From a virus: a DNA stretch of 64,000 nt. Positions within the stretch are counted from its first letter, which is position 1, and each line of letters starts with the position of its first letter. Below, in pieces: positions 1-64,000 of the stretch. The stretch spans positions 36,093 through 100,092 of the IMG/VR virus record IMGVR_UViG_3300030329_001736; one strand, given 5' to 3'. The translations under genes were made by a program, and so were the position numbers. The notes under the pieces were generated by a model. The model did not search any database and had not been told where the DNA came from. It worked only from the letters and a program-made list of their open reading frames with translations.

Positions 1-1961
1 CTCGTTGGGACCGTCTTAACAGTTTGCGAATTAACTTTATGCTGTCTGGCCCAAACACCCAGATAATAAACACCGTATCAAACTTTATGAACATGAACCT
101 GTTGCCTATGGAACAAGCAATGGGTGGAGCGGTGGCTGGCGACCGACAGGAAATCATGCGCGGCATAAGGCAACTAGGAGCCACCTATGGTTCTATGTGG
201 AACGCCATGAAAATGGCCGCAAGGGCACTCAAAGAAGACCAGACCATTCTTGATCAGTTAAACAAGGTGGAACAAGACGAGCTTCAGCAGGGAATATTTG
301 GGGGAGAGAAAGTCTCGTTTTCTAACATTGCTGAGTTCAAACGGACAGGAAAAAGTGTAAGAAACTGGGCGAACCTTACGACCACCCTGCCTTCACGGTT
401 GCTGTTGTTTTCCGATGAATTCTTTAAACAGGCGACCTACAGCGGAAAGCTACATGCTGATCTATGGGTAGCAGGGCAAAAGGAAATAGCAGATGGGAAG
501 CTTACAAAAGACAAGTTAACGGATTGGATAAACACCAAGGCAAAAGAAGCTTACGACCCAGAAACAGGTGCGGCAGTTGCAACAACAAAGGCAGGGGCGA
601 AACTAAGCCCGCACTCAAAAGCGGCATTGGATATAGCAAGGGAATCCACCTTTACCACAGAATTAGATGGATTTTTTGCAACGATACAAGCACTGGCTAT
701 CAAATATCCAGCCGCAAGGTTTGTCCTTCCGTTTGTCAGAACCCCAACTAACTTGCTTTTAGCCACTTGGCGACGCGCCCCTGGCGTTAACTTGGCGAGA
801 AAACAGGGGAAGATTCGACGCGATCTAAGAAGCAGCGACCCCTCAATTAGAGCGCAAGCCCGTGGAAAAATATTCACTGGCTGGGCAATAACAGGAGTTG
901 CTGGATTTCTTGCACACAGTGGAATCATTACAGGTTCTGGACCGAGCAACCCAAAAGACAAGAAAGAACTGATGGCTACTGGGTGGCGTCCTTATAGCAT
1001 CCGAAGGGAGAATCCTGATGGGACGTTCTCATACATTCCATACCAGAGATATGAGCCCTTATCTAATTTCCTAGGTATTGCCGCTGATTTATATGAATTA
1101 CAAAAAGAAGCCTTACTAGAAGGTAGGAAAGGGGAGGAAGACCGCGTTGAAGATATTGTATTAGGTCTTATTACTGCGATTAGTGAAAACACAATTAACA
1201 AAACGTACATGCGCGGCCTCAGTGATTTTATGGAAGCGTTGATTAGCCCTGAAAGGTCTTTTGAACGAGTTGCTGCTGGTGTTGTAAAAAGCTTCAGTCC
1301 AAACATTATCAACCAATTAAATAACGATCCGTATCTAAGAGAAACCAGAAGTATTCTTGATGGGCTTCGGTCTGCTTGGAATACAGAATTAGGCGGTATG
1401 GCAGCACCGCGAAAACGAAACGCTTTGGGAGAGCCCATCCTTAGACAGACTTCTAAAGCACACCCTTTTACAGCATCTGAGCGCGATCCTGATGATATTG
1501 TACTGAATGAACTTGCAGCTATCGCTCAGTACACAGGTAAAACCTTTGGTCTTCCGTCTGACAGAAGGATGGGGACAAACAAAGATTTCTCTCTGGTGCC
1601 GCTAGAAGATGGAATGTCTGTCTTTGAAACTTATCTGGATGATATACACACTTTAAAAATAGGGGGTAAGACGCTAAGGCAGCGTTTAGAGAGGTTAATC
1701 TCTAGTCCTTCTTATCAAAAACTCTCCCCAGGAAGTCGTGATTTTAAAGACGGCCCAAGAGTTGAGCGTCTACAGAGTTTGATCAATACTTACAAGAAAA
1801 CTGCCAGAAAGAAACTGTTTGCTAAAGGGCGATCTTCAACTGCGCCTGAAGGTTTACGGATGTTCTACCAAGAATCTAGAAAATTTCTAAAAGATGAAGC
1901 AGCGACAAAACGCGGGGGTCCACCGAAAGAGTTCAAAGATTTAATACTGAGGCGAAACTGA
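1..1961 (+). CDS. Large internal virion protein, C-terminal part (T7 gp16-position, autographivirus-like); 5'-truncated
   Basis: Frame is open from base 3, so the track start at 24 is not the real start. Motifs PFVRTPTNL, ITGSGPS, GWRPYSI and YQRYEPL resemble marine T7-like internal proteins; lies directly upstream of a gp17-type fibre. Confidence 0.7.
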   Translation, partial: RWDRLNSLRINFMLSGPNTQIINTVSNFMNMNLLPMEQAMGGAVAGDRQEIMRGIRQLGATYGSMWNAMKMAARALKEDQTILDQLNKVEQDELQQGIFGGEKVSFSNIAEFKRTGKSVRNWANLTTTLPSRLLLFSDEFFKQATYSGKLHADLWVAGQKEIADGKLTKDKLTDWINTKAKEAYDPETGAAVATTKAGAKLSPHSKAALDIARESTFTTELDGFFATIQALAIKYPAARFVLPFVRTPTNLLLATWRRAPGVNLARKQGKIRRDLRSSDPSIRAQARGKIFTGWAITGVAGFLAHSGIITGSGPSNPKDKKELMATGWRPYSIRRENPDGTFSYIPYQRYEPLSNFLGIAADLYELQKEALLEGRKGEEDRVEDIVLGLITAISENTINKTYMRGLSDFMEALISPERSFERVAAGVVKSFSPNIINQLNNDPYLRETRSILDGLRSAWNTELGGMAAPRKRNALGEPILRQTSKAHPFTASERDPDDIVLNELAAIAQYTGKTFGLPSDRRMGTNKDFSLVPLEDGMSVFETYLDDIHTLKIGGKTLRQRLERLISSPSYQKLSPGSRDFKDGPRVERLQSLINTYKKTARKKLFAKGRSSTAPEGLRMFYQESRKFLKDEAATKRGGPPKEFKDLILRRN

Positions 1962-1962
1962 C

Positions 1963-4900
1963 ATGGCTAATGCATCCCACATTATACAGGCAAGCAGTGT
2001 GGATGGGACAACGAATACATTCAATATTCCGTTCTCATACATCAGTGAAGATCATCTTGCATTTTATGTAGATAATGTTTTAACAACGGATTCTTCATCT
2101 CTCTACACCGCCACTGTACTTACAGGTGGGACCACGGTTCAGATTGTTAAGACTTCAGATTCTTCTAATCCTAACAATGTCACAATTAAACTTGAACGTA
2201 ACACTCCTATAAGCACAGCCAGTGTTGTCTTCTCAAATTCCTCTACACTTAAAGCGTCTGATCTAAACACCAGTAATAACCAGTGGCTTTACGCAGCCCA
2301 AGAAGCCGCTGACGATGCTGCTGAAGCCATCCGCCTAGACGCTGCCGGGGTATACGATGCCAATAGTACAAAAATAACAAATGTAACTGACCCCACAGCC
2401 GCCCAAGACGCTGCGACGAAAAACTATGTGGACACTGCTGGCGACTCTAAGGTCGCGCAGGCCGCCGCCAGTGCAACAAGTGCAGCTAATAGTGCTACAG
2501 CAGCGGGGCAGTACGCCGGAACCCAGAATGTTGATACCTTCAACGGAACTGGGTCACAAACTGCCTTTACTTTGTCTGCTTCCCCTGCAACAGAGAACAA
2601 CACTCTCGTTACGATTTCGGGAGTAGTGCAGCACAAAAGCTCGTACTCCCTTAGTGGAAACACGCTAACCTTTTCGTCACCACCAGCGGCAGGAACCGGG
2701 AATATTGAGGTCGTTCACTTATCGCTTTTGTCGATAGCGAATCTTGATGAAGACCTATCCTCTACATCGTCGGCACACGATTCGATCCCTTCGGCTAAAG
2801 CTGTAAAGAGCTATGTGGATACGCAGGTCGATACGGTCGATACGTTGGCTGAGGTGTTAGCGAACGGCAACGGAACCGGCGGCAACGACATTGCTGTTGG
2901 TGCGAACGACGACATAACTCTGGTTGATGGAGCAAACATTAAGTGGGGAACGGGTGGAGACGGTCTAGGAATCTACCACAATGGCTCGAACAGCTACATC
3001 ACCGAGATTGGTAATGGTACGGGCAACCTGTTTGTACTCGCCACGGACCTGACGCTCGGTGACAAGGGAAATCAACATCATTACGCGCATTTTGTCAGCG
3101 GCGGCGAAGCAAAGCTGTTTTACGACAATGGGTTGTCATTTGAGACGACCAGCGGCGGCGGTAAAGTTTATGGCGACTTACAGATCACTGGGGGCGACAT
3201 TGAGCTTGGCAGCAGCAACGATACGACCATCTCGCGGGCGTCCGCTGGCGTCGTAACCATCGAAGGGCAGACTGTTCGCACTGGCACTGTTGGAATCTCG
3301 GACGGCGGAACCGGCGCGACGACTGCGGCTGCGGCAGCGACCGCGCTGGGTGTTGGCGCTGGGTCCAATGTTACATTTCATGGGCTGACAACGACCGGTA
3401 ACGCAAGCATTGATGGCGCGGTCACGGTAAACAACTCCGGTGCAGATGCCGATTTCCGGGTCGAAACATCTGGCAATGCAAACATGCTGTTTGTCGATGG
3501 CGGCACCAATCGCGTCGGCATAGGCACAGGCTCGCCAAACCAGTTACTCGCTGTCAACGGATCGGATGGCGCGACGAACATGATGTTGCAATCCGGTGGC
3601 ACTTATCGGCTCGGATTCTACAACGACTCATCGCAACAGCGTCTCTCAACCTATGGCTCGCCTACTACGGCCCTGACCTTCGCGATCCAAGAAAGCGAAA
3701 AGATGCGGGTTTCGGCTAATGGGAAAATCGCAATCGGCGGCCAGACCGCTGACGGCCCGCTGCACGTTTTTAACGGGTCTGCGGGCAGTGTGACAGCCGC
3801 CACGGGCGCGGAAACAATTGTTGCTGAAGCTGGCGGACATGGGGGGGTGTCTATCCTGACTCCCCAGACCCACACCGGCTACCTCACGTTCGGGTCGCCC
3901 ACCGCATCTACTCGCGGTTTTGTCAGTTATGAACACAACAACGACGCTATGGCGATCCAAGTCGCTGGCGGCGAAGCCATGCGGATCAACTCGTCTCGCA
4001 ACGCGACGTTTGCCGGGAACGAAATCAAAGTTGGCGACAACAACGCTGCTGGCGGCAACTACGATTCCGTGTTGCACTTGCTCGGAGATTCGTCCAGCGG
4101 CTTTAAGTTAAGCACCAACAGCGGCAACAGCGCCTTCAATATTGAGCGCGAATATTACGGCTGGCAAGGCGGGCTGACGATGAAACGCGACACGGGAAAT
4201 ATCGGAATTGGCTGTTCCGACCCCGGTGCGGAGCTTGAAATTGCTGGGGATTATCAACCGCTTATCGTCAATAGCACGAACAGTAGCATCCCCAAGATTG
4301 TCCTTGAAGACAATGGCTCGGCGCGAGGATATTTAGGAGCCGGTTCGGGGCACCCGCTCGTCGTCAGTGCCAGTAACGGATCAAACAAATATTTCTTCAG
4401 CGATTTGAACGGACACAGCTACTTCCAGATTGCCGCCAGCAGCACAGCGGGTAGCGGCGCTGGGGGTGCCTACATCAAAGCGACAGGCAGTGCCGCTTCT
4501 GGACCGCCACAGATAGCTGGCATTGACTTGTCGATGACGGACGGAACCGATGGCAGTGAGAGCGGAATCATTGCTTTCCACACGACGAATAGTGGTACTT
4601 CCTCCGAGAAAGTTAGGATAACGTCATCGGGGCTAGTCGGTTTGGGAGTAGCGGCACCAACCGAGGAGCTACACATTAAAGCGTCGGCTCCCACGATCAG
4701 GCTGGAAGATTCCGACAACAATCTATCTGGCTACATCAATGGGGATAATGGAAATGTCCTCATCCAAAGTTACAACGCAAACCGAGATATTATTTTCGGC
4801 GAAAACGCTGCCGGTGGTGAGATCATGCGCGTCACTGGGCTGGGGTCCGTCGGGATTGGCACTTCGGCACCCGGCGCAGAACTTGAAATTGCTGGGGATT

Positions 4901-6090
4901 ATCAACCACTTATCGTTAATTCGACGAACAGCAGTGGTGCCAAAATTGTCTTTGAAGACAACGGTGTGACGAGAGGTTATATCGGCGGCGCGTCTAGCAT
5001 GCCAGTAACATTTTACAACTCTAGTGCCACATTGCTTGGCGGCTTCGACACTAACGGCAGATTTGGAATTGGTACTTCGACGCCAACATCTCCTCTAACT
5101 GCCCACGGATATACTAGTGGTGTTGGTGTTATCTACGGTAACGCTGGTGCAGCATCACAGCACTTAATAACACTAACAGACGGTGTTGCGACCAACTTTT
5201 CTATCGTCACTAGTGGTACAGTTCTTACTCTTGGGTCAGATGCTGGAAGCAATCAAACGGCCATAAAATCTTCGGGGGTCGAGGCAATACGGATCGATTC
5301 CTCGCAGCGGGTCGGGATTGGTACTTCGACGCCAGATAGCAATCATAAATTAGAAGTGTACAGCACAGGTACTACCGAAGTAGCAATCCGAAGCGGAAAC
5401 AGTTCTGAGGCAATCATTAATTTTGGAGATGTCGCTAGTCGTTTACGAGGTCGAATAGCGTATAACAACAGCAGTGAATACCTAGCTTTTTGGGCTAATG
5501 CTGGTGAAAAGATGCGAATTGATTCATCTGGTAACTTAATCGTAAAACCAGCTAGTTCAAGTCAGACTATCAGCGTTGAAGCGTCGGGCGGCGGCGCAAA
5601 AATTGAAATGCAAGCTGATGGTGGTACACTCACAACAGTAGGCAGCACGAACAATGTGCCGACTGCTATTCAAGCTAATAGCAGTGAAGCTGTGAGGGTT
5701 TTAACGGATGGAAAAGTTGGAATTGGCACAACCTCACCTTCAGCAAAACTTGAGGTAAACGGAACAGTATTGGCGTCTACTGACACTGATACAAGTAACA
5801 CTGGAAGTGTGACGCTAGACTTTTCTGCTAATCAAAACTTTGTCCTGACTCTCACAGGTAATGTTACACTAGCCAACCCATCCACAGAACAAGTTGGTCA
5901 GGCTGGCGTGATGGTCTTTATTCAAGACGGAACGGGGTCCAGAACCCTGAGTCTCGGATCGGACTACGAGACGGCTGAAGGGGCTGGCATTACGCTTAGC
6001 ACCGCTGCTAATGCGGTTGATATTGTTCCGTATTTTGTTAAGGCTTCTGGCTCGATTCAACTCGGCGCACCACAACTGGCGTTTAGTTAA
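1963..6090 (+). CDS. Tail fibre with T7 gp17-like N-terminal attachment domain (probably chimeric at ~4804)
   Basis: N-terminus DGTTNTFNIPFSYISEDHL...LERNTP...FSNSSTLKASDLN; repeated G(I/L)GTxxP modules; C-terminal QDGTGSRTL domain. Confidence 0.85.
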   Translation: MANASHIIQASSVDGTTNTFNIPFSYISEDHLAFYVDNVLTTDSSSLYTATVLTGGTTVQIVKTSDSSNPNNVTIKLERNTPISTASVVFSNSSTLKASDLNTSNNQWLYAAQEAADDAAEAIRLDAAGVYDANSTKITNVTDPTAAQDAATKNYVDTAGDSKVAQAAASATSAANSATAAGQYAGTQNVDTFNGTGSQTAFTLSASPATENNTLVTISGVVQHKSSYSLSGNTLTFSSPPAAGTGNIEVVHLSLLSIANLDEDLSSTSSAHDSIPSAKAVKSYVDTQVDTVDTLAEVLANGNGTGGNDIAVGANDDITLVDGANIKWGTGGDGLGIYHNGSNSYITEIGNGTGNLFVLATDLTLGDKGNQHHYAHFVSGGEAKLFYDNGLSFETTSGGGKVYGDLQITGGDIELGSSNDTTISRASAGVVTIEGQTVRTGTVGISDGGTGATTAAAAATALGVGAGSNVTFHGLTTTGNASIDGAVTVNNSGADADFRVETSGNANMLFVDGGTNRVGIGTGSPNQLLAVNGSDGATNMMLQSGGTYRLGFYNDSSQQRLSTYGSPTTALTFAIQESEKMRVSANGKIAIGGQTADGPLHVFNGSAGSVTAATGAETIVAEAGGHGGVSILTPQTHTGYLTFGSPTASTRGFVSYEHNNDAMAIQVAGGEAMRINSSRNATFAGNEIKVGDNNAAGGNYDSVLHLLGDSSSGFKLSTNSGNSAFNIEREYYGWQGGLTMKRDTGNIGIGCSDPGAELEIAGDYQPLIVNSTNSSIPKIVLEDNGSARGYLGAGSGHPLVVSASNGSNKYFFSDLNGHSYFQIAASSTAGSGAGGAYIKATGSAASGPPQIAGIDLSMTDGTDGSESGIIAFHTTNSGTSSEKVRITSSGLVGLGVAAPTEELHIKASAPTIRLEDSDNNLSGYINGDNGNVLIQSYNANRDIIFGENAAGGEIMRVTGLGSVGIGTSAPGAELEIAGDYQPLIVNSTNSSGAKIVFEDNGVTRGYIGGASSMPVTFYNSSATLLGGFDTNGRFGIGTSTPTSPLTAHGYTSGVGVIYGNAGAASQHLITLTDGVATNFSIVTSGTVLTLGSDAGSNQTAIKSSGVEAIRIDSSQRVGIGTSTPDSNHKLEVYSTGTTEVAIRSGNSSEAIINFGDVASRLRGRIAYNNSSEYLAFWANAGEKMRIDSSGNLIVKPASSSQTISVEASGGGAKIEMQADGGTLTTVGSTNNVPTAIQANSSEAVRVLTDGKVGIGTTSPSAKLEVNGTVLASTDTDTSNTGSVTLDFSANQNFVLTLTGNVTLANPSTEQVGQAGVMVFIQDGTGSRTLSLGSDYETAEGAGITLSTAANAVDIVPYFVKASGSIQLGAPQLAFS
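4804..4900 (+). repeat. Exact direct repeat, copy 1 (copy 2 at 63904-64000)
   Basis: aacgctgccggtggtgagatc...gctggggatt is identical over 97 nt up to the window edge; offset 59100, same reading frame. Confidence 0.97.
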
Positions 6091-7742
6091 TGACGATGTT
6101 TGGTTCACAATGGTTTGCTAATTCAGGCGGGTTTGATACAGGCTTGATTAGCAACTCGGTATGGTTAGATGAATCCGACTATCTGAGTCGCTCGACCAGT
6201 AGTTTTAGTAGCAATGAATTTATAATGGCATGCTGGTTTAGAATTATGGAACCGCTAGGTACTGGCGGCTACGCTATAGAGCCGCTAATGAGCATTGGAA
6301 ATAACTCTGCTTCGGGCGTTGGAAACGTGGCAATGAATTTTGAAGGCGGTATGGCTTATTTCTCATGTGATGGCTATGCCGTAAAATCTTCTGCGAACAT
6401 GATTAGAGACATTGGTTGGTATCATATACTTGCAAGTTATAAAATTAACGAATCAACGGCAAGCAACAAAGGTAAGTTTTTTCTTAATGGTGTAGAAATT
6501 ACTAGTTTTTCGGCAGACCAGCGTAGTTATTGGGGTACGTCTTTTAACAATACAAGTAAACAACTCGTTGGTGCTTCATTTGCGTGGACCGGAAAAACCT
6601 ATATTGCACAGCCGGTAATGCTTGATGGGCAATCAATTCAAGGCGGCGATGTTTCTATATCTGATTTTGTAGATACAGAAACTTTTGCGCCAAACGATGC
6701 TCAGACTATTCCTAAATCAGACGCAGATATAGCTGCGCTTGCGTCATCTGCTGGAGGAAATAGTTTTTGCTTAGACTTTTCTGATAGCTCTAATCTTGGA
6801 AACGATCTAAGCAGCAATAACAGTGATTTAACTACGACAAGTATGACAGCAGCGAATCAGTCTGCTAACACGCCCAGTAAAGTTTATCCAATTTGGAATC
6901 CGTTAGAACCGACGAACTCGACCATTACCTTGACTGAAGGTAATTTGCGAGCAGCGGGTTCGGGTGGTTCCGATGGCGGTGCAATTGGAACAATGCCGTT
7001 GCCGACGACCGGCACATCAGAATTTCAGATAAAAACAAATAATGGTCAAGGAAGAGTTGGCATCATTGCTCATGCTGGCGCTGTCGCTGTTGATGAAGTG
7101 TCGAACAATTGCGCTGCAGGCGCTGGATATAATTTTAATGCGGCATACCATTATGCTGAAAATGGAAGCATAAGACAAATACTCTCTTCTGGTAGTAGTG
7201 ATGCACAAACAGGTATTGGCTCATGGTCAACAAATGATGTGATTACAGTGCGATATAATGCCGATGACAACGAATTGAGTTTTCTAAAAAATAACAGTGC
7301 TGTGGGAAGTGCAGTTTCCACTGTTTCGGGACTAGTCTACTATCCAGTTGTCTGTCGTTGGAACAACTATGACATAACTGCATATTTTGATTCTTCTGAT
7401 TTTCCGCACACAATAGGTACGGGAAATAAAGAAGTTAATAGTGCTAATCTAACAACAGAAACATTTTCAAATCCAGCAACAGGTTCGTTTAAAGGTAACG
7501 CAAGTACGGCTGGTCCGCTTATCTTTTTGGGATTCAAACCGTCGCCAGACGATGCGCTTACTATTAACGGCAATAGCGTTACTTACGGCACAGACGTTAG
7601 ACTTACCTCCGATGGATTCAAAGTTATAAGCAGCAGTTCAAATTTTAACACAACCAGTGGAACAAACAGTTATTCAATTGTGACAGCAAACGCATTGCAA
7701 ATTAACGGAAAATTTCCACCAGCAATTGCTGAGACAAGCTAG
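6090..7742 (+). CDS. Tail-associated receptor-binding protein with concanavalin A/LamG-like and SPRY-like beta-sandwich domains
   Basis: RDIGWYHIL, FCLDFSDSSNLGNDLS and WNPLE..LTEGNLRA patterns; overlaps the fibre stop codon (TAATG). Confidence 0.65.
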   Translation: MTMFGSQWFANSGGFDTGLISNSVWLDESDYLSRSTSSFSSNEFIMACWFRIMEPLGTGGYAIEPLMSIGNNSASGVGNVAMNFEGGMAYFSCDGYAVKSSANMIRDIGWYHILASYKINESTASNKGKFFLNGVEITSFSADQRSYWGTSFNNTSKQLVGASFAWTGKTYIAQPVMLDGQSIQGGDVSISDFVDTETFAPNDAQTIPKSDADIAALASSAGGNSFCLDFSDSSNLGNDLSSNNSDLTTTSMTAANQSANTPSKVYPIWNPLEPTNSTITLTEGNLRAAGSGGSDGGAIGTMPLPTTGTSEFQIKTNNGQGRVGIIAHAGAVAVDEVSNNCAAGAGYNFNAAYHYAENGSIRQILSSGSSDAQTGIGSWSTNDVITVRYNADDNELSFLKNNSAVGSAVSTVSGLVYYPVVCRWNNYDITAYFDSSDFPHTIGTGNKEVNSANLTTETFSNPATGSFKGNASTAGPLIFLGFKPSPDDALTINGNSVTYGTDVRLTSDGFKVISSSSNFNTTSGTNSYSIVTANALQINGKFPPAIAETS

Positions 7743-7754
7743 GAGAATAAAATA

Positions 7755-8258
7755 ATGTGGAAATATAACGGGAAAACAATTAATGAGCGGAAGTCTTGGG
7801 TTGATGATAATGGTATTCAGCATCCTTCTAATTGGCATATCTGGTCGCCATCAGATAAAGCTGCCGCCGGTCTGGTAGAGGTTGTCGAAGACACACCACC
7901 AGATAGCCGCTTGTACAATTGGACTATGGATACAAATGGAAAGATAGATAAGACTCCTAGAAATTTAGAGGATGTTAAAGTAAATCTAAAACGAGAAGTT
8001 AAGGACCATCAAGGTGCTTTACTTACTCAAACGGATTGGGCAGTCGTTCGCAAAGCTGACAACGGTACAGCTATTCCTTCCGATATCCAAACTTGGAGAG
8101 ATGCTATTCGCACTAAAGCAACCGAGATGGAAAATGCGATTGATGGTGCAGAGAATACAGATGCTGTAGCTGCGCTGTTTGTGTCTTACACAACTAACGA
8201 AGACGGCAGTGTAACGCAGTCGGGCATCCTTTACGATTGGCCTGAATTAGAAAGTTAA
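7755..8258 (+). CDS. Tail fibre assembly chaperone-like protein
   Basis: LLTQTDWAVVR...WRDAIR...DWP motifs; AGGAG RBS; tail context. Confidence 0.6.
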   Translation: MWKYNGKTINERKSWVDDNGIQHPSNWHIWSPSDKAAAGLVEVVEDTPPDSRLYNWTMDTNGKIDKTPRNLEDVKVNLKREVKDHQGALLTQTDWAVVRKADNGTAIPSDIQTWRDAIRTKATEMENAIDGAENTDAVAALFVSYTTNEDGSVTQSGILYDWPELES

Positions 8259-8310
8259 ATGTTTACAAACTGGTACAAAGATTTAAATAATACAAGAAAG
8301 GAATTAAATT

Positions 8311-8640
8311 ATGGCTGCTACAATTGAATGGCTAGTAGAAGCATTAGATTGTTATCCTACAAAAGATAGCAAGACTGATGTTGTTATGATGGTTCATTGG
8401 CGTTGCAATGGGTCTGAAGAGAATGATAGTAAAACCTATCACTCAACTTCTTATAGTACGGTTGGCGTAACCTATGAAGATGGTGATGCTTTTACTCCCT
8501 TCGCAGATTTAACTAAGGATCAAGTTCTTGGTTGGGTCTGGGAAAGTGTAGATAAGAATGAAACTGAAGCTAGTATACAAAAAAGTATTGACAATCAAAT
8601 TAATCCTCCTATAATTCAACCTGACCTACCGTGGTCTTAA
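8311..8640 (+). CDS. Conserved small tail-associated protein
   Basis: VHWRC, FTPFADLTKDQVLGWV and terminal LPW pattern; RBS present. Confidence 0.55.
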   Translation: MAATIEWLVEALDCYPTKDSKTDVVMMVHWRCNGSEENDSKTYHSTSYSTVGVTYEDGDAFTPFADLTKDQVLGWVWESVDKNETEASIQKSIDNQINPPIIQPDLPWS

Positions 8641-8663
8641 TAAAATAAAAGGAGAAATAAATA

Positions 8664-8924
8664 ATGACTCAAGAAGAAAACAATAATAATATCATTAATA
8701 TTAATGGGACTGATTATTCTCAAGATGATCTTAGTAAAGAGCAGCAATACATGATTGCTCAAGTCAAGGACTTGCAAATAAAAGCAGCCCAGACCAAGTT
8801 TCAGCTTGATCAAATCCAAGTATCACTAGATCATTTTACTAATAAGGTAATTGAAAGTATTGAAGATAAGGGACAAGATTCTGACCCTTCTGAGATTATT
8901 CAACGGAAACAATTGGTGAATTAA
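8664..8924 (+). CDS. Small coiled-coil protein (tail-module hypothetical)
   Basis: AAGGAG RBS; ININGTDYSQDDLSKEQQ followed by a coiled coil. Confidence 0.55.
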   Translation: MTQEENNNNIININGTDYSQDDLSKEQQYMIAQVKDLQIKAAQTKFQLDQIQVSLDHFTNKVIESIEDKGQDSDPSEIIQRKQLVN

Positions 8925-8933
8925 TAGTTAGCT

Positions 8934-9617
8934 ATGGCTTTTGGCAGTATTATATTATTAGGAGCAGGTTCTGCAGGATCAACAGGGTTAGACCTTGTAA
9001 TCTCTTCTAATACAACAGATTATAATGTTTTGACTGCAGCAACCGCTGCTGGTTACGATAATTCATTAGGAGATAATGTTACTATTACAGTAACTATCAA
9101 CTCTGGTGTTAATGTAACTGCAACTGGAGGAGGCGGAACTGCATTTACTACTGGTGCTTTGAATGCCAATACTACACTTAGTATTATTAATAACGGTAAT
9201 ATTACTGGGAGTAATGGTGGCACAGGCAGTAACGGAGGTAATGGTGGTTCTGGTGGTAAAGGTGTTTTCTTTAATACTGTTACTGGTGGATCAGCTACAC
9301 ACAGTTTAGAAAATAACGGCGTTATCGCTGGAGGTGGAGGTGGCGGTGGTAGTGGTGGACATAAGCGAACATGCTATTCAGACGGCGACGGAGGCCACGA
9401 ATGTAATGATCCAGTTGCAATAGGTGCTGCTGGCACTGTTGGAGCTTTAGGACAAAGTGGCACAGCCGGTGCTAATCCTCCTGCTCAAGGTCTTTGTGAT
9501 TGTAGTCTAAGTCCTGCCCGTGGTCTTGGCGGTGCTGGTGGTTATTCTATAGATAAGAATGGTCGTACAGTTACTCAAACTGGTTCAGGAACCTATGTTG
9601 GAACACAAAAACCATGA
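8934..9617 (+). CDS. Glycine-rich adhesin, T-even gp38-like receptor-recognition protein
   Basis: VTINSGVNV, IINNGNITGSNGGTG, NNGVIAGGGGGGG and GGAGGYSI polyglycine pattern with Cys-containing loops. Confidence 0.65.
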   Translation: MAFGSIILLGAGSAGSTGLDLVISSNTTDYNVLTAATAAGYDNSLGDNVTITVTINSGVNVTATGGGGTAFTTGALNANTTLSIINNGNITGSNGGTGSNGGNGGSGGKGVFFNTVTGGSATHSLENNGVIAGGGGGGGSGGHKRTCYSDGDGGHECNDPVAIGAAGTVGALGQSGTAGANPPAQGLCDCSLSPARGLGGAGGYSIDKNGRTVTQTGSGTYVGTQKP

Positions 9618-10453
9618 GAGTATTAGTACCGTATAGTGGTCTAGGAACCAATAGTACTTATGGACTGTATCGCTGGTTAACAGAAACAGACTATGAAGTA
9701 GTAGCTATGTTTTTAGATATATATTATTCTTCAGATGAATATACTGCTTTTGAAAGAGAACATTTTCACAGAGGAGTTAAATGGTTTAAAGATAATATAA
9801 GAGATTTTGAAACTATAGAAAGAAAATGTGAACAAGTATATTCTGATACTTATGAGCCAGTCAGAGAAAATTTTACTTTGAATGTGAAAACCGGTTCTTA
9901 TAAAAATATGAGAAAGGTTTATATAGATACTGCTAAAGAATATAAAGTTGATTTTTTAAGTAGTGGTAAGTCAGGAGAAGACACAAATGTTTCTTTGAAC
10001 AAATCTGTTAGTATTTCAAAAGGATCAGATTATGATTATATTCATCCTTCTTGGTCTTTAACAGAACCAGTTACTTTAGAGAATAGAGATCAAGCAATAA
10101 AAGAAATGTCTGCTAAATGGAGTCAACGAGAAAAGTTACCACAAGAACTAAGAAATATTATTACTGATTGCACTTGTAAAGGTGATGGAGGAATATGTTA
10201 TTTTTGCACAGACTTACTTTTAAATGAAGTTCGTCCAGAAACAGGACAAGAGCTTGATGATGTTATACTAGAAAAATTATGTGCAGGAAAATTTAGACAC
10301 TTAGCTGATCCAAAAACTTTTAGACTAGACCAGCGAACAGTTACATATTTTAAGTTATTAGGTTATAACGAAGAACAATGGCTTGATCCAGTTACAAGAA
10401 AAGAATACAAGGAAAAAGTTAAAGATATGTATGCAAAAGCAGGAAACATATGA
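9614..10453 (+). CDS. QueC-like / PP-loop (adenine nucleotide alpha-hydrolase) family protein, degenerate
   Basis: N-terminal VLVPYSGLGTNSTY (canonical SGGxDS) and a C-terminal CTC...ICYFC cluster. Confidence 0.45.
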   Translation: MRVLVPYSGLGTNSTYGLYRWLTETDYEVVAMFLDIYYSSDEYTAFEREHFHRGVKWFKDNIRDFETIERKCEQVYSDTYEPVRENFTLNVKTGSYKNMRKVYIDTAKEYKVDFLSSGKSGEDTNVSLNKSVSISKGSDYDYIHPSWSLTEPVTLENRDQAIKEMSAKWSQREKLPQELRNIITDCTCKGDGGICYFCTDLLLNEVRPETGQELDDVILEKLCAGKFRHLADPKTFRLDQRTVTYFKLLGYNEEQWLDPVTRKEYKEKVKDMYAKAGNI

Positions 10454-10848
10454 TAAAGAAAATATTATTCTTAGTAACTTTTTTAAGTTCTATTTTATTT
10501 TTTTCTACGAATGTTAATGCTGAAGATAAAAAAGATAAGGAAATATATTGGCAGATTGGAGATGCAGTACTAACCATTATGGTTTGTAGAACTGAGGAAG
10601 ATATTTTAGAAATAGGTTATGCTGATAGTCAATCTGCATTAAAACTAAATCAGTTAATTCAAATTAAAATTATGCAAAATAGTTGTCTAGTCTTTAATCC
10701 TCCTTTACAATTAGAAGTATCTAAGATTGTAGGAGACTACAAAGATTATAACGGAAATAATACAACAATGGTTGGTGTTTCTCCTATACAGGAACCAGAT
10801 AATATCTTAGGTTATTTAATAATATTAGGTAAACCTTTAACAATTTAG
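10450..10848 (+). CDS. Hypothetical exported protein
   Basis: Sec-type signal peptide MIKKILFLVTFLSSILFFSTNVNA. Confidence 0.6.
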   Translation: MIKKILFLVTFLSSILFFSTNVNAEDKKDKEIYWQIGDAVLTIMVCRTEEDILEIGYADSQSALKLNQLIQIKIMQNSCLVFNPPLQLEVSKIVGDYKDYNGNNTTMVGVSPIQEPDNILGYLIILGKPLTI

Positions 10849-10861
10849 TAAGGGATGAAAA

Positions 10862-11788
10862 ATGGCGAGTACTTATACTTCTAGAATTAGATTAGAAAAG
10901 CAGGGAGATGGAGAGAATCCTAATACTTGGGGTTTACGTCTTAATCAGAATGTTATTGATTTGCTTGATGAAGCTGTAGCTGCATACGTTACTGTTTCTG
11001 TATCTAATGCTAATGTAACTCTATCTGCTAATAATGGAACTACTGATCAGTCTAGGTCACCTTTTATTGAACTACAAGGAGAGGTAACTTCTAATCTTAA
11101 TGTTATTGTTCCTAGTGTAGATAAGGGTTATACAATTAATGATAAAACAACTAGAAATCCAGCAGGAAGCACAGTTACACTAAAGACTGCTACAGGAACA
11201 GGAACTGAAGTTAAGGTAGGAAGAATTGCTCAGTTTGTATGTGATAGTGTTTCTGTTCATCCAGTAGAAGGATACACAAGTGTAAGTGATGTATATGCAG
11301 GAACTAATAATACCTTTACTGGTACAAATACTTTTAGTGGTTTAGCTAGTTTTACTAGTGCTACATCGTTTAACACTAGTGTTTCAGTAAAAGATTTAAG
11401 AATTACTGAAGGGCGCATAGAAGATGTTAGTGTTTCTGTTGCTTCTATAGTACACGCAAGTGTTACCAGAGGTATTATGCCTTTTACTTCTCTTACTGAT
11501 GGTGCAACTATTACAATAGACTTTAATACAGGAAATAACTTTTGTGTGACATTAGGAGGTAACAGAACTTTAGCTAACCAAACTAATGGTACAGTAGGAC
11601 AAACAGGGTATATTTACGTTAAACAAGATGGAACAGGAGGTAGAACTTTAACCTTTGGTAACTGGTGGAAATTTAGCGGAGGAGAGACGCCTGAACTAAC
11701 AAGTGTTGCAAATTCTGTTGATATGCTTGTTTATAATATACGAGAGACAGAAAAAGTAGATACTGTTTTTATAGCTGATTTTAAATAG
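10862..11788 (+). CDS. Short tail fibre / tail appendage protein
   Basis: N-terminus MASTYTSRIRLEKQGDGENPNTWG; C-terminal QDGTGGRTL domain homologous to the end of the 1963-6090 fibre. Confidence 0.7.
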   Translation: MASTYTSRIRLEKQGDGENPNTWGLRLNQNVIDLLDEAVAAYVTVSVSNANVTLSANNGTTDQSRSPFIELQGEVTSNLNVIVPSVDKGYTINDKTTRNPAGSTVTLKTATGTGTEVKVGRIAQFVCDSVSVHPVEGYTSVSDVYAGTNNTFTGTNTFSGLASFTSATSFNTSVSVKDLRITEGRIEDVSVSVASIVHASVTRGIMPFTSLTDGATITIDFNTGNNFCVTLGGNRTLANQTNGTVGQTGYIYVKQDGTGGRTLTFGNWWKFSGGETPELTSVANSVDMLVYNIRETEKVDTVFIADFK

Positions 11789-11809
11789 GAATACTAGTAA
11801 GGATAACAC

Positions 11810-13693
11810 ATGTCTTCTACTACTTCCAGATTATCTAAGTTAAATCTTAAACCGGGATTTCACAGAGAATCAACTCAATACTCTGAAGAGGGGCGTTGGT
11901 TTGATGGAGATCGTGTGCGTTTCAGAGAAGGAAAGCCAGAAAATTTAAGAGGCTATAATAAATTTACATTAGATGATAACAGAACACTTGAAGGTATTGG
12001 CAGAGATTTAATAACTTGGTCACGAAATAATTCACAAAAACTTCTTTCTGTAGGAACAGAGAAGAAACTTTATATTGTAGATGGTTCTTTCCCTTATGAT
12101 GTAACACCTATTGTTACTGTAGTTTCTATAGGTAATAGTGGAACACAAGGTAATCTTAGTACTGTATCTGGTCAAAATAGAATTTATGTAAGTATTACAA
12201 ATAATAATGTAAGTGTAGGAGATTTTGTAGAATTTACTTCTGCTTCTACTAATGGATTTAGCCAAGGAACAGACTTTGCTGTTACTGCGTTTGGTGGTCC
12301 TGTTTATGAAGTTGTTAATGTTTCAGGTGTAAATAATTTTAGTGTATCTGTTAACTATTCTTCTAATGCAACACAGACAGGACCGGGACAAGCTACTGCA
12401 CATTTTCTTTTACCTACTGGATCAAATGATAGTATCCAAGGAACTGGATATGGTGCAGGAAACTATCTTGCAGGAACAAATGATCCTTCTGCAAGAGCAT
12501 GGAATGAACCTGCAGCTACGTCTAATATTGTTTTTGCTGCTTCTCAGTGGTCACTAGATACATTTGGTGAAGATTTGTTAGGTGTTAGAAGAGGAAATAA
12601 ATTATGTCATTGGGATGCAGATGCCAGTGTAACGCCAGTAAGAGCTAATATTATTTCTGGAAGTCCTGATCAAATAAATAGTATTGTTGTATCTCCTAAT
12701 GATAGGCATGTTATTGCATTAGGTGCAAATGAATTTGCTACTGGTACTTTTAATCCTATGCTTATTAGATGGGCAGATCAATTAAATTTTAATAACTGGA
12801 CTCCTGCTATTACTAATACAGCAGGAGAACTGGTTGTAGTAGACGGTACAGAAATCATTGCTGGTATTAGAACCAGAAGCTCTATTCTTATTTGGACAGA
12901 TAATGCTTTGTATGGTTTACAATTTGTTGGTCCTCCGTTTACATTTAGTATTCAACAGTTAGGGTCTAATTGTGGACTTATAGGACAACATGGAGCAATA
13001 GCTGTAGACTCTGCCTCTTTCTGGATGAGCAACGATAACTTCTATGTTTTTGATGGAACTGTAAGAAAATTAGATTGTACTGTTAGAAGACATCTATATG
13101 ATAATTTTAATATGACGCAGAAAGATAAAGTTTTTTGTGCTACTAATTCAGAGTTCCACGAAATTATTTGGTTGTATCCTTCAGAAAGTTCTTCTGAACC
13201 TGACTCATATATTATCTATAACTATGAGGAAAATACTTGGGTATATGGGTCTAGTTTCTATACTACTTTTTCTGATGATCATGTATTTGATAATACCATT
13301 ACAACAGGAAGAGTTAGTGCTTCTGATGATACTCGTATATGGAACAATGAACCTGAGAATATTTTTACTGGAGATGGTAAAGCACTAACTTCTTTCTTAG
13401 AATCTGCTGATTTTGATTTGCAAGATGGTGCAGATATAATGTTTGTTAATAGAGTTATCCCTGATCTTACTTTTGGATCAGGTACTAATTTAACTTTTAC
13501 TATTAATTTAAAAGATTATCCTGCTGATTCAACTACGCAAAAAGGACCGTATACTTTAAATTCAGGAATAAAAAAAGTAGATTTAAGAGCTAGAGGAAGA
13601 CAAGCTAATGTTCGTGTCTCTACTTCTGATTTAGGTGCAGAGTGGAGATGGGGTAATGTTAGGGTAGCCTTACAGCCAGATGGTAAACGATAA
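11810..13693 (+). CDS. Tail nozzle / DNA stabilisation protein (P22 gp10- or T7 gp12-like)
   Basis: 627 aa, beta-rich; motifs WFDGDRVRF, IRWADQ, LIWTDNALY, FWMS; upstream of internal virion genes. Confidence 0.7.
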   Translation: MSSTTSRLSKLNLKPGFHRESTQYSEEGRWFDGDRVRFREGKPENLRGYNKFTLDDNRTLEGIGRDLITWSRNNSQKLLSVGTEKKLYIVDGSFPYDVTPIVTVVSIGNSGTQGNLSTVSGQNRIYVSITNNNVSVGDFVEFTSASTNGFSQGTDFAVTAFGGPVYEVVNVSGVNNFSVSVNYSSNATQTGPGQATAHFLLPTGSNDSIQGTGYGAGNYLAGTNDPSARAWNEPAATSNIVFAASQWSLDTFGEDLLGVRRGNKLCHWDADASVTPVRANIISGSPDQINSIVVSPNDRHVIALGANEFATGTFNPMLIRWADQLNFNNWTPAITNTAGELVVVDGTEIIAGIRTRSSILIWTDNALYGLQFVGPPFTFSIQQLGSNCGLIGQHGAIAVDSASFWMSNDNFYVFDGTVRKLDCTVRRHLYDNFNMTQKDKVFCATNSEFHEIIWLYPSESSSEPDSYIIYNYEENTWVYGSSFYTTFSDDHVFDNTITTGRVSASDDTRIWNNEPENIFTGDGKALTSFLESADFDLQDGADIMFVNRVIPDLTFGSGTNLTFTINLKDYPADSTTQKGPYTLNSGIKKVDLRARGRQANVRVSTSDLGAEWRWGNVRVALQPDGKR

Positions 13694-13965
13694 TGATTTA
13701 TCCTGAACTACCTACATATGGACGAAAAATAGAAGATGAAGAATTAAAGAAAATGTACAGGGATATTACTTCTTGGGCTTCTCAATTAAAAAATCTATTA
13801 GAGATCAGAGATATTCAAGTTGATAGTACTCCTTCTACTACAATTTTTTCTGTAGTTACTGTAACATCTATAGGTAGACCTGCAAGTGGAGATGTAGCTT
13901 TCTCTATAGGCGAAGGAAAATTTAAAGGATATGTTAGCGGAACAGGATGGGTAGACTTTAACTGA
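13693..13965 (+). CDS. Small virion/tail protein
   Basis: TAATG coupling to the nozzle gene; ends FKGYVSGTGWVDF. Confidence 0.55.
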   Translation: MIYPELPTYGRKIEDEELKKMYRDITSWASQLKNLLEIRDIQVDSTPSTTIFSVVTVTSIGRPASGDVAFSIGEGKFKGYVSGTGWVDFN

Positions 13966-14174
13966 TGGCAATGACACAAAGACAAAAGATTTTGGATATA
14001 TTATACAACAGTACTTATATCCAGAATATGAATAAAGGTTATATAGAAAGCACAGAGGATAAGGGTATGGCGTATCCTAACAATTCGGTGTATAATAACC
14101 CCAACACTTTACATGCAGATATGACTAAATCTCAGTCTAACTATATGAATCCCAAACAAGCAAAGGTAATTTAG
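13965..14174 (+). CDS. Hypothetical protein
   Basis: TGATG coupling; fills the gap between flanking genes. Confidence 0.4.
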   Translation: MAMTQRQKILDILYNSTYIQNMNKGYIESTEDKGMAYPNNSVYNNPNTLHADMTKSQSNYMNPKQAKVI

Positions 14175-14176
14175 TA

Positions 14177-17100
14177 ATGGCGTATATGGTAAACAGGGAC
14201 GCTCCTTATAGTGGTTTAGCTACTCTTATGAACATGAGAGATAATAATCCAAATACTCAGTTGGCTTATGTACCTACTCGCGATGTAGAGATGCGCTATG
14301 ACACTATCTATAACCCGTCTACTGGTATACCTCAAGCAGTAGGTGTTTCTTCCTTCAATGAAGGAGGTGCTATTGGTTTTGCTCCTCCAGTACCAGAAGC
14401 AGAATATATGGATAAGTTAGGAGAACTACAAAAAGAGTTGTTATCTACTTTACCTCGTCCTGCTAGACCTAATTTTAATGCGCCTTCACCACTAGCAAGG
14501 ACTCCTATGCCTATGTTTGATAGCTCTTATACACCTCCTCAAGGAGGTCGTGGAGCAGGTAAAGGAACTTCTATGCCTCCTATGCCTCCTATGCCTCCTA
14601 TGCCTCCTCAAGGAGGTCGTGGAGCAGGTAAGGGACCGGCTGGTCAAACAGGTACAGGACCAGTTATAACAGGATTACCTGATGGTTTGGTCGTAGATAG
14701 GTTTCCTCCTAGTATGCCTAATCCTATTCATCCTGATATGGTAACAGCACAGATTGAACCGAAACTACCTACACCTAGTATGCCTACTCCTGCTACACCT
14801 AGTATGCCTACTACACCTAGTATGCCTACTACTCCTTTACCTGATACAGCTCTGACAGAACTAAACGATTTAAAAAATTTAATTGATAGTAGACATCCTG
14901 TTACAACTCAACCGGCTACTCCTACTATGCCTACTCCTAGTATGCCAAGTTATCCTATACCTACTCTCCATACTCCTAGTATGCCAAGTTATCCTATGCC
15001 TACTCTCCCTAATCAACCACAACCGCAACCGAATAAACCTGTATATGATCAGTATGGTTATGTACAGTCAGGTTACGAAGGTGGATACCGTCCACCAACT
15101 AATAATAATAACACTAATAATCTTACTGGTCTTACTGGTATTGGTGGTGGTTTAGCAGGTATCATGGGGCATCGCGCTGCTGGTGGTAGTGTAGCTAGTA
15201 AAGCTGATGAAGTAGCTTCCTATGGTAGATACGGAGATACTACTCTTGTTCATATGACACCAAGAGAAGTAAGTGGTCTAGCTTCTTTAGGTCAACTTAC
15301 TATTAATCCTGATACGGGATTACCTGAAGCTTTTAGTCTAGGCAGTATTATGCCTATTGTAGCAAATGTAGCATTAGGTGTTGCGACGGGAGGAATGTCT
15401 GTTCCTATGCAGATGGCTGTAATGGGCGGTGCTAATCTATTTATGGGTCTGGCTCAAGGACAAGACTTTGGAGATGCTTTACTGGGTGCTGCTCTTAGTG
15501 CGGGTAGTACTGGAATAATGAGAGGTCTTGGTAGTGGTCTGTTTAGTGGTGCTGCAAGTGGTGGTGCAGATGCTGCTGCTGCTGGTTCTTTAGCTGGTGG
15601 TGCAGATGCTGCTTTAGCAAGTAATGCTGTTCCTACATTTGCAGAAGGTGCTTTAGCTCTTCCGACAGCTACTCAGATAGAGGCAGGAATTCTACCACCG
15701 GGATTTGGGGGTGTTACTGCTGATACTTATTTAGCTGATGCTATTAGTACACATGGAGGTGAACTAGGTGGAGTAGGTCAAGCAATGAGTCCTGTTTCTC
15801 CTCCTAAATCTCCCTCTTTTTTGTCTAACGTGACAGATTTTATTAAAGATAATCCTGTTAAAACAGGTCTTTTAGGTTTAGGTTTAGGTTCTGCTTTTCT
15901 TGGAGGAGAACCAGAACAACTAGATAATGAGCCAACTATAGCCCCGCGAAAACCTCTTGAATTTACAGGACATGAAGCTAAAGGTCCATTTACAGAACAA
16001 CAACTGCTAGACTTAGCTCTTAAAGGAGAAACATTTGATGAAGATGGTGAGCGTATTGATTATGATCTCTTTACTCCCGGTAGGGGTGAAGGTGGACAAT
16101 GGTACGTTAGTAAAAATGAAGGTGGTTTAGTTGGAATACCTCAAACTAAACAAAGAAGTAATGTAACTAATTATATGTTTGACAAAAAACAGGGGGCAGT
16201 TTCTCCATTTAATATCTTTGAAGTAGGTAAGGGTTTAGGAAGTATGGGGAAGAAAAATAATTCTACTCTTATGCAACTAGCTACTGGTGGACAACCAAGA
16301 TCAAATGTTGCTGATATGATAAATCCTATGTCAAGACCTGTAGAATTTCCTAGAATGATTTCTCCCTCTGTTTTTAGTTATGATAATTTATTAAAGAGAG
16401 CGGCAGAGAAAGAAGAAGTAGAAGGCTTTGAATCTCCTGATGCTTATCAAAAAAGGCATGAGGAGATACTAGAAAAACTTCTAAAAGATATGAAGAATAT
16501 TTCTACAATACTTCCTGAAGAAAAAGAACCTGTAGTTGCTGCCCCTGAACCTTTGATTGAGGAGCCTGATGATTCTACTTTTGCAGACGGTGATCCTGAT
16601 CAAGGTATGGGTCCACCTTCAGGAGTAGGTGTAGATGCAGCAGCGGCAGCGGCAATGGGTATGGCAGATGATGAAGCAGATGTAGGTGCGGCAGCGGCGG
16701 CGGCAGCGGATGCGGCAGATGCAGCAGCAGCGGAAGCAGACGGGGTAGATGAAGCTTCTAGCGGAGATGAGTGGGCAAAGGGTGGTCTTATTGGTTTAGC
16801 TAAAGGTGGTAAACTAAACTATTATGATGAAGCTTTTGACAGTCTTTATAAGTTAGGTGTTAAATTTCCTGAACTTGAAAGTATGTTAGCAGGAGAAACT
16901 GAATCTTCCCTTCCATTAGAACAAAGATTAAGGAGAGTTAACCCTAAAAGTAAAGCAACAGGTTTATTTCAATTTATACCTAAAACAGCTAAAGACTTAG
17001 GAACAACTACATCTAAAATTAAAAACATGTCAGCAAAAGAACAAGCTGATCTTTATGCTAAATATTTAAAAAAGTATAAATGGAAGCCGGGAATTCCTCT

Positions 17101-17770
17101 TGGTATGATGCAAGCTGCACCAAGTATGGCTAACAAACCAGATGATCATATTGTTTACAAGAAGGGAAGCAAAGCATACAAACAAAATCCTAATTGGGTT
17201 GGACCTGACGGAGAAATCAGGGTAGAAAGCATAAAAAAATACTATGATCCTAACTATAATGTGAAACCTGAAGAAGAATCAGATAGTAGTTCAGGTCTAT
17301 TAGAAATGTTGCAAAACTTATTTACAAGTCAAGACGACAATACTATTACTATTAGTAAAGGAGATACTTTATTTGATATATCAAAAGAGTATGGTATACC
17401 TTTGCCAGAGATACTACAAAAGAACCCTAGTATTACAGACCCTAATCTTATTAGGGAAGGACAGGTTATTAACAAATATCAAGGTGGCTCCGTCAACCCT
17501 TATTTTGAAGGACAAGTTATAGGTAAAGGAGATGGTCAGTCTGATCAAATTCTCTTTGAGGTAGAAGGAAAGAATCCTGATATGGCTTTGCTAAGTAGAG
17601 ATGAGTACGTTCTTCCTGCAGATGCAGTAGCTATGCTAGGTAATGGTTCTTCTAATGCAGGTGCAAAAGAGCTTGATCAGTTCGTAAAAAATTTAAGACA
17701 GCAATCTTTCGGAACACAACAACAGCAGAAAAGATTAAATCCCCAGAAAGGATTGTCAGCATTAGTATAG
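14177..17770 (+). CDS. Multidomain internal virion (ejection) protein: Pro-rich repeats, GDT-type domain, hydrophobic Gly/Ala region, lytic transglycosylase-like domain, LysM, conserved C-terminal domain
   Basis: ETESS...KATGLFQFIPKTA (SLT-like, ~16890-17250); ISKGDTLFDISKEYGIPLPEILQKNPSITDPNLIREGQ (LysM, ~17345-17470); C-terminal GDGQSDQI...LSRDEYVLPADAV. Confidence 0.75.
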   Translation: MAYMVNRDAPYSGLATLMNMRDNNPNTQLAYVPTRDVEMRYDTIYNPSTGIPQAVGVSSFNEGGAIGFAPPVPEAEYMDKLGELQKELLSTLPRPARPNFNAPSPLARTPMPMFDSSYTPPQGGRGAGKGTSMPPMPPMPPMPPQGGRGAGKGPAGQTGTGPVITGLPDGLVVDRFPPSMPNPIHPDMVTAQIEPKLPTPSMPTPATPSMPTTPSMPTTPLPDTALTELNDLKNLIDSRHPVTTQPATPTMPTPSMPSYPIPTLHTPSMPSYPMPTLPNQPQPQPNKPVYDQYGYVQSGYEGGYRPPTNNNNTNNLTGLTGIGGGLAGIMGHRAAGGSVASKADEVASYGRYGDTTLVHMTPREVSGLASLGQLTINPDTGLPEAFSLGSIMPIVANVALGVATGGMSVPMQMAVMGGANLFMGLAQGQDFGDALLGAALSAGSTGIMRGLGSGLFSGAASGGADAAAAGSLAGGADAALASNAVPTFAEGALALPTATQIEAGILPPGFGGVTADTYLADAISTHGGELGGVGQAMSPVSPPKSPSFLSNVTDFIKDNPVKTGLLGLGLGSAFLGGEPEQLDNEPTIAPRKPLEFTGHEAKGPFTEQQLLDLALKGETFDEDGERIDYDLFTPGRGEGGQWYVSKNEGGLVGIPQTKQRSNVTNYMFDKKQGAVSPFNIFEVGKGLGSMGKKNNSTLMQLATGGQPRSNVADMINPMSRPVEFPRMISPSVFSYDNLLKRAAEKEEVEGFESPDAYQKRHEEILEKLLKDMKNISTILPEEKEPVVAAPEPLIEEPDDSTFADGDPDQGMGPPSGVGVDAAAAAAMGMADDEADVGAAAAAAADAADAAAAEADGVDEASSGDEWAKGGLIGLAKGGKLNYYDEAFDSLYKLGVKFPELESMLAGETESSLPLEQRLRRVNPKSKATGLFQFIPKTAKDLGTTTSKIKNMSAKEQADLYAKYLKKYKWKPGIPLGMMQAAPSMANKPDDHIVYKKGSKAYKQNPNWVGPDGEIRVESIKKYYDPNYNVKPEEESDSSSGLLEMLQNLFTSQDDNTITISKGDTLFDISKEYGIPLPEILQKNPSITDPNLIREGQVINKYQGGSVNPYFEGQVIGKGDGQSDQILFEVEGKNPDMALLSRDEYVLPADAVAMLGNGSSNAGAKELDQFVKNLRQQSFGTQQQQKRLNPQKGLSALV
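14534..15010 (+). repeat. Intragenic short tandem and direct repeats encoding Pro/Met/Thr-rich linkers
   Basis: (cctcctatg)n, duplicated cctcctcaaggaggtcgtggagcaggtaa, repeated cctagtatgcct. Confidence 0.85.
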
Positions 17771-17771
17771 T

Positions 17772-18203
17772 ATGAAATTAATTAAGATTGAGCAGAATTG
17801 TACTCAAATTACTTTTCCTTATGTGTCTCATTTATTAGAGAAGGCTATAGAACATAGTGACGGAGAATATTTAATAGGCGATATTTACTCTAGTTTACTG
17901 GATGGTAGATTAAATTTATGGGTAGGTTGTTCAGAAGAAAGAAAGAGAATAGTCTTTGCAGGAGTTACCTCTTTAATTGGCTACCCACAATATAATGCAT
18001 TGTTAATATCACATATAGGATCAGAGACTAATGAATTTATGAGACACATAGAAGATATGTGGAACGAGAACTCTGAATTAATGAAGTACATAAAACTAAA
18101 TAATGTTAAGAAGGTAGAGATTTTAGGAAGAAGTGGTTGGCTTAGAGCTTTGAGTAAAGTTGGTTTTAAAAAGTCATATACAGCATTAACAAAGGATATA
18201 TAA
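17772..18203 (+). CDS. GNAT-fold virion assembly protein (T7 gp13 / P22 gp14-position)
   Basis: VEILGRSGWLRALSKVGF motif; sits between ejection-protein genes. Confidence 0.55.
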   Translation: MKLIKIEQNCTQITFPYVSHLLEKAIEHSDGEYLIGDIYSSLLDGRLNLWVGCSEERKRIVFAGVTSLIGYPQYNALLISHIGSETNEFMRHIEDMWNENSELMKYIKLNNVKKVEILGRSGWLRALSKVGFKKSYTALTKDI

Positions 18204-18205
18204 CT

Positions 18206-20203
18206 ATGGACCTGATGAAAAATATTAATAGTCTTTCTATCCCAGAAAAGATTTCTCTTTATAATTGCCTTTATGAAGATTTGTCTGGTAAGGGTATTGA
18301 TGGAGATACTGAACTTGCTCATGTGAATAAGGAGGAAATGGAAGTACTTCGTTCTATGGGCGGATCAGGTACTACTAATCCACACACTAATCTTATTCAG
18401 TTTGGTGGTGGTAGTAAAAGCCCCCCAGCGACACAGACTGTTAAACAGGAAGCTTCTATTCCTCCTGAACTTCGTCCCTTTGTTACGGATATTCTTGAAC
18501 AGGCACAGGCTCTTAACAAGAAAAGAACGTCGGAAGGCTACGTTCCTTTTCAAGGTCCACGATTAGCTGACTTTACTCAAGATCAGCAAGTTGCCTTCCA
18601 AGGTGTAAGAGATACAGTAGGAGCAAGCGATCCTTACTTTACTAGAGCTTCGCAACTAACTGAATCTAGCAGTGCTGCACCTACATCTGAGTCAGTAGGT
18701 GAGCTTATGAATCCTTACATTCAGAATGTACTAGATATTCAGAGGAGAGAAGCAAGAAGAGATGCTGATAGAGTAGGTCAACAGATTGCTGCTAGAGCAG
18801 CCCAGCAAGGAGGTTTTGGAGGAACAAGAGATGCTGTCTTAGCTGCAGAGCATGAAAGAGAAACCCAAAGAAATCTTGATGATATTCAATCAAGAGGATT
18901 AGCCGCTGCATTTGAAGATGCTCAAACCAGATTTGCTCAACAAAGAGAAAGAGAGCGTGCATCAGGGCAGCAGTTTGCTGGTTTAGGTACTAGAATACCA
19001 GAGCAAAGATTGAGAGAACTTAGCGCTCTTGAAAATGTAGGTAGTGTTCATCAAGACAGAGGTCAGCAAGCTCTTGATATTGCCCAGCAAGAATATGAAT
19101 TTGGCAGAACATTTCCTGAGAGAACTTTGCAAGACTACAGTTCTATTATCAGAGGATTTAGTTCACCTGTTCCTGCCTCTCAATTTACAACATCTAGGAC
19201 TACTCCAGCTAGAGCGACCTTTGGTCAAAAGGTTTCGGGTGCAGCAGGTTTAATAGGTGCTGCAGATAGAGCAGGATTTTTTGGGAAGGGTACTAGTATA
19301 AGCTCAACTGGTGGTTTGATTGGTCGTGCCAGTGGTGGTAGGGTAGCAAGGTATAATGACGGTACTGGTGAGTATACTTTAGCAGGACAAACTAAGCAAC
19401 AGATTGAAGACAAATTAAAAATGAGTCCTAGAGAACGTGCTGTTTTACACCAAAATAAGGAGGCTGAAAGACTTGCTAAAATTAAACAAGAAGCAGAGGC
19501 GGCTAGAAAACAAAAATTATCCGCAGGAGAAGCTCCAAAACCCGTTCCGCCACAGGTATCAGAACCATCTTTCCCTCAGTTTTCCCTTCCTGTTCAAACA
19601 ATGGAAGATTACCAAAGACTTTTAGTAAAGCAGGGCGATCTTCAGAAAAGCAGGGCTGCTATGTTAGATGCGAAAAGAAAACTATTACAAAAACAAATAG
19701 CAGATGCTGAAGGTGCGGGTAAAGATGAGTTGTATGCTGGTCTTCTAAGGTATGCTGCTGCTGATCCTGACAAGGGAATACAAGGTCTTTTTGAGGCTTT
19801 CCAAGATTCTCCTGAAAATCTAAAAAAATCACAACAAAGATTAGCCGATCTTCGACTAACAGAAGCTGGTGTAGATTTAGAAGGTGAAGAAGCAGCTATA
19901 GAGGACATAAAGGGACGAATAACTTTAAGCACTGCCATACAGAAAGCTATTGAATCAAGGCAAGTAGGTATGTCTGAAGCTATTCAAATGAAAAAGTTAG
20001 TAGAGTTGGGTATTGATCCTGAAGACCTACAAAAATATAATATTAAAATTTCTCCAGAGAAACTAAAAGTTTACAAACAACTGTGGAATGCAAGGAACAA
20101 TAATCCTATAAAAACTACTGGAGGAAATACCCGTTCTCCTTCAGCAAAAGACGCTGCGAAGGCAATAAATGATCTTGTAGTAACAACGACAACAAAGGGT
20201 TAG
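18206..20203 (+). CDS. Internal virion / DNA ejection protein
   Basis: N-terminal GDTELAHV...NPHT domain followed by FGGGSKS; LMNPYIQNVLD and GGFGGTRDAV motifs; helical and Gln/Ala-rich. Confidence 0.65.
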   Translation: MDLMKNINSLSIPEKISLYNCLYEDLSGKGIDGDTELAHVNKEEMEVLRSMGGSGTTNPHTNLIQFGGGSKSPPATQTVKQEASIPPELRPFVTDILEQAQALNKKRTSEGYVPFQGPRLADFTQDQQVAFQGVRDTVGASDPYFTRASQLTESSSAAPTSESVGELMNPYIQNVLDIQRREARRDADRVGQQIAARAAQQGGFGGTRDAVLAAEHERETQRNLDDIQSRGLAAAFEDAQTRFAQQRERERASGQQFAGLGTRIPEQRLRELSALENVGSVHQDRGQQALDIAQQEYEFGRTFPERTLQDYSSIIRGFSSPVPASQFTTSRTTPARATFGQKVSGAAGLIGAADRAGFFGKGTSISSTGGLIGRASGGRVARYNDGTGEYTLAGQTKQQIEDKLKMSPRERAVLHQNKEAERLAKIKQEAEAARKQKLSAGEAPKPVPPQVSEPSFPQFSLPVQTMEDYQRLLVKQGDLQKSRAAMLDAKRKLLQKQIADAEGAGKDELYAGLLRYAAADPDKGIQGLFEAFQDSPENLKKSQQRLADLRLTEAGVDLEGEEAAIEDIKGRITLSTAIQKAIESRQVGMSEAIQMKKLVELGIDPEDLQKYNIKISPEKLKVYKQLWNARNNNPIKTTGGNTRSPSAKDAAKAINDLVVTTTTKG

Positions 20204-20211
20204 TAGTTGTA

Positions 20212-23200
20212 ATGTCAAGTAAGGCATCCAGAACATATGACGATATGCTACAGGATCAAGCATTAATTGATGCTATGTGGCATACGGATAAAGCTTTGGG
20301 AAATGAGGTAGCTTATGGTGATAACAAAGCTATCCTAGATAATTTCTTGGAAAACTATAGATGGCGTGAGACTAATCTAGGCTCTATTATTAATGCTTCT
20401 AATAGAGTTGAAGATATGGATACTGATCACAGGAAGATGTTTGCCTACACTCTTCAAGAAATAGAGAAACTGCCTAGCGCTTTCTCGGAAGGTGGTGGAA
20501 GCATGTGGGACGCTATTCTAGATTATGGTGGTGCTGCTATTGCTGATCCAACCAACCTTGCATCTCTGGTTGCAGGTGGTTTTACATTTGGTACTGCAGG
20601 GGCGGCTACATTTGCTGCTAAAGAAGCAGCGAAGCAAGCAGCTAAAGCTAGTGTCAAAGCTAAACTTAAAGCATTGGTAGGTAAAGCTGGAGCAGCTTCT
20701 TTAGTTGCAGATGGGTCTATAGCCGCTACAGGCGGTGCTTATCATAATCTAAAAAAACAAGGGATACAAAAAGACTTAGGTCTTATTGATGAAATTGATG
20801 AGTGGGGTGCAGTAACTCAAGGACTAATAGAAGGTGTAGCTAGTCCTGTTGTAGGCATTGGGGCTGGAGCAATTGGTCAGGGAATAGGGACAGCAGCAGG
20901 TAAACTTATTGATAAATCTGAGATAGCTACCCAAGGTAAAGATTTTATATCTCGTTGGCTTATGCCTACTGCAGGTGTATCAGAAATTCAAAGAAGGCTT
21001 ATTGAAAAACCTACTGGTGAGATGCTTCTATTAAAAGAAGATGCGGATATCCTATATAAAAAGCTGAATAAAATTATTTCGGCAGATAAGAATCTTAATT
21101 CAAAAGAAGGTAGAGACTTAATAAACAATGCTCTTGAAGGTGATAAGAATGCTATGGATGTCTTGCGTCAAATGCAAGAGCAAGTAACATATGATAGTGC
21201 TGGTAATAAAGTAGCTAATCCAAATGCAGAACTAGCAGATTTGATAGAAGCAAATAGAGCAAAGATTAAAGAGGCACAAGACTTTGCTGATGAATCTGCT
21301 TTATCCAGAGAGATAAAGGGGTTATTTAATACAGAGAAAGATTATGTAAGAAATATTTATGATGTATATACTCAAAGAAAAAGAAATGTTCCATTCGATA
21401 AGTTTATAAAGGAAAATCCAGAAGTTTTAGGACAACTTAAATGGCAGATCAGAAAAAATCCTAACTCACATTTATGGAATGATTTATCTGAAAAATATAT
21501 AAACCTCAAGACTAAAAAAATAATACCTGAAGAAGCAGGTAATGAAGATGCTGTTGTGAAGGAGATTGCAAAAACTCTTTATGCTCCTACTACTAGACTA
21601 AGAAAAGAATCTGCACCTCTCTTAAAGAAAAGAATCAGAGCGTTAGACCAAGAAAAGATATCTCCATTAGTTCGTAAAATTATGGGTCAGAATAATGATC
21701 CTGCTTTAAGAGCTTTGGAAAGCATAAACGGTTTGATTGAGTCTGCTGCACGAACTAATGCTATCAGAAACATAGCTTATGATTCAGTCAGAAATAATTA
21801 TGGTTATATTTCTAAAGCAAGAAATCTTGAAGAGGCGCGTGCTGAAGCGGTAGCAAAATTAGGACCAGATATAATGCGTTTGGTTGGTACAACTACAGAC
21901 GCTGGAAATAAAAAACTTAAAGATAAAAAAACAGTAACAAGTCTAGATGACGATGTAATTGAAGAAGGTCTGAAGTACACCTTTGTTACTAAGAAAGAAG
22001 GTGAAAAATTAAAGATGCTCCTTGATGAGACAGATATGTATCAAGGAGATAGTTTACTTGCTAGTGCAGGTAGGGCTATTTCTGGTTTACAAGGGTTTAT
22101 GAAGGCAGGTAAAACTCTTTACAATCCTATAGGTGCAGGTAGAAATATTTTAGGCGCTGCTGGATATACGTTAGCTGGTGGTAATGTCAAAGGTATTATA
22201 AATGCTGCTACGAATGCATACGGTAAGATGACTAATAAAGAAAGAGGTCTTCTAGAAGAAGAGTTTATTAATTCTGGTTTGAAGGGGTCAAACATTGATC
22301 TCAACCAAGCAATGAAAAGAATAGGCGATATCTCTAACAGAGAAAATAACCAGAGTTTTTGGACAGACACAAGTTTATCTAACCTTGCTAGATCAGGAGG
22401 TTTATCTTTATTTGGTAAAGGGGGTGCTAAAACAGCAGAAAAAATGAGAGCATTCTACGCTGCTGGTGATGATGTATTTAAGTATGGTACGTTTGTCAAT
22501 GAAAAGGATAAAGCCAAGAAAGTTTTTAACAGTTATTCTAAAGAAAGACAAGACGAAATACTAGATAAATTCCAAAAGGATTTCTTCTTCGATCCAAAGG
22601 TAGCTGACAACTATGGACCTTGGGATGAAAAATATGGGGCAGCAAGAAAAGCTTTAGAGAATGCTTACCTAAAAGAAGAAGCAGCAAGAATTACAGCTAA
22701 TATTACTCCTGTCTATGATCGTATTCCTAAACTCTTAGAGTTAATGAGAGGTGTACCTGTTATCGGTTCGTTTACTGCTTATCCTGCAGAGCGTCTACGC
22801 AATAGATACAACATTATGAAACAAGCTTCTGAAGAAATATCCAGAGGTGCGGCTGAAGGTAACGGTAAGTTAGTTTTAAATGGAGTAAAAAGACTATCAG
22901 GATTTGGTACGATGGTTGGTGGTCTTCATGTAGGAGCGCATCTTTTAAATGAATATAATAATTTTTCTTCAGAAGAGGATGTTTTAAGAAAGAACGCTCC
23001 TGAATATGATAGGAATGGCGCTCTTCTTGTTACGGGTAAAGATAAGAAGGGTAATATAACTTACCATAATTTAAATTACATCCATCCTGACAGTGATATG
23101 CTGGATGCTATAACTCCAATTATGTTGAAAGCATTTAGAGGAGAAGATGTAAGTGAAAATTTAGGTGAAGCTGTAAAGGATTCCTTCTTTGGTTTAATCA

Positions 23201-24018
23201 AACCTTATGTACAACCTAGTTTAGCTTTACAGTTTGCTAGTGACATGTTAGGTTATGTAGAGACAGGTGAAGATTACTTTTTTAAAGAAGCTCTTAAAAC
23301 AATAGAGCCGGGATATGCCAATATTATTAGAGATTTTTCTCACCATGCAGGTGTTATGCCTACAGGAGTAGAAGAAACACTATATCCTAGTAGGTTTGGA
23401 GTTCCCTCTGAGAAGGCTGAAGGTGTAGGAGACTACTTAAATAAAGCTGGATTTGGTACTGTTCCTTTTGTCAAGGAGAAAAAATTTAATCCTAAACTAG
23501 GTTTAGCTTTTGCTCTGAAAAAAATAGCTAGGAATGTATCGGAAGAAAACAGAGACTTTACTAAGGAGATTAAAACTAAATTATTAAATACAAGCAGAAG
23601 TTCTTCTCTTCAAGATATATACGATACAGACTTATCTATACTAAAAAAATATAGCGATCTCCTTCAAGTTAAGCATGAGGAACAGAGAGCTTTGGCTAAA
23701 ATTATAGACAATTTAAAAGGGGTTATGTCCCATAGAGAAATAAAGAATTTTTTGAAGTACCAAGGAAGTTCTGCTAGAACTGGACTATCAGATAAAGTTA
23801 TTAATTCTGTTATGAGAGGTAGAGCTTACGCTTTCGATAAAGGAAGAAACGATTCTTTTTGGAGAGGTATAAATAAATCTTTAGAAGGACAGACAGGTTT
23901 ACTTCAAGGTAGAAGACTCAATCCTTTAAGAAAGAAGATGAAAGAAATAGAATCTTATTACCATAATCTTGATCTTCTCGAAGATGCACCTGAGTTAGAG
24001 TTTAGTCAACCAAAGTAA
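20212..24018 (+). CDS. Large internal virion protein (last gene of the ejection cassette)
   Basis: 1268 aa, helical; ADPTNLAS, GDDVFKY and IGSFTAYPAE motifs. Confidence 0.65.
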   Translation: MSSKASRTYDDMLQDQALIDAMWHTDKALGNEVAYGDNKAILDNFLENYRWRETNLGSIINASNRVEDMDTDHRKMFAYTLQEIEKLPSAFSEGGGSMWDAILDYGGAAIADPTNLASLVAGGFTFGTAGAATFAAKEAAKQAAKASVKAKLKALVGKAGAASLVADGSIAATGGAYHNLKKQGIQKDLGLIDEIDEWGAVTQGLIEGVASPVVGIGAGAIGQGIGTAAGKLIDKSEIATQGKDFISRWLMPTAGVSEIQRRLIEKPTGEMLLLKEDADILYKKLNKIISADKNLNSKEGRDLINNALEGDKNAMDVLRQMQEQVTYDSAGNKVANPNAELADLIEANRAKIKEAQDFADESALSREIKGLFNTEKDYVRNIYDVYTQRKRNVPFDKFIKENPEVLGQLKWQIRKNPNSHLWNDLSEKYINLKTKKIIPEEAGNEDAVVKEIAKTLYAPTTRLRKESAPLLKKRIRALDQEKISPLVRKIMGQNNDPALRALESINGLIESAARTNAIRNIAYDSVRNNYGYISKARNLEEARAEAVAKLGPDIMRLVGTTTDAGNKKLKDKKTVTSLDDDVIEEGLKYTFVTKKEGEKLKMLLDETDMYQGDSLLASAGRAISGLQGFMKAGKTLYNPIGAGRNILGAAGYTLAGGNVKGIINAATNAYGKMTNKERGLLEEEFINSGLKGSNIDLNQAMKRIGDISNRENNQSFWTDTSLSNLARSGGLSLFGKGGAKTAEKMRAFYAAGDDVFKYGTFVNEKDKAKKVFNSYSKERQDEILDKFQKDFFFDPKVADNYGPWDEKYGAARKALENAYLKEEAARITANITPVYDRIPKLLELMRGVPVIGSFTAYPAERLRNRYNIMKQASEEISRGAAEGNGKLVLNGVKRLSGFGTMVGGLHVGAHLLNEYNNFSSEEDVLRKNAPEYDRNGALLVTGKDKKGNITYHNLNYIHPDSDMLDAITPIMLKAFRGEDVSENLGEAVKDSFFGLIKPYVQPSLALQFASDMLGYVETGEDYFFKEALKTIEPGYANIIRDFSHHAGVMPTGVEETLYPSRFGVPSEKAEGVGDYLNKAGFGTVPFVKEKKFNPKLGLAFALKKIARNVSEENRDFTKEIKTKLLNTSRSSSLQDIYDTDLSILKKYSDLLQVKHEEQRALAKIIDNLKGVMSHREIKNFLKYQGSSARTGLSDKVINSVMRGRAYAFDKGRNDSFWRGINKSLEGQTGLLQGRRLNPLRKKMKEIESYYHNLDLLEDAPELEFSQPK

Positions 24019-24034
24019 AGAGTACCAAAACAAA

Positions 24035-24406
24035 ATGGAAATGAACGCTGAATTTTTATTTCAGGTAGGAGCAGTAGTAGCTTCTCTTGCTGGAGCATGG
24101 GGTCTGGTCAGGGCGCAAGTCAATACCTTGAAGTCTACCCAAGAAGAAATGAAGAACTACATAGATGAACTGAATCGAGAGTTAGATAAGGCTGAGAATA
24201 ATGTATCTGTTATGAAGAGTCAGATTAAAATCTTAGCTGATATACTTAGCCCTGCTAATCTAGCTTCAGAGAACAGAAGAAAAGGAGAAACTGCTAGAAG
24301 ATTACAATCATTAGAAGAAGCTGTTGTAGTACTCCAGCACATGCACAACGGAAAGCATCCCCCTGTGGATTATAATGAGCCTAAAAAGACAAAATCCTCT
24401 GAGTGA
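24035..24406 (+). CDS. Membrane-anchored coiled-coil protein (possible holin or lysis accessory)
   Basis: Single N-terminal hydrophobic helix then a coiled coil; last gene of the rightward arm. Confidence 0.45.
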   Translation: MEMNAEFLFQVGAVVASLAGAWGLVRAQVNTLKSTQEEMKNYIDELNRELDKAENNVSVMKSQIKILADILSPANLASENRRKGETARRLQSLEEAVVVLQHMHNGKHPPVDYNEPKKTKSSE

Positions 24407-24431
24407 AGCTGTAAGAGACACACAGAGGATT
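24393..24431. terminator. Hairpin at the convergence of the two transcription arms
   Basis: AATCCTCTG...CAGAGGATT inverted repeat; no clear U-tract. Confidence 0.35.
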
Positions 24432-24505
24432 GATGTTCTTTCTGGTAGGTTGCCCTATAAAACTAAGAGAAGGCTACTCAGGGGCTTTCCTAGCGAGACA
24501 ATTTT

Positions 24506-24982
24506 CTACTGAACCGTAGTAATTTCCTGTTCTTCCTCCTCTTCCTCCTCAATATCCTCTTCTTCCTCATCTTGAAACCATTTACATCCTAAAAATATTT
24601 TGGATGATCTTTCCTCTCCTAAGATTTCAAAATTGTTTATTATGTCTTGCTCTAGTTCAGCGATAGATTTAATAACTTCTTCATCTTTGACTGATCTTAC
24701 TTTGGATAGAACTTCAAGAGCTTTGATTGCGCTGTTGGTGTGACCATTATTCTTGGCGTAGGTATACTGGTTTTCTATTTCAGAGATAACATCAATCTTT
24801 GTCTCTAATTCTTTTTCTAGTTCTTCTATTCTTTCCTTGATGTCTTCTCGTTGTACTAGCCTGTGTCCTTGAGTGTGAGCAGACACGGCAGAATATCCTG
24901 CTGACTTAGCAGACTCCGTGGCATTACGAAGAACAACGTATGCCTGACAAAACTTCTCTTGTTTTAAATTTAATTCTGCCAT
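24506..24982 (-). CDS. terS: Terminase small subunit
   Basis: LNLKQEKFCQAYV..RNATESAKSAGYS...GHRL helix-turn-helix signature. Confidence 0.85.
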   Translation of the reverse strand: MAELNLKQEKFCQAYVVLRNATESAKSAGYSAVSAHTQGHRLVQREDIKERIEELEKELETKIDVISEIENQYTYAKNNGHTNSAIKALEVLSKVRSVKDEEVIKSIAELEQDIINNFEILGEERSSKIFLGCKWFQDEEEEDIEEEEEEEQEITTVQ

Positions 24983-24986
24983 TACT

Positions 24987-25187
24987 CTACCCGCAAAATT
25001 TTTCCCATGTTACATTATGTGATAGTATTTGTTTTGCTGTTATTTCAGTAAGCTTATCCTTGTCTGATATAGATATAGGTTTCGTCCATCCGCATTTAAG
25101 GCTCCCGCCTCCAACGCTTACGCAACCGCTTAGTAACAGTATCAGAAGAAAGCACCCAAATTTCGTTTTCAATTTTATTCCTTTCAT
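24987..25187 (-). CDS. o-spanin (Rz1-like lipoprotein)
   Basis: Lipobox LLLSGC, two further Cys, overlaps the 3' half of the upstream membrane-protein gene in another frame. Confidence 0.75.
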   Translation of the reverse strand: MKGIKLKTKFGCFLLILLLSGCVSVGGGSLKCGWTKPISISDKDKLTEITAKQILSHNVTWEKFCG

Positions 25188-25311
25188 TAGCTTTTTCTAC
25201 TGCATCTTTTAATCCAGCTTTCTGAGCCGCATCACTACCAGCTTTATAGGCAAAGATCAACGGAAGAAACTTAGTAACGAAACCAAACACAGATGAAATA
25301 ATAGATAACAT
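25096..25311 (-). CDS. i-spanin (Rz-like)
   Basis: N-terminal hydrophobic anchor plus helix; overlapped architecture with the lipoprotein gene. Confidence 0.7.
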   Translation of the reverse strand: MLSIISSVFGFVTKFLPLIFAYKAGSDAAQKAGLKDAVEKANERNKIENEIWVLSSDTVTKRLRKRWRREP

Positions 25312-25332
25312 TTTATACTCCTTTAAGAAGGA

Positions 25333-25366
25333 AGGACAGGGACACTAATATGAATGCCCCTGTCTT
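25333..25366 (-). terminator. Hairpin between putative holin and spanins
   Basis: AAGACAGGGGCA...TGTCCCTGTCCT stem followed by a pyrimidine tail on the minus strand. Confidence 0.4.
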
Positions 25367-25375
25367 GTTGGTAAT

Positions 25376-25561
25376 CTACTTGCCTGTCTCTTTAGCCTTT
25401 CCGATAGTAAGGCTCAAGAACTCAAGCACTTTGTAAATCTTTCCCATAACAGAATCAGGAGCAGGTGTTTTCGTACCTGCTACCAGTAGACTAGCGATAG
25501 TAACAATACCTGTTACAGTTGATAGAATAACATCACTATTAGACATAACCATTTCTAGCAT
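25376..25561 (-). CDS. Putative holin
   Basis: 61 aa; hydrophobic helix, TKTPAPD turn, amphipathic helix, basic tail; upstream of the spanins. Confidence 0.6.
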   Translation of the reverse strand: MLEMVMSNSDVILSTVTGIVTIASLLVAGTKTPAPDSVMGKIYKVLEFLSLTIGKAKETGK

Positions 25562-25574
25562 TTAGAATACTCCT

Positions 25575-27878
25575 TTATGCTGCTTCTCTTTCTGGAATCA
25601 AATCCAAGTAATGTACTTTATTGTTTTGCTTGGATGCCTTATATACTTCTGAGATTAATGTGTTCTCTCCGTATATGTTAATATTCATTTCTATTTCAGT
25701 ATTATCAAATAGTCTTTCGCAATCTTGTGCCATAGCTAGTAGTTCTCCGGTAGTCCAGAACTCTACACCATTGGTTTCTACTTTCATATACTTAGGTTTG
25801 TTATCCCTGACTGTTTCCTTTTTCTCTTCCTCTGTAATTTCTCTTGGCATACTACAATCGAAGCCAAACAAATGGAAGTTACGGAAACCATATATGTGCA
25901 TCATACCAATAGATCGCATGGCAGCGCAAGTACCTCCATTAACAAACACTGCATCACTTTGGATATCTAGTTTCTTATCTACCTCTATACTCTCTGTTGA
26001 TTGACCCTTAACTTGTTTAGCTACAGCTTGTGAAAAGGCGTGCCATCCGTAGATGTTATCTGTTTTAGATTTAAGTAATTCAGTAACACTAGGATCAGTC
26101 ATAGAGGCTATAAAGAATTTTGTTGTATCATCTACAGTATCAAACAAAGATGAACGTACTACACCATGAGTGCTTGTGCCTGTTACTGGTCGAGGATCAA
26201 GTATAACACATGCCCACGGCTGTACACAAGCCTCTAGAAGTTTAGGATAACTGTGCTTCACACAGATAATCTTACCATTGGTTTCTTTCTGTACCCTCTT
26301 CACTTCTTCAAAGTCAACTGAAGGGCCAGCAGATACGATGATGGCATGTTCTTCGTGAATGTTACATGTCTTAATGGTATCCCACTTAGAGATTAGTTTT
26401 GCATTCTTATTAATGTTATCCCAGATATATTCTTTTGGTACAGAATCTTTAGGTTGAACAATGATAGGCATCTTAGTTAAATCTGTAGGAATATCAGGAA
26501 GACTATCATCATTAAGAAGAACAGCTAGATGGGTTCTTCCTCCACCCTTCACTCTATCTTGAGAGGGCAGAACAGTTACTCTCTTATTCTTCAGAGATTC
26601 TACAAGACGGTTAGTTCCTAAGTACTCGTCGTCCAAGATGTTTCCATTCTCATCCTTAGAAAAGAAATCATCAAAGACAATACAAGGAATATGCTTTAGA
26701 TTTTCGTAGTCTGACCTTACAGTTTCCTCACTGTGACCACCATCAATGAATGCAAAGGAAGCTTTCTTTAGTTTCTTCTGGGCTTTCTTCAGTGTAACTT
26801 TTGAATCACCTCTGAATAGATTAAAGGTGAACGTCTTACCTTGCTCCTTCATCTTCTTCTTGAAGTCAGACAGTCTCTTTCGTACTGCCTTGGCTTTGTT
26901 GTGTGCCTTAGAGTTTAGTTCTACTACATCTAACTCATCCGTAGCTTCTTCAAATAGATCGAAGCCTACATACCTAACCTTATCGCTCTTCTCAAAAGCA
27001 GCTAGTGACATTTCAATAGCACGACCGCCATTCCATGTACCTACCTCTACAATACTATCAGTAGCATACGCTCTAACAAGGTCTGCTAGTTGCCTGTAGC
27101 GTGGCAGATTAACATCTGGTGCAACAGTATCATCAGATAGCTCACTCTTCAGATTACCTTTGAAGTGTTTCATATACTGGGATACAGGAGAATTAGCAAA
27201 GGCAGACAAGCCCTTGACGTTTGGAGTAAGGTTGTGAACCTTCATGCCATGAGCAATGTAAATCTTTAGAAGACGTTCAAAGATAAAGCCATCATGCCAC
27301 TCTCTGTAAGACACCACCTCACCAATATCATAACACCCTCTCAAGTCTGCAAGAAGATAGTGAGGTGATTGATAATCAAGGTTAAAGCCCACGAAAGAAG
27401 TCTCACTGTAGTCTACATCCTTACGTCCGAGATGTACTAGCTCTGCTTTCTCTGGAAGAAAAGAAAGAACCTTCTCTTCGCTTAGAGGTTTGATAGTTTG
27501 AGTATCTGCATCAAGCCAGATCAACCATCCACCTTTGACTTCTTTCTCGCTTATCTCTAGGGATAGGTCAGTCATAGCATAGACTTTATGACACCACTTA
27601 ATAGCATCCATACGCCAGTTGTAGTCTACCACCCCTCCTTCAGTACCGTCATGTACCTTCATGCTCTCTCTGTAAGATAGCATGTCTTCTACATCATTAA
27701 GATTCCTGTACTCAATTACTTTTGAATAAGGAAACTCAGCTACCAATTCATCAGGACAGTCATGGTAGTAAGCAATAAGTTTAAGGTCGTCTTTCCAATA
27801 CTTAGCCACTGAGTTAAGCATGTTCTCGGCATAGCTTACATAGCCAGCCGCACTAAACGAAGTTACAAATCTGATCAT
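25575..27878 (-). CDS. Triple fusion: GT-A glycosyltransferase + class I SAM methyltransferase + Maf/DUF115-like domain
   Basis: WLIWLDAD (DxD); VEVGTWNGG, GFDLFE, FIDGGHS, VFDDF; IIVSAGPSV, VILDPR, GFRNFHLFGFDCS. Start moved to MIRFVTSF at 27878. Confidence 0.75.
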   Translation of the reverse strand: MIRFVTSFSAAGYVSYAENMLNSVAKYWKDDLKLIAYYHDCPDELVAEFPYSKVIEYRNLNDVEDMLSYRESMKVHDGTEGGVVDYNWRMDAIKWCHKVYAMTDLSLEISEKEVKGGWLIWLDADTQTIKPLSEEKVLSFLPEKAELVHLGRKDVDYSETSFVGFNLDYQSPHYLLADLRGCYDIGEVVSYREWHDGFIFERLLKIYIAHGMKVHNLTPNVKGLSAFANSPVSQYMKHFKGNLKSELSDDTVAPDVNLPRYRQLADLVRAYATDSIVEVGTWNGGRAIEMSLAAFEKSDKVRYVGFDLFEEATDELDVVELNSKAHNKAKAVRKRLSDFKKKMKEQGKTFTFNLFRGDSKVTLKKAQKKLKKASFAFIDGGHSEETVRSDYENLKHIPCIVFDDFFSKDENGNILDDEYLGTNRLVESLKNKRVTVLPSQDRVKGGGRTHLAVLLNDDSLPDIPTDLTKMPIIVQPKDSVPKEYIWDNINKNAKLISKWDTIKTCNIHEEHAIIVSAGPSVDFEEVKRVQKETNGKIICVKHSYPKLLEACVQPWACVILDPRPVTGTSTHGVVRSSLFDTVDDTTKFFIASMTDPSVTELLKSKTDNIYGWHAFSQAVAKQVKGQSTESIEVDKKLDIQSDAVFVNGGTCAAMRSIGMMHIYGFRNFHLFGFDCSMPREITEEEKKETVRDNKPKYMKVETNGVEFWTTGELLAMAQDCERLFDNTEIEMNINIYGENTLISEVYKASKQNNKVHYLDLIPEREAA

Positions 27879-27879
27879 T

Positions 27880-28632
27880 TTATTGTGCCATCTCCTCATA
27901 TAATTCTGTCCACTCTCTAGCATACTGCTCATCTACTTTTCTTTTAGGTTCCCACGTTCTGAACAAGGGACCGCCAGTAGTAAAGTGAACGCACTTAGGT
28001 TCAATATCAGGAGAAGAATGATCATCAAGCCAGTTCCATTCTTCGTTTATGCTTCCTATGTCCTCACTGTCACACCAATGAAATCCGTGTAGCCATGTAC
28101 CTGATTTAATATTAACATCTGATATAGTTAGTTCTGTCTTCAGCCAAGGGTGAGAACAGTTCCAGAACATAAAGCTAGACCAGTTCTTTCTTGGGTATAC
28201 CTGTTGTACTCTACCATCCATCTTAGTCTTAGCTTTAGGATAGTGCTTATGCTTCACACAACTAACTACTTTGTTAGTATCTTTATGTGAATTAAAAATT
28301 TCTAAGATGTCTGACCTGACAAACATATCGCAGTCCATGAAGATAGCATGACCTTGATGTAAGTTCAAGAAAGGAACAAGAAACCTAGAAAAACTAAAGT
28401 CAGTAGAGAAAGGTTTCCTATCAAAGATATCTACATGTTTACCTTCATCAAGGATTTTACCTCTACGATAAAGACCAGACAACCTCACACTATCTTGCAT
28501 CAAAGGTACAATATTAACAGGACCGGATGCATGTTTTAAAATGCTATACTTCAGTACATTGTAATAAGGTTCTTCTCTTGAATCATATCCAATGTAGACA
28601 GTAGGCATACGACTAATATCGCTATCCATCAT
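27880..28632 (-). CDS. GT-A fold glycosyltransferase (GT8-like)
   Basis: VYIGYDSRE, STDFSFSRFLVP, FMDCDM, YPRKNWSS, EWNWL, VHFTTGGP. Confidence 0.85.
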   Translation of the reverse strand: MMDSDISRMPTVYIGYDSREEPYYNVLKYSILKHASGPVNIVPLMQDSVRLSGLYRRGKILDEGKHVDIFDRKPFSTDFSFSRFLVPFLNLHQGHAIFMDCDMFVRSDILEIFNSHKDTNKVVSCVKHKHYPKAKTKMDGRVQQVYPRKNWSSFMFWNCSHPWLKTELTISDVNIKSGTWLHGFHWCDSEDIGSINEEWNWLDDHSSPDIEPKCVHFTTGGPLFRTWEPKRKVDEQYAREWTELYEEMAQ

Positions 28633-28660
28633 TATTATTATTATCTCCTTTCGTGCCTAT

Positions 28661-28697
28661 AAAAAGATAGAGGGCAGCACCCCAACCGCCCCCTATC
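28661..28697 (-). terminator. Intrinsic terminator in the leader of the glycosyltransferase-lysis-terS genes
   Basis: GATAGGGGGCGG-loop-CTGCCCTCTATC followed by TTTTT on the minus strand. Confidence 0.75.
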
Positions 28698-28725
28698 CTA
28701 CAGCCTAACGTACTTCCGACTAACG
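28661..28725 (-). ncRNA. Putative ~60-65 nt small RNA or attenuated leader
   Basis: Bounded by a near-consensus promoter and an intrinsic terminator; no ORF. Confidence 0.5.
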
Positions 28726-28730
28726 ACTGA

Positions 28731-28759
28731 ATCATACACTACTAATTAAGTAATGTCAA
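28731..28759 (-). promoter_or_regulatory. sigma70-type promoter
   Basis: TTGACA-17 nt-TATGAT on the minus strand. Confidence 0.8.
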
Positions 28760-28781
28760 GCATTGATTTGTATGGCATTAT

Positions 28782-29198
28782 CTATTTTATTGTAATTAAT
28801 TTAGGCTTTTCTTCTTCAGGAATAATTTCTTTTAATGTGACAGTGAGAAGACCGTCTTTTAAAGCAGCGTCTGTCACTTCCATAGCGTCAGATAAAGAGA
28901 ATGACTTACGGAATTTACGCGCAGCAATTCCTGTTACTATATAATTTTTAGTATCATCACCATATCTATTTCCAACAATAGTAAGTATGTTATCCTTCAA
29001 CTCAATTGTAATATTTTCTTTTGAGTATCCAGCAACAGCTAGTGTCAGCCTATAAATATTACCATTTTTTTCCAGATCATGTGGTGGGAATGAGCCAACA
29101 TTACTTGGTACTCGTTTAAATAAATCTTCAAAGGTAAATCCTAACATATAATCTGGAAGTGTTTTGGAATTTTTATTGATATAATCTATAAAGTTCAT
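28782..29198 (-). CDS. hsp20: Small heat-shock protein (Hsp20 / IbpA family)
   Basis: FPPHDLEK, LAVAGYS, GIAARKFRKSFSL, ALKDGLLTV, C-terminal ITI motif. Start moved to the ATG after AAGGAG (29198). Confidence 0.92.
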   Translation of the reverse strand: MNFIDYINKNSKTLPDYMLGFTFEDLFKRVPSNVGSFPPHDLEKNGNIYRLTLAVAGYSKENITIELKDNILTIVGNRYGDDTKNYIVTGIAARKFRKSFSLSDAMEVTDAALKDGLLTVTLKEIIPEEEKPKLITIK

Positions 29199-29250
29199 TT
29201 CTGTCTCCTTCATTAAGCAAGTTAATTAAGTACACCACTATGGTCGTACT
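29199..29250 (-). promoter_or_regulatory. ROSE-like RNA thermometer in the hsp20 5' UTR
   Basis: Hairpin 1 AGUACGACCA-UAG-UGGUGUACU; hairpin 2 pairs CUUGCU with the SD AGGAG around a bulged G. Confidence 0.7.
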
Positions 29251-29256
29251 ATTTAT

Positions 29257-29285
29257 ATGCTACTATAAGATGTAATAGTTGTCAA
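29257..29285 (-). promoter_or_regulatory. sigma70-type promoter for hsp20
   Basis: TTGACA-17 nt-TAGCAT. Confidence 0.65.
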
Positions 29286-29304
29286 GTAAAAAGATAATAA
29301 AGCG

Positions 29305-30990
29305 TTACACGCCGCAACTACCACCATGACCAGTGATATCACAGATATCGTGTGTCTCTAGGCTCTCTTCAAACTCTTCGCCTAACTTGGTCACTGCTTC
29401 TTCGTAAGGTACACTAGTTAAGGGTTGTCCGCCTCTGCAAGAATCGGGATAGACAGTAAAGCCTCGCAATCTGTGAGCATAAGAAGCAAGAGTGTTAGCA
29501 AAGTCATCTACTGTATCAGGATTGTTAAGCTTGCTACCCCATGATGGTAGGTTAATAGTAGAAGATATGGACATATCTACATAGTCTTGAACGTCTGCTT
29601 GAAACTTCATTCGACGTTCGTAATCTTCAGCAAGATCAAGAGCAGACTCAATCTTATCTGGAGCAGCACCATACAGATCAATCAACTCTTGTGCTGCACT
29701 ATCTACAACGTACTGATAATGCCAACGTGTACCACCTTTAAGATACCTACGCTTGTAAGCAACAGCGAAGATAGGCTCAACACCAGTAGATGTACCAGCA
29801 AGAATACCAATACTTCCTGTTGGTGCGATAGCCCTGTTAGCTACTGGTCTACTGATACTCATCTTATCGGCAGTCTCTCTCGATACCTTGTCGCTTTCTC
29901 CTTTGTAAACTCCTAACCATCTATGAAGTTCTTCTGTCACTTCGTACTTAGAACCCTTCTTGATGAGCCATTCATGCATACCCATCAAGCCAAGACCAAG
30001 ACGCCTGTTCTTTTCCCTGACAGAGTATACTTTATTATAGGGCAGCTTTGCTTTTAAAGTACCACAGATAAGAAACTTTGTAGCCAATCGTACAATATCT
30101 CTAAACTCACTAAGAGTGTCAATCCTACCCAAGTTAATGCTGCCAAGATTGCACACATCCGAGTCTGTATCGCTGCAGACTTCGGTACAAGCGTTGCGTA
30201 GAGTTTCGCTTTCCTTGTCAAAGAAGTTAAAACTAAAGCCCGGTTCTGCTGTTGATAGAGCTTGCCGTACATTATCCCGAAAGACATCTCCTACATCTCC
30301 TGTATCCCAATAGTTAAGTAACCATTCAGTATCATAATTAACACTAATGTTTGTCATGTCAAGAGGCGCTACAAAATTAAAGTCCTGTTCTTTAATCTGA
30401 CCTAGACTGTACTCTGTATTCCCTACCTTCATGTCATACCAGTTCTTACTGATCAAGAACTTGGGAATGTCTGAATGTTTCCAGTTCAGGCTGGCATATA
30501 TAGCTGACCTTCTGCTTCCACCCTGCATAACCCTTCGACCAATCTCATTGATCATCTGCATCTTAGGGATAGGACCAGAAGCCAGACCACCAGTACCAGA
30601 AAGAACTCTTCCTTCTTCTCTGTACACAGAATAGTCTGCACCAATACCACCACCTGTCATCAGGCATGACTCTGCTTTCCAAGAAAGGTTGGCCCAATCT
30701 TCGCGAGTATCTTCTTCAGCTTTGAGCAAGTAACAATTGTTAAAGAACTTGTTGGGTCTACCTGCATAATACAGATAGCGACCACCGGGAATAAATTTAA
30801 GATCAGTAATATATTCTTTTAGCTGGTCTTGTTCGTCATTGGTTAGTTGAACACCACATACATCCTCTACTAGAGTGGATGCTAGGCTTGCCCATGTTTC
30901 GCAACCTTGATGGGCATACTTGTGTTTGAAAATATCTTCAGAAAATTTAGAGCGAAACATAGGGTTTTCGTTAGATCGGAACGTAGGCAT
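29305..30990 (-). CDS. nrdJ: Class II (adenosylcobalamin-dependent) ribonucleotide reductase
   Basis: FIPGGRYL, NNCY, GGSRRSA, NACTE, CNLGSINL, RRLGLG, IAPTGS; no beta-subunit gene present. Confidence 0.88.
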   Translation of the reverse strand: MPTFRSNENPMFRSKFSEDIFKHKYAHQGCETWASLASTLVEDVCGVQLTNDEQDQLKEYITDLKFIPGGRYLYYAGRPNKFFNNCYLLKAEEDTREDWANLSWKAESCLMTGGGIGADYSVYREEGRVLSGTGGLASGPIPKMQMINEIGRRVMQGGSRRSAIYASLNWKHSDIPKFLISKNWYDMKVGNTEYSLGQIKEQDFNFVAPLDMTNISVNYDTEWLLNYWDTGDVGDVFRDNVRQALSTAEPGFSFNFFDKESETLRNACTEVCSDTDSDVCNLGSINLGRIDTLSEFRDIVRLATKFLICGTLKAKLPYNKVYSVREKNRRLGLGLMGMHEWLIKKGSKYEVTEELHRWLGVYKGESDKVSRETADKMSISRPVANRAIAPTGSIGILAGTSTGVEPIFAVAYKRRYLKGGTRWHYQYVVDSAAQELIDLYGAAPDKIESALDLAEDYERRMKFQADVQDYVDMSISSTINLPSWGSKLNNPDTVDDFANTLASYAHRLRGFTVYPDSCRGGQPLTSVPYEEAVTKLGEEFEESLETHDICDITGHGGSCGV

Positions 30991-30995
30991 TTAGT

Positions 30996-31277
30996 TTAGT
31001 CTCCCTTTATAATATGATCGTGAGCGTACAGCATGAGTAAAGCGTAGTGTATCATCTTTGTTATGTCCTGTCTATTCCTTCCTCCTTTCTTTCCGTACCT
31101 CTTCCAGTATTTTAAAATATTACCCATAAGAAATCCTTCAGCATAACCGCTATCAAAAATAACTTCAGAGGCTTGGTGTTTTCCTTTAGCGTAGTGTTGT
31201 GTATATGTTTCTTGGATGTACTGATGAAGCTCATCTAGATAAGTATCTTCATCAAACTTAAAAGTAGGTAACGACAT
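30996..31277 (-). CDS. DUF3310 / T7 gp1.7-like nucleotide kinase domain protein
   Basis: HY...GFLMGNILKYWKRYGKKGG..QDITKMIHY. Confidence 0.75.
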   Translation of the reverse strand: MSLPTFKFDEDTYLDELHQYIQETYTQHYAKGKHQASEVIFDSGYAEGFLMGNILKYWKRYGKKGGRNRQDITKMIHYALLMLYAHDHIIKGD

Positions 31278-31287
31278 TCTAACTTCC

Positions 31288-31665
31288 TTATTTAAAAGAT
31301 ATGACAGTATTGATTCTCTTCCTTACATAATCTATTTCTTTAGACTCAATAACCTTATAGGCGAATGACCTAGCATAGTCAATATCTATTCCAGCTAAGT
31401 CACATACAGTTCCAAAGTCTTCTGCTGTAACGCCAACAGATGCAGTGAACCATGCTTTAGCACTGTCTCTTGCTAACCTAGCTTCGTTGGACTCTCGTTG
31501 TTCCTCTGGCTTGGTAGCATCTAAAATTGCTTGGAGAATTACAGTTAGAAAAAGAACTTGTTCTGGGGCTGTCTTCCTTGTTTCTATTAACTGTTCCACC
31601 TCAACTATAAAGTCATTACCAATCTCTATGCTATTCACCATACAACCATTCTTCTGGAATACCAT
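31288..31665 (-). CDS. Conserved hypothetical phage protein (true start may be downstream)
   Basis: EQVLFLTVILQAILDA...AKAWF...DFGTVCDLAG motif. Confidence 0.55.
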   Translation of the reverse strand: MVFQKNGCMVNSIEIGNDFIVEVEQLIETRKTAPEQVLFLTVILQAILDATKPEEQRESNEARLARDSAKAWFTASVGVTAEDFGTVCDLAGIDIDYARSFAYKVIESKEIDYVRKRINTVISFK

Positions 31666-32014
31666 CCTTTAAATCACAAAATAAAAAATCATTCTTGGTA
31701 CACCAGTCAGCGTAAGAAGTCTTTGACCCTTTATATATCTTGTTCTTAGAGTTAGTAAAGACAAACCTAACATCTGCTTCAGGATTGCTCTCTCTTAGAA
31801 AGAGATGCTTCTTCCTGTCTTCTCTGGTAAACCTTCCCTTAACTTCCAGAATAATACCTGTATCATCAAGAACAAAATCAGGCAAGTACTTTTTATGTTC
31901 GATCCACATGTAAGGAATATAGTGTGGCTCAAAGTCAAACCCAACATCTTTACTGGTTAGATATTCAGCAGCGGTTCTCTCTGCTCCTGATCTGAATCTA
32001 TAGTTCTGGGACAT
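31631..32014 (-). CDS. T7 gp3-like endonuclease I (Holliday junction resolvase)
   Basis: FRSGAE, YLPDF, EVKGRF, DRKKHL, SYADWC. Confidence 0.9.
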   Translation of the reverse strand: MSQNYRFRSGAERTAAEYLTSKDVGFDFEPHYIPYMWIEHKKYLPDFVLDDTGIILEVKGRFTREDRKKHLFLRESNPEADVRFVFTNSKNKIYKGSKTSYADWCTKNDFLFCDLKDGIPEEWLYGE

Positions 32015-32882
32015 TGGGCGTCTTACCTACTTCAGTAAGATACTTTACATTGGTTGAGTACTGGAACGCTCGTAGTCCTTGTCCGTTGTTGGCATCATTC
32101 CAACAATCAAACTTATAAGAACAATACACACACCCGGTATCAAGCTTACGATTGCCAGAAGCACCATCAGGAACATCATCATAACAACGATCAGGTGGAT
32201 TCCTATCGTTGATAGCTTGTCTAATATTGTCGATACGAGATTCTGCATTGATCATTTCCATGTGATGTACTGGGCAATATGTAATCTCTCCTGTCGTTTT
32301 ATCTATGACTACAAAGCCAGCTTCCTTTGCGTCATTAGCTTGAGCATAAGCAGATAGCTGGGAGATGTAACCGAAAGGATCATCTTGGAATATCTTTCCG
32401 CTTTGAAATTTCTTAAAAGAAAAACTAGATGCACTCTTAAAGTCTACCAGTACATCATCAACCTTACCATCTTGATGACCAACTACATTGTTAACCACTA
32501 ATTCTTTTTGTCTTTCTGTTACGCTATGCCCTGCAGTTTTGGAAAGAAAGACAAGCAAACATTCTAAGATATCTCCATAAAGAAACTTGATATAGTCTGA
32601 ACCAGATAGGCCATTCTCTTTGTCTTCTTCTTTATTGGACGGGTTGTTATATTTAGCATTAAGAGAATACCATATCTTCCTGTCTGGTTGTCCTATCATA
32701 GACAGTCTTAGATTTCTGCTTGGCTTCCTTTCCTCACTGATAGCAGAGACAACACATTCAGTAACATCTGCTGCTAGTTCCTTTAAATCTTCAGCAGATA
32801 TCGTAGCTTTCTTATTAGTAAAGAGACTATAAATATCCTCTACTAAAGTATCTATTGTTTTCTTTTGCGCTGTCCCTGCCAT
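31998..32882 (-). CDS. PD-(D/E)XK Cas4/RecB-like exonuclease
   Basis: LRLSMIG, GHQDG..VDFKSAS, YISQLSAYA, CVYCSYKFDCW. Confidence 0.8.
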   Translation of the reverse strand: MAGTAQKKTIDTLVEDIYSLFTNKKATISAEDLKELAADVTECVVSAISEERKPSRNLRLSMIGQPDRKIWYSLNAKYNNPSNKEEDKENGLSGSDYIKFLYGDILECLLVFLSKTAGHSVTERQKELVVNNVVGHQDGKVDDVLVDFKSASSFSFKKFQSGKIFQDDPFGYISQLSAYAQANDAKEAGFVVIDKTTGEITYCPVHHMEMINAESRIDNIRQAINDRNPPDRCYDDVPDGASGNRKLDTGCVYCSYKFDCWNDANNGQGLRAFQYSTNVKYLTEVGKTPNVPEL

Positions 32883-32890
32883 AGCTGTAC

Positions 32891-33118
32891 CTACGCAGCC
32901 TGTTTTGTAGGTAGCGGCTCACTGACAAGACGATAACGAGTATAGCTCTTACCCTCTGGCGTCTTAGCAGAGATAGCTTCGATAACGTAACCCTTCTTAC
33001 GCAACTTAGAGATCGCAGCAGTTACATTCTCTGCCCAACCATTTTCAATTGCAGTCTTTCTTGTAACTCGCATACGCTTACGCAGTGCAGTAAGAAGTTT
33101 GTTCTGTCCACTTCGCAT
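32891..33118 (-). CDS. Small winged-helix DNA-binding protein
   Basis: VTAAISKLRKKGYVIE...YRL pattern; strong RBS. Confidence 0.7.
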   Translation of the reverse strand: MRSGQNKLLTALRKRMRVTRKTAIENGWAENVTAAISKLRKKGYVIEAISAKTPEGKSYTRYRLVSEPLPTKQAA

Positions 33119-33135
33119 TAATTTATCCTTTCTAT

Positions 33136-33225
33136 AGTGTGCAGTATCCTATATCCGACAGTCCCTCTCCACTCCTGTCAGACAGTTTTGTTGCCCCATA
33201 TCTTAATAGCAACCCCGTGTACACC
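33136..33225 (-). ncRNA. Putative structured intergenic RNA (three-way junction)
   Basis: Stems GGUGUACA/UGCACACU, GUUGCU/GGCAAC and UCUGACAG/CUGUCGGA. Confidence 0.4.
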
Positions 33226-33232
33226 TTATTAA

Positions 33233-33718
33233 CTAAAAGGGTACTGCTTCTTCTTGCTGTTGATTGGAGGACGATGATGGCTTGACTACATAACCATCAT
33301 CAATGGATTCAAAGTCATTACTGTTTCCATAAGGAACAAGATCAACAACCTGTACAGCCATCAGGTCTGCACCTACACCAGACTTACCTGCATAAGTCCA
33401 ATCGTATGTAGAGAACTTAACATTGACCTGACTGCCGTTACCAATAAGCTGGTCATTCCAGTTATTATTGGCAGAGTCTTTGACGGTAGGAGCAGGACGC
33501 TCATCACCGTTCTTCTTATAAAGCTTACGCTTGATGGTGACAAAATCATTGCGACCATCACCCTTGTTCTTGATAGTTAAACCAAGACCTTCTACTGTAC
33601 TCTTAGTGTCGTCGTCCAACTCAAGATCAATTGAGTATACTGGTTCGTAGGTAGTGTTAGGAGCGAGGACGCTTGCCCAATGTGCCTTACCAGAAATAAT
33701 GTGGACGTTATTAGCCAT
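33233..33718 (-). CDS. ssb: Single-stranded DNA-binding protein (T7 gp2.5-like)
   Basis: LIGNGSQVNVK, DLMAVQVVDLV, acidic tail ending in PF. Start moved to MANNV. Confidence 0.85.
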   Translation of the reverse strand: MANNVHIISGKAHWASVLAPNTTYEPVYSIDLELDDDTKSTVEGLGLTIKNKGDGRNDFVTIKRKLYKKNGDERPAPTVKDSANNNWNDQLIGNGSQVNVKFSTYDWTYAGKSGVGADLMAVQVVDLVPYGNSNDFESIDDGYVVKPSSSSNQQQEEAVPF

Positions 33719-33773
33719 GTGTAAAACCTTTCTTTGTGTAGGCCGCACCATGCAACCTTTCTCTAGTTTCCGA

Positions 33774-33802
33774 ATTATGCACTATTACGAATGCTAAGTC
33801 AA
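33774..33802 (-). promoter_or_regulatory. sigma70-type promoter for ssb
   Basis: TTGACT-17 nt-CATAAT. Confidence 0.7.
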
Positions 33803-33821
33803 GCACTCTTTAGAATATTTT

Positions 33822-34394
33822 TTATTTTTCTTTTGATTGGTTGATAACATCTTGGAACATAAGATCATTTATATTTTTCAAGGAGGAAATCTTCAGGTTG
33901 TAACAGTCACTCTTTACTATATAACCGTTGGATTTATCTCTGGTTCCCTTCTCCATAAAGATACTATCTTTAAGGTACTGATCCTTATCATAATAACCTA
34001 GTATCCAACCAACAGAAAAATCATTTTTAACTCTACAGAAAATATAGTAATCGCACTGCTGCTTAGTATTCCAGTTGGATATAGAACAATCATAGTCTAG
34101 CTTTGGTTTGACTGATGTCCTTTTTGTTTTAACATCAACAGTCTTACCATCAGAAAGAACTATGTCATAGTCGTAGGTAGATTCAATAGGACGATTGAGA
34201 TATTTAGATACTATCAGTTCACCCATAGCACCATAGATATTTCCTGCACCTTTCGTAAAAGAACCTTTGAGTACTCCCATACCTTTAGACATTCTTGTAG
34301 CTTCAGCAGCTATGTCTTCAGTGATTTCCAGTTCCTTTATCAGTGCGTCTGCGCCCAAGTCTTTCCTATCTTGTACTCGCTTCCTAGTGGGCAT
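33822..34394 (-). CDS. PD-(D/E)XK restriction-endonuclease-like protein (start uncertain)
   Basis: GAMGELIV...YDIV...VDVKTK catalytic pattern. Confidence 0.6.
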   Translation of the reverse strand: MPTRKRVQDRKDLGADALIKELEITEDIAAEATRMSKGMGVLKGSFTKGAGNIYGAMGELIVSKYLNRPIESTYDYDIVLSDGKTVDVKTKRTSVKPKLDYDCSISNWNTKQQCDYYIFCRVKNDFSVGWILGYYDKDQYLKDSIFMEKGTRDKSNGYIVKSDCYNLKISSLKNINDLMFQDVINQSKEK

Positions 34395-36064
34395 AGTACT
34401 TTTAAATCCTTTTCTGTTTGTTTCATTGCTTTCTTTGTTAGTTCTCCAAACAATTCAGCATGTGGATTGTATACCTCATGTTGGTATTCGTCATGTATAG
34501 ATGCTACAAGAGATGCTTTAACCTTCCTTTCTTTATAGAGTTTATTAATATTAATTAACCACTGCTTACATATAACTGCACCAGCACCTTGAATAAGTAA
34601 GTTAACAGCAGCGTGTCTATTCCTTATCATCAGGTGCCTGCCATCTAAGCCGACAAGGTAGCCTCTTTGACTAGCCCTGTCAACCCTCTCTCTGAATATT
34701 TTTAGAGAAGGTGTATTAGACAGAAAGGAATCAATCAACTCCTGTCCTTTCTTTGCATCACCACCTACTACCTGACCTATCTTAGCTGCGCCAGCACCGT
34801 AGATGAATGCATAGATGAATGTCTTTGCTTGATCGCGTGTATCTAATCCAGCAGCCTTTTGATTTGCTGTATGTATGTCACCATCTACTACCTCATCAGT
34901 AAACTTCTTGTCACTGAGATAGTGTGCTAATGCCCTTAACTCAAGAGAACTAGCATCACAACCAACAAGAACATTACTGCTGTTGGAAACTGTCCAGCAA
35001 TCCCTACACTCTTTACCATAAGGTGAGTAGACTGCAGGAACTTGAGCCATGTTTGGTGAATGATGCGCCATCCTTCCAGATATAGCTCGTAAGGTGAGTA
35101 CTTGTCCATGAACTTTCCCATCTTCTTTCGTTGCTTCTAACCAAGACTTCACTTGTGCTATACGTTTCTTTAGCGTAAGATACTCTGCAATCATCTGTGC
35201 TTCAGGTATATCTACATTCTTCAGGACACTCTCATCTACAATAGCGTGTCCCTTCTCTGTAAACTTATCTGGTTCCCATCCACACCTCTTCAGCCTTTCA
35301 ACAATCTGCTGACGCGAGGCAAGGTTGAAGGTTTGGTACTCAATGGATGTATGGACTCCTGCGACTGTGGTGTAATCTTGTATGTGACGAAGCCCAACGG
35401 TAGATAGGCTCCCATCTTTCTTATAACGTGGCGTAATTTCTTTGACTGCAACAGGTATCGGTATAAACGTATTCTGTACAGCCTGTTCAAGATGATCCGA
35501 TTTATCTTGTAACTTAGCAATAAGGCTTGTAGCTTTTTGTATGTCGAGGGCAAATCCGTTCCTTTCTTGTTGATCAATTAAAGCTCTGATTTTATATTCT
35601 AATTCAATAGAATCTCTGCTTATGTTTTTAATATCTGGTTGAAGAGTAATCCATACTCGTTCAGTCAAGTCAACGTCACGCTTGCAATACTCTATCATCT
35701 CGTCTGATACACCAGAAGAAAAGTCATTGAACTCTATCTTAGAGAAGTTCAGCCGCTCACCCCAAGCGTTCAAGGAATGTCCCTTATCTCTTGATGGGTT
35801 TGTTAACTGGGATAATATTAAAGTATCTTCTAATTGAGATAGAGTTATCCTTGTGCCTAGTAGTTTATTAAGAACTGGTGCGTCAAAAGATATACCGTTG
35901 TGCATTATAAACTTGTCTACTTTACTACAGAATAGAGGGAAGTCAGTGTAGCACTCCTGTTCTTTCCAAGAGTATACCTTACCTGTCTGTCTGTCTTTAG
36001 CTACGATACAATGTACAACGGTAGCATCTAAACTATCTGTCTCAATATCTAATACAACTATCAT
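34340..36064 (-). CDS. polA: Family A DNA polymerase (T7 gp5-like) with 3'-5' exonuclease
   Basis: LDIETD, HNGISFD, YCKRDV; DASSLELR; RDQAKTFIYAFIYGAG; IHDE. Confidence 0.96.
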   Translation of the reverse strand: MIVVLDIETDSLDATVVHCIVAKDRQTGKVYSWKEQECYTDFPLFCSKVDKFIMHNGISFDAPVLNKLLGTRITLSQLEDTLILSQLTNPSRDKGHSLNAWGERLNFSKIEFNDFSSGVSDEMIEYCKRDVDLTERVWITLQPDIKNISRDSIELEYKIRALIDQQERNGFALDIQKATSLIAKLQDKSDHLEQAVQNTFIPIPVAVKEITPRYKKDGSLSTVGLRHIQDYTTVAGVHTSIEYQTFNLASRQQIVERLKRCGWEPDKFTEKGHAIVDESVLKNVDIPEAQMIAEYLTLKKRIAQVKSWLEATKEDGKVHGQVLTLRAISGRMAHHSPNMAQVPAVYSPYGKECRDCWTVSNSSNVLVGCDASSLELRALAHYLSDKKFTDEVVDGDIHTANQKAAGLDTRDQAKTFIYAFIYGAGAAKIGQVVGGDAKKGQELIDSFLSNTPSLKIFRERVDRASQRGYLVGLDGRHLMIRNRHAAVNLLIQGAGAVICKQWLININKLYKERKVKASLVASIHDEYQHEVYNPHAELFGELTKKAMKQTEKDLKVLCPLGSEYKIGKTWAQTH

Positions 36065-36258
36065 TTACCTTCCAATAAAGATACTAATTCAAAGTCACAT
36101 ACAGGACAGAAACCTATTTCAATATCTTCTAAGTATAGTACAGCGTCACAGTTTGTGCATTGTTGATACTCCTTATCGTCAAAGCCATCGTCATGTTGGT
36201 ACTCGTAGTCAGGGTTTAACCATGAAGGATGTATACTATACTTCGACATTCTTTTCAA
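36061..36258 (-). CDS. Small zinc-ribbon protein
   Basis: CTNC...CPVC. Confidence 0.55.
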   Translation of the reverse strand: MKRMSKYSIHPSWLNPDYEYQHDDGFDDKEYQQCTNCDAVLYLEDIEIGFCPVCDFELVSLLEGK

Positions 36259-36772
36259 GCTCCTTATAAAATTTACCTACCTTTATTATTTCATCTGGTG
36301 TGGAGTAGTTTTTAATCATGTTAACTTTGTTACAAACCCATATCACATTTCCTATTTCATATCCTTTATCGTTATCAATTCTATCAAGTGAAGGTGAATT
36401 GGGTATTGCACCTCTACCTGTAGGATTTCTTTTAAATTGAAGATTTAAAACAGGACATCTTCGATCTTCGTGAGGAAAAATTTCTTTTATGTAATCTGTA
36501 GTTATGTTAAAAAGTTTATCAGGAAATTTCTTTCTGGCTCTTATTTTTGCCCCATAAAAAGCGCGAGAAAAATAAGGGTTTTCAAAATTATCCTTTCTTT
36601 TACGCTTTCTTTTCTTAACTTCTGGACGTTGCCTATATTCTTTCATGTATTTACGATGACGTTCTAGTGTACGTTCCTTAACTTCTGGACGTTTCAAATA
36701 TTCTTTCCTACGTTCCTTAACTTCTGGACGTTGCCAGTATTCTTTCCTATATTCTTTTTTATCAAAAGTCAT
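36236..36772 (-). CDS. HNH-like (homing) endonuclease with N-terminal RPEVK repeats
   Basis: CPVL...SLDRIDNDKGYEIGNVIWVCNKVNMIK; three ttaacttctggacgtt repeats. Confidence 0.75.
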   Translation of the reverse strand: MTFDKKEYRKEYWQRPEVKERRKEYLKRPEVKERTLERHRKYMKEYRQRPEVKKRKRKRKDNFENPYFSRAFYGAKIRARKKFPDKLFNITTDYIKEIFPHEDRRCPVLNLQFKRNPTGRGAIPNSPSLDRIDNDKGYEIGNVIWVCNKVNMIKNYSTPDEIIKVGKFYKELEKNVEV

Positions 36773-38478
36773 AGAACAATATCTCCTTCACCGTCATCAC
36801 CATCAGGATTGTCACCTAGACTCTGGACTTCGCTTAACCGTCCAGTATCCTTGTTAAAGAACAGGTGACAAGCCACGCCTGTCTCTCCGCTGTAACGGTT
36901 CTTCAAGACGCGGATCGTAGTAGTGTTAGAGATGTTCTCGTCATCAGATTGTTGATCCCTTTCCATAGCTACCACTGCATCAGACAGTTGCGCTATGCTC
37001 TGACTACCTCTGAGATGAGCCAAGCTTACCTCCTTGCCATCCTCATGCCCCTTGTCTGCACCAGTGCGTCGTAGGTGAGATACCAGCAGCAGGGCTACGT
37101 TACATTCTTCTGTGATGCTACGCAGCTTAGTCATTAGGTTGTCGATGTTCCTTCGCTCATCCTCCCCTTCTAACCCAGACACTAGAATAGATAGATGATC
37201 AAGGAATATCCACTTACAATCCAGTGCCTTGATCATGTACCTGATGCGACTAAGGATTTCATCTGTACGCATAGAACCAAAGTGATCGAAGGCATAGAAC
37301 CTTCGCGTACCTACAGTAGCATCCTGCCACGCCACAAGATCGTCGCGAGAGAACTCATCCCTGACCTCCCTGATGTACAGTCTGGCATTAGCTTCGACTG
37401 ACATGAGATGGAAGATAGTGCTGCGTACATTCTCTTCCAAAGAAATGACACCGATATTCTCTGTAGTATTCTTCAATACAAAGTGCATCATCTCTCGCAT
37501 GACACTGGACTTGCCCGTGCCTGTACCCGCAGTGAACGTCACTAGCTCACCAGTACGCATACCATAGAGCTTGTCGTTAAGACCAGCGAAGGGATAGAGA
37601 CAGGTCTTGTAGTGTCCTTCTTCATAAAGAGCTTCGCCCATGTCAGCAAGATTAAGGATACCTGCTGGTGTATACTGCTTCGCATTCCACCAAGCAATAG
37701 AAAAGTCTTCACGCTTACCCTTCATCAGATACTCGTTAGCATCCTTGAAGGTAGACATGTTGACGATCTTGCACTTGTTAGGTTCAAACAGAGAAGCAAC
37801 CTTCTGTGCTGCTGACTTACCTGCGTCGTCAGAATCAAAGCAGAGTACTACGTTATCAAACGTATTCAAATACTCTAGGTTTGCCTTGCAGTTTTTGTAT
37901 GCAGATTGTGCGCCAGAGTTAACAGAAACAACAGGCCATTTAGAACCTAACATTTCGTAGGCAGACATAGCATCTAGCTCTCCTTCGCAGACAGTGATGT
38001 ACTTACCACCACCAGAGAACAGGGTCTGCCCAAAGAGAACAGCTTTGTTAAGGGTTCCCTCTGGTTGAGAGAACATAACCTTGGTATCACATATCCTTAC
38101 CTTAGTAGATATATGATTGTTATTCTTATCGTAGTAAGGGTAATGATGTTTGATAATTTTATTAGAGTTGTCTAATTCTACTGTAACATTATACTTCTTA
38201 CAGGTATTGTGAGTGATCTTTCTGTCAGCAATAGCTGAAGATACAGAGTTGTTAGTGTTCGTCATGGGCTTCACCGTAGTCCTTGGTTGTTGAAGCTGCA
38301 TTGATCTAAAGTCTCCTTCGGTCAGACTGCTTGTGTTACGATGATAGGTGGAGCAAGAGAAGCACCAAGAATGCCCATCAGAGTAGATGGTGTATGCGTC
38401 ACTTGATGAGCAGTCTGGGCATGGTCCTTGCTTGATTACCTTTGTTACATCATGGTGTTCTTGATGCTGCTTGTACAT
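36769..38478 (-). CDS. T7 gp4-like primase/helicase
   Basis: CPDC/CFSC zinc domain, EGELDAM, FDSDDAG, KDANE, AGTGTGKS, FLDHL, LRGSQSIAQLSD, LKNRYSG. Confidence 0.96.
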   Translation of the reverse strand: MYKQHQEHHDVTKVIKQGPCPDCSSSDAYTIYSDGHSWCFSCSTYHRNTSSLTEGDFRSMQLQQPRTTVKPMTNTNNSVSSAIADRKITHNTCKKYNVTVELDNSNKIIKHHYPYYDKNNNHISTKVRICDTKVMFSQPEGTLNKAVLFGQTLFSGGGKYITVCEGELDAMSAYEMLGSKWPVVSVNSGAQSAYKNCKANLEYLNTFDNVVLCFDSDDAGKSAAQKVASLFEPNKCKIVNMSTFKDANEYLMKGKREDFSIAWWNAKQYTPAGILNLADMGEALYEEGHYKTCLYPFAGLNDKLYGMRTGELVTFTAGTGTGKSSVMREMMHFVLKNTTENIGVISLEENVRSTIFHLMSVEANARLYIREVRDEFSRDDLVAWQDATVGTRRFYAFDHFGSMRTDEILSRIRYMIKALDCKWIFLDHLSILVSGLEGEDERRNIDNLMTKLRSITEECNVALLLVSHLRRTGADKGHEDGKEVSLAHLRGSQSIAQLSDAVVAMERDQQSDDENISNTTTIRVLKNRYSGETGVACHLFFNKDTGRLSEVQSLGDNPDGDDGEGDIVL

Positions 38479-38727
38479 TTAGTACCTCGACGGTATAGGT
38501 TTACCTTTATCTTTTGTTTTGATTTGATCAGAAACACTTTGTAAACTATAGAACTCTCTTAATAGATTTTGTAAATCAGATATAAAAATATCTCCATTGT
38601 GTTCATCCATTTGTTGGTAAGCACAAGACACAGAAGAAACATAATCTTCTACGATGTCTTCTAAGGTACGTTCTTTGTCCTTCCATCTGTATTTAGAAAG
38701 CGTAATCATATTATTCATCTCCTTCAT
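38479..38727 (-). CDS. Hypothetical protein
   Basis: ORF in a tightly packed leftward operon. Confidence 0.5.
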   Translation of the reverse strand: MKEMNNMITLSKYRWKDKERTLEDIVEDYVSSVSCAYQQMDEHNGDIFISDLQNLLREFYSLQSVSDQIKTKDKGKPIPSRY

Positions 38728-38896
38728 TTACATATGTGAACTCGGCCTTGTCTGTGCCATTAGAAAACAAAGTGAAGGTCGCTCGTTCTCCGTTTTCAGT
38801 AGTGACAGTTACGGTAGTGTAATGAGTTTCAGATGTAGGCAGGTAGCTATCTTCGATTTTGACGTTAGTTACTTGATGGATGTTAGTGCTAATCAT
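38711..38896 (-). CDS. Hypothetical protein
   Basis: RBS and operon packing. Confidence 0.5.
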   Translation of the reverse strand: MISTNIHQVTNVKIEDSYLPTSETHYTTVTVTTENGERATFTLFSNGTDKAEFTYVNEGDE

Positions 38897-38900
38897 AATA

Positions 38901-39134
38901 TTAATCCTTTACGATTTTATATTCAAGGGTTTTACGAGGGGATATTTTAACAATCAATCTATCTTTACTCTTAAACTTGTTATCGTATTTGAGGTGACTC
39001 ATTAGATTTCCTAATGAACATAGCTCATCTCGCATCTCCTGTCTAGTGCCTTCGTCAAAAATAAAACCAACAGACCAACTCTTAGCTGTTCTATTTGAAC
39101 CTATAATTATCTTGTACATCTTTTGATTCTCCAT
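38901..39134 (-). CDS. Hypothetical protein
   Basis: Operon packing. Confidence 0.5.
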   Translation of the reverse strand: MENQKMYKIIIGSNRTAKSWSVGFIFDEGTRQEMRDELCSLGNLMSHLKYDNKFKSKDRLIVKISPRKTLEYKIVKD

Positions 39135-39258
39135 AGATAGTTTTCTTTATAGGCTTATCCTTCTTTCTGTTATACTTTTTCTTGGACACAACCACCTTGT
39201 GACCCAGAGCGCGTCGCCATCTCCAGTTAGGATCACGGTTCTTAATTACTTTGCTCAT
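39091..39258 (-). CDS. Small basic protein with KKKYNRK motif
   Basis: MSKVIKNRDPNWRWRRALGHKVVVSKKKYNRKKDK; start moved to 39258. Confidence 0.5.
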   Translation of the reverse strand: MSKVIKNRDPNWRWRRALGHKVVVSKKKYNRKKDKPIKKTIYGESKDVQDNYRFK

Positions 39259-39427
39259 CTTGGTTATCCAATATCTCATTGACAAATGCCATGTCACCAG
39301 ACATGATTTCATCTGTCTCTTCCGCTGCCAATTTCTTGGCTTCCTTCCTGTTATAACCCTCTTGCATATAGGTTGTCAACAGTTCTCTGAAAATAATTTT
39401 CCTGTCTTTCTCCCATAGATTTTTCAT
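39242..39427 (-). CDS. Hypothetical protein
   Basis: TAATG coupling. Confidence 0.55.
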   Translation of the reverse strand: MKNLWEKDRKIIFRELLTTYMQEGYNRKEAKKLAAEETDEIMSGDMAFVNEILDNQDEQSN

Positions 39428-39615
39428 TACTCTTCCACTTTCTCCCGGTGGATATTATGTAGAGACAGAGACAAAGAATCATCTATTGAATCTGATTTTT
39501 TAATTTCAAAACTGTGTATTCCATGCTCGTTTGTATAGATGGCTAAGTATAAACCATTTAAAGATATCTCATTATAAATCATTGTTCCTTTTCCTTGTTG
39601 GTTAAAGCATTCCAA
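39427..39615 (-). CDS. Hypothetical protein (likely start MIYNE)
   Basis: Operon packing. Confidence 0.4.
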   Translation of the reverse strand: MECFNQQGKGTMIYNEISLNGLYLAIYTNEHGIHSFEIKKSDSIDDSLSLSLHNIHREKVEE

Positions 39616-40259
39616 GAAGCAGGATACAATACCTTAATTATTTTATCCCAAAGGGAAGCTAAGTATTGTATCTCCTTCTGTGCGTGAGGATCACTCCTCA
39701 AATTGTAGGCTCTAGCAAAAGCGTAGAGAGAACCAGTAACATAATAGCTGGTGTACATAGATTGTGGCAACACCATTCTTGCTTGCTCTGGACATACACC
39801 TAATCTTAATAGGTGATTATATGTCCACTCACAAGTCTTCAATGCCTTCTGGTATTCATTCATGTAAGAACCTGTATCGATATCGACAGTCTCATTACTA
39901 CTACCTTGCTTTGCATTCGATGCTCTTCGACGCCATTCCGTTGGCTCATAAAATTCTGGTGGACTATCAATGTATCTTCGCGATACCTCATTGTAAGAGA
40001 ACCCTACCATATGTTTGAACCTTTGTCTAGCCACAAAAATAGGAACCTCTTCTCGTAGAGTTATACTACAATGAGTGAATGGTGTAAAGTGATTATGTTT
40101 TGATAGATAGTTAATTAGTTTTATATCTGATTCCTTTAGTTCTTTCAGACCTGTAGCAGGTATATCTTTTTCCCAGATAGATTCTTTATCGAAGGATACT
40201 CTGGCTGAATTAACTACAGTTAAATCATCACCAGAATAACTTATTAATTCTGCTTTCAT
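39579..40259 (-). CDS. thyX: FAD-dependent thymidylate synthase
   Basis: VVNSARVSF, HFTPF, VARQRFKH...NEVSRRY, EQARMVLP, HAQKEI. Confidence 0.95.
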   Translation of the reverse strand: MKAELISYSGDDLTVVNSARVSFDKESIWEKDIPATGLKELKESDIKLINYLSKHNHFTPFTHCSITLREEVPIFVARQRFKHMVGFSYNEVSRRYIDSPPEFYEPTEWRRRASNAKQGSSNETVDIDTGSYMNEYQKALKTCEWTYNHLLRLGVCPEQARMVLPQSMYTSYYVTGSLYAFARAYNLRSDPHAQKEIQYLASLWDKIIKVLYPASWNALTNKEKEQ

Positions 40260-40274
40260 TATTTACTTACCTTT

Positions 40275-40349
40275 TTACTGTGTCAATAAGAAAGAAACAA
40301 TCATAACAATACCTATAAGACACACTATGGTTTCAGTCTTTGTTATCAT
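40275..40349 (-). CDS. 24-aa single-helix hydrophobic micropeptide (not in ORF track)
   Basis: MITKTETIVCLIGIVMIVSFLLTQ with upstream AAGGA; fills the gap before thyX. Confidence 0.35.
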   Translation of the reverse strand: MITKTETIVCLIGIVMIVSFLLTQ

Positions 40350-40371
40350 TATATACTCTATCCTTCTTAGT

Positions 40372-40689
40372 TTAAGGTAACTCTAATGGTGCATATATTT
40401 TTCTGACCATATCAACCTTCTTATCTCGCGGGTAATCCTTACAAGATTCATGTTTCTTGTCAAATAAATCTATCATTTCTTCTTCATTAATTGTAGCAGT
40501 ATTTACAATATATTCGTCAATATAATCTTGAGAAAATGCATCACATTGTTCACAGATAACAGTGTCCCTTGCCCATTCAACAGGATCACAAGGTTGATCT
40601 GGGTTTAACTTTTGCAAATCATCTTTGTGTAAGACATAACGCACACGGAAAGATGAGACACAAGTTACAACAACATAATCTTTATCCAT
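40372..40689 (-). CDS. Hypothetical protein
   Basis: AAGGA RBS directly after the tRNA. Confidence 0.6.
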   Translation of the reverse strand: MDKDYVVVTCVSSFRVRYVLHKDDLQKLNPDQPCDPVEWARDTVICEQCDAFSQDYIDEYIVNTATINEEEMIDLFDKKHESCKDYPRDKKVDMVRKIYAPLELP

Positions 40690-40703
40690 TTTCTTTTCCT
40701 TTT

Positions 40704-40780
40704 TGGCGCTCTCGGTAGGACTCGAACCTACAACCTATAGATTAGAAGTCTATTGCTCTATCCGGTTGAGCTACGAGAGC
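40704..40780 (-). tRNA. tRNA-Arg(UCU) with encoded CCA
   Basis: GCTCTCG acceptor stem, anticodon arm ATAGA-CTTCTAA-TCTAT, T arm GTAGG-TTCGAGT-CCTAC, GCCA end. Confidence 0.95.
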
Positions 40781-41160
40781 TATCTGTTTAACAACCTGTT
40801 AGAGATACTTTCTAATTCCTGCTCTACTCTTGATAACTTTCCTTCAAGGTACTTTACTTCCTCAGTTAATTGTTTTACTTTCTTATACTCATTATATAGT
40901 TGAGCAGTAAGTGTAGATATTTCTTTCTTAGCTAACATTACTTCATAGCTATCATCTTTTACTTCATTACTATCTACTTTTAAATCACCATCGTTGTATA
41001 CTTTATCACCATCTAATATATTTCTTAGTGCTGCTCTAAGTTTAAGAGCATCTATCAATGGTGCTTCAGATGGGGATATGTCCTTTAATATAAATTCTTC
41101 TAGGTCATCTCTTAACATACTAAAAGTCATCCCCAAATCCAGAGTCAGGGAAGACATCAT
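40780..41160 (-). CDS. Hypothetical coiled-coil protein
   Basis: C-terminal coiled coil; stop codon shares its last base with the tRNA 5' end. Confidence 0.55.
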   Translation of the reverse strand: MMSSLTLDLGMTFSMLRDDLEEFILKDISPSEAPLIDALKLRAALRNILDGDKVYNDGDLKVDSNEVKDDSYEVMLAKKEISTLTAQLYNEYKKVKQLTEEVKYLEGKLSRVEQELESISNRLLNR

Positions 41161-41482
41161 CCATACTTTCTATATTAGAATTACATTTCTTTTCTGAAGA
41201 TGCTTTATTAATTATGTCCTGTAACTCACTGGCAATAAAGTCAAATTCATACATCAGTTGTTCTGCATTGAATAGCATAACACCTTCTGCATATTCAGAA
41301 GCTTGTCCTTCTTTTTTGTGATTGCTCCCTATGTATTCAGAAACAAGATCACTCATCAGAACTTTACAGATAGGTTTAACTCCGTACTCTGCATCAAGAT
41401 AAAAGGATACATACAAACCCTCATCCCGTGTCTCAAGCTGAACTCCTACATCATCCAAAACAAATTTACTTTTGATCATCAT
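41120..41482 (-). CDS. Hypothetical acidic protein
   Basis: AAGGA RBS; operon packing. Confidence 0.55.
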   Translation of the reverse strand: MMIKSKFVLDDVGVQLETRDEGLYVSFYLDAEYGVKPICKVLMSDLVSEYIGSNHKKEGQASEYAEGVMLFNAEQLMYEFDFIASELQDIINKASSEKKCNSNIESMDDVFPDSGFGDDF

Positions 41483-41500
41483 TGATTTAATCCTTAGTTG

Positions 41501-41746
41501 TTAAGTCACTGTGTACTTTACTATTCCATTAACAAGCAATGCACAAGACACAGAATTAATAACTATCAATGCCCTGTCATTCCAAATTATAGCTACGATC
41601 AACCAACCAAACAACCCTAATGAATGAACAAATAGATTAAAAGGGTATAAATTATTGGATGTAAGTATCATGCCAAAGATAAGAACAATAGTTGATACCC
41701 ATTTAATATACCAATCTACAGTGTGGGTAGGTGTGATTTTTTTCAA
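41501..41746 (-). CDS. Small three-helix membrane protein
   Basis: WYIKWVST...YPFNL...GWLIVAIIWNDRALIVIN; TTG start with RBS. Confidence 0.65.
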   Translation of the reverse strand: MKKITPTHTVDWYIKWVSTIVLIFGMILTSNNLYPFNLFVHSLGLFGWLIVAIIWNDRALIVINSVSCALLVNGIVKYTVT

Positions 41747-41768
41747 TAGATTAATTCCTTACATAGGT

Positions 41769-41807
41769 AAAGGAGGTGGACTTAGCACATAAACTAAATC
41801 CACCTCC
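41769..41807 (-). terminator. Probable intrinsic terminator
   Basis: GGAGGTGGA...TCCACCTCC stem followed by TTT. Confidence 0.55.
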
Positions 41808-41817
41808 ACGCTTACAA

Positions 41818-42006
41818 CTAATGGACTCTATTTAACCGAGAAATACTTTCAGGATATTGCTCAGTCTCCCACTCTTCTACACCATTAAGGTAGTCGTTAA
41901 TCTGACTAACTGGAATAGCCTCAATGAATGGTGCATGAGACACAGTAAGCAGATAAGACTTCATGTAGCCGGGGATATCAGTATGATTTCTATACTTGTA
42001 AACCAT
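41818..42006 (-). CDS. Hypothetical protein
   Basis: AAAGGA RBS. Confidence 0.55.
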   Translation of the reverse strand: MVYKYRNHTDIPGYMKSYLLTVSHAPFIEAIPVSQINDYLNGVEEWETEQYPESISRLNRVH

Positions 42007-42032
42007 TATGGTAGTCCTTTCTTGTTGTGTTG

Positions 42033-42977
42033 TTAAGCTGCCTCAAGGAAGTCAGCAAACACCTTACTACCAAGCCATTTACTGACCTGTTCCTGACGCT
42101 TGAGTAGTGTACCATCATCTCCACTACGAGTCAAGCTGAACCTAGTATCCTCATCACCGTGACTGCTGTAGTTACTCAATGAAGATACAACAGAGAAGAC
42201 GTTGCTGCCACGTTCCTTCACCTCATCAATGTACTGTGCGAACAAACGGTCAGACAGTACGTTGGTCCGCTTGGGATCATCGGTCGTACCTGATGTTAAC
42301 TTACGGAAAAGGTCAAGGACTTTCTTGCTGTCATAGATATGGGAGTCAGCCCACTGCTGGTACTTCTCAACGGTATCCTTGTGTCGCTCAAGGGACATTT
42401 CAAATGCTTCAATGAACCCATCGACAGCAAAATTTCTTGTGTGCTTGCGTCGAGTAACATCATACACACCATTGATCTGACCATTGGTACAGAAGAAGTC
42501 AATGTCACCAGCATAGAACACAACACTAGAAGAACTATTAAAAGCATTCTTCATAATAAACCTAAGACCAAACTTAGTCTTATGTCCTGTGTTGGTTTCT
42601 ACTTCCCTGCTAAGAGCAGGTAAGATGTATTCTGCAAAACACGTTACACCGTTACGAGTAATGTGATCCTTGATTACTACATCATCAAGGACAGTAGGAT
42701 CGAAGTAGTTGATCATCTGTTCTTGAAGAGGCATGAGAATCTCTTGGTTCTCTACTACCCTATAGTTCTTTCCTACTATACCGAGGCAATGATCTTGTTC
42801 AGAGAAACCATCTCCGCGTGACAGCATCTTGTAGTTTTGAGGAACAAGACCAGTAGTAATACCTACTACATCCTGTTCAAAGACAGGGAAAAAGATATCC
42901 CTGCCCTCCGTTGTAGACAGTCGCTCCACTCCGCTCATGGTAGTGGTATTAAACTTATCTTCTACAAAGCTCATCAT
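42033..42977 (-). CDS. DUF932 family protein
   Basis: LGIVGKNYRVVEN, NAFNSSSS, FFCTNG, RKHT. Confidence 0.8.
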   Translation of the reverse strand: MMSFVEDKFNTTTMSGVERLSTTEGRDIFFPVFEQDVVGITTGLVPQNYKMLSRGDGFSEQDHCLGIVGKNYRVVENQEILMPLQEQMINYFDPTVLDDVVIKDHITRNGVTCFAEYILPALSREVETNTGHKTKFGLRFIMKNAFNSSSSVVFYAGDIDFFCTNGQINGVYDVTRRKHTRNFAVDGFIEAFEMSLERHKDTVEKYQQWADSHIYDSKKVLDLFRKLTSGTTDDPKRTNVLSDRLFAQYIDEVKERGSNVFSVVSSLSNYSSHGDEDTRFSLTRSGDDGTLLKRQEQVSKWLGSKVFADFLEAA

Positions 42978-42996
42978 GTCTTAGTCTCCTTTAAGG

Positions 42997-43197
42997 TTAA
43001 TCTTCGTCATCATCATACATATCAGTTATTTGTTTCTGAGTAAAGCCTAAATTCACCATCTCATAGATAAATTTATCTTCTGTTATAGCACCGTAAGCGT
43101 AGAGAGTTTTGACCCTCTCTACCTTACGATTCCAGAACTCCTGCACAGAAACAATAACTGCCGTCGTAGGTTTATTCGTTGGGGTCTGGATTACCAT
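42997..43197 (-). CDS. Hypothetical protein (start moved to MVIQTP after AGGAG)
   Basis: RBS; acidic C-terminus. Confidence 0.45.
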   Translation of the reverse strand: MVIQTPTNKPTTAVIVSVQEFWNRKVERVKTLYAYGAITEDKFIYEMVNLGFTQKQITDMYDDDED

Positions 43198-43326
43198 ACA
43201 TCTCCTCATAGTGTTGGACATATCGTTCGTAAATCTTCTTAGATTTGGTATGGTTCCAGTACCATTGAGGCATCCTTTCGTACTGCCTCTCCAGATCACG
43301 GCACCATTCCATATAGGTCATCATTA

Positions 43327-43734
43327 CTACATCTCCAAGGTATTGTCAAGGATGCGAAGACATTCCAAAGCGTTGCGCCGCATCGTTTGTTTTAGGTTAA
43401 GATCAGACTTACCATTCTCTTGATCTCGACGGGCTTGAAGTTTAACAGCAAAACCAAAGTCTGTCCAGTGTCCTAATCGAATGTTCCTGCCCATCAATTT
43501 GTTTACTTCATCAGTCCGATAATCGGCATACCCTCCACCAATGGGCGAGACAGTCTGATAGTTATACTTCTTTGTGTTGTCTCTCCACTCTTTGACATCC
43601 TCTTCCGCAAAGAAGATGTTAGACTTATGCTTGATGGACTTGAGCAGTCCCTTGTGCTTGGCATTATACACTGTTCCAACAGTAAGATTAGTTGCTGCGG
43701 AAACGTCGGCGGCGGTCAGGTTGTAGTTCTTCAT
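43327..43734 (-). CDS. MerR/excisionase-like helix-turn-helix protein
   Basis: LTAADVSAATNLTVGTVYN...GLLKS...IFFAEEDVKEW. Confidence 0.75.
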   Translation of the reverse strand: MKNYNLTAADVSAATNLTVGTVYNAKHKGLLKSIKHKSNIFFAEEDVKEWRDNTKKYNYQTVSPIGGGYADYRTDEVNKLMGRNIRLGHWTDFGFAVKLQARRDQENGKSDLNLKQTMRRNALECLRILDNTLEM

Positions 43735-43765
43735 GGTTCTATTCCTTTAAGGTTGGGGTTAAGTT

Positions 43766-44455
43766 TTAGTGTATTGACAGGTGTACTACCTGCTGTCGGT
43801 TAATAGTTGTCTGACTAAAGCAACCTGCTTTGCAGTCAGCACAATGCCCTGTTAATTTCTTGTGTGTCTTAGGACATTTGAAGACACGCTTGCCTGTTGC
43901 TGGACTGTGCGTCAGGGCATCATCACCAAAGAACATGATGTTCCAGCCATCTCGTTCTAACATACTCCACTCATCGCTAGTGTTACTTGGATCAAGACTA
44001 GCGTTGACTGCAATATTATCTAATGGGAATAGCTCAATCTGTATTAACTCTTTGAGCATAGGGTTTCGCCACGCTCTCGTTGGCATCCACCATGTAGTGT
44101 TAGGCATAGACTGTACCATTGCTTTAACACGGTAAACATCAGCAATATCTTTGATTGCTTCGCCGCGTGTGTTCAACCTAATACGTTTGGTTTGCTTACG
44201 TTTCCTAGAAAAATATTTAGGAACCAAGGACATATTGGTTTCGTTGAGAGCTTGCCATTCTGTCTCACACCTATCATCGCGCTTCGCCATGTTAGGATAT
44301 AACTTGTACAGTTTTACATTGTAACAAGTATCATCACAGAAAGGTGTTCTGTGGTCACATGATCCAGTATGGTTTACCGTGTCATTGATTGGCCTGTCGC
44401 TTGCGTACATACCAATATCAGAACAAAAGCGGTATAAGTCTACTATCTTTTCCAT
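43766..44455 (-). CDS. gp88-family Cys-rich protein (radical-SAM-like fold)
   Basis: CDHRTPFCDDTCY, IRLNTRGE, WWMPTR, CPKT...CADCKAGC. Confidence 0.6.
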   Translation of the reverse strand: MEKIVDLYRFCSDIGMYASDRPINDTVNHTGSCDHRTPFCDDTCYNVKLYKLYPNMAKRDDRCETEWQALNETNMSLVPKYFSRKRKQTKRIRLNTRGEAIKDIADVYRVKAMVQSMPNTTWWMPTRAWRNPMLKELIQIELFPLDNIAVNASLDPSNTSDEWSMLERDGWNIMFFGDDALTHSPATGKRVFKCPKTHKKLTGHCADCKAGCFSQTTINRQQVVHLSIH

Positions 44456-44461
44456 AGTAGT

Positions 44462-44602
44462 TTAATCCTCGTCGTAGTCACAGGGTTCAATCTCTTCCGC
44501 TAATGCAACAGAGACTGCCGCACTTTCGCTTAGACCCTCTTCCATTAGAGCATCTATCTTGTTAAGTAAACTATTTTCCCATGCTAGTTCCCTACTTGTC
44601 AT
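44462..44602 (-). CDS. 46-aa acidic protein (not in ORF track)
   Basis: MTSRELAWENSLLNKIDALMEEGLSESAAVSVALAEEIEPCDYDED. Confidence 0.45.
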   Translation of the reverse strand: MTSRELAWENSLLNKIDALMEEGLSESAAVSVALAEEIEPCDYDED

Positions 44603-44861
44603 TGTTTGGCATCCTTTCAATGACATCAACGACTATCCATTTTCGATAGTCGAAATTGAATCCGCTTCGATCCTCTATTACATCACGGTATTCATCGTGA
44701 TCAAACCACGGCATGTGAAGCTCATTAACTTGAACCCACACGTTGACTTTGCCGTCTGCCCGCTTAGAGTATTCACGCGGGTAGTTCTTTAATACTGCAT
44801 CCAACATTTCTTGTTTCCTTTCAGTCATTAAGTAGATGTTCCCAGTAAAGATCGACGACAT
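44592..44861 (-). CDS. Hypothetical protein
   Basis: Early-region ORF; likely start at MTERK. Confidence 0.5.
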   Translation of the reverse strand: MSSIFTGNIYLMTERKQEMLDAVLKNYPREYSKRADGKVNVWVQVNELHMPWFDHDEYRDVIEDRSGFNFDYRKWIVVDVIERMPNNDK

Positions 44862-45161
44862 CCTGTGCCGTCATAAGCAACAGTTGTCTAGTGTCCAGCG
44901 AGTGCTGGAATACTAACCACCATTCATCTATCTTATCTTCGACAGACCTATGGAAGTCTTCTGCTTTGCAGTATTTCATTCGTAGTTTTCCTTCCTCATT
45001 GAAAATTAGTATTGTTTTTAGTTATTGTCCTAACAAAGTCTATTAACTTGTCTCGATTATTGTTAACCTTCTTATGGAACTGAACACTTTTGACCAGTTC
45101 CCACGGGACATCTGCCAGTTCATCTTCCCAGATTTTTTTTAATTCTTTTCTTGTCATAATT

Positions 45162-45359
45162 TTACTCCTCTTCTTCTTTTAATACGAAATCTCTACCGTA
45201 AGGGATGAGAATTTTTCCCTCATTGTATACGGTGATCCGTATCTCACCACCACTCTCGTTCAAGAATACGAGGTTGATAGCATCATCCGCAGTACGCTCT
45301 GCCTTGACGAAGCGTTGCACTTCAGTCAGTGCTATCCCTGCTAAATCTAATTCTGCCAT
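45162..45359 (-). CDS. Hypothetical protein
   Basis: GGAGAAGGA RBS. Confidence 0.55.
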   Translation of the reverse strand: MAELDLAGIALTEVQRFVKAERTADDAINLVFLNESGGEIRITVYNEGKILIPYGRDFVLKEEEE

Positions 45360-45361
45360 CG

Positions 45362-45490
45362 TTATCCTTCTCCCATTACTCGTCTTTTGATTTTTTTACG
45401 AAGCTTCTTGTTGGCCATTCTCTTTCCCCACTTTCGTAGGTGTTTGGCCCACTCCTTAGTGCATTTGACGCCAGCGATAGGCTTTGCCAT
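45362..45490 (-). CDS. 42-aa highly basic peptide (not in ORF track)
   Basis: MAKPIAGVKCTKEWAKHLRKWGKRMANKKLRKKIKRRVMGEG with AAAGGA RBS. Confidence 0.55.
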   Translation of the reverse strand: MAKPIAGVKCTKEWAKHLRKWGKRMANKKLRKKIKRRVMGEG

Positions 45491-45502
45491 GATCGTTTCC
45501 TT

Positions 45503-45793
45503 TTAATCGCTGCTAGCTTCGTAGTAATCTTCACAGAAATAATCAAAGAGTTCCGCTGCTTTCTGCGTTCCGAAATCTTCATCGAAGTACTCTTCATACT
45601 TCGGTTTCTCTTTGTTGCGACAGTACCACGCCGCCATCTTGAGCGTATCGCACGCAGCATTGGTAAGACCGCCGTCAGCAGCCCGCCAGTCATCGACCGC
45701 TTCCTTGACATAGCTGAGATACTTAGGCCAGAAGCCTTCTTCCTCCTCGTTAAACTCCCGTGAGAGTTTCTCGATCTCTTCAAAGTCAAACAT
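45503..45793 (-). CDS. Acidic early protein (96 aa)
   Basis: Start MFDFEE after AAGGAAGG; 26 Asp/Glu against 11 Lys/Arg by hand count. Confidence 0.65.
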   Translation of the reverse strand: MFDFEEIEKLSREFNEEEEGFWPKYLSYVKEAVDDWRAADGGLTNAACDTLKMAAWYCRNKEKPKYEEYFDEDFGTQKAAELFDYFCEDYYEASSD

Positions 45794-45811
45794 TTGCTTT
45801 TCCTTCCTTGT

Positions 45812-45825
45812 TTTTACTAGTAAAA
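45812..45825. promoter_or_regulatory. Operator-like palindrome TTTTACTAGTAAAA (copy 1)
   Basis: Perfect palindrome just 5' of the RBS of 45503-45793. Confidence 0.7.
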
Positions 45826-45833
45826 CGATCCCA

Positions 45834-46109
45834 TTAACTAAGGGACCATCGGGCCTTGCGTCCCGTGATCTTATTAATAGATCGGGACTGTGGTATATGT
45901 AAACTGCTACAGCCCAGCCCGTTCCAATCGAAGCCATGAAAATATTCTATAGCATCCGATAACAAAGCGAACGGGTCGGGATTTTCCCTTGTTCTCTTAT
46001 CCGCAACAGAAAAGACACCATTAGCTTCACGCTTAATGGTGCCTACTATTTCTTTGCTGCTATTCGTTACGACAAATAGCGTGCCGTTATTCTTCGCTGT
46101 TACCTTCAT
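45834..46109 (-). CDS. Hypothetical early protein
   Basis: Start moved to MKVTAK after GGGGAAC. Confidence 0.55.
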   Translation of the reverse strand: MKVTAKNNGTLFVVTNSSKEIVGTIKREANGVFSVADKRTRENPDPFALLSDAIEYFHGFDWNGLGCSSLHIPQSRSINKITGRKARWSLS

Positions 46110-46129
46110 CGTTCCCCGTTCCCCGTCGT

Positions 46130-46143
46130 TTTTACTAGTAAAA
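46130..46143. promoter_or_regulatory. Operator-like palindrome TTTTACTAGTAAAA (copy 2)
   Basis: Identical to copy 1; just 5' of the RBS of 45834-46109. Confidence 0.7.
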
Positions 46144-46177
46144 CACAAAAAAAAATAAAAAAAAAATAACAAAAGGG

Positions 46178-46208
46178 AAAAGGGACGCGACACTAAATGC
46201 CGCGCCCT
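46178..46208 (-). terminator. Intrinsic terminator after the first early gene
   Basis: GGGCGCGGCA-TTTAG-TGTCGCGTCCC followed by TTTT and long T tracts. Confidence 0.7.
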
Positions 46209-46217
46209 ATTTCTAGT

Positions 46218-46895
46218 CTATTTCGCTTGGCTTTCTGCTATCTTGTGCATTTCATTTAGTTGATCATATTGGCGCTTTGCTTCCGCGAGGCACGCTTTCA
46301 ATTGTGGCGGCGTTAGCTTGCCTATGTTCTCATTGATAGCCTTTGCCGTGGCTTTTTGAGGCTTTTCGATACGCTCAACGGGTCGGACGCTGCCTTCTTT
46401 TATTTGTTTATAACGCTTGACGATAGTCTTGTCGTGCTTGTTTTTGCTACTGTAGAGGCGCGGAAGCGAACCATCCGCTGCCCAAACCTTGCTGATTTTG
46501 GACATGACCTGACCAAACGTGGCTGGTTTTTTCTCTGTACCTTCGATTTTGATTTCCTTGCCCGACGCCATATGCGTCACTAGCGGCCAGTTGAAGGATA
46601 GGCAAATATCCATGTTTAACGTGGCTGGGTCGCCACCAGCCGCAACGTGGTCGAAGAATTTGGCGGCGATTGCGTTGCAGATACCACGCTCATTCTCTCG
46701 AATAATTTTTTTATCTGCCGCAAGGTCGCGGCTTTCTTCAACAAGTGACGCAACGGCGTTTCTCAAATCATCCGGCAACGGGCGCGCCTGATCCAGCGCG
46801 GAACCAGAAAGCCACCGGGCATGGGCCGCTGCGCTTTCGGTGTCCTGTTCTTCTACCGCAATCTTAGCGGCAATAGCTTCGTTTGGTTTCGGCAT
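46218..46895 (-). CDS. First gene of the leftward (early) arm, hypothetical
   Basis: Start moved to MPKPNE after GAAAGGG; visibly GC-richer than the genome core. Confidence 0.65.
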   Translation of the reverse strand: MPKPNEAIAAKIAVEEQDTESAAAHARWLSGSALDQARPLPDDLRNAVASLVEESRDLAADKKIIRENERGICNAIAAKFFDHVAAGGDPATLNMDICLSFNWPLVTHMASGKEIKIEGTEKKPATFGQVMSKISKVWAADGSLPRLYSSKNKHDKTIVKRYKQIKEGSVRPVERIEKPQKATAKAINENIGKLTPPQLKACLAEAKRQYDQLNEMHKIAESQAK

Positions 46896-46910
46896 TTTCA
46901 ACCCTTTCGC

Positions 46911-46924
46911 TTTTACTCGTAAAA
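46911..46924. promoter_or_regulatory. Operator-like palindrome TTTTACTCGTAAAA (copy 3)
   Basis: Same arms; just 5' of the RBS of 46218-46895. Confidence 0.65.
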
Positions 46925-47000
46925 CCGGCCAAAATGGCTCGGCGGAACCGGTTAGTTCCAACCAATCAAATGGGAACGATTGCCCTAATTTTCAAGGGCT

Positions 47001-47014
47001 TTTTACCGGTAAAA
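47001..47014. promoter_or_regulatory. Operator-like palindrome TTTTACCGGTAAAA (copy 4)
   Basis: Same arms; in the non-coding region upstream of the early arm. Confidence 0.65.
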
Positions 47015-47536
47015 GAATATTTATTTTTTTTAATCATTCGGACGATTAAACTTGACATACGGGGTTACCTATGAATGGCGCAAACGCTAGCGATAGGCAT
47101 TTTCAATTGGCAATATAAGACGCTAGCTTGCTAATAATTGCCTTGCTCATTATATCACCATGAACTAATTAGCACCCTAATAGTAACACTCGTTACTAAA
47201 TAGACCAGCCCCCACCCCCACCCAAAAAATCCCCCCACTGTGTAGATATCATATATTATGGGTGACATATATAGACCAAAAATAAAAAGGAACATTAAAC
47301 AATGCCCCCTTTGTTTTATTTCAACAATTCTATCCAAAAATAATAACAAAAAATAACTCGGCTTGCTACACATTCAGCCTATCTAAGTTATATTCTTAAT
47401 TATATTTATTTATAATATTAATATATAACTAAGAATATAATCTTAATATATCTTATATAGTACTATATAGTATAGGGTAACACAGATTCTAAAATAAGCA
47501 AGGGATATTTTCTTTCTTTCTTCTAAAGATTAGGGG
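47015..47536. other. Divergence region between the two arms; candidate genome terminus / origin region
   Basis: Non-coding; C-runs at 47209-47236, very AT-rich inverted repeat 47388-47440, palindrome TATATAGTACTATATA 47454-47469. Confidence 0.55.
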
Positions 47537-47565
47537 TTGCAAAAATATAAGATAAATAGTAAAAT
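47537..47565 (+). promoter_or_regulatory. sigma70-type promoter of the rightward (packaging/structural) arm
   Basis: TTGCAA-17 nt-TAAAAT. Confidence 0.65.
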
Positions 47566-47622
47566 ACATTTTATTCCTGTAAGCTAAGAAAGCGAACTCA
47601 AATCATCATAAGGAAGGAACTT

Positions 47623-47793
47623 ATGTCTTCACCAAAATATAAAGACGAGTGTCCGTGTGAATGTGAAGATTGCGACTGTGATTGTGATCAATGTGACTGT
47701 AACAAGGCTACCCAACAACAAGAAGAAAAAGAAGTAGTAAACCCAGACTTTATGGCTCACTACTCTAAAAAGGATGAACCAGTGTGGAACTAG
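47623..47793 (+). CDS. 56-aa Cys/Asp-rich metallothionein-like peptide (not in ORF track)
   Basis: MSSPKYKDECPCECEDCDCDCDQCDCNKATQQQEEKEVVNPDFMAHYSKKDEPVWN; AAGGAAGG RBS; overlaps the terL start. Confidence 0.7.
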   Translation: MSSPKYKDECPCECEDCDCDCDQCDCNKATQQQEEKEVVNPDFMAHYSKKDEPVWN

Positions 47794-49355
47794 ATTCCTT
47801 ACCATCAGATAACAATGAAGAAGATATAACATATAATGTTCTTCTAAATATAAATAACAATCTTAAAGATATAGTAAACAAACAATGTCAGGATGACTTT
47901 CTTACTTTTGTGAGGGCTATGGCACCTACTCTTGTTTCTGATTGGAAGATGGGTAGGCACATAGAACTAATATCTGATAAGCTACAACAGGTAGTAGAAG
48001 GAAAGATCAAAAGGCTTATGGTCTTTCTTCCTCCTCGTTCGTCCAAGTCTGTTATCTGTTCTAAGTTGTTTCCTGCGTGGTACATAGGCAAGAACCCTAA
48101 TCACGAAATCTTGACTGTATCTCACTCTGATCAACTATCTAGTGACTTCGGTAGATCAGTAAGAGACATAGTAAACCAAGAGAAGTTTGCTGATATGTTT
48201 CCCGGTGTACTTCTACGTCAAGATGTCAGGGCAGCAGGTAAATGGAAAACGAACCTAAATGGTTCTTACTATGCTGCAGGTGTAAGATCACAGATTGCTG
48301 GACGAGGCGCACACATGGCTATCCTTGATGATGTCATGTCAGAAGAAGATAGTTTCTCTGATGCAGGTAGAAGATACATCAAGGAATGGTATCCGTCAGG
48401 TCTGAGAACTCGTATCATGCCTAACGGATCAATAATAATTATTAATACCAGATATCATTATGATGATCTATGTGGCTGGCTACTCAAGCAGCAGGATGAG
48501 TTCGACATAGAAACGAAGATGAGATGGAATGTAATCAGCATACCTGCATGGCTAGATGAGAAGGCAAGCAAGCTATTAGGCTTAGAGGAAGGAACAAGTT
48601 ACTTTCCTGAATGGAAGGATGATGAGACACTACGAATAGACGAAGCAGAGATCAAAGCTACCAATGGAGCTAAGTATTGGGAAAGTCTGTACATGCAGAA
48701 CCCAACTCCAGATGAAGGAAGCTTAATCAAAAAGAACTGGATTAACAAATGGGAATACCAAGAACCTCCTCATTGTGATTTTATATTACAGACTTATGAC
48801 ACTGCTTTCTCTACAAAAACAACAGCAGACTTTTCTGTTATTCAAACTTGGGGTGTCTTTCATTTCTTTGATGACAGAGCAGATGGAGAAGAGGTAGCAG
48901 CAAGTAATCTTATATTGTTAGGTCAAGTAAGAGGAAGATATGAATACCCAGACCTCAGACGGATAGCCCAGCAAGAATACCAGAAGCACAGACCAGACAT
49001 ATGCTTAGTAGAAAAGAAAGCCAGTGGTCAGTCTCTCATACAAGATATGCGACGAAGCGGGCTACCAGTACTGGAGTACATGCCAGACAAAGATAAGATA
49101 TCAAGGGTTTTCTCTGCTTCTCCTTTGCTTGAGGCAGGACGAGTATGGATACCAAAGAGTAAGGCTTGGGCTAATGAGCTATACGAAGAAGCTATCTTGT
49201 TTCCTTACGGAAGGCACGACGATCAGGTAGATGCGATGGTCATGGCTATCCATTACGTCAAGGATAGTTGGAGGATGGAACATCCAGATGATCCTGATTG
49301 GGAAGATGACATAAATCCAAGAAAACAAAAGAGAGTTGCATACTGGAGGGTTTAG
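47784..49355 (+). CDS. terL: Terminase large subunit
   Basis: LPPRSSKS Walker A variant, IAGRGAHMAILDD, NTRYHYDDL, YMQNP, YDTA, VEKKASG, FPYGRHDDQVD. Confidence 0.95.
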   Translation: MELDSLPSDNNEEDITYNVLLNINNNLKDIVNKQCQDDFLTFVRAMAPTLVSDWKMGRHIELISDKLQQVVEGKIKRLMVFLPPRSSKSVICSKLFPAWYIGKNPNHEILTVSHSDQLSSDFGRSVRDIVNQEKFADMFPGVLLRQDVRAAGKWKTNLNGSYYAAGVRSQIAGRGAHMAILDDVMSEEDSFSDAGRRYIKEWYPSGLRTRIMPNGSIIIINTRYHYDDLCGWLLKQQDEFDIETKMRWNVISIPAWLDEKASKLLGLEEGTSYFPEWKDDETLRIDEAEIKATNGAKYWESLYMQNPTPDEGSLIKKNWINKWEYQEPPHCDFILQTYDTAFSTKTTADFSVIQTWGVFHFFDDRADGEEVAASNLILLGQVRGRYEYPDLRRIAQQEYQKHRPDICLVEKKASGQSLIQDMRRSGLPVLEYMPDKDKISRVFSASPLLEAGRVWIPKSKAWANELYEEAILFPYGRHDDQVDAMVMAIHYVKDSWRMEHPDDPDWEDDINPRKQKRVAYWRV

Positions 49356-49364
49356 TGTTATAGT

Positions 49365-49547
49365 ATGGTTTCTATAAATGAAGCTAAAACAAATAATGAT
49401 TTAATAAGACCTAAGTGGGAAGACTATCGCTGTCCAAAATGCGAATGCGATATCCATGAACTATGTAGACGAAAATGGACAAAGTACAGCTTAGATTTAA
49501 ATAAATATATGGTATTAAAATTTAAGGATACTTACACACATGACTAA
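49365..49547 (+). CDS. Small Cys-containing hypothetical protein
   Basis: CPKCECDIHELC; fills the gap after terL. Confidence 0.4.
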   Translation: MVSINEAKTNNDLIRPKWEDYRCPKCECDIHELCRRKWTKYSLDLNKYMVLKFKDTYTHD

Positions 49548-49559
49548 AAAGATATAACT

Positions 49560-51293
49560 ATGGCAACTGGACTTGAATCATTAGTACAGACCCAACCTTC
49601 TCCTGCAGTTGAAGAAAAAGAAGAAGAAGGTTTTATTGATAAAACAATGGATGTTGCTGGAGATGTCTGGAAGAATATGTCTGCGCTTGATAAAGCTGCA
49701 CTACTCACTTCCCCTGTTCCTATTGTAGGTGATCTTGTAGGTGGTGCAGCAGATGCAAAAGCTTTGTTTGATGATCCTAGTTTATTAAATCTTGCCTTAT
49801 TAGGCGCAGGTCTTATACCCTTTGTTCCTTCTGGAGGAGTTACCAGAACTGCACAAAAAGCTTTCACTAATTTAAGAAATGATATACCCGGTTTTTATGA
49901 AACAACCGATCCAGTAAAACAAGCAGGAGCTTGGGTTAAAACATTACCAGAAGGTGTAGGTAATGTAGCTAAAGCTAGGTATTCTCCTGAATCTAAAGCA
50001 ATACAAGATGAATTTAATATTAGTGTTGCAGATCAAAAAGCAGCAAGGAACGCATTAAAAGTTAGTAAAAAAGAAACAGAGAATATAAAAGAGTTAGATA
50101 AAAATTTAAAAAAGGCAAAAGAAGTAAAAAATAAAGAAGACATTAAAAGAATTGAAGAAGATATTAAGAATGCTACTAAGCGTGCTAATACCGCAACTAA
50201 ACAAGCTATGGGGCAACTAAATCAATCACGCTCTATGACTAAACAATACTACGGAGCTAACAGCGGACCACATGAAGGACTACTAAAAAATATAGATGAG
50301 ATTGATCACATTAAAACTTTTAACAAGTTTAATGTCGATGACTATTTTGATACAGTAGGTGATTTATCAGGATTATCTAGAGATAATATAGATGATCTTT
50401 TTAAACAAATTGAAAAAACTCAAAATATTAATCCGAATAAAAATTATCAAATGAATATTAGAAGAGTGTATACTAAATCTGCAGGAAATCTAGACCCCGG
50501 TATGGTATCAAAAGTTTTTGGTGGTAAAAGTCTTGAAGATATACAGGCTGAAGTTTTTCCAACTAAATTTAATTCAAAAACTGGTAAAATTATCAATCCT
50601 AAACCATATAAAAATAATAAAGAATTTTTAGAAGCATTACAAAAAGCAGAGGTTAATGTTTTAAATCCAAAAGAAGTTTTAAAAGGAAGATCAGCTATTG
50701 TTCAAGGAAGTGGTAAAACAGATGCTTGGGAATTAGGTGGCGTTAATTATATGTCTTCTATTTCAAAAGATGGAAAAGTAGTTACTATTATTAATGATGA
50801 GCATGATTTATTTGGTACTCCTGATAAAATAAAAAAAGTAATGAGAACAGACTCAATAGGGAAACTTCCCGGTGCTGATCGTTATATGAATGTTTCTGAA
50901 CCTATAGTTAAAGAATTAGTTTACACTAAAAAAGCTGCAACAACAAAAAAGCAAGCTGCTAAAAAAAGAAATTTAGATTCTCAAAAAAAGATTGCTTCAG
51001 AACAAGCAATCAAAGAATATAAAGAAAAATCTAATATAGATATATCTGGGAAAATGCCTGTTGGATTTGGAACAAAAGAACAATGGGCAAGAGTTCAAGC
51101 AGTAGCAAATTTAAAACCAAGTAAAAAAGACCCCTCAAGACTTTATAAAGAAGTAGGAATTGGTCTTCCTGTACGAGCATCAAAACCTCTTTTAAGGGAA
51201 GAAGAAGAAGAAGAAGTAATGTTACAAGAAAGAAAGAAAGGCGGTTCTGTAGTAGAACGCAATCCATATAATTACACAGCAAAGGCAATATAA
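49560..51293 (+). CDS. Hypothetical protein between terL and portal, with a pre-toxin (PT-TG)-like N-terminal segment
   Basis: SPVPIVGDLVGGAADAKAL...LALLGAGLIPFVP; Lys-rich body; C-terminal KKGGSVVERNPY. Confidence 0.6.
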   Translation: MATGLESLVQTQPSPAVEEKEEEGFIDKTMDVAGDVWKNMSALDKAALLTSPVPIVGDLVGGAADAKALFDDPSLLNLALLGAGLIPFVPSGGVTRTAQKAFTNLRNDIPGFYETTDPVKQAGAWVKTLPEGVGNVAKARYSPESKAIQDEFNISVADQKAARNALKVSKKETENIKELDKNLKKAKEVKNKEDIKRIEEDIKNATKRANTATKQAMGQLNQSRSMTKQYYGANSGPHEGLLKNIDEIDHIKTFNKFNVDDYFDTVGDLSGLSRDNIDDLFKQIEKTQNINPNKNYQMNIRRVYTKSAGNLDPGMVSKVFGGKSLEDIQAEVFPTKFNSKTGKIINPKPYKNNKEFLEALQKAEVNVLNPKEVLKGRSAIVQGSGKTDAWELGGVNYMSSISKDGKVVTIINDEHDLFGTPDKIKKVMRTDSIGKLPGADRYMNVSEPIVKELVYTKKAATTKKQAAKKRNLDSQKKIASEQAIKEYKEKSNIDISGKMPVGFGTKEQWARVQAVANLKPSKKDPSRLYKEVGIGLPVRASKPLLREEEEEEVMLQERKKGGSVVERNPYNYTAKAI

Positions 51294-51295
51294 AT

Positions 51296-53821
51296 ATGGC
51301 AACTGAACGCAATCCATTTGATCCCATTCCTGAAGTAGAAGTCTCTATGATAGAGATTGAACCAGAAGCAGACAGCGAGGATGCAAGTATAGAGTATGAT
51401 CCTACTGATGGTGGAGTAGTAGTAGAGTTTAAGACGAATGAAGATGAAGGACTAACCAAAGAACAAGTAGAAGAAACAGAAGAAGAGTTCTACAGAAATC
51501 TAGTTGATGATCTAGATGAAAATACTCTAGAGGATATCGCTTCTCAAGTTCACGAAAACTTTACTGCTGACAGAGACAGTAGATCAGAATGGGAGTCTAT
51601 GTTTGAAAGAGGTTTTGATCTTTTAGGATTAAAACTAGAAGAAGCTTCAGAACCCTTTGAAGGTGCATGTACTGCTGTTCATCCTGTTCTTATTGAGTCT
51701 GCAGTTAAGTTTCAATCCAAAGCTACTCAAGAATTATTTCCTGCTTCAGGACCAGTTAAGTCTCAGATTATTGGTGAGGTAACAGAAGAGAAAGAACAAC
51801 AAGCTCACAGAGTAGATCAGTTTATGAACTATCAGGTAACGGAACAGATGCCTGAATACTTTGATGAGTTTGAAAGAATGCTGTTCCATTTGCCTTTGAT
51901 TGGTTCAGCTTTCAAAAAGATTTACTTTGATAGCAATCTTAATAGACCAGTTTCAGAATTTGTTCCTATTGATCAGTTCTATGTTTCTTACTATGCTACC
52001 GATCTAAGACGCGCAGATCGTTACACGCATGTTATCTATCGTTCTCCAGTGGAAATGAAAAGAGATATTGCGTCAGATATGTATGCAGATGTAGACTTGC
52101 CATCAGCAGGTACACCAGATATGGCACCTATCAGTCAAAAGATGGACAATATTATGGGTCTATCTCCTTCAGGTAGCCACGATCCACAATATGTAGTACT
52201 GGAGCAGCATTGTTATCTCGACCTACCAGATAAGTTTTCTGATGAAGATGGTCTATCTTTACCGTATATTGTTACTATTGAAGAGCAAAGCCAGCAGGTT
52301 TTGTCTATTCGCAGAAACTACAACAAGGATGACAAGCGTAAAGAAAAGAAAATCTTCTTTACTCACTACAGATTTGTGCCGGGTTTTGGTTTCTACGGTA
52401 TGGGACTTATCCACTTCCTTGGTAACTTGACGATGACTGCTACTGCTGCCATGCGTAGCTTGGTAGATGCAGGACAATTTGCTAATCTTCCCGGTGGTTT
52501 CAAAGCTAAGGGTATGAGGATTGTTGGTGATAATGATCCTATTGCACCGGGTGAGTTCAGAGAAGTAGAGGCTACAGGTAATGATCTTTCTAAGATGATC
52601 ATTAACCTTCCTTACAAAGAACCATCTCAAACTTTATTCCAGATGCTCAACTTTGTAACTTCTACAGCCCAGAAGTTTGCTGACACAACTGAACAAGTTG
52701 TTTCTGATGCAGCGAGTTACGGTCCAGTAGGCACAACGATGGCGCTTCTTGAAGCATCAAGTAAATTCTTTTCTGCTATTCATAAGCGTTTGCATAAGTC
52801 TCAGCACGATGAGTTCAAGTTGCTTGGACGTATCAACTGTGAGTATCTTCCAGAAGAATCTATGTGTGATGTACCCAACGGTACTCTAAAAATTTATAGA
52901 AGTGATTTTGATGGTAGAATTGATATTGTTCCTGTATCTGATCCAAACATTCCTTCATCCGCACACAGGATGATGATGGCTCAGTTGGCTTTGCAGCTTT
53001 CTCAATCCGCACCACCGGGAATGTTCAACGTAGAAGAATTGAATAAGACTATTCTATCTGCAGCTAACATACCTAACTTAGATAAGATTCTACCAGAGAA
53101 ACCAGAACCAATGCCGCTTGATCCTATCAGTGATATTCAAGCTGCAGTCAAAGGAATGCCAATCAAAGCTTTTATTGGTCAAAACCATCCTGCTCACATT
53201 CAAGTAAAGACAATGTATCTACAAGACCCGATGAACGGTGGTAATCCAGTTATGCAAAGGATTGCTCCTGTTCTTCAAGCTAATATCCAAGAGCATATGG
53301 TTATGCAATATCAAGAACAAGTTAATGGAGTTGCTCAACAACTTATACAACAGTATGGTCAAGAAGCAGCAGAAGCAGGTATTGATCCTCAAGACCCAAG
53401 AGTTATGGAAGAGGTTATGGCTCAAGCTGCACAACAAGTTATGTCTGCTAATCAAGCGATGGCTGCTCAACAGCAAGCAGGATCACCTGAAGCACAAATG
53501 GTTCAGATTGAACAGCAGCGTCTTGGTGTTGAACAACAAAAAGTTCAAACTCAAATGGCTAAAGAAGCTGCAAACGCAGCAAATAAAAACAGAGAGCTTG
53601 ATCTTAAAGAGATGGAAATACAATTGGATATGTTCAAGGAAGGTGTTAACATCTCTACAACTAAAGAAGAAAAAGAACTTGACAGAAATGCCAAGAAAGC
53701 TATTGCAGCTTTGGATGCTCTTATTGATCTGGCAAAAACAGAATCTAATATTGACAGAGACAAGACTCTTAAAGCTGCAGATATGTTAACTAAATTTATA
53801 GGGAATGCACAGAGACAATAA
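51296..53821 (+). CDS. Portal protein
   Basis: 841 aa; PFEGACTAVHP, LPLIGSAFKK, GFGFYGMGLIH, PVGTTMALLE, VPVSDPN; Gln-rich helical tail; follows terL. Confidence 0.9.
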   Translation: MATERNPFDPIPEVEVSMIEIEPEADSEDASIEYDPTDGGVVVEFKTNEDEGLTKEQVEETEEEFYRNLVDDLDENTLEDIASQVHENFTADRDSRSEWESMFERGFDLLGLKLEEASEPFEGACTAVHPVLIESAVKFQSKATQELFPASGPVKSQIIGEVTEEKEQQAHRVDQFMNYQVTEQMPEYFDEFERMLFHLPLIGSAFKKIYFDSNLNRPVSEFVPIDQFYVSYYATDLRRADRYTHVIYRSPVEMKRDIASDMYADVDLPSAGTPDMAPISQKMDNIMGLSPSGSHDPQYVVLEQHCYLDLPDKFSDEDGLSLPYIVTIEEQSQQVLSIRRNYNKDDKRKEKKIFFTHYRFVPGFGFYGMGLIHFLGNLTMTATAAMRSLVDAGQFANLPGGFKAKGMRIVGDNDPIAPGEFREVEATGNDLSKMIINLPYKEPSQTLFQMLNFVTSTAQKFADTTEQVVSDAASYGPVGTTMALLEASSKFFSAIHKRLHKSQHDEFKLLGRINCEYLPEESMCDVPNGTLKIYRSDFDGRIDIVPVSDPNIPSSAHRMMMAQLALQLSQSAPPGMFNVEELNKTILSAANIPNLDKILPEKPEPMPLDPISDIQAAVKGMPIKAFIGQNHPAHIQVKTMYLQDPMNGGNPVMQRIAPVLQANIQEHMVMQYQEQVNGVAQQLIQQYGQEAAEAGIDPQDPRVMEEVMAQAAQQVMSANQAMAAQQQAGSPEAQMVQIEQQRLGVEQQKVQTQMAKEAANAANKNRELDLKEMEIQLDMFKEGVNISTTKEEKELDRNAKKAIAALDALIDLAKTESNIDRDKTLKAADMLTKFIGNAQRQ

Positions 53822-53826
53822 TAAAA

Positions 53827-54024
53827 ATGAATTTTTGGGATGAACTAAATTTAAAATATGAAGAAAAATTAAAAGATACGAAAAATTCGCTTGCATATGG
53901 CAATGCTTCCAATTATGATGAGTATCAGCATTCTGTCGGTGTTATTGAAGGAATAGAATGGGCCAAAGAATGTTTGAAACATATTGTGAAGCATAGAATA
54001 TACGAAGAAACGGAAGGAGAATAA
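53827..54024 (+). CDS. Small conserved head-assembly region protein
   Basis: LAYGNASNYDEYQHSVGVIEG; between portal and GroES. Confidence 0.6.
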   Translation: MNFWDELNLKYEEKLKDTKNSLAYGNASNYDEYQHSVGVIEGIEWAKECLKHIVKHRIYEETEGE

Positions 54025-54031
54025 TAATAAT

Positions 54032-54451
54032 ATGCAAGCAGTAAGAATGGATAAATCAATCAGTAACTCAGATTGGATTACTGACGAAGACGTAAAAATT
54101 GATTTAAATAGTTTGCCTGACATACCGGGCTACCATCTTTTGATTCAACCAGTATCAATTAAAAAAGAAACGAAGGGTGGCATTATCTTACCAGATAAAG
54201 TTAAGGATGATGTAGCTTATCTTACTACGGTAGGTAAAGTTCTAAAACAAGGTGATTTGGCATACAAAGATGAAGAAAAGTTTCCTTTGGGTCCGTGGTG
54301 TAATACTGGGGATTATATCTGTTACGCTAAATATACGGGACAGAAGTTTATGTATAAAGGATTGAAACTTCTTTTGATCTTTGATGATCAGGTAATTATG
54401 AAAGTCGAGCAACCTTCGTTGCTTGATCCTACATATCACCTATCAAATTAA
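54032..54451 (+). CDS. groES: GroES/Cpn10-like co-chaperonin
   Basis: KETKGGIILP mobile loop, GKVLKQG, GDYICYAKYTG, LLIFDDQV. Confidence 0.88.
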   Translation: MQAVRMDKSISNSDWITDEDVKIDLNSLPDIPGYHLLIQPVSIKKETKGGIILPDKVKDDVAYLTTVGKVLKQGDLAYKDEEKFPLGPWCNTGDYICYAKYTGQKFMYKGLKLLLIFDDQVIMKVEQPSLLDPTYHLSN

Positions 54452-54454
54452 TAT

Positions 54455-54483
54455 TTGTGTAATAATAAATAATATAGTATTAT
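54455..54483 (+). promoter_or_regulatory. Possible promoter for scaffold/capsid genes
   Basis: TTGTGT-17 nt-TATTAT, followed by two small hairpins in the leader. Confidence 0.4.
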
Positions 54484-54563
54484 ACTAAATTATTACTTAC
54501 AGCGGGTTTACAAATAAACCAAGTCGTTAAGTTCGCTATTAACGGGAACAAGAAAGGTAAAAA

Positions 54564-55604
54564 ATGAGTGATGTAACACAAGATGGTGATTGGGCTACAG
54601 TTGATTTAGATGCAGCAGGAAACCAAGAACAAGAACAAATTGAAATTGAAATTGAAGAAGATACTGCCACTGAACAAGAAGAAGAACCTGTAAGGCAAGA
54701 AATTAAAGCAGATGATATTGAAACGACTTTTGATAATGAAGTTGTTCAAGAAGAAAAAGAAGAAGAAAGCCGTCCTAAAGAACTAGAAGGTATTAAGACT
54801 AAGGGCGCAGAAAAAAGAATTAAACAGTTAATCAGACAACGTAAAGAAAGAGATGAAGAACTACAAAAGCTAAGAGGTGAACTAGAATCTCTTAAAAGTA
54901 GTTCAGTACAAAAAGATTTACAACTTTCTTCAAGTTTAAAAAATAATATTAGTTCTCACGAAAATCAACTTGAAGCTAATATTGAGACAGCTAGACAACT
55001 TTACAAACAAGCTGTTGAGGCTGGTGATACAGATGGCATGTTGCTTGCCCAAGAAAATATGAGCAAGACTTATGCTGAAATGTCTCAAGTAGAACAAAGA
55101 AAACAAGCGTGGGAAGAATATAACAATGCCGTTGAACAAAGTCAACAACAACAGCAAGAACTAGCTCAATCAGGTGCAGCACCTGAATACGATCCTAAAG
55201 CTGTTGAATGGGCAGGTAGGAATGGTTGGTTTGGTCAAGATCAAATTATGACTGCAGCGGCTTTGACTATTGATCAAGAATTAAAGAATGAAGGGTACGA
55301 TCCTTCAGACGAAGATTTTTACGAGGAAGTAGATAACAGGTTACGTCAAAAGTATCCTAATCGCTTTCAAGTAGGACAAGAAGAAGATACTCCCCGGTTG
55401 CAGGATACGACAGCAAATTCTGCTCAAGTGGTAGCTGGTGCTTCACGCACACCTAAGACTTCATCTAATAGCAAGAATAAGATTAAACTTACTCAAGAAG
55501 ATGTTAGACTTGCTAATAAATGGGGAATCCCACTTGAAAAATACGCTGCTGAAAAGCTGAAGGTCGAACAGGCTGAAGGCGAATATACCAGTGTTTATAC
55601 TTAG
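54564..55604 (+). CDS. Capsid scaffolding protein
   Basis: Acidic N-terminus, coiled coil, WAGRNGWFG, C-terminal IKLTQEDVRLANKWGIPLEKYA. Confidence 0.8.
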   Translation: MSDVTQDGDWATVDLDAAGNQEQEQIEIEIEEDTATEQEEEPVRQEIKADDIETTFDNEVVQEEKEEESRPKELEGIKTKGAEKRIKQLIRQRKERDEELQKLRGELESLKSSSVQKDLQLSSSLKNNISSHENQLEANIETARQLYKQAVEAGDTDGMLLAQENMSKTYAEMSQVEQRKQAWEEYNNAVEQSQQQQQELAQSGAAPEYDPKAVEWAGRNGWFGQDQIMTAAALTIDQELKNEGYDPSDEDFYEEVDNRLRQKYPNRFQVGQEEDTPRLQDTTANSAQVVAGASRTPKTSSNSKNKIKLTQEDVRLANKWGIPLEKYAAEKLKVEQAEGEYTSVYT

Positions 55605-55625
55605 CGTGGAAGGAGATTTTATACA

Positions 55626-56114
55626 ATGACACGAAATAACAAAACAGTATCACGGGAAGAAGCTACAAGAGAAAAGACTCTTAAAAGAATTTTTGAGGAA
55701 CCAAATTGGTTGGACATTCCTGACACAGTACGACATCGCTTTAAATCTGAGGGCATGTCGTTGCGTTGGTTGCGTATTACCCTGAAAGGTAATGAAGATA
55801 TTCAAAACATGGGTAAGCGCATGGCGGAAGGATGGGAATTGGTTGATCAATCAGAAGTTCCAGAGATGATTCAATCCTCTGTCGTGAGAGAGGAAGGACG
55901 TTATTCAGGTGCAGTCTGTCGTGGAGACTTAGCGTTGGCAAAGATGCCTACCGATCTAGCTGAATCGCGTCAAGAATTTTACGAAAATAGAAGTAGAGAA
56001 GCGGTAGACGCAGTAAATGCTCAGTTAATGAGAACTTCAGATTCTCGTATGCCCATCTCTAATTCTAGCAGAACTAATGTAACAAGAGGAAGGACAGCAT
56101 CTTTCCAAGATTAG
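55626..56114 (+). CDS. Conserved head-region protein
   Basis: LRWLR...MAEGWELV...GDLALAKMP. Confidence 0.65.
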   Translation: MTRNNKTVSREEATREKTLKRIFEEPNWLDIPDTVRHRFKSEGMSLRWLRITLKGNEDIQNMGKRMAEGWELVDQSEVPEMIQSSVVREEGRYSGAVCRGDLALAKMPTDLAESRQEFYENRSREAVDAVNAQLMRTSDSRMPISNSSRTNVTRGRTASFQD

Positions 56115-56162
56115 TCTTTCCTATTTGTCAATGTATTTAATTACAGGAAAGGAACAAGTGTT

Positions 56163-56747
56163 ATGACTACTACTAAAGCACTTAACGGACTTTCTCCTTC
56201 CCGTATTCGTGGTTCGGGTGCGAACAGCACTGGCTCGAATGAGTACAATATTGCAAGCGGTTATGCCCAGAATATCTTTACTGGGGATATTGTTGTTAAT
56301 AATGCTGGGAACGTAGAAGTTCTTTTGAGTACGACGCAGAAAGCAGTTGGTGTCTTCACTGGCTGTCATTATGTTGCTAATGGCGAACCGAAATGGTCTG
56401 CCTATTGGCCTTCGGGTACGTCGGTTACTGAAGCGAAGGCAATGGTTGTGGATAATCCGCAAGCTACCTTTATTGTTCAGGCTGACGCATCTGTTTCGGC
56501 TGGTGATATTAATTCTCAAAATTTTAATGTCACTCTTGGTTCTGGTTCGACGGTTACTGGTAAGTCTGGTTTTGGGCTTGAAGCCGGTACTCGTACAACG
56601 GGCAACGCAATGCTTCGTGCAGTTGCGGTGGTCGATGAGCCGGGTAACGACATTGACGTAGCGGCAGAACGTGCCTTCCCGAAATTGGAAGTGCGCCTTG
56701 TTAAGCATGTAGATGCTTATATCTCTGCTGGTCCGTCAGTTAACTAA
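56163..56747 (+). CDS. Minor capsid / head decoration protein
   Basis: IFTGDIV, VGVFTGC, VVDNP; directly upstream of the major capsid gene. Confidence 0.65.
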   Translation: MTTTKALNGLSPSRIRGSGANSTGSNEYNIASGYAQNIFTGDIVVNNAGNVEVLLSTTQKAVGVFTGCHYVANGEPKWSAYWPSGTSVTEAKAMVVDNPQATFIVQADASVSAGDINSQNFNVTLGSGSTVTGKSGFGLEAGTRTTGNAMLRAVAVVDEPGNDIDVAAERAFPKLEVRLVKHVDAYISAGPSVN

Positions 56748-56768
56748 TTGGGAAAGGAGTAATTAATA

Positions 56769-57713
56769 ATGGCTATTAATCGCGCTAGTATTGCGAAAGA
56801 ACTTCTTCCCGGTCTGAACGCGGTTTTCGGTATTGAATACAACGAAGTGACGAATGAACATGAAGCACTTTTCGATGTTGAAAATAGCGACCGCGCTTTT
56901 GAGGAAGAAGTCCTATTCACTGGATTCGGTACTGCGCCCGTCAAGGGTGAGGGTGCTGCGGTTCAGTATGATGACGCGCAGGAAAGTTACACTGCTCGTT
57001 ATACGGCTGAAACGATCAGTTTGGCGTTTTCGGTTACCGAAGAGGCTATGGAAGATAACTTGTACGACACGTTTGCCAAGCTTCGGGCGAAGGGTCTTGC
57101 CCGTGCGATGGCTAACACCAAGCAGGTGAAAGCTGCCGATGTATTCAACAACGGCTTTAGCTCGTCCTATCTTGGTGGTGATGGTGTTTCGCTTTTCAGT
57201 GATTCGCATCCTGTCGTGGATGGTGGTACGCAAGACAATGATCTTGATGCGACCGATCTTTCGGAGGCTTCGCTTGAGTCTGCTTTGATCACTATTGCGA
57301 AAGCGAAGGATGATCGTGGCATTCTTATCGGTATTAAGGCTGAGTCGATTCACGTTCCGCCTGATCTTGCTTTCACGGCAGATCAAATTCTTAACAGCAC
57401 GATGTCAACGACTATTGGAGTCAATCCGACTACGGCTGCTAATGGTGCAACGAACGTCAATGATATCAACTCGATTCGTAATCAGGGTCTAGTTCCCGGT
57501 GGTTTCTTTGTGAACCATCGTTTCACTGATACGAACGCTTGGTTCATTAAGACGGACTGCCCGAACGGTGCGAAGATGTTTGTTCGCGCGCCGCTTCAAA
57601 CGAAGATGGAACCGGATTTCGATACGGGTAACCTTCGCTTTAAGTCGCGGGAACGCTACAGCTTCGGCTGGTCTGATTGGCGTGGATTCTACGGAGCCAG
57701 TGGTTCTTCGTAG
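56769..57713 (+). CDS. Major capsid protein
   Basis: MAINRASIAKELLPGLNAVFG, ITEE-like VTEEAMED, GGDGVSLFSDSHP, DFDTGNLRFK, ERYSFGWSDWRG; strong RBS and downstream terminator. Confidence 0.9.
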   Translation: MAINRASIAKELLPGLNAVFGIEYNEVTNEHEALFDVENSDRAFEEEVLFTGFGTAPVKGEGAAVQYDDAQESYTARYTAETISLAFSVTEEAMEDNLYDTFAKLRAKGLARAMANTKQVKAADVFNNGFSSSYLGGDGVSLFSDSHPVVDGGTQDNDLDATDLSEASLESALITIAKAKDDRGILIGIKAESIHVPPDLAFTADQILNSTMSTTIGVNPTTAANGATNVNDINSIRNQGLVPGGFFVNHRFTDTNAWFIKTDCPNGAKMFVRAPLQTKMEPDFDTGNLRFKSRERYSFGWSDWRGFYGASGSS

Positions 57714-57728
57714 GTCTTAACCTGATGT

Positions 57729-57781
57729 AAAGGGAGTTAGGGTAAGAAGTGTATAATAATATTTCTTACCCTTCTCCTTTT
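57729..57781 (+). terminator. Terminator after the major capsid gene
   Basis: AGGGTAAGAA...TTCTTACCCT stem extended by GGAG/CTCC, then TTTT. Confidence 0.7.
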
Positions 57782-57859
57782 ATATTTTGTAGATATGGGT
57801 TATAATGTAAAGACATAATTCACATTACATTCTATATATAGAAAAGAAGGATAACATAA

Positions 57860-58165
57860 ATGGCTACGACTATTCGACAAGGTTTTGTAACTGGTAGCGG
57901 TGCTGTTCTTGATGTAGCCTCTAGTGTAACTGTAGCAAATACAAGAATCAGAAGTGTGAATGCTTCTGGTGTAGGTACTTTTCTTATTACAGGAACATCT
58001 ACAACTGACAGAGGTCAGATTAAAGGCAATAACATCAAGTTTGTGAACACGACTGCTAATGATGTTAACGAACTATATTTTCCTGATTTAGGTGTATACA
58101 TGGATAGTAAAGTTATGGTATCTGCACCTACGTCTGCAGCTACGGTAGCAGTTTTCTATGGCTAA
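57860..58165 (+). CDS. Small virion protein
   Basis: Beta-rich 101 aa ending VAVFYG; follows the major capsid gene. Confidence 0.6.
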   Translation: MATTIRQGFVTGSGAVLDVASSVTVANTRIRSVNASGVGTFLITGTSTTDRGQIKGNNIKFVNTTANDVNELYFPDLGVYMDSKVMVSAPTSAATVAVFYG

Positions 58166-58823
58166 TTATTCTTACCTAGTAGAGGATATTAAACAAGCTT
58201 GTGAGAACGAAGGCACAGAGTTTGTAGACTATATACCTAAGATGGTCAACAGGGCTGAAGAACGTCTAACAAAAGATTTAGACGACTACGGTTTAGTATC
58301 TTATACTGCTATTACTGTTGGAACTGGTGATATTAATGGTAGAGTTTTGACTCTTCCTACAGGAACCAGAATAGTAAAGAATATTAATATCACTGCTAAT
58401 GGAACCAGAATTAATCTTCTACAGAGAACAGATGAATTTATCAATGATTTTTGGCCTGTAGTTGCTTCTACTGGTACTCCTAAATATTATTCCCCTAGAA
58501 CCAATAATACTGTAGGTATTGCACCTACCCCCTCTTCTGCATTTTCTGGGGAAGTTGTTCATATATCACGACCTGTTACTTTAAATACTTCTACCTCAAC
58601 AAATTATTTTACTGATTTTTGTTACGATCTTCTGTTCTTTGCCTCTATGGTAGAAGCTATGTTATTTCAAAAAGATTTTCCGGGGGCGCAGCTTTACGAA
58701 CAAAAGTATGCCCAAGTTCTTGAACTTCAACGAAACCAAGCTAGACGTACAAGAAGAGATGATATGCAAGCTCCAGCTAGTCCTGCAGGTGCCGATGATA
58801 ATCTTGTACCTAACACTAACTAA
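58158..58823 (+). CDS. Head-tail adaptor (tail tubular protein A-like)
   Basis: VNRAEERL, GTPKYY, IAPTP, DLLFFASMVEA. Confidence 0.7.
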   Translation: MANYSYLVEDIKQACENEGTEFVDYIPKMVNRAEERLTKDLDDYGLVSYTAITVGTGDINGRVLTLPTGTRIVKNINITANGTRINLLQRTDEFINDFWPVVASTGTPKYYSPRTNNTVGIAPTPSSAFSGEVVHISRPVTLNTSTSTNYFTDFCYDLLFFASMVEAMLFQKDFPGAQLYEQKYAQVLELQRNQARRTRRDDMQAPASPAGADDNLVPNTN

Positions 58824-58841
58824 TAGAAAGGACTAGACTTT

Positions 58842-60215
58842 ATGACTAGAGCAGAAAAAGATAAAGCTATTGGCGAAGCAATGGATAAAGGTGGTTCAGC
58901 AGCAGTTATGAAACTAAGAAGGAAGTGGAAAAGGGAAGCTGCTGAAAAAAAGAGAAGAATTGAAGAAGGAAAGACACCTACATCTAGAGATAGTAGTAGT
59001 GATCTAGCTGTTTCTAGAACTCCAGAAAATATTAATAAAGGTCGATCTGCTGCTCTTAATACTCTTCTTGTAGCAGTTCCCGGTGGTTGGATTGTAAAGG
59101 CAGGGAGATTCGCTGGTAGAGTTTTTAAAACTAGAGAAGCAGCTAAAAAAGCTGCGGGAAAATTAAAACCTCCTAAATCTACAGATAAACCAAAGGTACA
59201 TGGTAGAGTAGTTAAAAAGAAACCTAAGTTGTACCCACAGTCGAAGGTTTGGCCTAAGAAATCTACATCTGAAGCTGCACCTAAACCTAAAGCTAAACCT
59301 AAACCTACACCTGCACCTAAACCTGTAGCTGCACCTAAACCTAAACCTAAACCTAAAGCTAAACCTAAACCTAAACCTAAAAAGGTAGAGACTCCTCCTC
59401 CTCCTCCTGCAAGAGGGATGAGAGTTAGGCGGCGCAAACCTGAACCTAAACCAGAAGCAGAAGTAGTGAATCCTAATGCTGCTTTCGCTCAAGGGCGAAT
59501 GGGTACTGGTCCGCGTAAATTAGTAACAAGACCAAGACCAAAACAAAAGCCAAAACCTCCTGCTGTTGCAGGTAAACCTCCTGCTGTTGTAGCTAAACCT
59601 CCTGCTGTCAGAAATCCTACAAGTCCAAGACCTAGAACAGAAAGACCTAAACCTCCTCCTCCTAAAGGTTCTAAGTCTAGTCCAAGACCACCAAGGAATA
59701 GGAGGCCTAATCCGTTAACAGCAATACCTCCTGCAGTAGCGAACACACCTACACCAAAACCTCCTAAGAAGAGAGCAAAGGATGAGGTATTTGATACTGA
59801 TCTTGTAGCTACAGCTAGTAAGAAATTAAAAAAACCAAAAAAATCAAGTTCAAATATAGATAATGATTTTTTTGATACTCCTTCTGGTGTGACCAAAAAG
59901 AAATCTACAACTAAATCTACAACTAAATCTAACAAGAATCCTCATTGGAGAGAAATTAAAAAAGTTTCTGATCTTTTAGGTGTTAAGTATGAAGTTCCTG
60001 TACTAGATAATCAAGGACTACCTACTGATCCAGATATGAGAGAAGCATCACTAGTTAGTGATTCTACAGGAGGACTAATAGGAAGAAAAAGAAAAGCTAC
60101 TAAAGTTAAAATTAAAAAGAAACCTTCAACAAAGAAAAAATATACCCGTGTAGCAAGAAAAAGAAGAGGCGGATTTATGGGCAAAGGAGCCGGATGCGCT
60201 AAAAGAGGATATTAA
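58842..60215 (+). CDS. Lys/Pro/Arg-rich low-complexity protein (histone H1-like; candidate core or DNA-condensing protein)
   Basis: (PK)n and KPPAV repeats; ends RRGGFMGKGAGCAKRGY. Confidence 0.65.
   Translation: MTRAEKDKAIGEAMDKGGSAAVMKLRRKWKREAAEKKRRIEEGKTPTSRDSSSDLAVSRTPENINKGRSAALNTLLVAVPGGWIVKAGRFAGRVFKTREAAKKAAGKLKPPKSTDKPKVHGRVVKKKPKLYPQSKVWPKKSTSEAAPKPKAKPKPTPAPKPVAAPKPKPKPKAKPKPKPKKVETPPPPPARGMRVRRRKPEPKPEAEVVNPNAAFAQGRMGTGPRKLVTRPRPKQKPKPPAVAGKPPAVVAKPPAVRNPTSPRPRTERPKPPPPKGSKSSPRPPRNRRPNPLTAIPPAVANTPTPKPPKKRAKDEVFDTDLVATASKKLKKPKKSSSNIDNDFFDTPSGVTKKKSTTKSTTKSNKNPHWREIKKVSDLLGVKYEVPVLDNQGLPTDPDMREASLVSDSTGGLIGRKRKATKVKIKKKPSTKKKYTRVARKRRGGFMGKGAGCAKRGY
59277..59410 (+). repeat. (cctaaa)n and (cct)n intragenic microsatellite
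   Basis: Tandem cctaaa/gctaaa units, then (cct)6. Confidence 0.9.
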
Positions 60216-60236
60216 CAAGAAAGATGGAGGTGTTAA

Positions 60237-60470
60237 ATGGCTATATCTAGATCATCAGTAAAGAAACAAGTTACTAAACCTCCATCTAAGAAAAAGAAAG
60301 CTAAGTTAGGTATAGGTAAAAGATTTAAAGATGTTTCTAAAGCTATACAAAAAACAGGTAAATCTAAAGAAGCTGCAGATGCTATAGCTGCAAGCATAGG
60401 AAGAAAGAAGTACGGTAAAAAGAAGTTTGCTAAGTTAGCTTCTAAAGGTAGAAAAAGGAAGGATAGTTAG
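60237..60470 (+). CDS. Small highly basic protein
   Basis: GGAGGT RBS; KLGIGKRF...AIAASIGRKKYGKKKF. Confidence 0.7.
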   Translation: MAISRSSVKKQVTKPPSKKKKAKLGIGKRFKDVSKAIQKTGKSKEAADAIAASIGRKKYGKKKFAKLASKGRKRKDS

Positions 60471-60471
60471 T

Positions 60472-61146
60472 ATGGCAACTAGCGGCACATATGATTTCTC
60501 TTTAGATATTGATGAAGTCATAGAAGAAGCTATGGAGATGATAGGTGGTGAGCAGACTCTGGGTAATGAACCTAAATCTGCTCGACGTTCTATTAATCTT
60601 CTTCTACAGGATTGGCAGAATAGAGGCATTCTTCTTTGGACTGCTGATACTACAACTGTATCTGTTTCTACTAGTGTCACTTCCTATGCTCTTCCTGATA
60701 GTATTATTGATGTTACTGAAGCTGTTATAGGCAGAGATAATACAGACCTACAAATAGAACGTATTACTATGGAAGAGTATCTAAAGATACCAAGAAAAGG
60801 ACAAAAGGGTAGACCTTCTCAATATGCTATTAGAAGAGGAAGAGATAATATATCTGTTTTTCTTTGGCCTGTTCCAGAAAACACAACAGATGTGTTAAAA
60901 CTAGAACACATAAAATATACTGAAGACGTAAATAAATCTGCAATTCAAACAGCAGATATTTCTCGTAGATTCCTTCCTTGTCTCACTGTTGGTTTAGCAT
61001 ATTTTATGTCAATGAAAAGACCGGGTATTGATGCTGGACGAGTTCAGTTTCTTAATCAAGAGTATGAAAACAGATTACAAAGAGCTATGCATGAAGACAG
61101 AGAAAGAGCTAGTGCCTATTTCAGACCAAGGATAAATAGAGTATAA
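60472..61146 (+). CDS. Head-tail connector / adaptor protein
   Basis: MATSGTYDFSLDIDEVIEEA, ARRSINLLLQDWQNRG, GRPSQY, LWPVP, RFLPCL. Confidence 0.7.
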   Translation: MATSGTYDFSLDIDEVIEEAMEMIGGEQTLGNEPKSARRSINLLLQDWQNRGILLWTADTTTVSVSTSVTSYALPDSIIDVTEAVIGRDNTDLQIERITMEEYLKIPRKGQKGRPSQYAIRRGRDNISVFLWPVPENTTDVLKLEHIKYTEDVNKSAIQTADISRRFLPCLTVGLAYFMSMKRPGIDAGRVQFLNQEYENRLQRAMHEDRERASAYFRPRINRV

Positions 61147-61150
61147 TATA

Positions 61151-61429
61151 ATGGCAAGTAATAAAAAAGCTGTAGCTCTTTGTGATATTTGTGGTTTTAA
61201 ATATCCTCATAGAGTTTTAAAGCTTAATAGTTATGGTTTGTTAGTGTGTCCTGAAGATTGGGATGGAGCTTATGATCTAAAGAATCATCCTCAAAACAGA
61301 ACACCAGATGTAAGAGATGATGAGAATATAAAAAATCCTAGACCTCCTTCTAATGAAGACAGGAATGTTTTGTGGCAAAATGCTACTAATAATTGGGAAA
61401 CTTATAACAACTATTGGAATAACGTATAA
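61151..61429 (+). CDS. Small zinc-finger virion-region protein
   Basis: CDICGFKY...LLVCPEDWD...HPQ...NPRP. Confidence 0.7.
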   Translation: MASNKKAVALCDICGFKYPHRVLKLNSYGLLVCPEDWDGAYDLKNHPQNRTPDVRDDENIKNPRPPSNEDRNVLWQNATNNWETYNNYWNNV

Positions 61430-64000
61430 TGGCTACACTAACAGGTAAAACTATTGCTAATACTTACAAAGACCTTCTTCAGGTCAGTAACAATAATAAT
61501 GGTTTGACAGGGACAGTTCAAACTATTTCTGATGGAGCAGGTACAAACTCTGCTCTACAACTTAGCAATGCTGCTGTTAATATCAATGGCACCTTTCAAT
61601 TAAATGGAGAATCCCTCACTGTTAATGCATCAGCTATTAATAACATGGCTGACATTGGAAGTGCCACAGGCATTATTGTAGTTAATAGTGGTAGTGTATA
61701 CGGAAGAACTTTAACTGCTGGCGCACCAGTTTCTATTACTAATGCTAATGGTACTGCAGGTAATCCAACAATTACTCTTGCTAGTATTGCTAATGTATCT
61801 GGTTCTTATGGACCTTTTACTAACTTTGGAGTTAATGACTACGGACAGATTGTAAGTGCTACGGCAGTAAGTACAAGTGTATCTGTTCCTACTATTAGAG
61901 CTACTGAATTAATTGCACAAACTCTAACTCTAAGTTCTAATGCTAGTATTGTTGGTAATGTTAATGTAGATGGAACTTTTATTGTAGATGGTATTGTAAG
62001 TGCAGCAAGTGATGTTGCTGTGGGTGGTTCTCTTTATGTAACAAGTAATATATCAGTAACAGGAAACACAAAAACAAACTTTCTTCAAGCAGTCAGTGCT
62101 AGTATAGGAAAGTTAAACGTAGGTACTCTAGCTTATGAGTTAGTATCTGTATCTGCACTTACAGCAAATACTCTAACTGTTGTTAGTGCTGCTACATTTA
62201 ATTCTGATGTAACTTTTACAGGTGCTTCTTACAATGCAGTTTGGGATAAATCAGACAATGCATTGGAATTTGGTGATAGTGCAAGATTAATCTTTGGAAC
62301 TGGTGCAGATTTAACAATTTACCATGATGGATCAAACAGTTACATTACTGAGTCGGGAGATGAAACAGGTTCGCTTAACATAAAGGGAACAAATCTATTT
62401 CTTCTTGATGCTGATAATGAATACAAAGTAGGTGCGGTATCAGGTGGTGCAGTAACATTGTATCACGATAATAGTGCAGCAAAACTTGCAACTACATCAA
62501 CTGGTATTAATGTAACAGGTAATGTATCGGCAACAGGTTTTTATGGTGATGGTGCAAATCTTACTAATATACCCGCTCCTTCTTCAGTATCTTCTTTTAC
62601 AATAAACCAACTAGCTGTTGTTAGTTCTGCTGCATTTTCTTGTAATGTAACAGCAACAGCTTTTTATGGTGATGGTTCAAACCTAACCAACTTACCGACT
62701 GCACCTGTTTCAGTATCTGCTTATACAGTAAATCAGCTAACTGTTGTTAGTGTTGCAGATTTTGCTGATAATGTTAAAGCTAAATTTGGCAATAGTGGCG
62801 ATTTAGAAATTTATGCTGCAAGTGGTGGAAGCTATATTAAAGATGTTGGTTCCGGTTCGTTTAATATAATGGGAACAAATTTATTTCTTCTTGATGCCGC
62901 TGGTGAATATAAAGTAGGTGCGGTATCAGGTGGCGCAGTAACATTATACCATGATAATTCAGCAGCAAAACTTGCAACCAAATCTGATGGTATAGATGTT
63001 ACAGGTGAACTTCAAGCAGATAGCCTTGATATTGACGGTAACTCACAATTAGATGGTACGTTAACTGTCGGTGTAGATGATACTGGTTATGACGTTAAGT
63101 TCTACGGTGATACAGCTAGTAGGTATTGGTTGTGGGACACATCAGCAGATGGTGTTGTTCAGAGAGGAACTTTAACTATTGGCGTAGATGACGCAGGACA
63201 TGACGTTAAATTTTTTGGAGATACCGCTAGTGCTTACATGCTTTGGGATGCTAGTCAAGATGACTTGATATTAGGTGGCGCAGCTAGATTGGGAATTGGT
63301 GTTACAAGCCCCCTCTTCCCATCAACGATTGCGGGTGCGGATGGTGCAACCAACATGATGTTGCAGTCAACAGCCGGTCTTTACAGGCTCGGCTTCTACA
63401 ACGACTCATCACAACAGCGTATCTCGACCTACAATACTACTGCCTTGACTTTTGCGATCACCGAATCTGAAAAAATGAGGTTGGACACTGGCGGTCGATT
63501 CTTAATTAACAAAAGCACAACTCAAACAGCGAACGCACCTTTACAAATCGCATCGGCACTTGGGACCGGACAAGTTTTCGTGGGGAATACAAGCGGCACC
63601 GGCTACATGTTTGGTCGTGATAACGTCACCACCGGCAATTTTGTACTTGGCGAGGTGTCTAACGATTCCGACACAAGTGTTACAAATTATCTAAACATTG
63701 CGACCGGCACCGGAAACGCTACGTTTATCGGCATGGTCGGCGTTGGTGTGGTGCCAACCGAAGAACTCCATATCAAGGCATCTGATCCCACGATCAGATT
63801 AGAAGATAGCGACACCGCCGGGCTCGGTTCCTTCATATCTGGTGAGTCCGGAAATTTACTCCTGCAATCTTACAACGCAAACCGAGACATCATCTTCGGA
63901 GAGAACGCTGCCGGTGGTGAGATCATGCGCGTCACTGGGCTGGGGTCCGTCGGGATTGGCACTTCGGCACCCGGCGCAGAACTTGAAATTGCTGGGGATT
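61429..64000 (+). CDS. Long tail fibre of the main genome (runs off the window; absent from ORF track)
   Basis: ATG overlaps the previous stop (TAATG); MATLTGKTIANTYKDLLQVS...; in frame with 4804-6090 through the terminal repeat; internal duplications 62386-62493/62871-62979 and 63070-63120/63181-63230. Confidence 0.85.
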   Translation, partial: MATLTGKTIANTYKDLLQVSNNNNGLTGTVQTISDGAGTNSALQLSNAAVNINGTFQLNGESLTVNASAINNMADIGSATGIIVVNSGSVYGRTLTAGAPVSITNANGTAGNPTITLASIANVSGSYGPFTNFGVNDYGQIVSATAVSTSVSVPTIRATELIAQTLTLSSNASIVGNVNVDGTFIVDGIVSAASDVAVGGSLYVTSNISVTGNTKTNFLQAVSASIGKLNVGTLAYELVSVSALTANTLTVVSAATFNSDVTFTGASYNAVWDKSDNALEFGDSARLIFGTGADLTIYHDGSNSYITESGDETGSLNIKGTNLFLLDADNEYKVGAVSGGAVTLYHDNSAAKLATTSTGINVTGNVSATGFYGDGANLTNIPAPSSVSSFTINQLAVVSSAAFSCNVTATAFYGDGSNLTNLPTAPVSVSAYTVNQLTVVSVADFADNVKAKFGNSGDLEIYAASGGSYIKDVGSGSFNIMGTNLFLLDAAGEYKVGAVSGGAVTLYHDNSAAKLATKSDGIDVTGELQADSLDIDGNSQLDGTLTVGVDDTGYDVKFYGDTASRYWLWDTSADGVVQRGTLTIGVDDAGHDVKFFGDTASAYMLWDASQDDLILGGAARLGIGVTSPLFPSTIAGADGATNMMLQSTAGLYRLGFYNDSSQQRISTYNTTALTFAITESEKMRLDTGGRFLINKSTTQTANAPLQIASALGTGQVFVGNTSGTGYMFGRDNVTTGNFVLGEVSNDSDTSVTNYLNIATGTGNATFIGMVGVGVVPTEELHIKASDPTIRLEDSDTAGLGSFISGESGNLLLQSYNANRDIIFGENAAGGEIMRVTGLGSVGIGTSAPGAELEIAGD
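63904..64000 (+). repeat. Exact direct repeat, copy 2 (copy 1 at 4804-4900)
   Basis: 97 nt identical up to the window edge. Confidence 0.97.

Follow-up and report, generated by a model that had tools for sequence, protein, structure and literature searches.

A 100-kb marine viral record is very probably an assembly chimera of two podovirus genomes fused within their tail-fibre genes

The IMG/VR record IMGVR_UViG_3300030329_001736 is a 100,092-bp contig, and its final 64 kb (64,000 nucleotides, here called the window) raise the question of whether one phage genome or two are present. The contig ends at window position 64000, and its last 97 nt are identical (97/97) to an internal stretch that lies in a tail-fibre open reading frame (ORF). 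Both copies of this repeat begin on a codon boundary, (4804-1963) and (63904-61429) each being divisible by 3, and thus the exact in-frame repeat reported originally from the sequence is confirmed. Upstream of the repeat, positions 4731-4803 and 63831-63903 share only ~73% identity. The 97 nt are a lower bound for the repeat length because the contig stops at window 64000. Both CheckV and IMG/VR list the record as linear and 100% complete, and thus do not flag a chimera. We use the name phage A for the sequence from contig position 1 to window ~4822, and phage B for window 4804-63903.

Positions 4804-4900, plus strand: first copy of the repeat (exact match), where the phage B circle begins in the contig.
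Positions 63904-64000, plus strand: second copy of the repeat (exact match), the last 97 nt of the contig and the overlap that closes the phage B circle.

Two complete phage genomes, both circularly permuted, have very probably been fused within their tail-fibre genes during assembly of the record, because it carries two gene sets and a step in composition, and because each half is closed by independent contigs. Hallmark genes for TerL, portal, major capsid protein (MCP), DNA polymerase (DNAP), primase-helicase and ribonucleotide reductase (RNR) occur in duplicate. This conclusion is inferred from contigs rather than seen in reads or an assembly graph.

The upstream 36 kb and window 1-4822 together encode the T7-like gene set of phage A: TerL, integrase, single-subunit RNA polymerase (RNAP), SSB, primase-helicase, DNAP, exonuclease, RNR, portal, scaffold, MCP, tubular A and B, internal virion proteins and a gp17-type fibre. 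The structural genes follow the T7 order (portal, scaffold, MCP, tubular A and B, internal virion proteins, fibre), and the integrase lies upstream of RNAP. The polymerase is of the single-subunit type (phrog_414, E 4.7e-205) and is 41% identical over 97% of its length to those of roseophages CRP-804, CRP-118 and CRP-403. Phage A resembles these roseophages and the HTVC019P-type pelagiphages in size (~41 kb, within the 40-42 kb of T7-like roseophages), in the integrase upstream of RNAP and in gene order, but differs from the three roseophages in its low identity and its long, repeat-rich fibre (1326 aa, intact in the Tara Oceans contig L192). No tRNA or tRNA fragment that might hint at a host was found near the integrase, and no prophage relatives of the polymerase were found in 185,579 species genomes. 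The gene pair at 1-4803 is of autographivirus type, as had been proposed: a gp16-like protein whose ORF starts upstream of the window (phrog_6651, E 5.6e-47 for the window part and 3.3e-54 for a longer piece), and then a fibre N-terminus carrying PF03906.

Positions 3-1961, plus strand: C-terminal 652 of the 1302 aa of the gp16-like internal virion protein of phage A (phrog_6651).
Positions 1963-4822, plus strand: genuine phage A part of the fibre, a gp17-type N-terminal anchor and then shaft units (PF03906; identity to L192).
Positions 4804-4822, plus strand: the 19-nt stretch of the A-to-B switch, common to L192, the chimeric contig and the end of the B fibre.

In the annotated ORF at 1963-6090 (1375 aa), PF03906, the T7 tail-fibre N-terminal domain, covers residues 1-160 (E 1e-25). 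L192 is identical to window 4027-4822 (796/796), has its first mismatch at 4823, continues for 179 nt that are not in the 100-kb contig and then agrees with contig 1-2803 at every position; its reading frame stays open throughout. Because A and B already differ upstream of 4804 and L192 departs at 4823, the A-to-B switch lies inside 4804-4822. The 1375-aa ORF is an artefactual fusion of the N-terminal part of A to the distal fibre of B, and the distal fibre of A itself is the 5′-open ORF with which the 100-kb contig begins (contig 1-942). With the L192 bridge, phage A closes at 41,093 bp, a closure supported independently by Tara contigs L192 and L193. Phage A is a ~41.1-kb marine T7-like (Autographivirales-type) phage with an integrase, and the idea that 1-4803 derives from a phage other than that of the remainder is borne out by its full T7-like set, different GC3 and the separate circles in independent contigs. 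A close relative of the N-terminal part of the A fibre was not found in IMG/VR, where the lone match (L185) is a different mosaic phage.

Window 4804-63903 forms a 59,100-bp circle that carries a second full gene set: TerL, portal, MCP, an SU10 adaptor, ejection proteins, a family A DNAP, primase-helicase, RNR, thymidylate synthase and a Cas4-like exonuclease. The original prediction gave this remainder its own adaptor and ejection proteins; the adaptor is of SU10 type (PF24175), and TerL, portal and MCP can be added. The relative G001 (24.9 kb, 98.9% nucleotide identity to phage B) runs from the B structural genes through a fibre into window 8294-14000, to which its positions 18105-23817 match at 93%. 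A second relative, G003, is a complete circular sequence of 58,929 bp with a 141-nt terminal overlap; colinearity extends around the entire B circle, and no A structural genes were found in it. This colinear closure in both relatives, with the second gene set, substantiates 4804-63903 as a complete 59.1-kb genome.

Positions 60472-61146: SU10-type adaptor of phage B (PF24175).
Positions 61429-63903, plus strand: proximal 825 codons of the phage B fibre, native and AT-rich to ~63288 and then an A-like segment.
Positions 4804-6090, plus strand: distal 428 aa of the phage B fibre (in-frame closure; tip context; homologous units in G001).
Positions 5080-5228, plus strand: distal segment of the B fibre that is near-identical to the real fibre of A (146/149 against L192).
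Positions 5614-6087, plus strand: C-terminal tip domain of the B fibre, a predicted beta-sandwich (AlphaFold model).
Positions 6090-8258, plus strand: variable cassette downstream of the B fibre, a 550-aa ORF and a 167-aa ORF (profile matches; context at related loci).
Positions 8294-14000, plus strand: phage B backbone, again syntenic with G001 beyond the fibre (match to G001:18105-23817).
Positions 8311-8640: DUF7936 gene, the first of the resumed backbone (PF25590, E 6e-26).

The portal of phage B is 36-42% identical over 73-87% of its length to those of HTVC023P, HTVC027P, CRP-901/902 and DSL-LC04. Judged by such sequence comparisons, phage B appears to be an HTVC023P/CRP-901-type podovirus, as a distant relation at supergroup level only. 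Its comparison group comprises the HTVC023P-type pelagiphages, the Roseobacter phages CRP-901/902 and DSL-LC04 (PMC9599517, PMC10149686). Phage B is like the HTVC023P group in being a podovirus with a family A DNAP, primase-helicase and RNR, and its 59.1 kb fits the 52-62 kb of HTVC023P/CRP-901-type genomes; set against the group it is only distant kin, with a GC content of 38%.

Joining 61429-64000 to 4901-6090 yields 1254 codons and thus a 1253-aa protein, exactly the length first proposed, and the real fibre of phage B is 61429-63903 plus 4804-6090. PF03906 is absent from this fibre, which up to 62631 is 97.6% identical to G001 at the nucleotide level. The G001 fibre holds units homologous to the distal B fibre, but lacks units 4872-5307, and nothing in G001 corresponds to window 5535-8293. 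The C-terminal tip, which we presume to be the receptor-binding end, was modelled with a mean pLDDT of 78 (>90 for residues ~60-158). A fold search matched it only weakly to spike and tailspike domains of phages (best E 1.2e-4, TM 0.43), which does not allow a specific receptor-binding fold to be named.

Of 69 related IMG/VR loci, 65 contain the tip (27 sequences in alignment A3). Neighbouring genes of B type (adaptor, MCP, structural genes) occur in 36 of the 69, and T7-type tubular proteins, gp16 or fibre N-terminus beside the tip in none (0/69). Matches to the tip in bacterial metagenome-assembled genomes are confined to two short contigs (Maricaulis, Thermodesulfobacteriota), which we rejected as host evidence because they are probably mis-binned phage DNA. 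In the downstream cassette, the 550-aa ORF has a sub-threshold SPRY-like match and the 167-aa ORF resembles tail-fibre assembly proteins, with homologues after the tip in many B-type loci. G001 lacks the cassette and has a 154-aa ORF in its place.

Composition separates the A part from the B part in GC (~0.47-0.50 versus ~0.38), GC3 (0.47±0.09 versus 0.26±0.11) and tetranucleotide log-ratio (+0.11 versus -0.10). GC3 was used in place of raw GC to take out the amino-acid effect, as richness in Gly, Ala, Ser and Thr partly accounts for the high GC of the distal fibre. Within the B fibre, GC3 is 0.03-0.25 up to ~63288 and 0.45-0.62 thereafter; this jump at ~63300 coincides with the start of homology to A at the GIG unit 63289 (3514 in A). 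Tetranucleotide composition is A-like in 4804-6300 and intermediate in 6300-8100, and GC3 beyond ~5090 is merely intermediate.

A join between the two genomes is possible because both distal shafts are strings of similar ~70-80-aa units, each with a G-I-G-T motif at its centre. The phages had been thought to be joined through an identical fibre module, and of this claim the 97/97 repeat stands; identity between A and B at the join itself shrinks to 19 nt in the independent A contig. For this reason the 97-nt repeat is best read as the circular overlap of phage B rather than as proven A/B identity, and 97 nt is probably the k of the assembler. A 42-mer of the repeat gave no match in an exact-match scan of IMG/VR and metagenome contigs, among which the copies of the record itself may have been left out. 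Nineteen nucleotides are too short for a junction in usual de Bruijn assemblers, which points either to a variant of A with B-type sequence from 4804 or to unusual assembler behaviour. A clean figure-eight graph with a common node at 4804-5214 was dropped, because no exact overlap links the beginning of the contig to this node and L192 departs at 4823; such a traversal would predict a k-mer overlap between the 5′ end of the contig and the fibre region, and none was found.

We lean slightly towards the first of these options, in which a natural recombinant, A′, would carry a fibre that matches the B sequence exactly over 97 nt or more beginning at 4804, perhaps reaching ~5140-5168, and the assembler would have taken the wrong exit. 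This would refine the chimera reading rather than compete with it, as the contig would still be chimeric and the 97-nt A/B identity would then be real. De Bruijn junctions require common k-mers, and an overlap of 97 nt with a junction at 4804 is the expectation for a k=97 graph if A and B are identical from 4804. Compared with L192, the window seems to have had a cassette cleanly swapped between perfect flanks (4027-4822 and 5080-5168). Strains are also seen to vary, unit number differing among them (G001 without units 4872-5307) and L193 differing from L192 at three sites. Against such a variant, the sole independent assembly of the A strain, identical over 796 and 2803 flanking nt, lacks the B-type unit, a search of IMG/VR and the metagenome collection turned up no other contig containing the shared sequence, and the 5′ end of the contig does not overlap the putative shared node. 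Should the variant exist, a recombinant fibre was segregating in the sampled population.

Whichever way the join arose, the two fibres have DNA in common. Over window 5080-5228, L192 matches at 146 of 149 positions, in exact runs of 89 (5080-5168), 33 and 15 nt, and beyond 5228 identity is ~75%. A unit in a third, B-type phage is 88% identical in nucleotides to the distal fibre piece of A, and distal parts of the A and B fibres share 47-73% amino-acid identity or more. The diverged homologous blocks noted earlier were recovered, including by BLAST, at 4657-4717 and 63754-63814 (77%), 3563-3593 and 63338-63368 (87%), and 3603-3653 and 63381-63431 (88%). The N-termini are unrelated, as had been claimed, but only over the first ~280 aa, as further shaft repeats upstream are common to both fibres (35-47% amino-acid identity). 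These data support the earlier proposal that A and B exchanged distal fibre DNA, which appears from the sequences to be ordinary tail-fibre mosaicism.

That the likeness reflects only a conserved structural repeat motif, retained by ancestry or constraint with no recent exchange, is very unlikely. The common stretches do hold G-I-G-T units, of which each fibre has many, and similar units are widespread in IMG/VR. Conservation alone, however, is at odds with synonymous sites that are all identical in the 89-nt run (146/149 overall) while adjoining units stand at 73-88%, with abrupt changes of identity at segment borders and with the leap of B fibre GC3 from ~0.1 to ~0.55 where the homologous part begins. 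Exchange would have proceeded by homologous recombination at conserved G-I-G-T units during co-infection, swapping the distal receptor-binding parts while the N-terminal tail anchor stayed with each phage; an A-like, higher-GC donor may have contributed the DNA to B. The broader idea that G-I-G-T units are universal recombination joints, at which a temperate T7-like phage and a lytic HTVC023P-type podovirus swapped fibre segments very recently and came to share stretches of near-100% nucleotide identity, is speculative, and we lean somewhat against it.

Could the distal fibre and cassette (4804-8293) instead belong to phage A, with the true switch near 8294? The A-like and then intermediate tetranucleotides of 4804-8100 and the missing counterpart of 5535-8293 in G001 would fit. 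This is nevertheless highly improbable: the real A fibre departs at 4823 and goes on into contig 1-942, the tip and 167-aa ORF adjoin B-type genes and never T7-type tubular, gp16 or fibre N-terminal genes, and the end of the B fibre reaches 97 nt into 4804-4900. Assignment of 4804-8100 to A from its raised GC and tetranucleotide score was accordingly rejected by the gene-context survey and the Tara bridge. A single real ~100-kb phage with two tail fibres, in which the 97-nt repeat would have been duplicated internally or belong to a terminal repeat, has the completeness rating and the several fibres of some large phages in its favour, but is scarcely credible given that every essential gene is doubled, GC3 steps sharply from 0.47 to 0.26, independent contigs close each half on itself and the intact A fibre in L192 contradicts the fused 1375-aa ORF.

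Like known de Bruijn chimeric viral contigs, the record holds two complete genomes joined in shared or near-identical sequence, its terminal overlap points to an internal site, its composition steps and its parts close alone elsewhere. It differs from them in that identity at the join is just 19 nt in the independent phage A assembly, the cause being a recombinant variant or an assembler error.

Distal fibre modules are reportedly exchanged among the fibres of P2, Mu, P1, lambda and T-even phages, as Haggard-Ljungquist et al. are said to have described in 1992. As in known fibre mosaicism, the anchors of A and B are lineage-specific (a T7 gp17 domain and a different N-terminus) and their distal parts homologous, with identity that shifts abruptly and patches that are near-identical. 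Unlike the classic mosaics, A and B come from two families of marine podoviruses and are uncultured, exchange was apparently at ~70-80-aa G-I-G-T units whose number varies between strains, and a fibre-assembly chaperone is not shown to move with the shared segment. Cross-family module transfer through co-infection has been proposed for the HTVC023P-type group, for metabolic or secretion modules (PMC9599517); neither 'tail fiber' nor 'tail fibre' occurs in the main text of that paper.

A record rated 100% complete at 100 kb thus very probably represents two genomes of 41.1 and 59.1 kb, and its annotated 1375-aa fibre is a non-existent fusion, which makes it misleading for taxonomy, genome-size statistics, host prediction and fibre engineering. 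Shared fibre units are spots where viral metagenome assemblies fuse or break. The locus also provides a well-documented case of ocean podovirus families with common fibre DNA, the longest exact run being 89 nt; it agrees with known tail-fibre mosaicism and the proposed cross-family transfers of pelagiphages, and leaves that picture unchanged. If G-I-G-T units do act as recombination joints, co-infection of one host would be implied, and near-identical fibre patches could reveal that uncultured marine phages from separate families infect the same host.

The 100,092-bp contig, whose last 64,000 bases (36093–100092) make up the window, is two genomes in one record, because terminases, portals, capsid proteins and replisomes are all duplicated and no phage needs two. 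Phage A, a T7-like phage with all of its genes on the plus strand in the annotation of the whole contig, runs from contig position 1 to around window position 4822, and phage B, which resembles HTVC023P and CRP-901, occupies window 4804–63903.

Principal genes of the two phages (contig positions refer to the whole record).
A, contig 1–942, plus: fibre-like ORF, open at its 5′ end
A, contig 4037–5845, plus: TerL, followed by a methyltransferase
A, contig 9586–10716, plus: integrase
A, contig 11314–13836, plus: single-subunit RNA polymerase (RNAP; phrog_414, E = 4.7e-205)
A, after RNAP, plus, in order: SSB, primase-helicase, DNAP, exonuclease, RNR
A, then, plus: portal, scaffold, MCP, tubular proteins A and B, internal virion proteins, 1302-aa gp16-like protein
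A, last in order, plus: fibre, first 160 aa matching PF03906 (T7 fibre N-terminal domain, E = 1e-25)
B, window 14177–24018: ejection proteins
B, window 47784–49355: TerL
B, window 51296–53821: portal
B, window 56769–57713: MCP
B, window 60472–61146: SU10-type adaptor
B, window 61429 onward: fibre
B, minus strand: DNAP, primase-helicase, RNR, thymidylate synthase, Cas4-like exonuclease

GC content is about 0.47–0.50 over the first 42 kb of the contig versus about 0.38 after it, and gene GC3 is 0.47 ± 0.09 in A versus 0.26 ± 0.11 in B. Together with two complete gene sets and separate closure of each genome by independent contigs, these values uphold the original prediction that two different phages are joined in one sequence. 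Phage B also carries one tRNA-Arg(TCT) (window 40704–40780, minus strand), and phage A has no tRNA. An Rfam scan of contig 5800–11400 at E ≤ 1 gave no hits.

The ORF open at the contig start aligns at about 75% with the fibre from window position 5215 onward, which suggests that it encodes the distal part of the A fibre, and Tara Oceans contigs of phage A settle this assignment. One of them (L192; CEUZ01075685.1, 3846 bp), recovered by metagenome search, is identical to window 4027–4822 at 796/796 positions, continues with 179 nt that do not occur in the contig, and is then identical to contig 1–2803, with its sole six mismatches at 2804–2868. With the reading frame open throughout this bridge, phage A closes as a circle of 41,093 bp whose fibre is 1326 aa long, and the window's 1375-aa ORF (1963–6090) is an artefactual fusion. 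Window 1–4803, previously assigned to another phage, thus belongs to T7-like A, which L192 closes separately by leaving the window sequence at 4823. The other contig (L193; TARA_R100000808_G_scaffold9479_1) is 100% identical to contig 1–3370 and extends 91 nt upstream. The closest relatives of the A RNAP, at 41% identity, are those of the T7-like roseophages CRP-804, CRP-118 and CRP-403, which have genomes of 40–42 kb.

Phage B had been proposed to be complete at 4804–63903, a predicted circle of 59,100 bp, and two IMG/VR relatives run across its closure. The first (G001; IMGVR_UViG_3300037847_001391, 24.9 kb) shares nucleotide identity of 98.9% with window 51902–58823 and 97.6% with 60471–62631, beyond which it carries a 911-aa fibre, a 154-aa ORF and then directly sequence 93% identical to window 8294–14000. 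The second (G003; IMGVR_UViG_3300033183_000056, 58,929 bp) is circular, given its 141-nt terminal overlap, and is colinear with the whole B circle, closure point included. In the A part it matches only genes with counterparts in B, namely replication genes and a DUF7936 gene. The two large ones among these, primase-helicase and DNAP, are nearer to those of B (54–56%) than to those of A (38%). The B portal is 36–42% identical to those of Pelagibacter phages HTVC023P and HTVC027P, Roseobacter phages CRP-901 and CRP-902, and phage DSL-LC04, all with genomes of 52–62 kb.

Phage B further encodes a 785-aa protein (window 25575–27932, minus strand) with an unusual fusion of Methyltransf_24 and MptE-like (PF01973) domains, which is conserved in the phage B group, as indicated by 58% identity in G003. 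Low-complexity coding repeats occur in virion proteins at window 59247–59414 (Lys/Pro/Ala-rich, AAACCT-type, 12–18-nt periods), where G001 and a further relative (L008) diverge or carry indels, and at 14700–15010 (Pro/Thr/Ser/Met-rich).

Self-comparison of the window recovers the exact in-frame repeat on which the original prediction was built. Positions 4804–4900 and 63904–64000 agree at 97/97 nt, which cannot be due to chance, and each copy starts on a codon boundary (ORFs 1963–6090 and 61429–63999). Immediately upstream, identity falls to about 73% (4731–4803 versus 63831–63903), and diverged homologous blocks lie where they had been described, at 4657–4717 versus 63754–63814 (77%) and 3563–3653 versus 63338–63431 (87–88%). 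Joining the B fibre ORF across the repeat gives 1254 codons, and thus the expected 1253 aa. The length of 97 nt is set by the end of the contig, which stops exactly at window 64000.

Ownership of the sequence beyond the repeat is settled by gene context. Among 69 IMG/VR loci with relatives of the distal 428 aa, 36 have B-type structural genes, such as the adaptor, beside them. Tubular proteins of the T7 type, gp16 and a gp17-type N-terminus occur in none, and four show no more than a faint match (21–24%) to the A capsid protein. Homologues of the 167-aa ORF (7755–8258) commonly follow the same tip. The distal fibre and the cassette at 4901–8293 are therefore phage B's, and ownership by A, raised by the A-like tetranucleotide composition of 4804–6300, is very unlikely. 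For the C-terminal tip (5614–6087), modelling predicts a beta-sandwich with high confidence (pLDDT above 90 at residues ~60–158). Its fold resembles phage spike and tailspike domains only weakly, and a receptor-binding role is likely.

Directly after the B fibre, with an ATG overlapping the fibre stop, lies a 550-aa ORF (6090–7742) that is missing from the 98.9% identical G001. Its product matches a virion structural phrog and, narrowly missing the cut-off, resembles SPRY (PF00622, E = 1.1e-5); it may be a second, strain-specific receptor-binding protein. A 109-aa DUF7936 gene (PF25590) lies shortly downstream of the fibre in both phages (window 8311–8640; contig 1355–1684), and G003 also has one. 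The A and B proteins are 30% identical, and the gene may have a conserved accessory role linked to the fibre.

The repeat had also been read as identity between A and B. The exact match stands, but independently assembled A shares only 19 nt with B at the join (4804–4822), because L192 departs at 4823 and the two phages differ upstream of 4804. Both 97-nt copies are probably the same stretch of B, forming a circle-closing overlap of the kind found in G003, and the length would fit an assembler final k of 97. Since 19 nt is too short for a de Bruijn junction, the join needs either a variant of A or an unusual assembler error. We lean slightly towards a variant in the sample whose sequence is B-type from position 4804 onward. 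Compared with L192, such a variant would have had one cassette cleanly replaced between flanks that match perfectly (4027–4822 and 5080–5168), although those 19 nt are all that L192 itself has in common with B there. Assembler error is the remaining option. Chimeric viral contigs as such are a familiar assembly artefact.

Three lines of evidence independent of the join support the proposed exchange of distal fibre DNA. First, L192 and the B distal fibre are identical at 146/149 positions of window 5080–5228, in exact runs of 89, 33 and 15 nt, with identity near 75% beyond. Second, GC3 of the B fibre jumps from 0.03–0.25 up to ~63288 to 0.45–0.62 from ~63300 to ~5090. The jump falls on a G-I-G unit, at 63289 in B and 3514 in A, which is also the start of homology to the A fibre, and suggests from composition that this segment was imported from a higher-GC, A-like donor. 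Third, a 51.7-kb phage (IMGVR_UViG_3300030329_001756, CEUI01049624.1 and TARA_R100000808_G_scaffold1279_6) combines a B-type DUF7936 region with a unit 88% identical in nucleotides to the A distal piece, and the G001 fibre is a mosaic of units that also occur in the window distal fibre and the A distal piece (81–83% aa). This third phage and one phage A scaffold apparently derive from a single Tara sample, so that at least three co-occurring phages share the pool of fibre modules.

The A and B fibres each consist of a series of ~70–80-aa units centred on a G-I-G-T motif, and strains differ in how many units they have. A shaft repeat further upstream is common to both fibres (35–47% aa), which leaves the first ~280 aa as the sole unrelated part. 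Each phage would retain its own N-terminal anchor, fitting its own tail, and would swap distal shaft and tip via homologous recombination at conserved units, most plausibly during co-infection. For HTVC023P-type pelagiphages, one study has proposed that modules move between families through co-infection; its main text does not discuss fibres (PMC9599517). A common host of A and B, as originally suggested, may be involved; searches for host clues (a tRNA near the A integrase, the A RNAP against 185,579 species genomes, and the fibre tip against MAG contigs) found none. Mosaic fibres in unrelated phages were already described for P2, Mu, P1 and lambda in the early 1990s, and the exchange between A and B is of this known kind. 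What the record shows is largely an assembly artefact, on top of fibre mosaicism that is ordinary though nicely documented.
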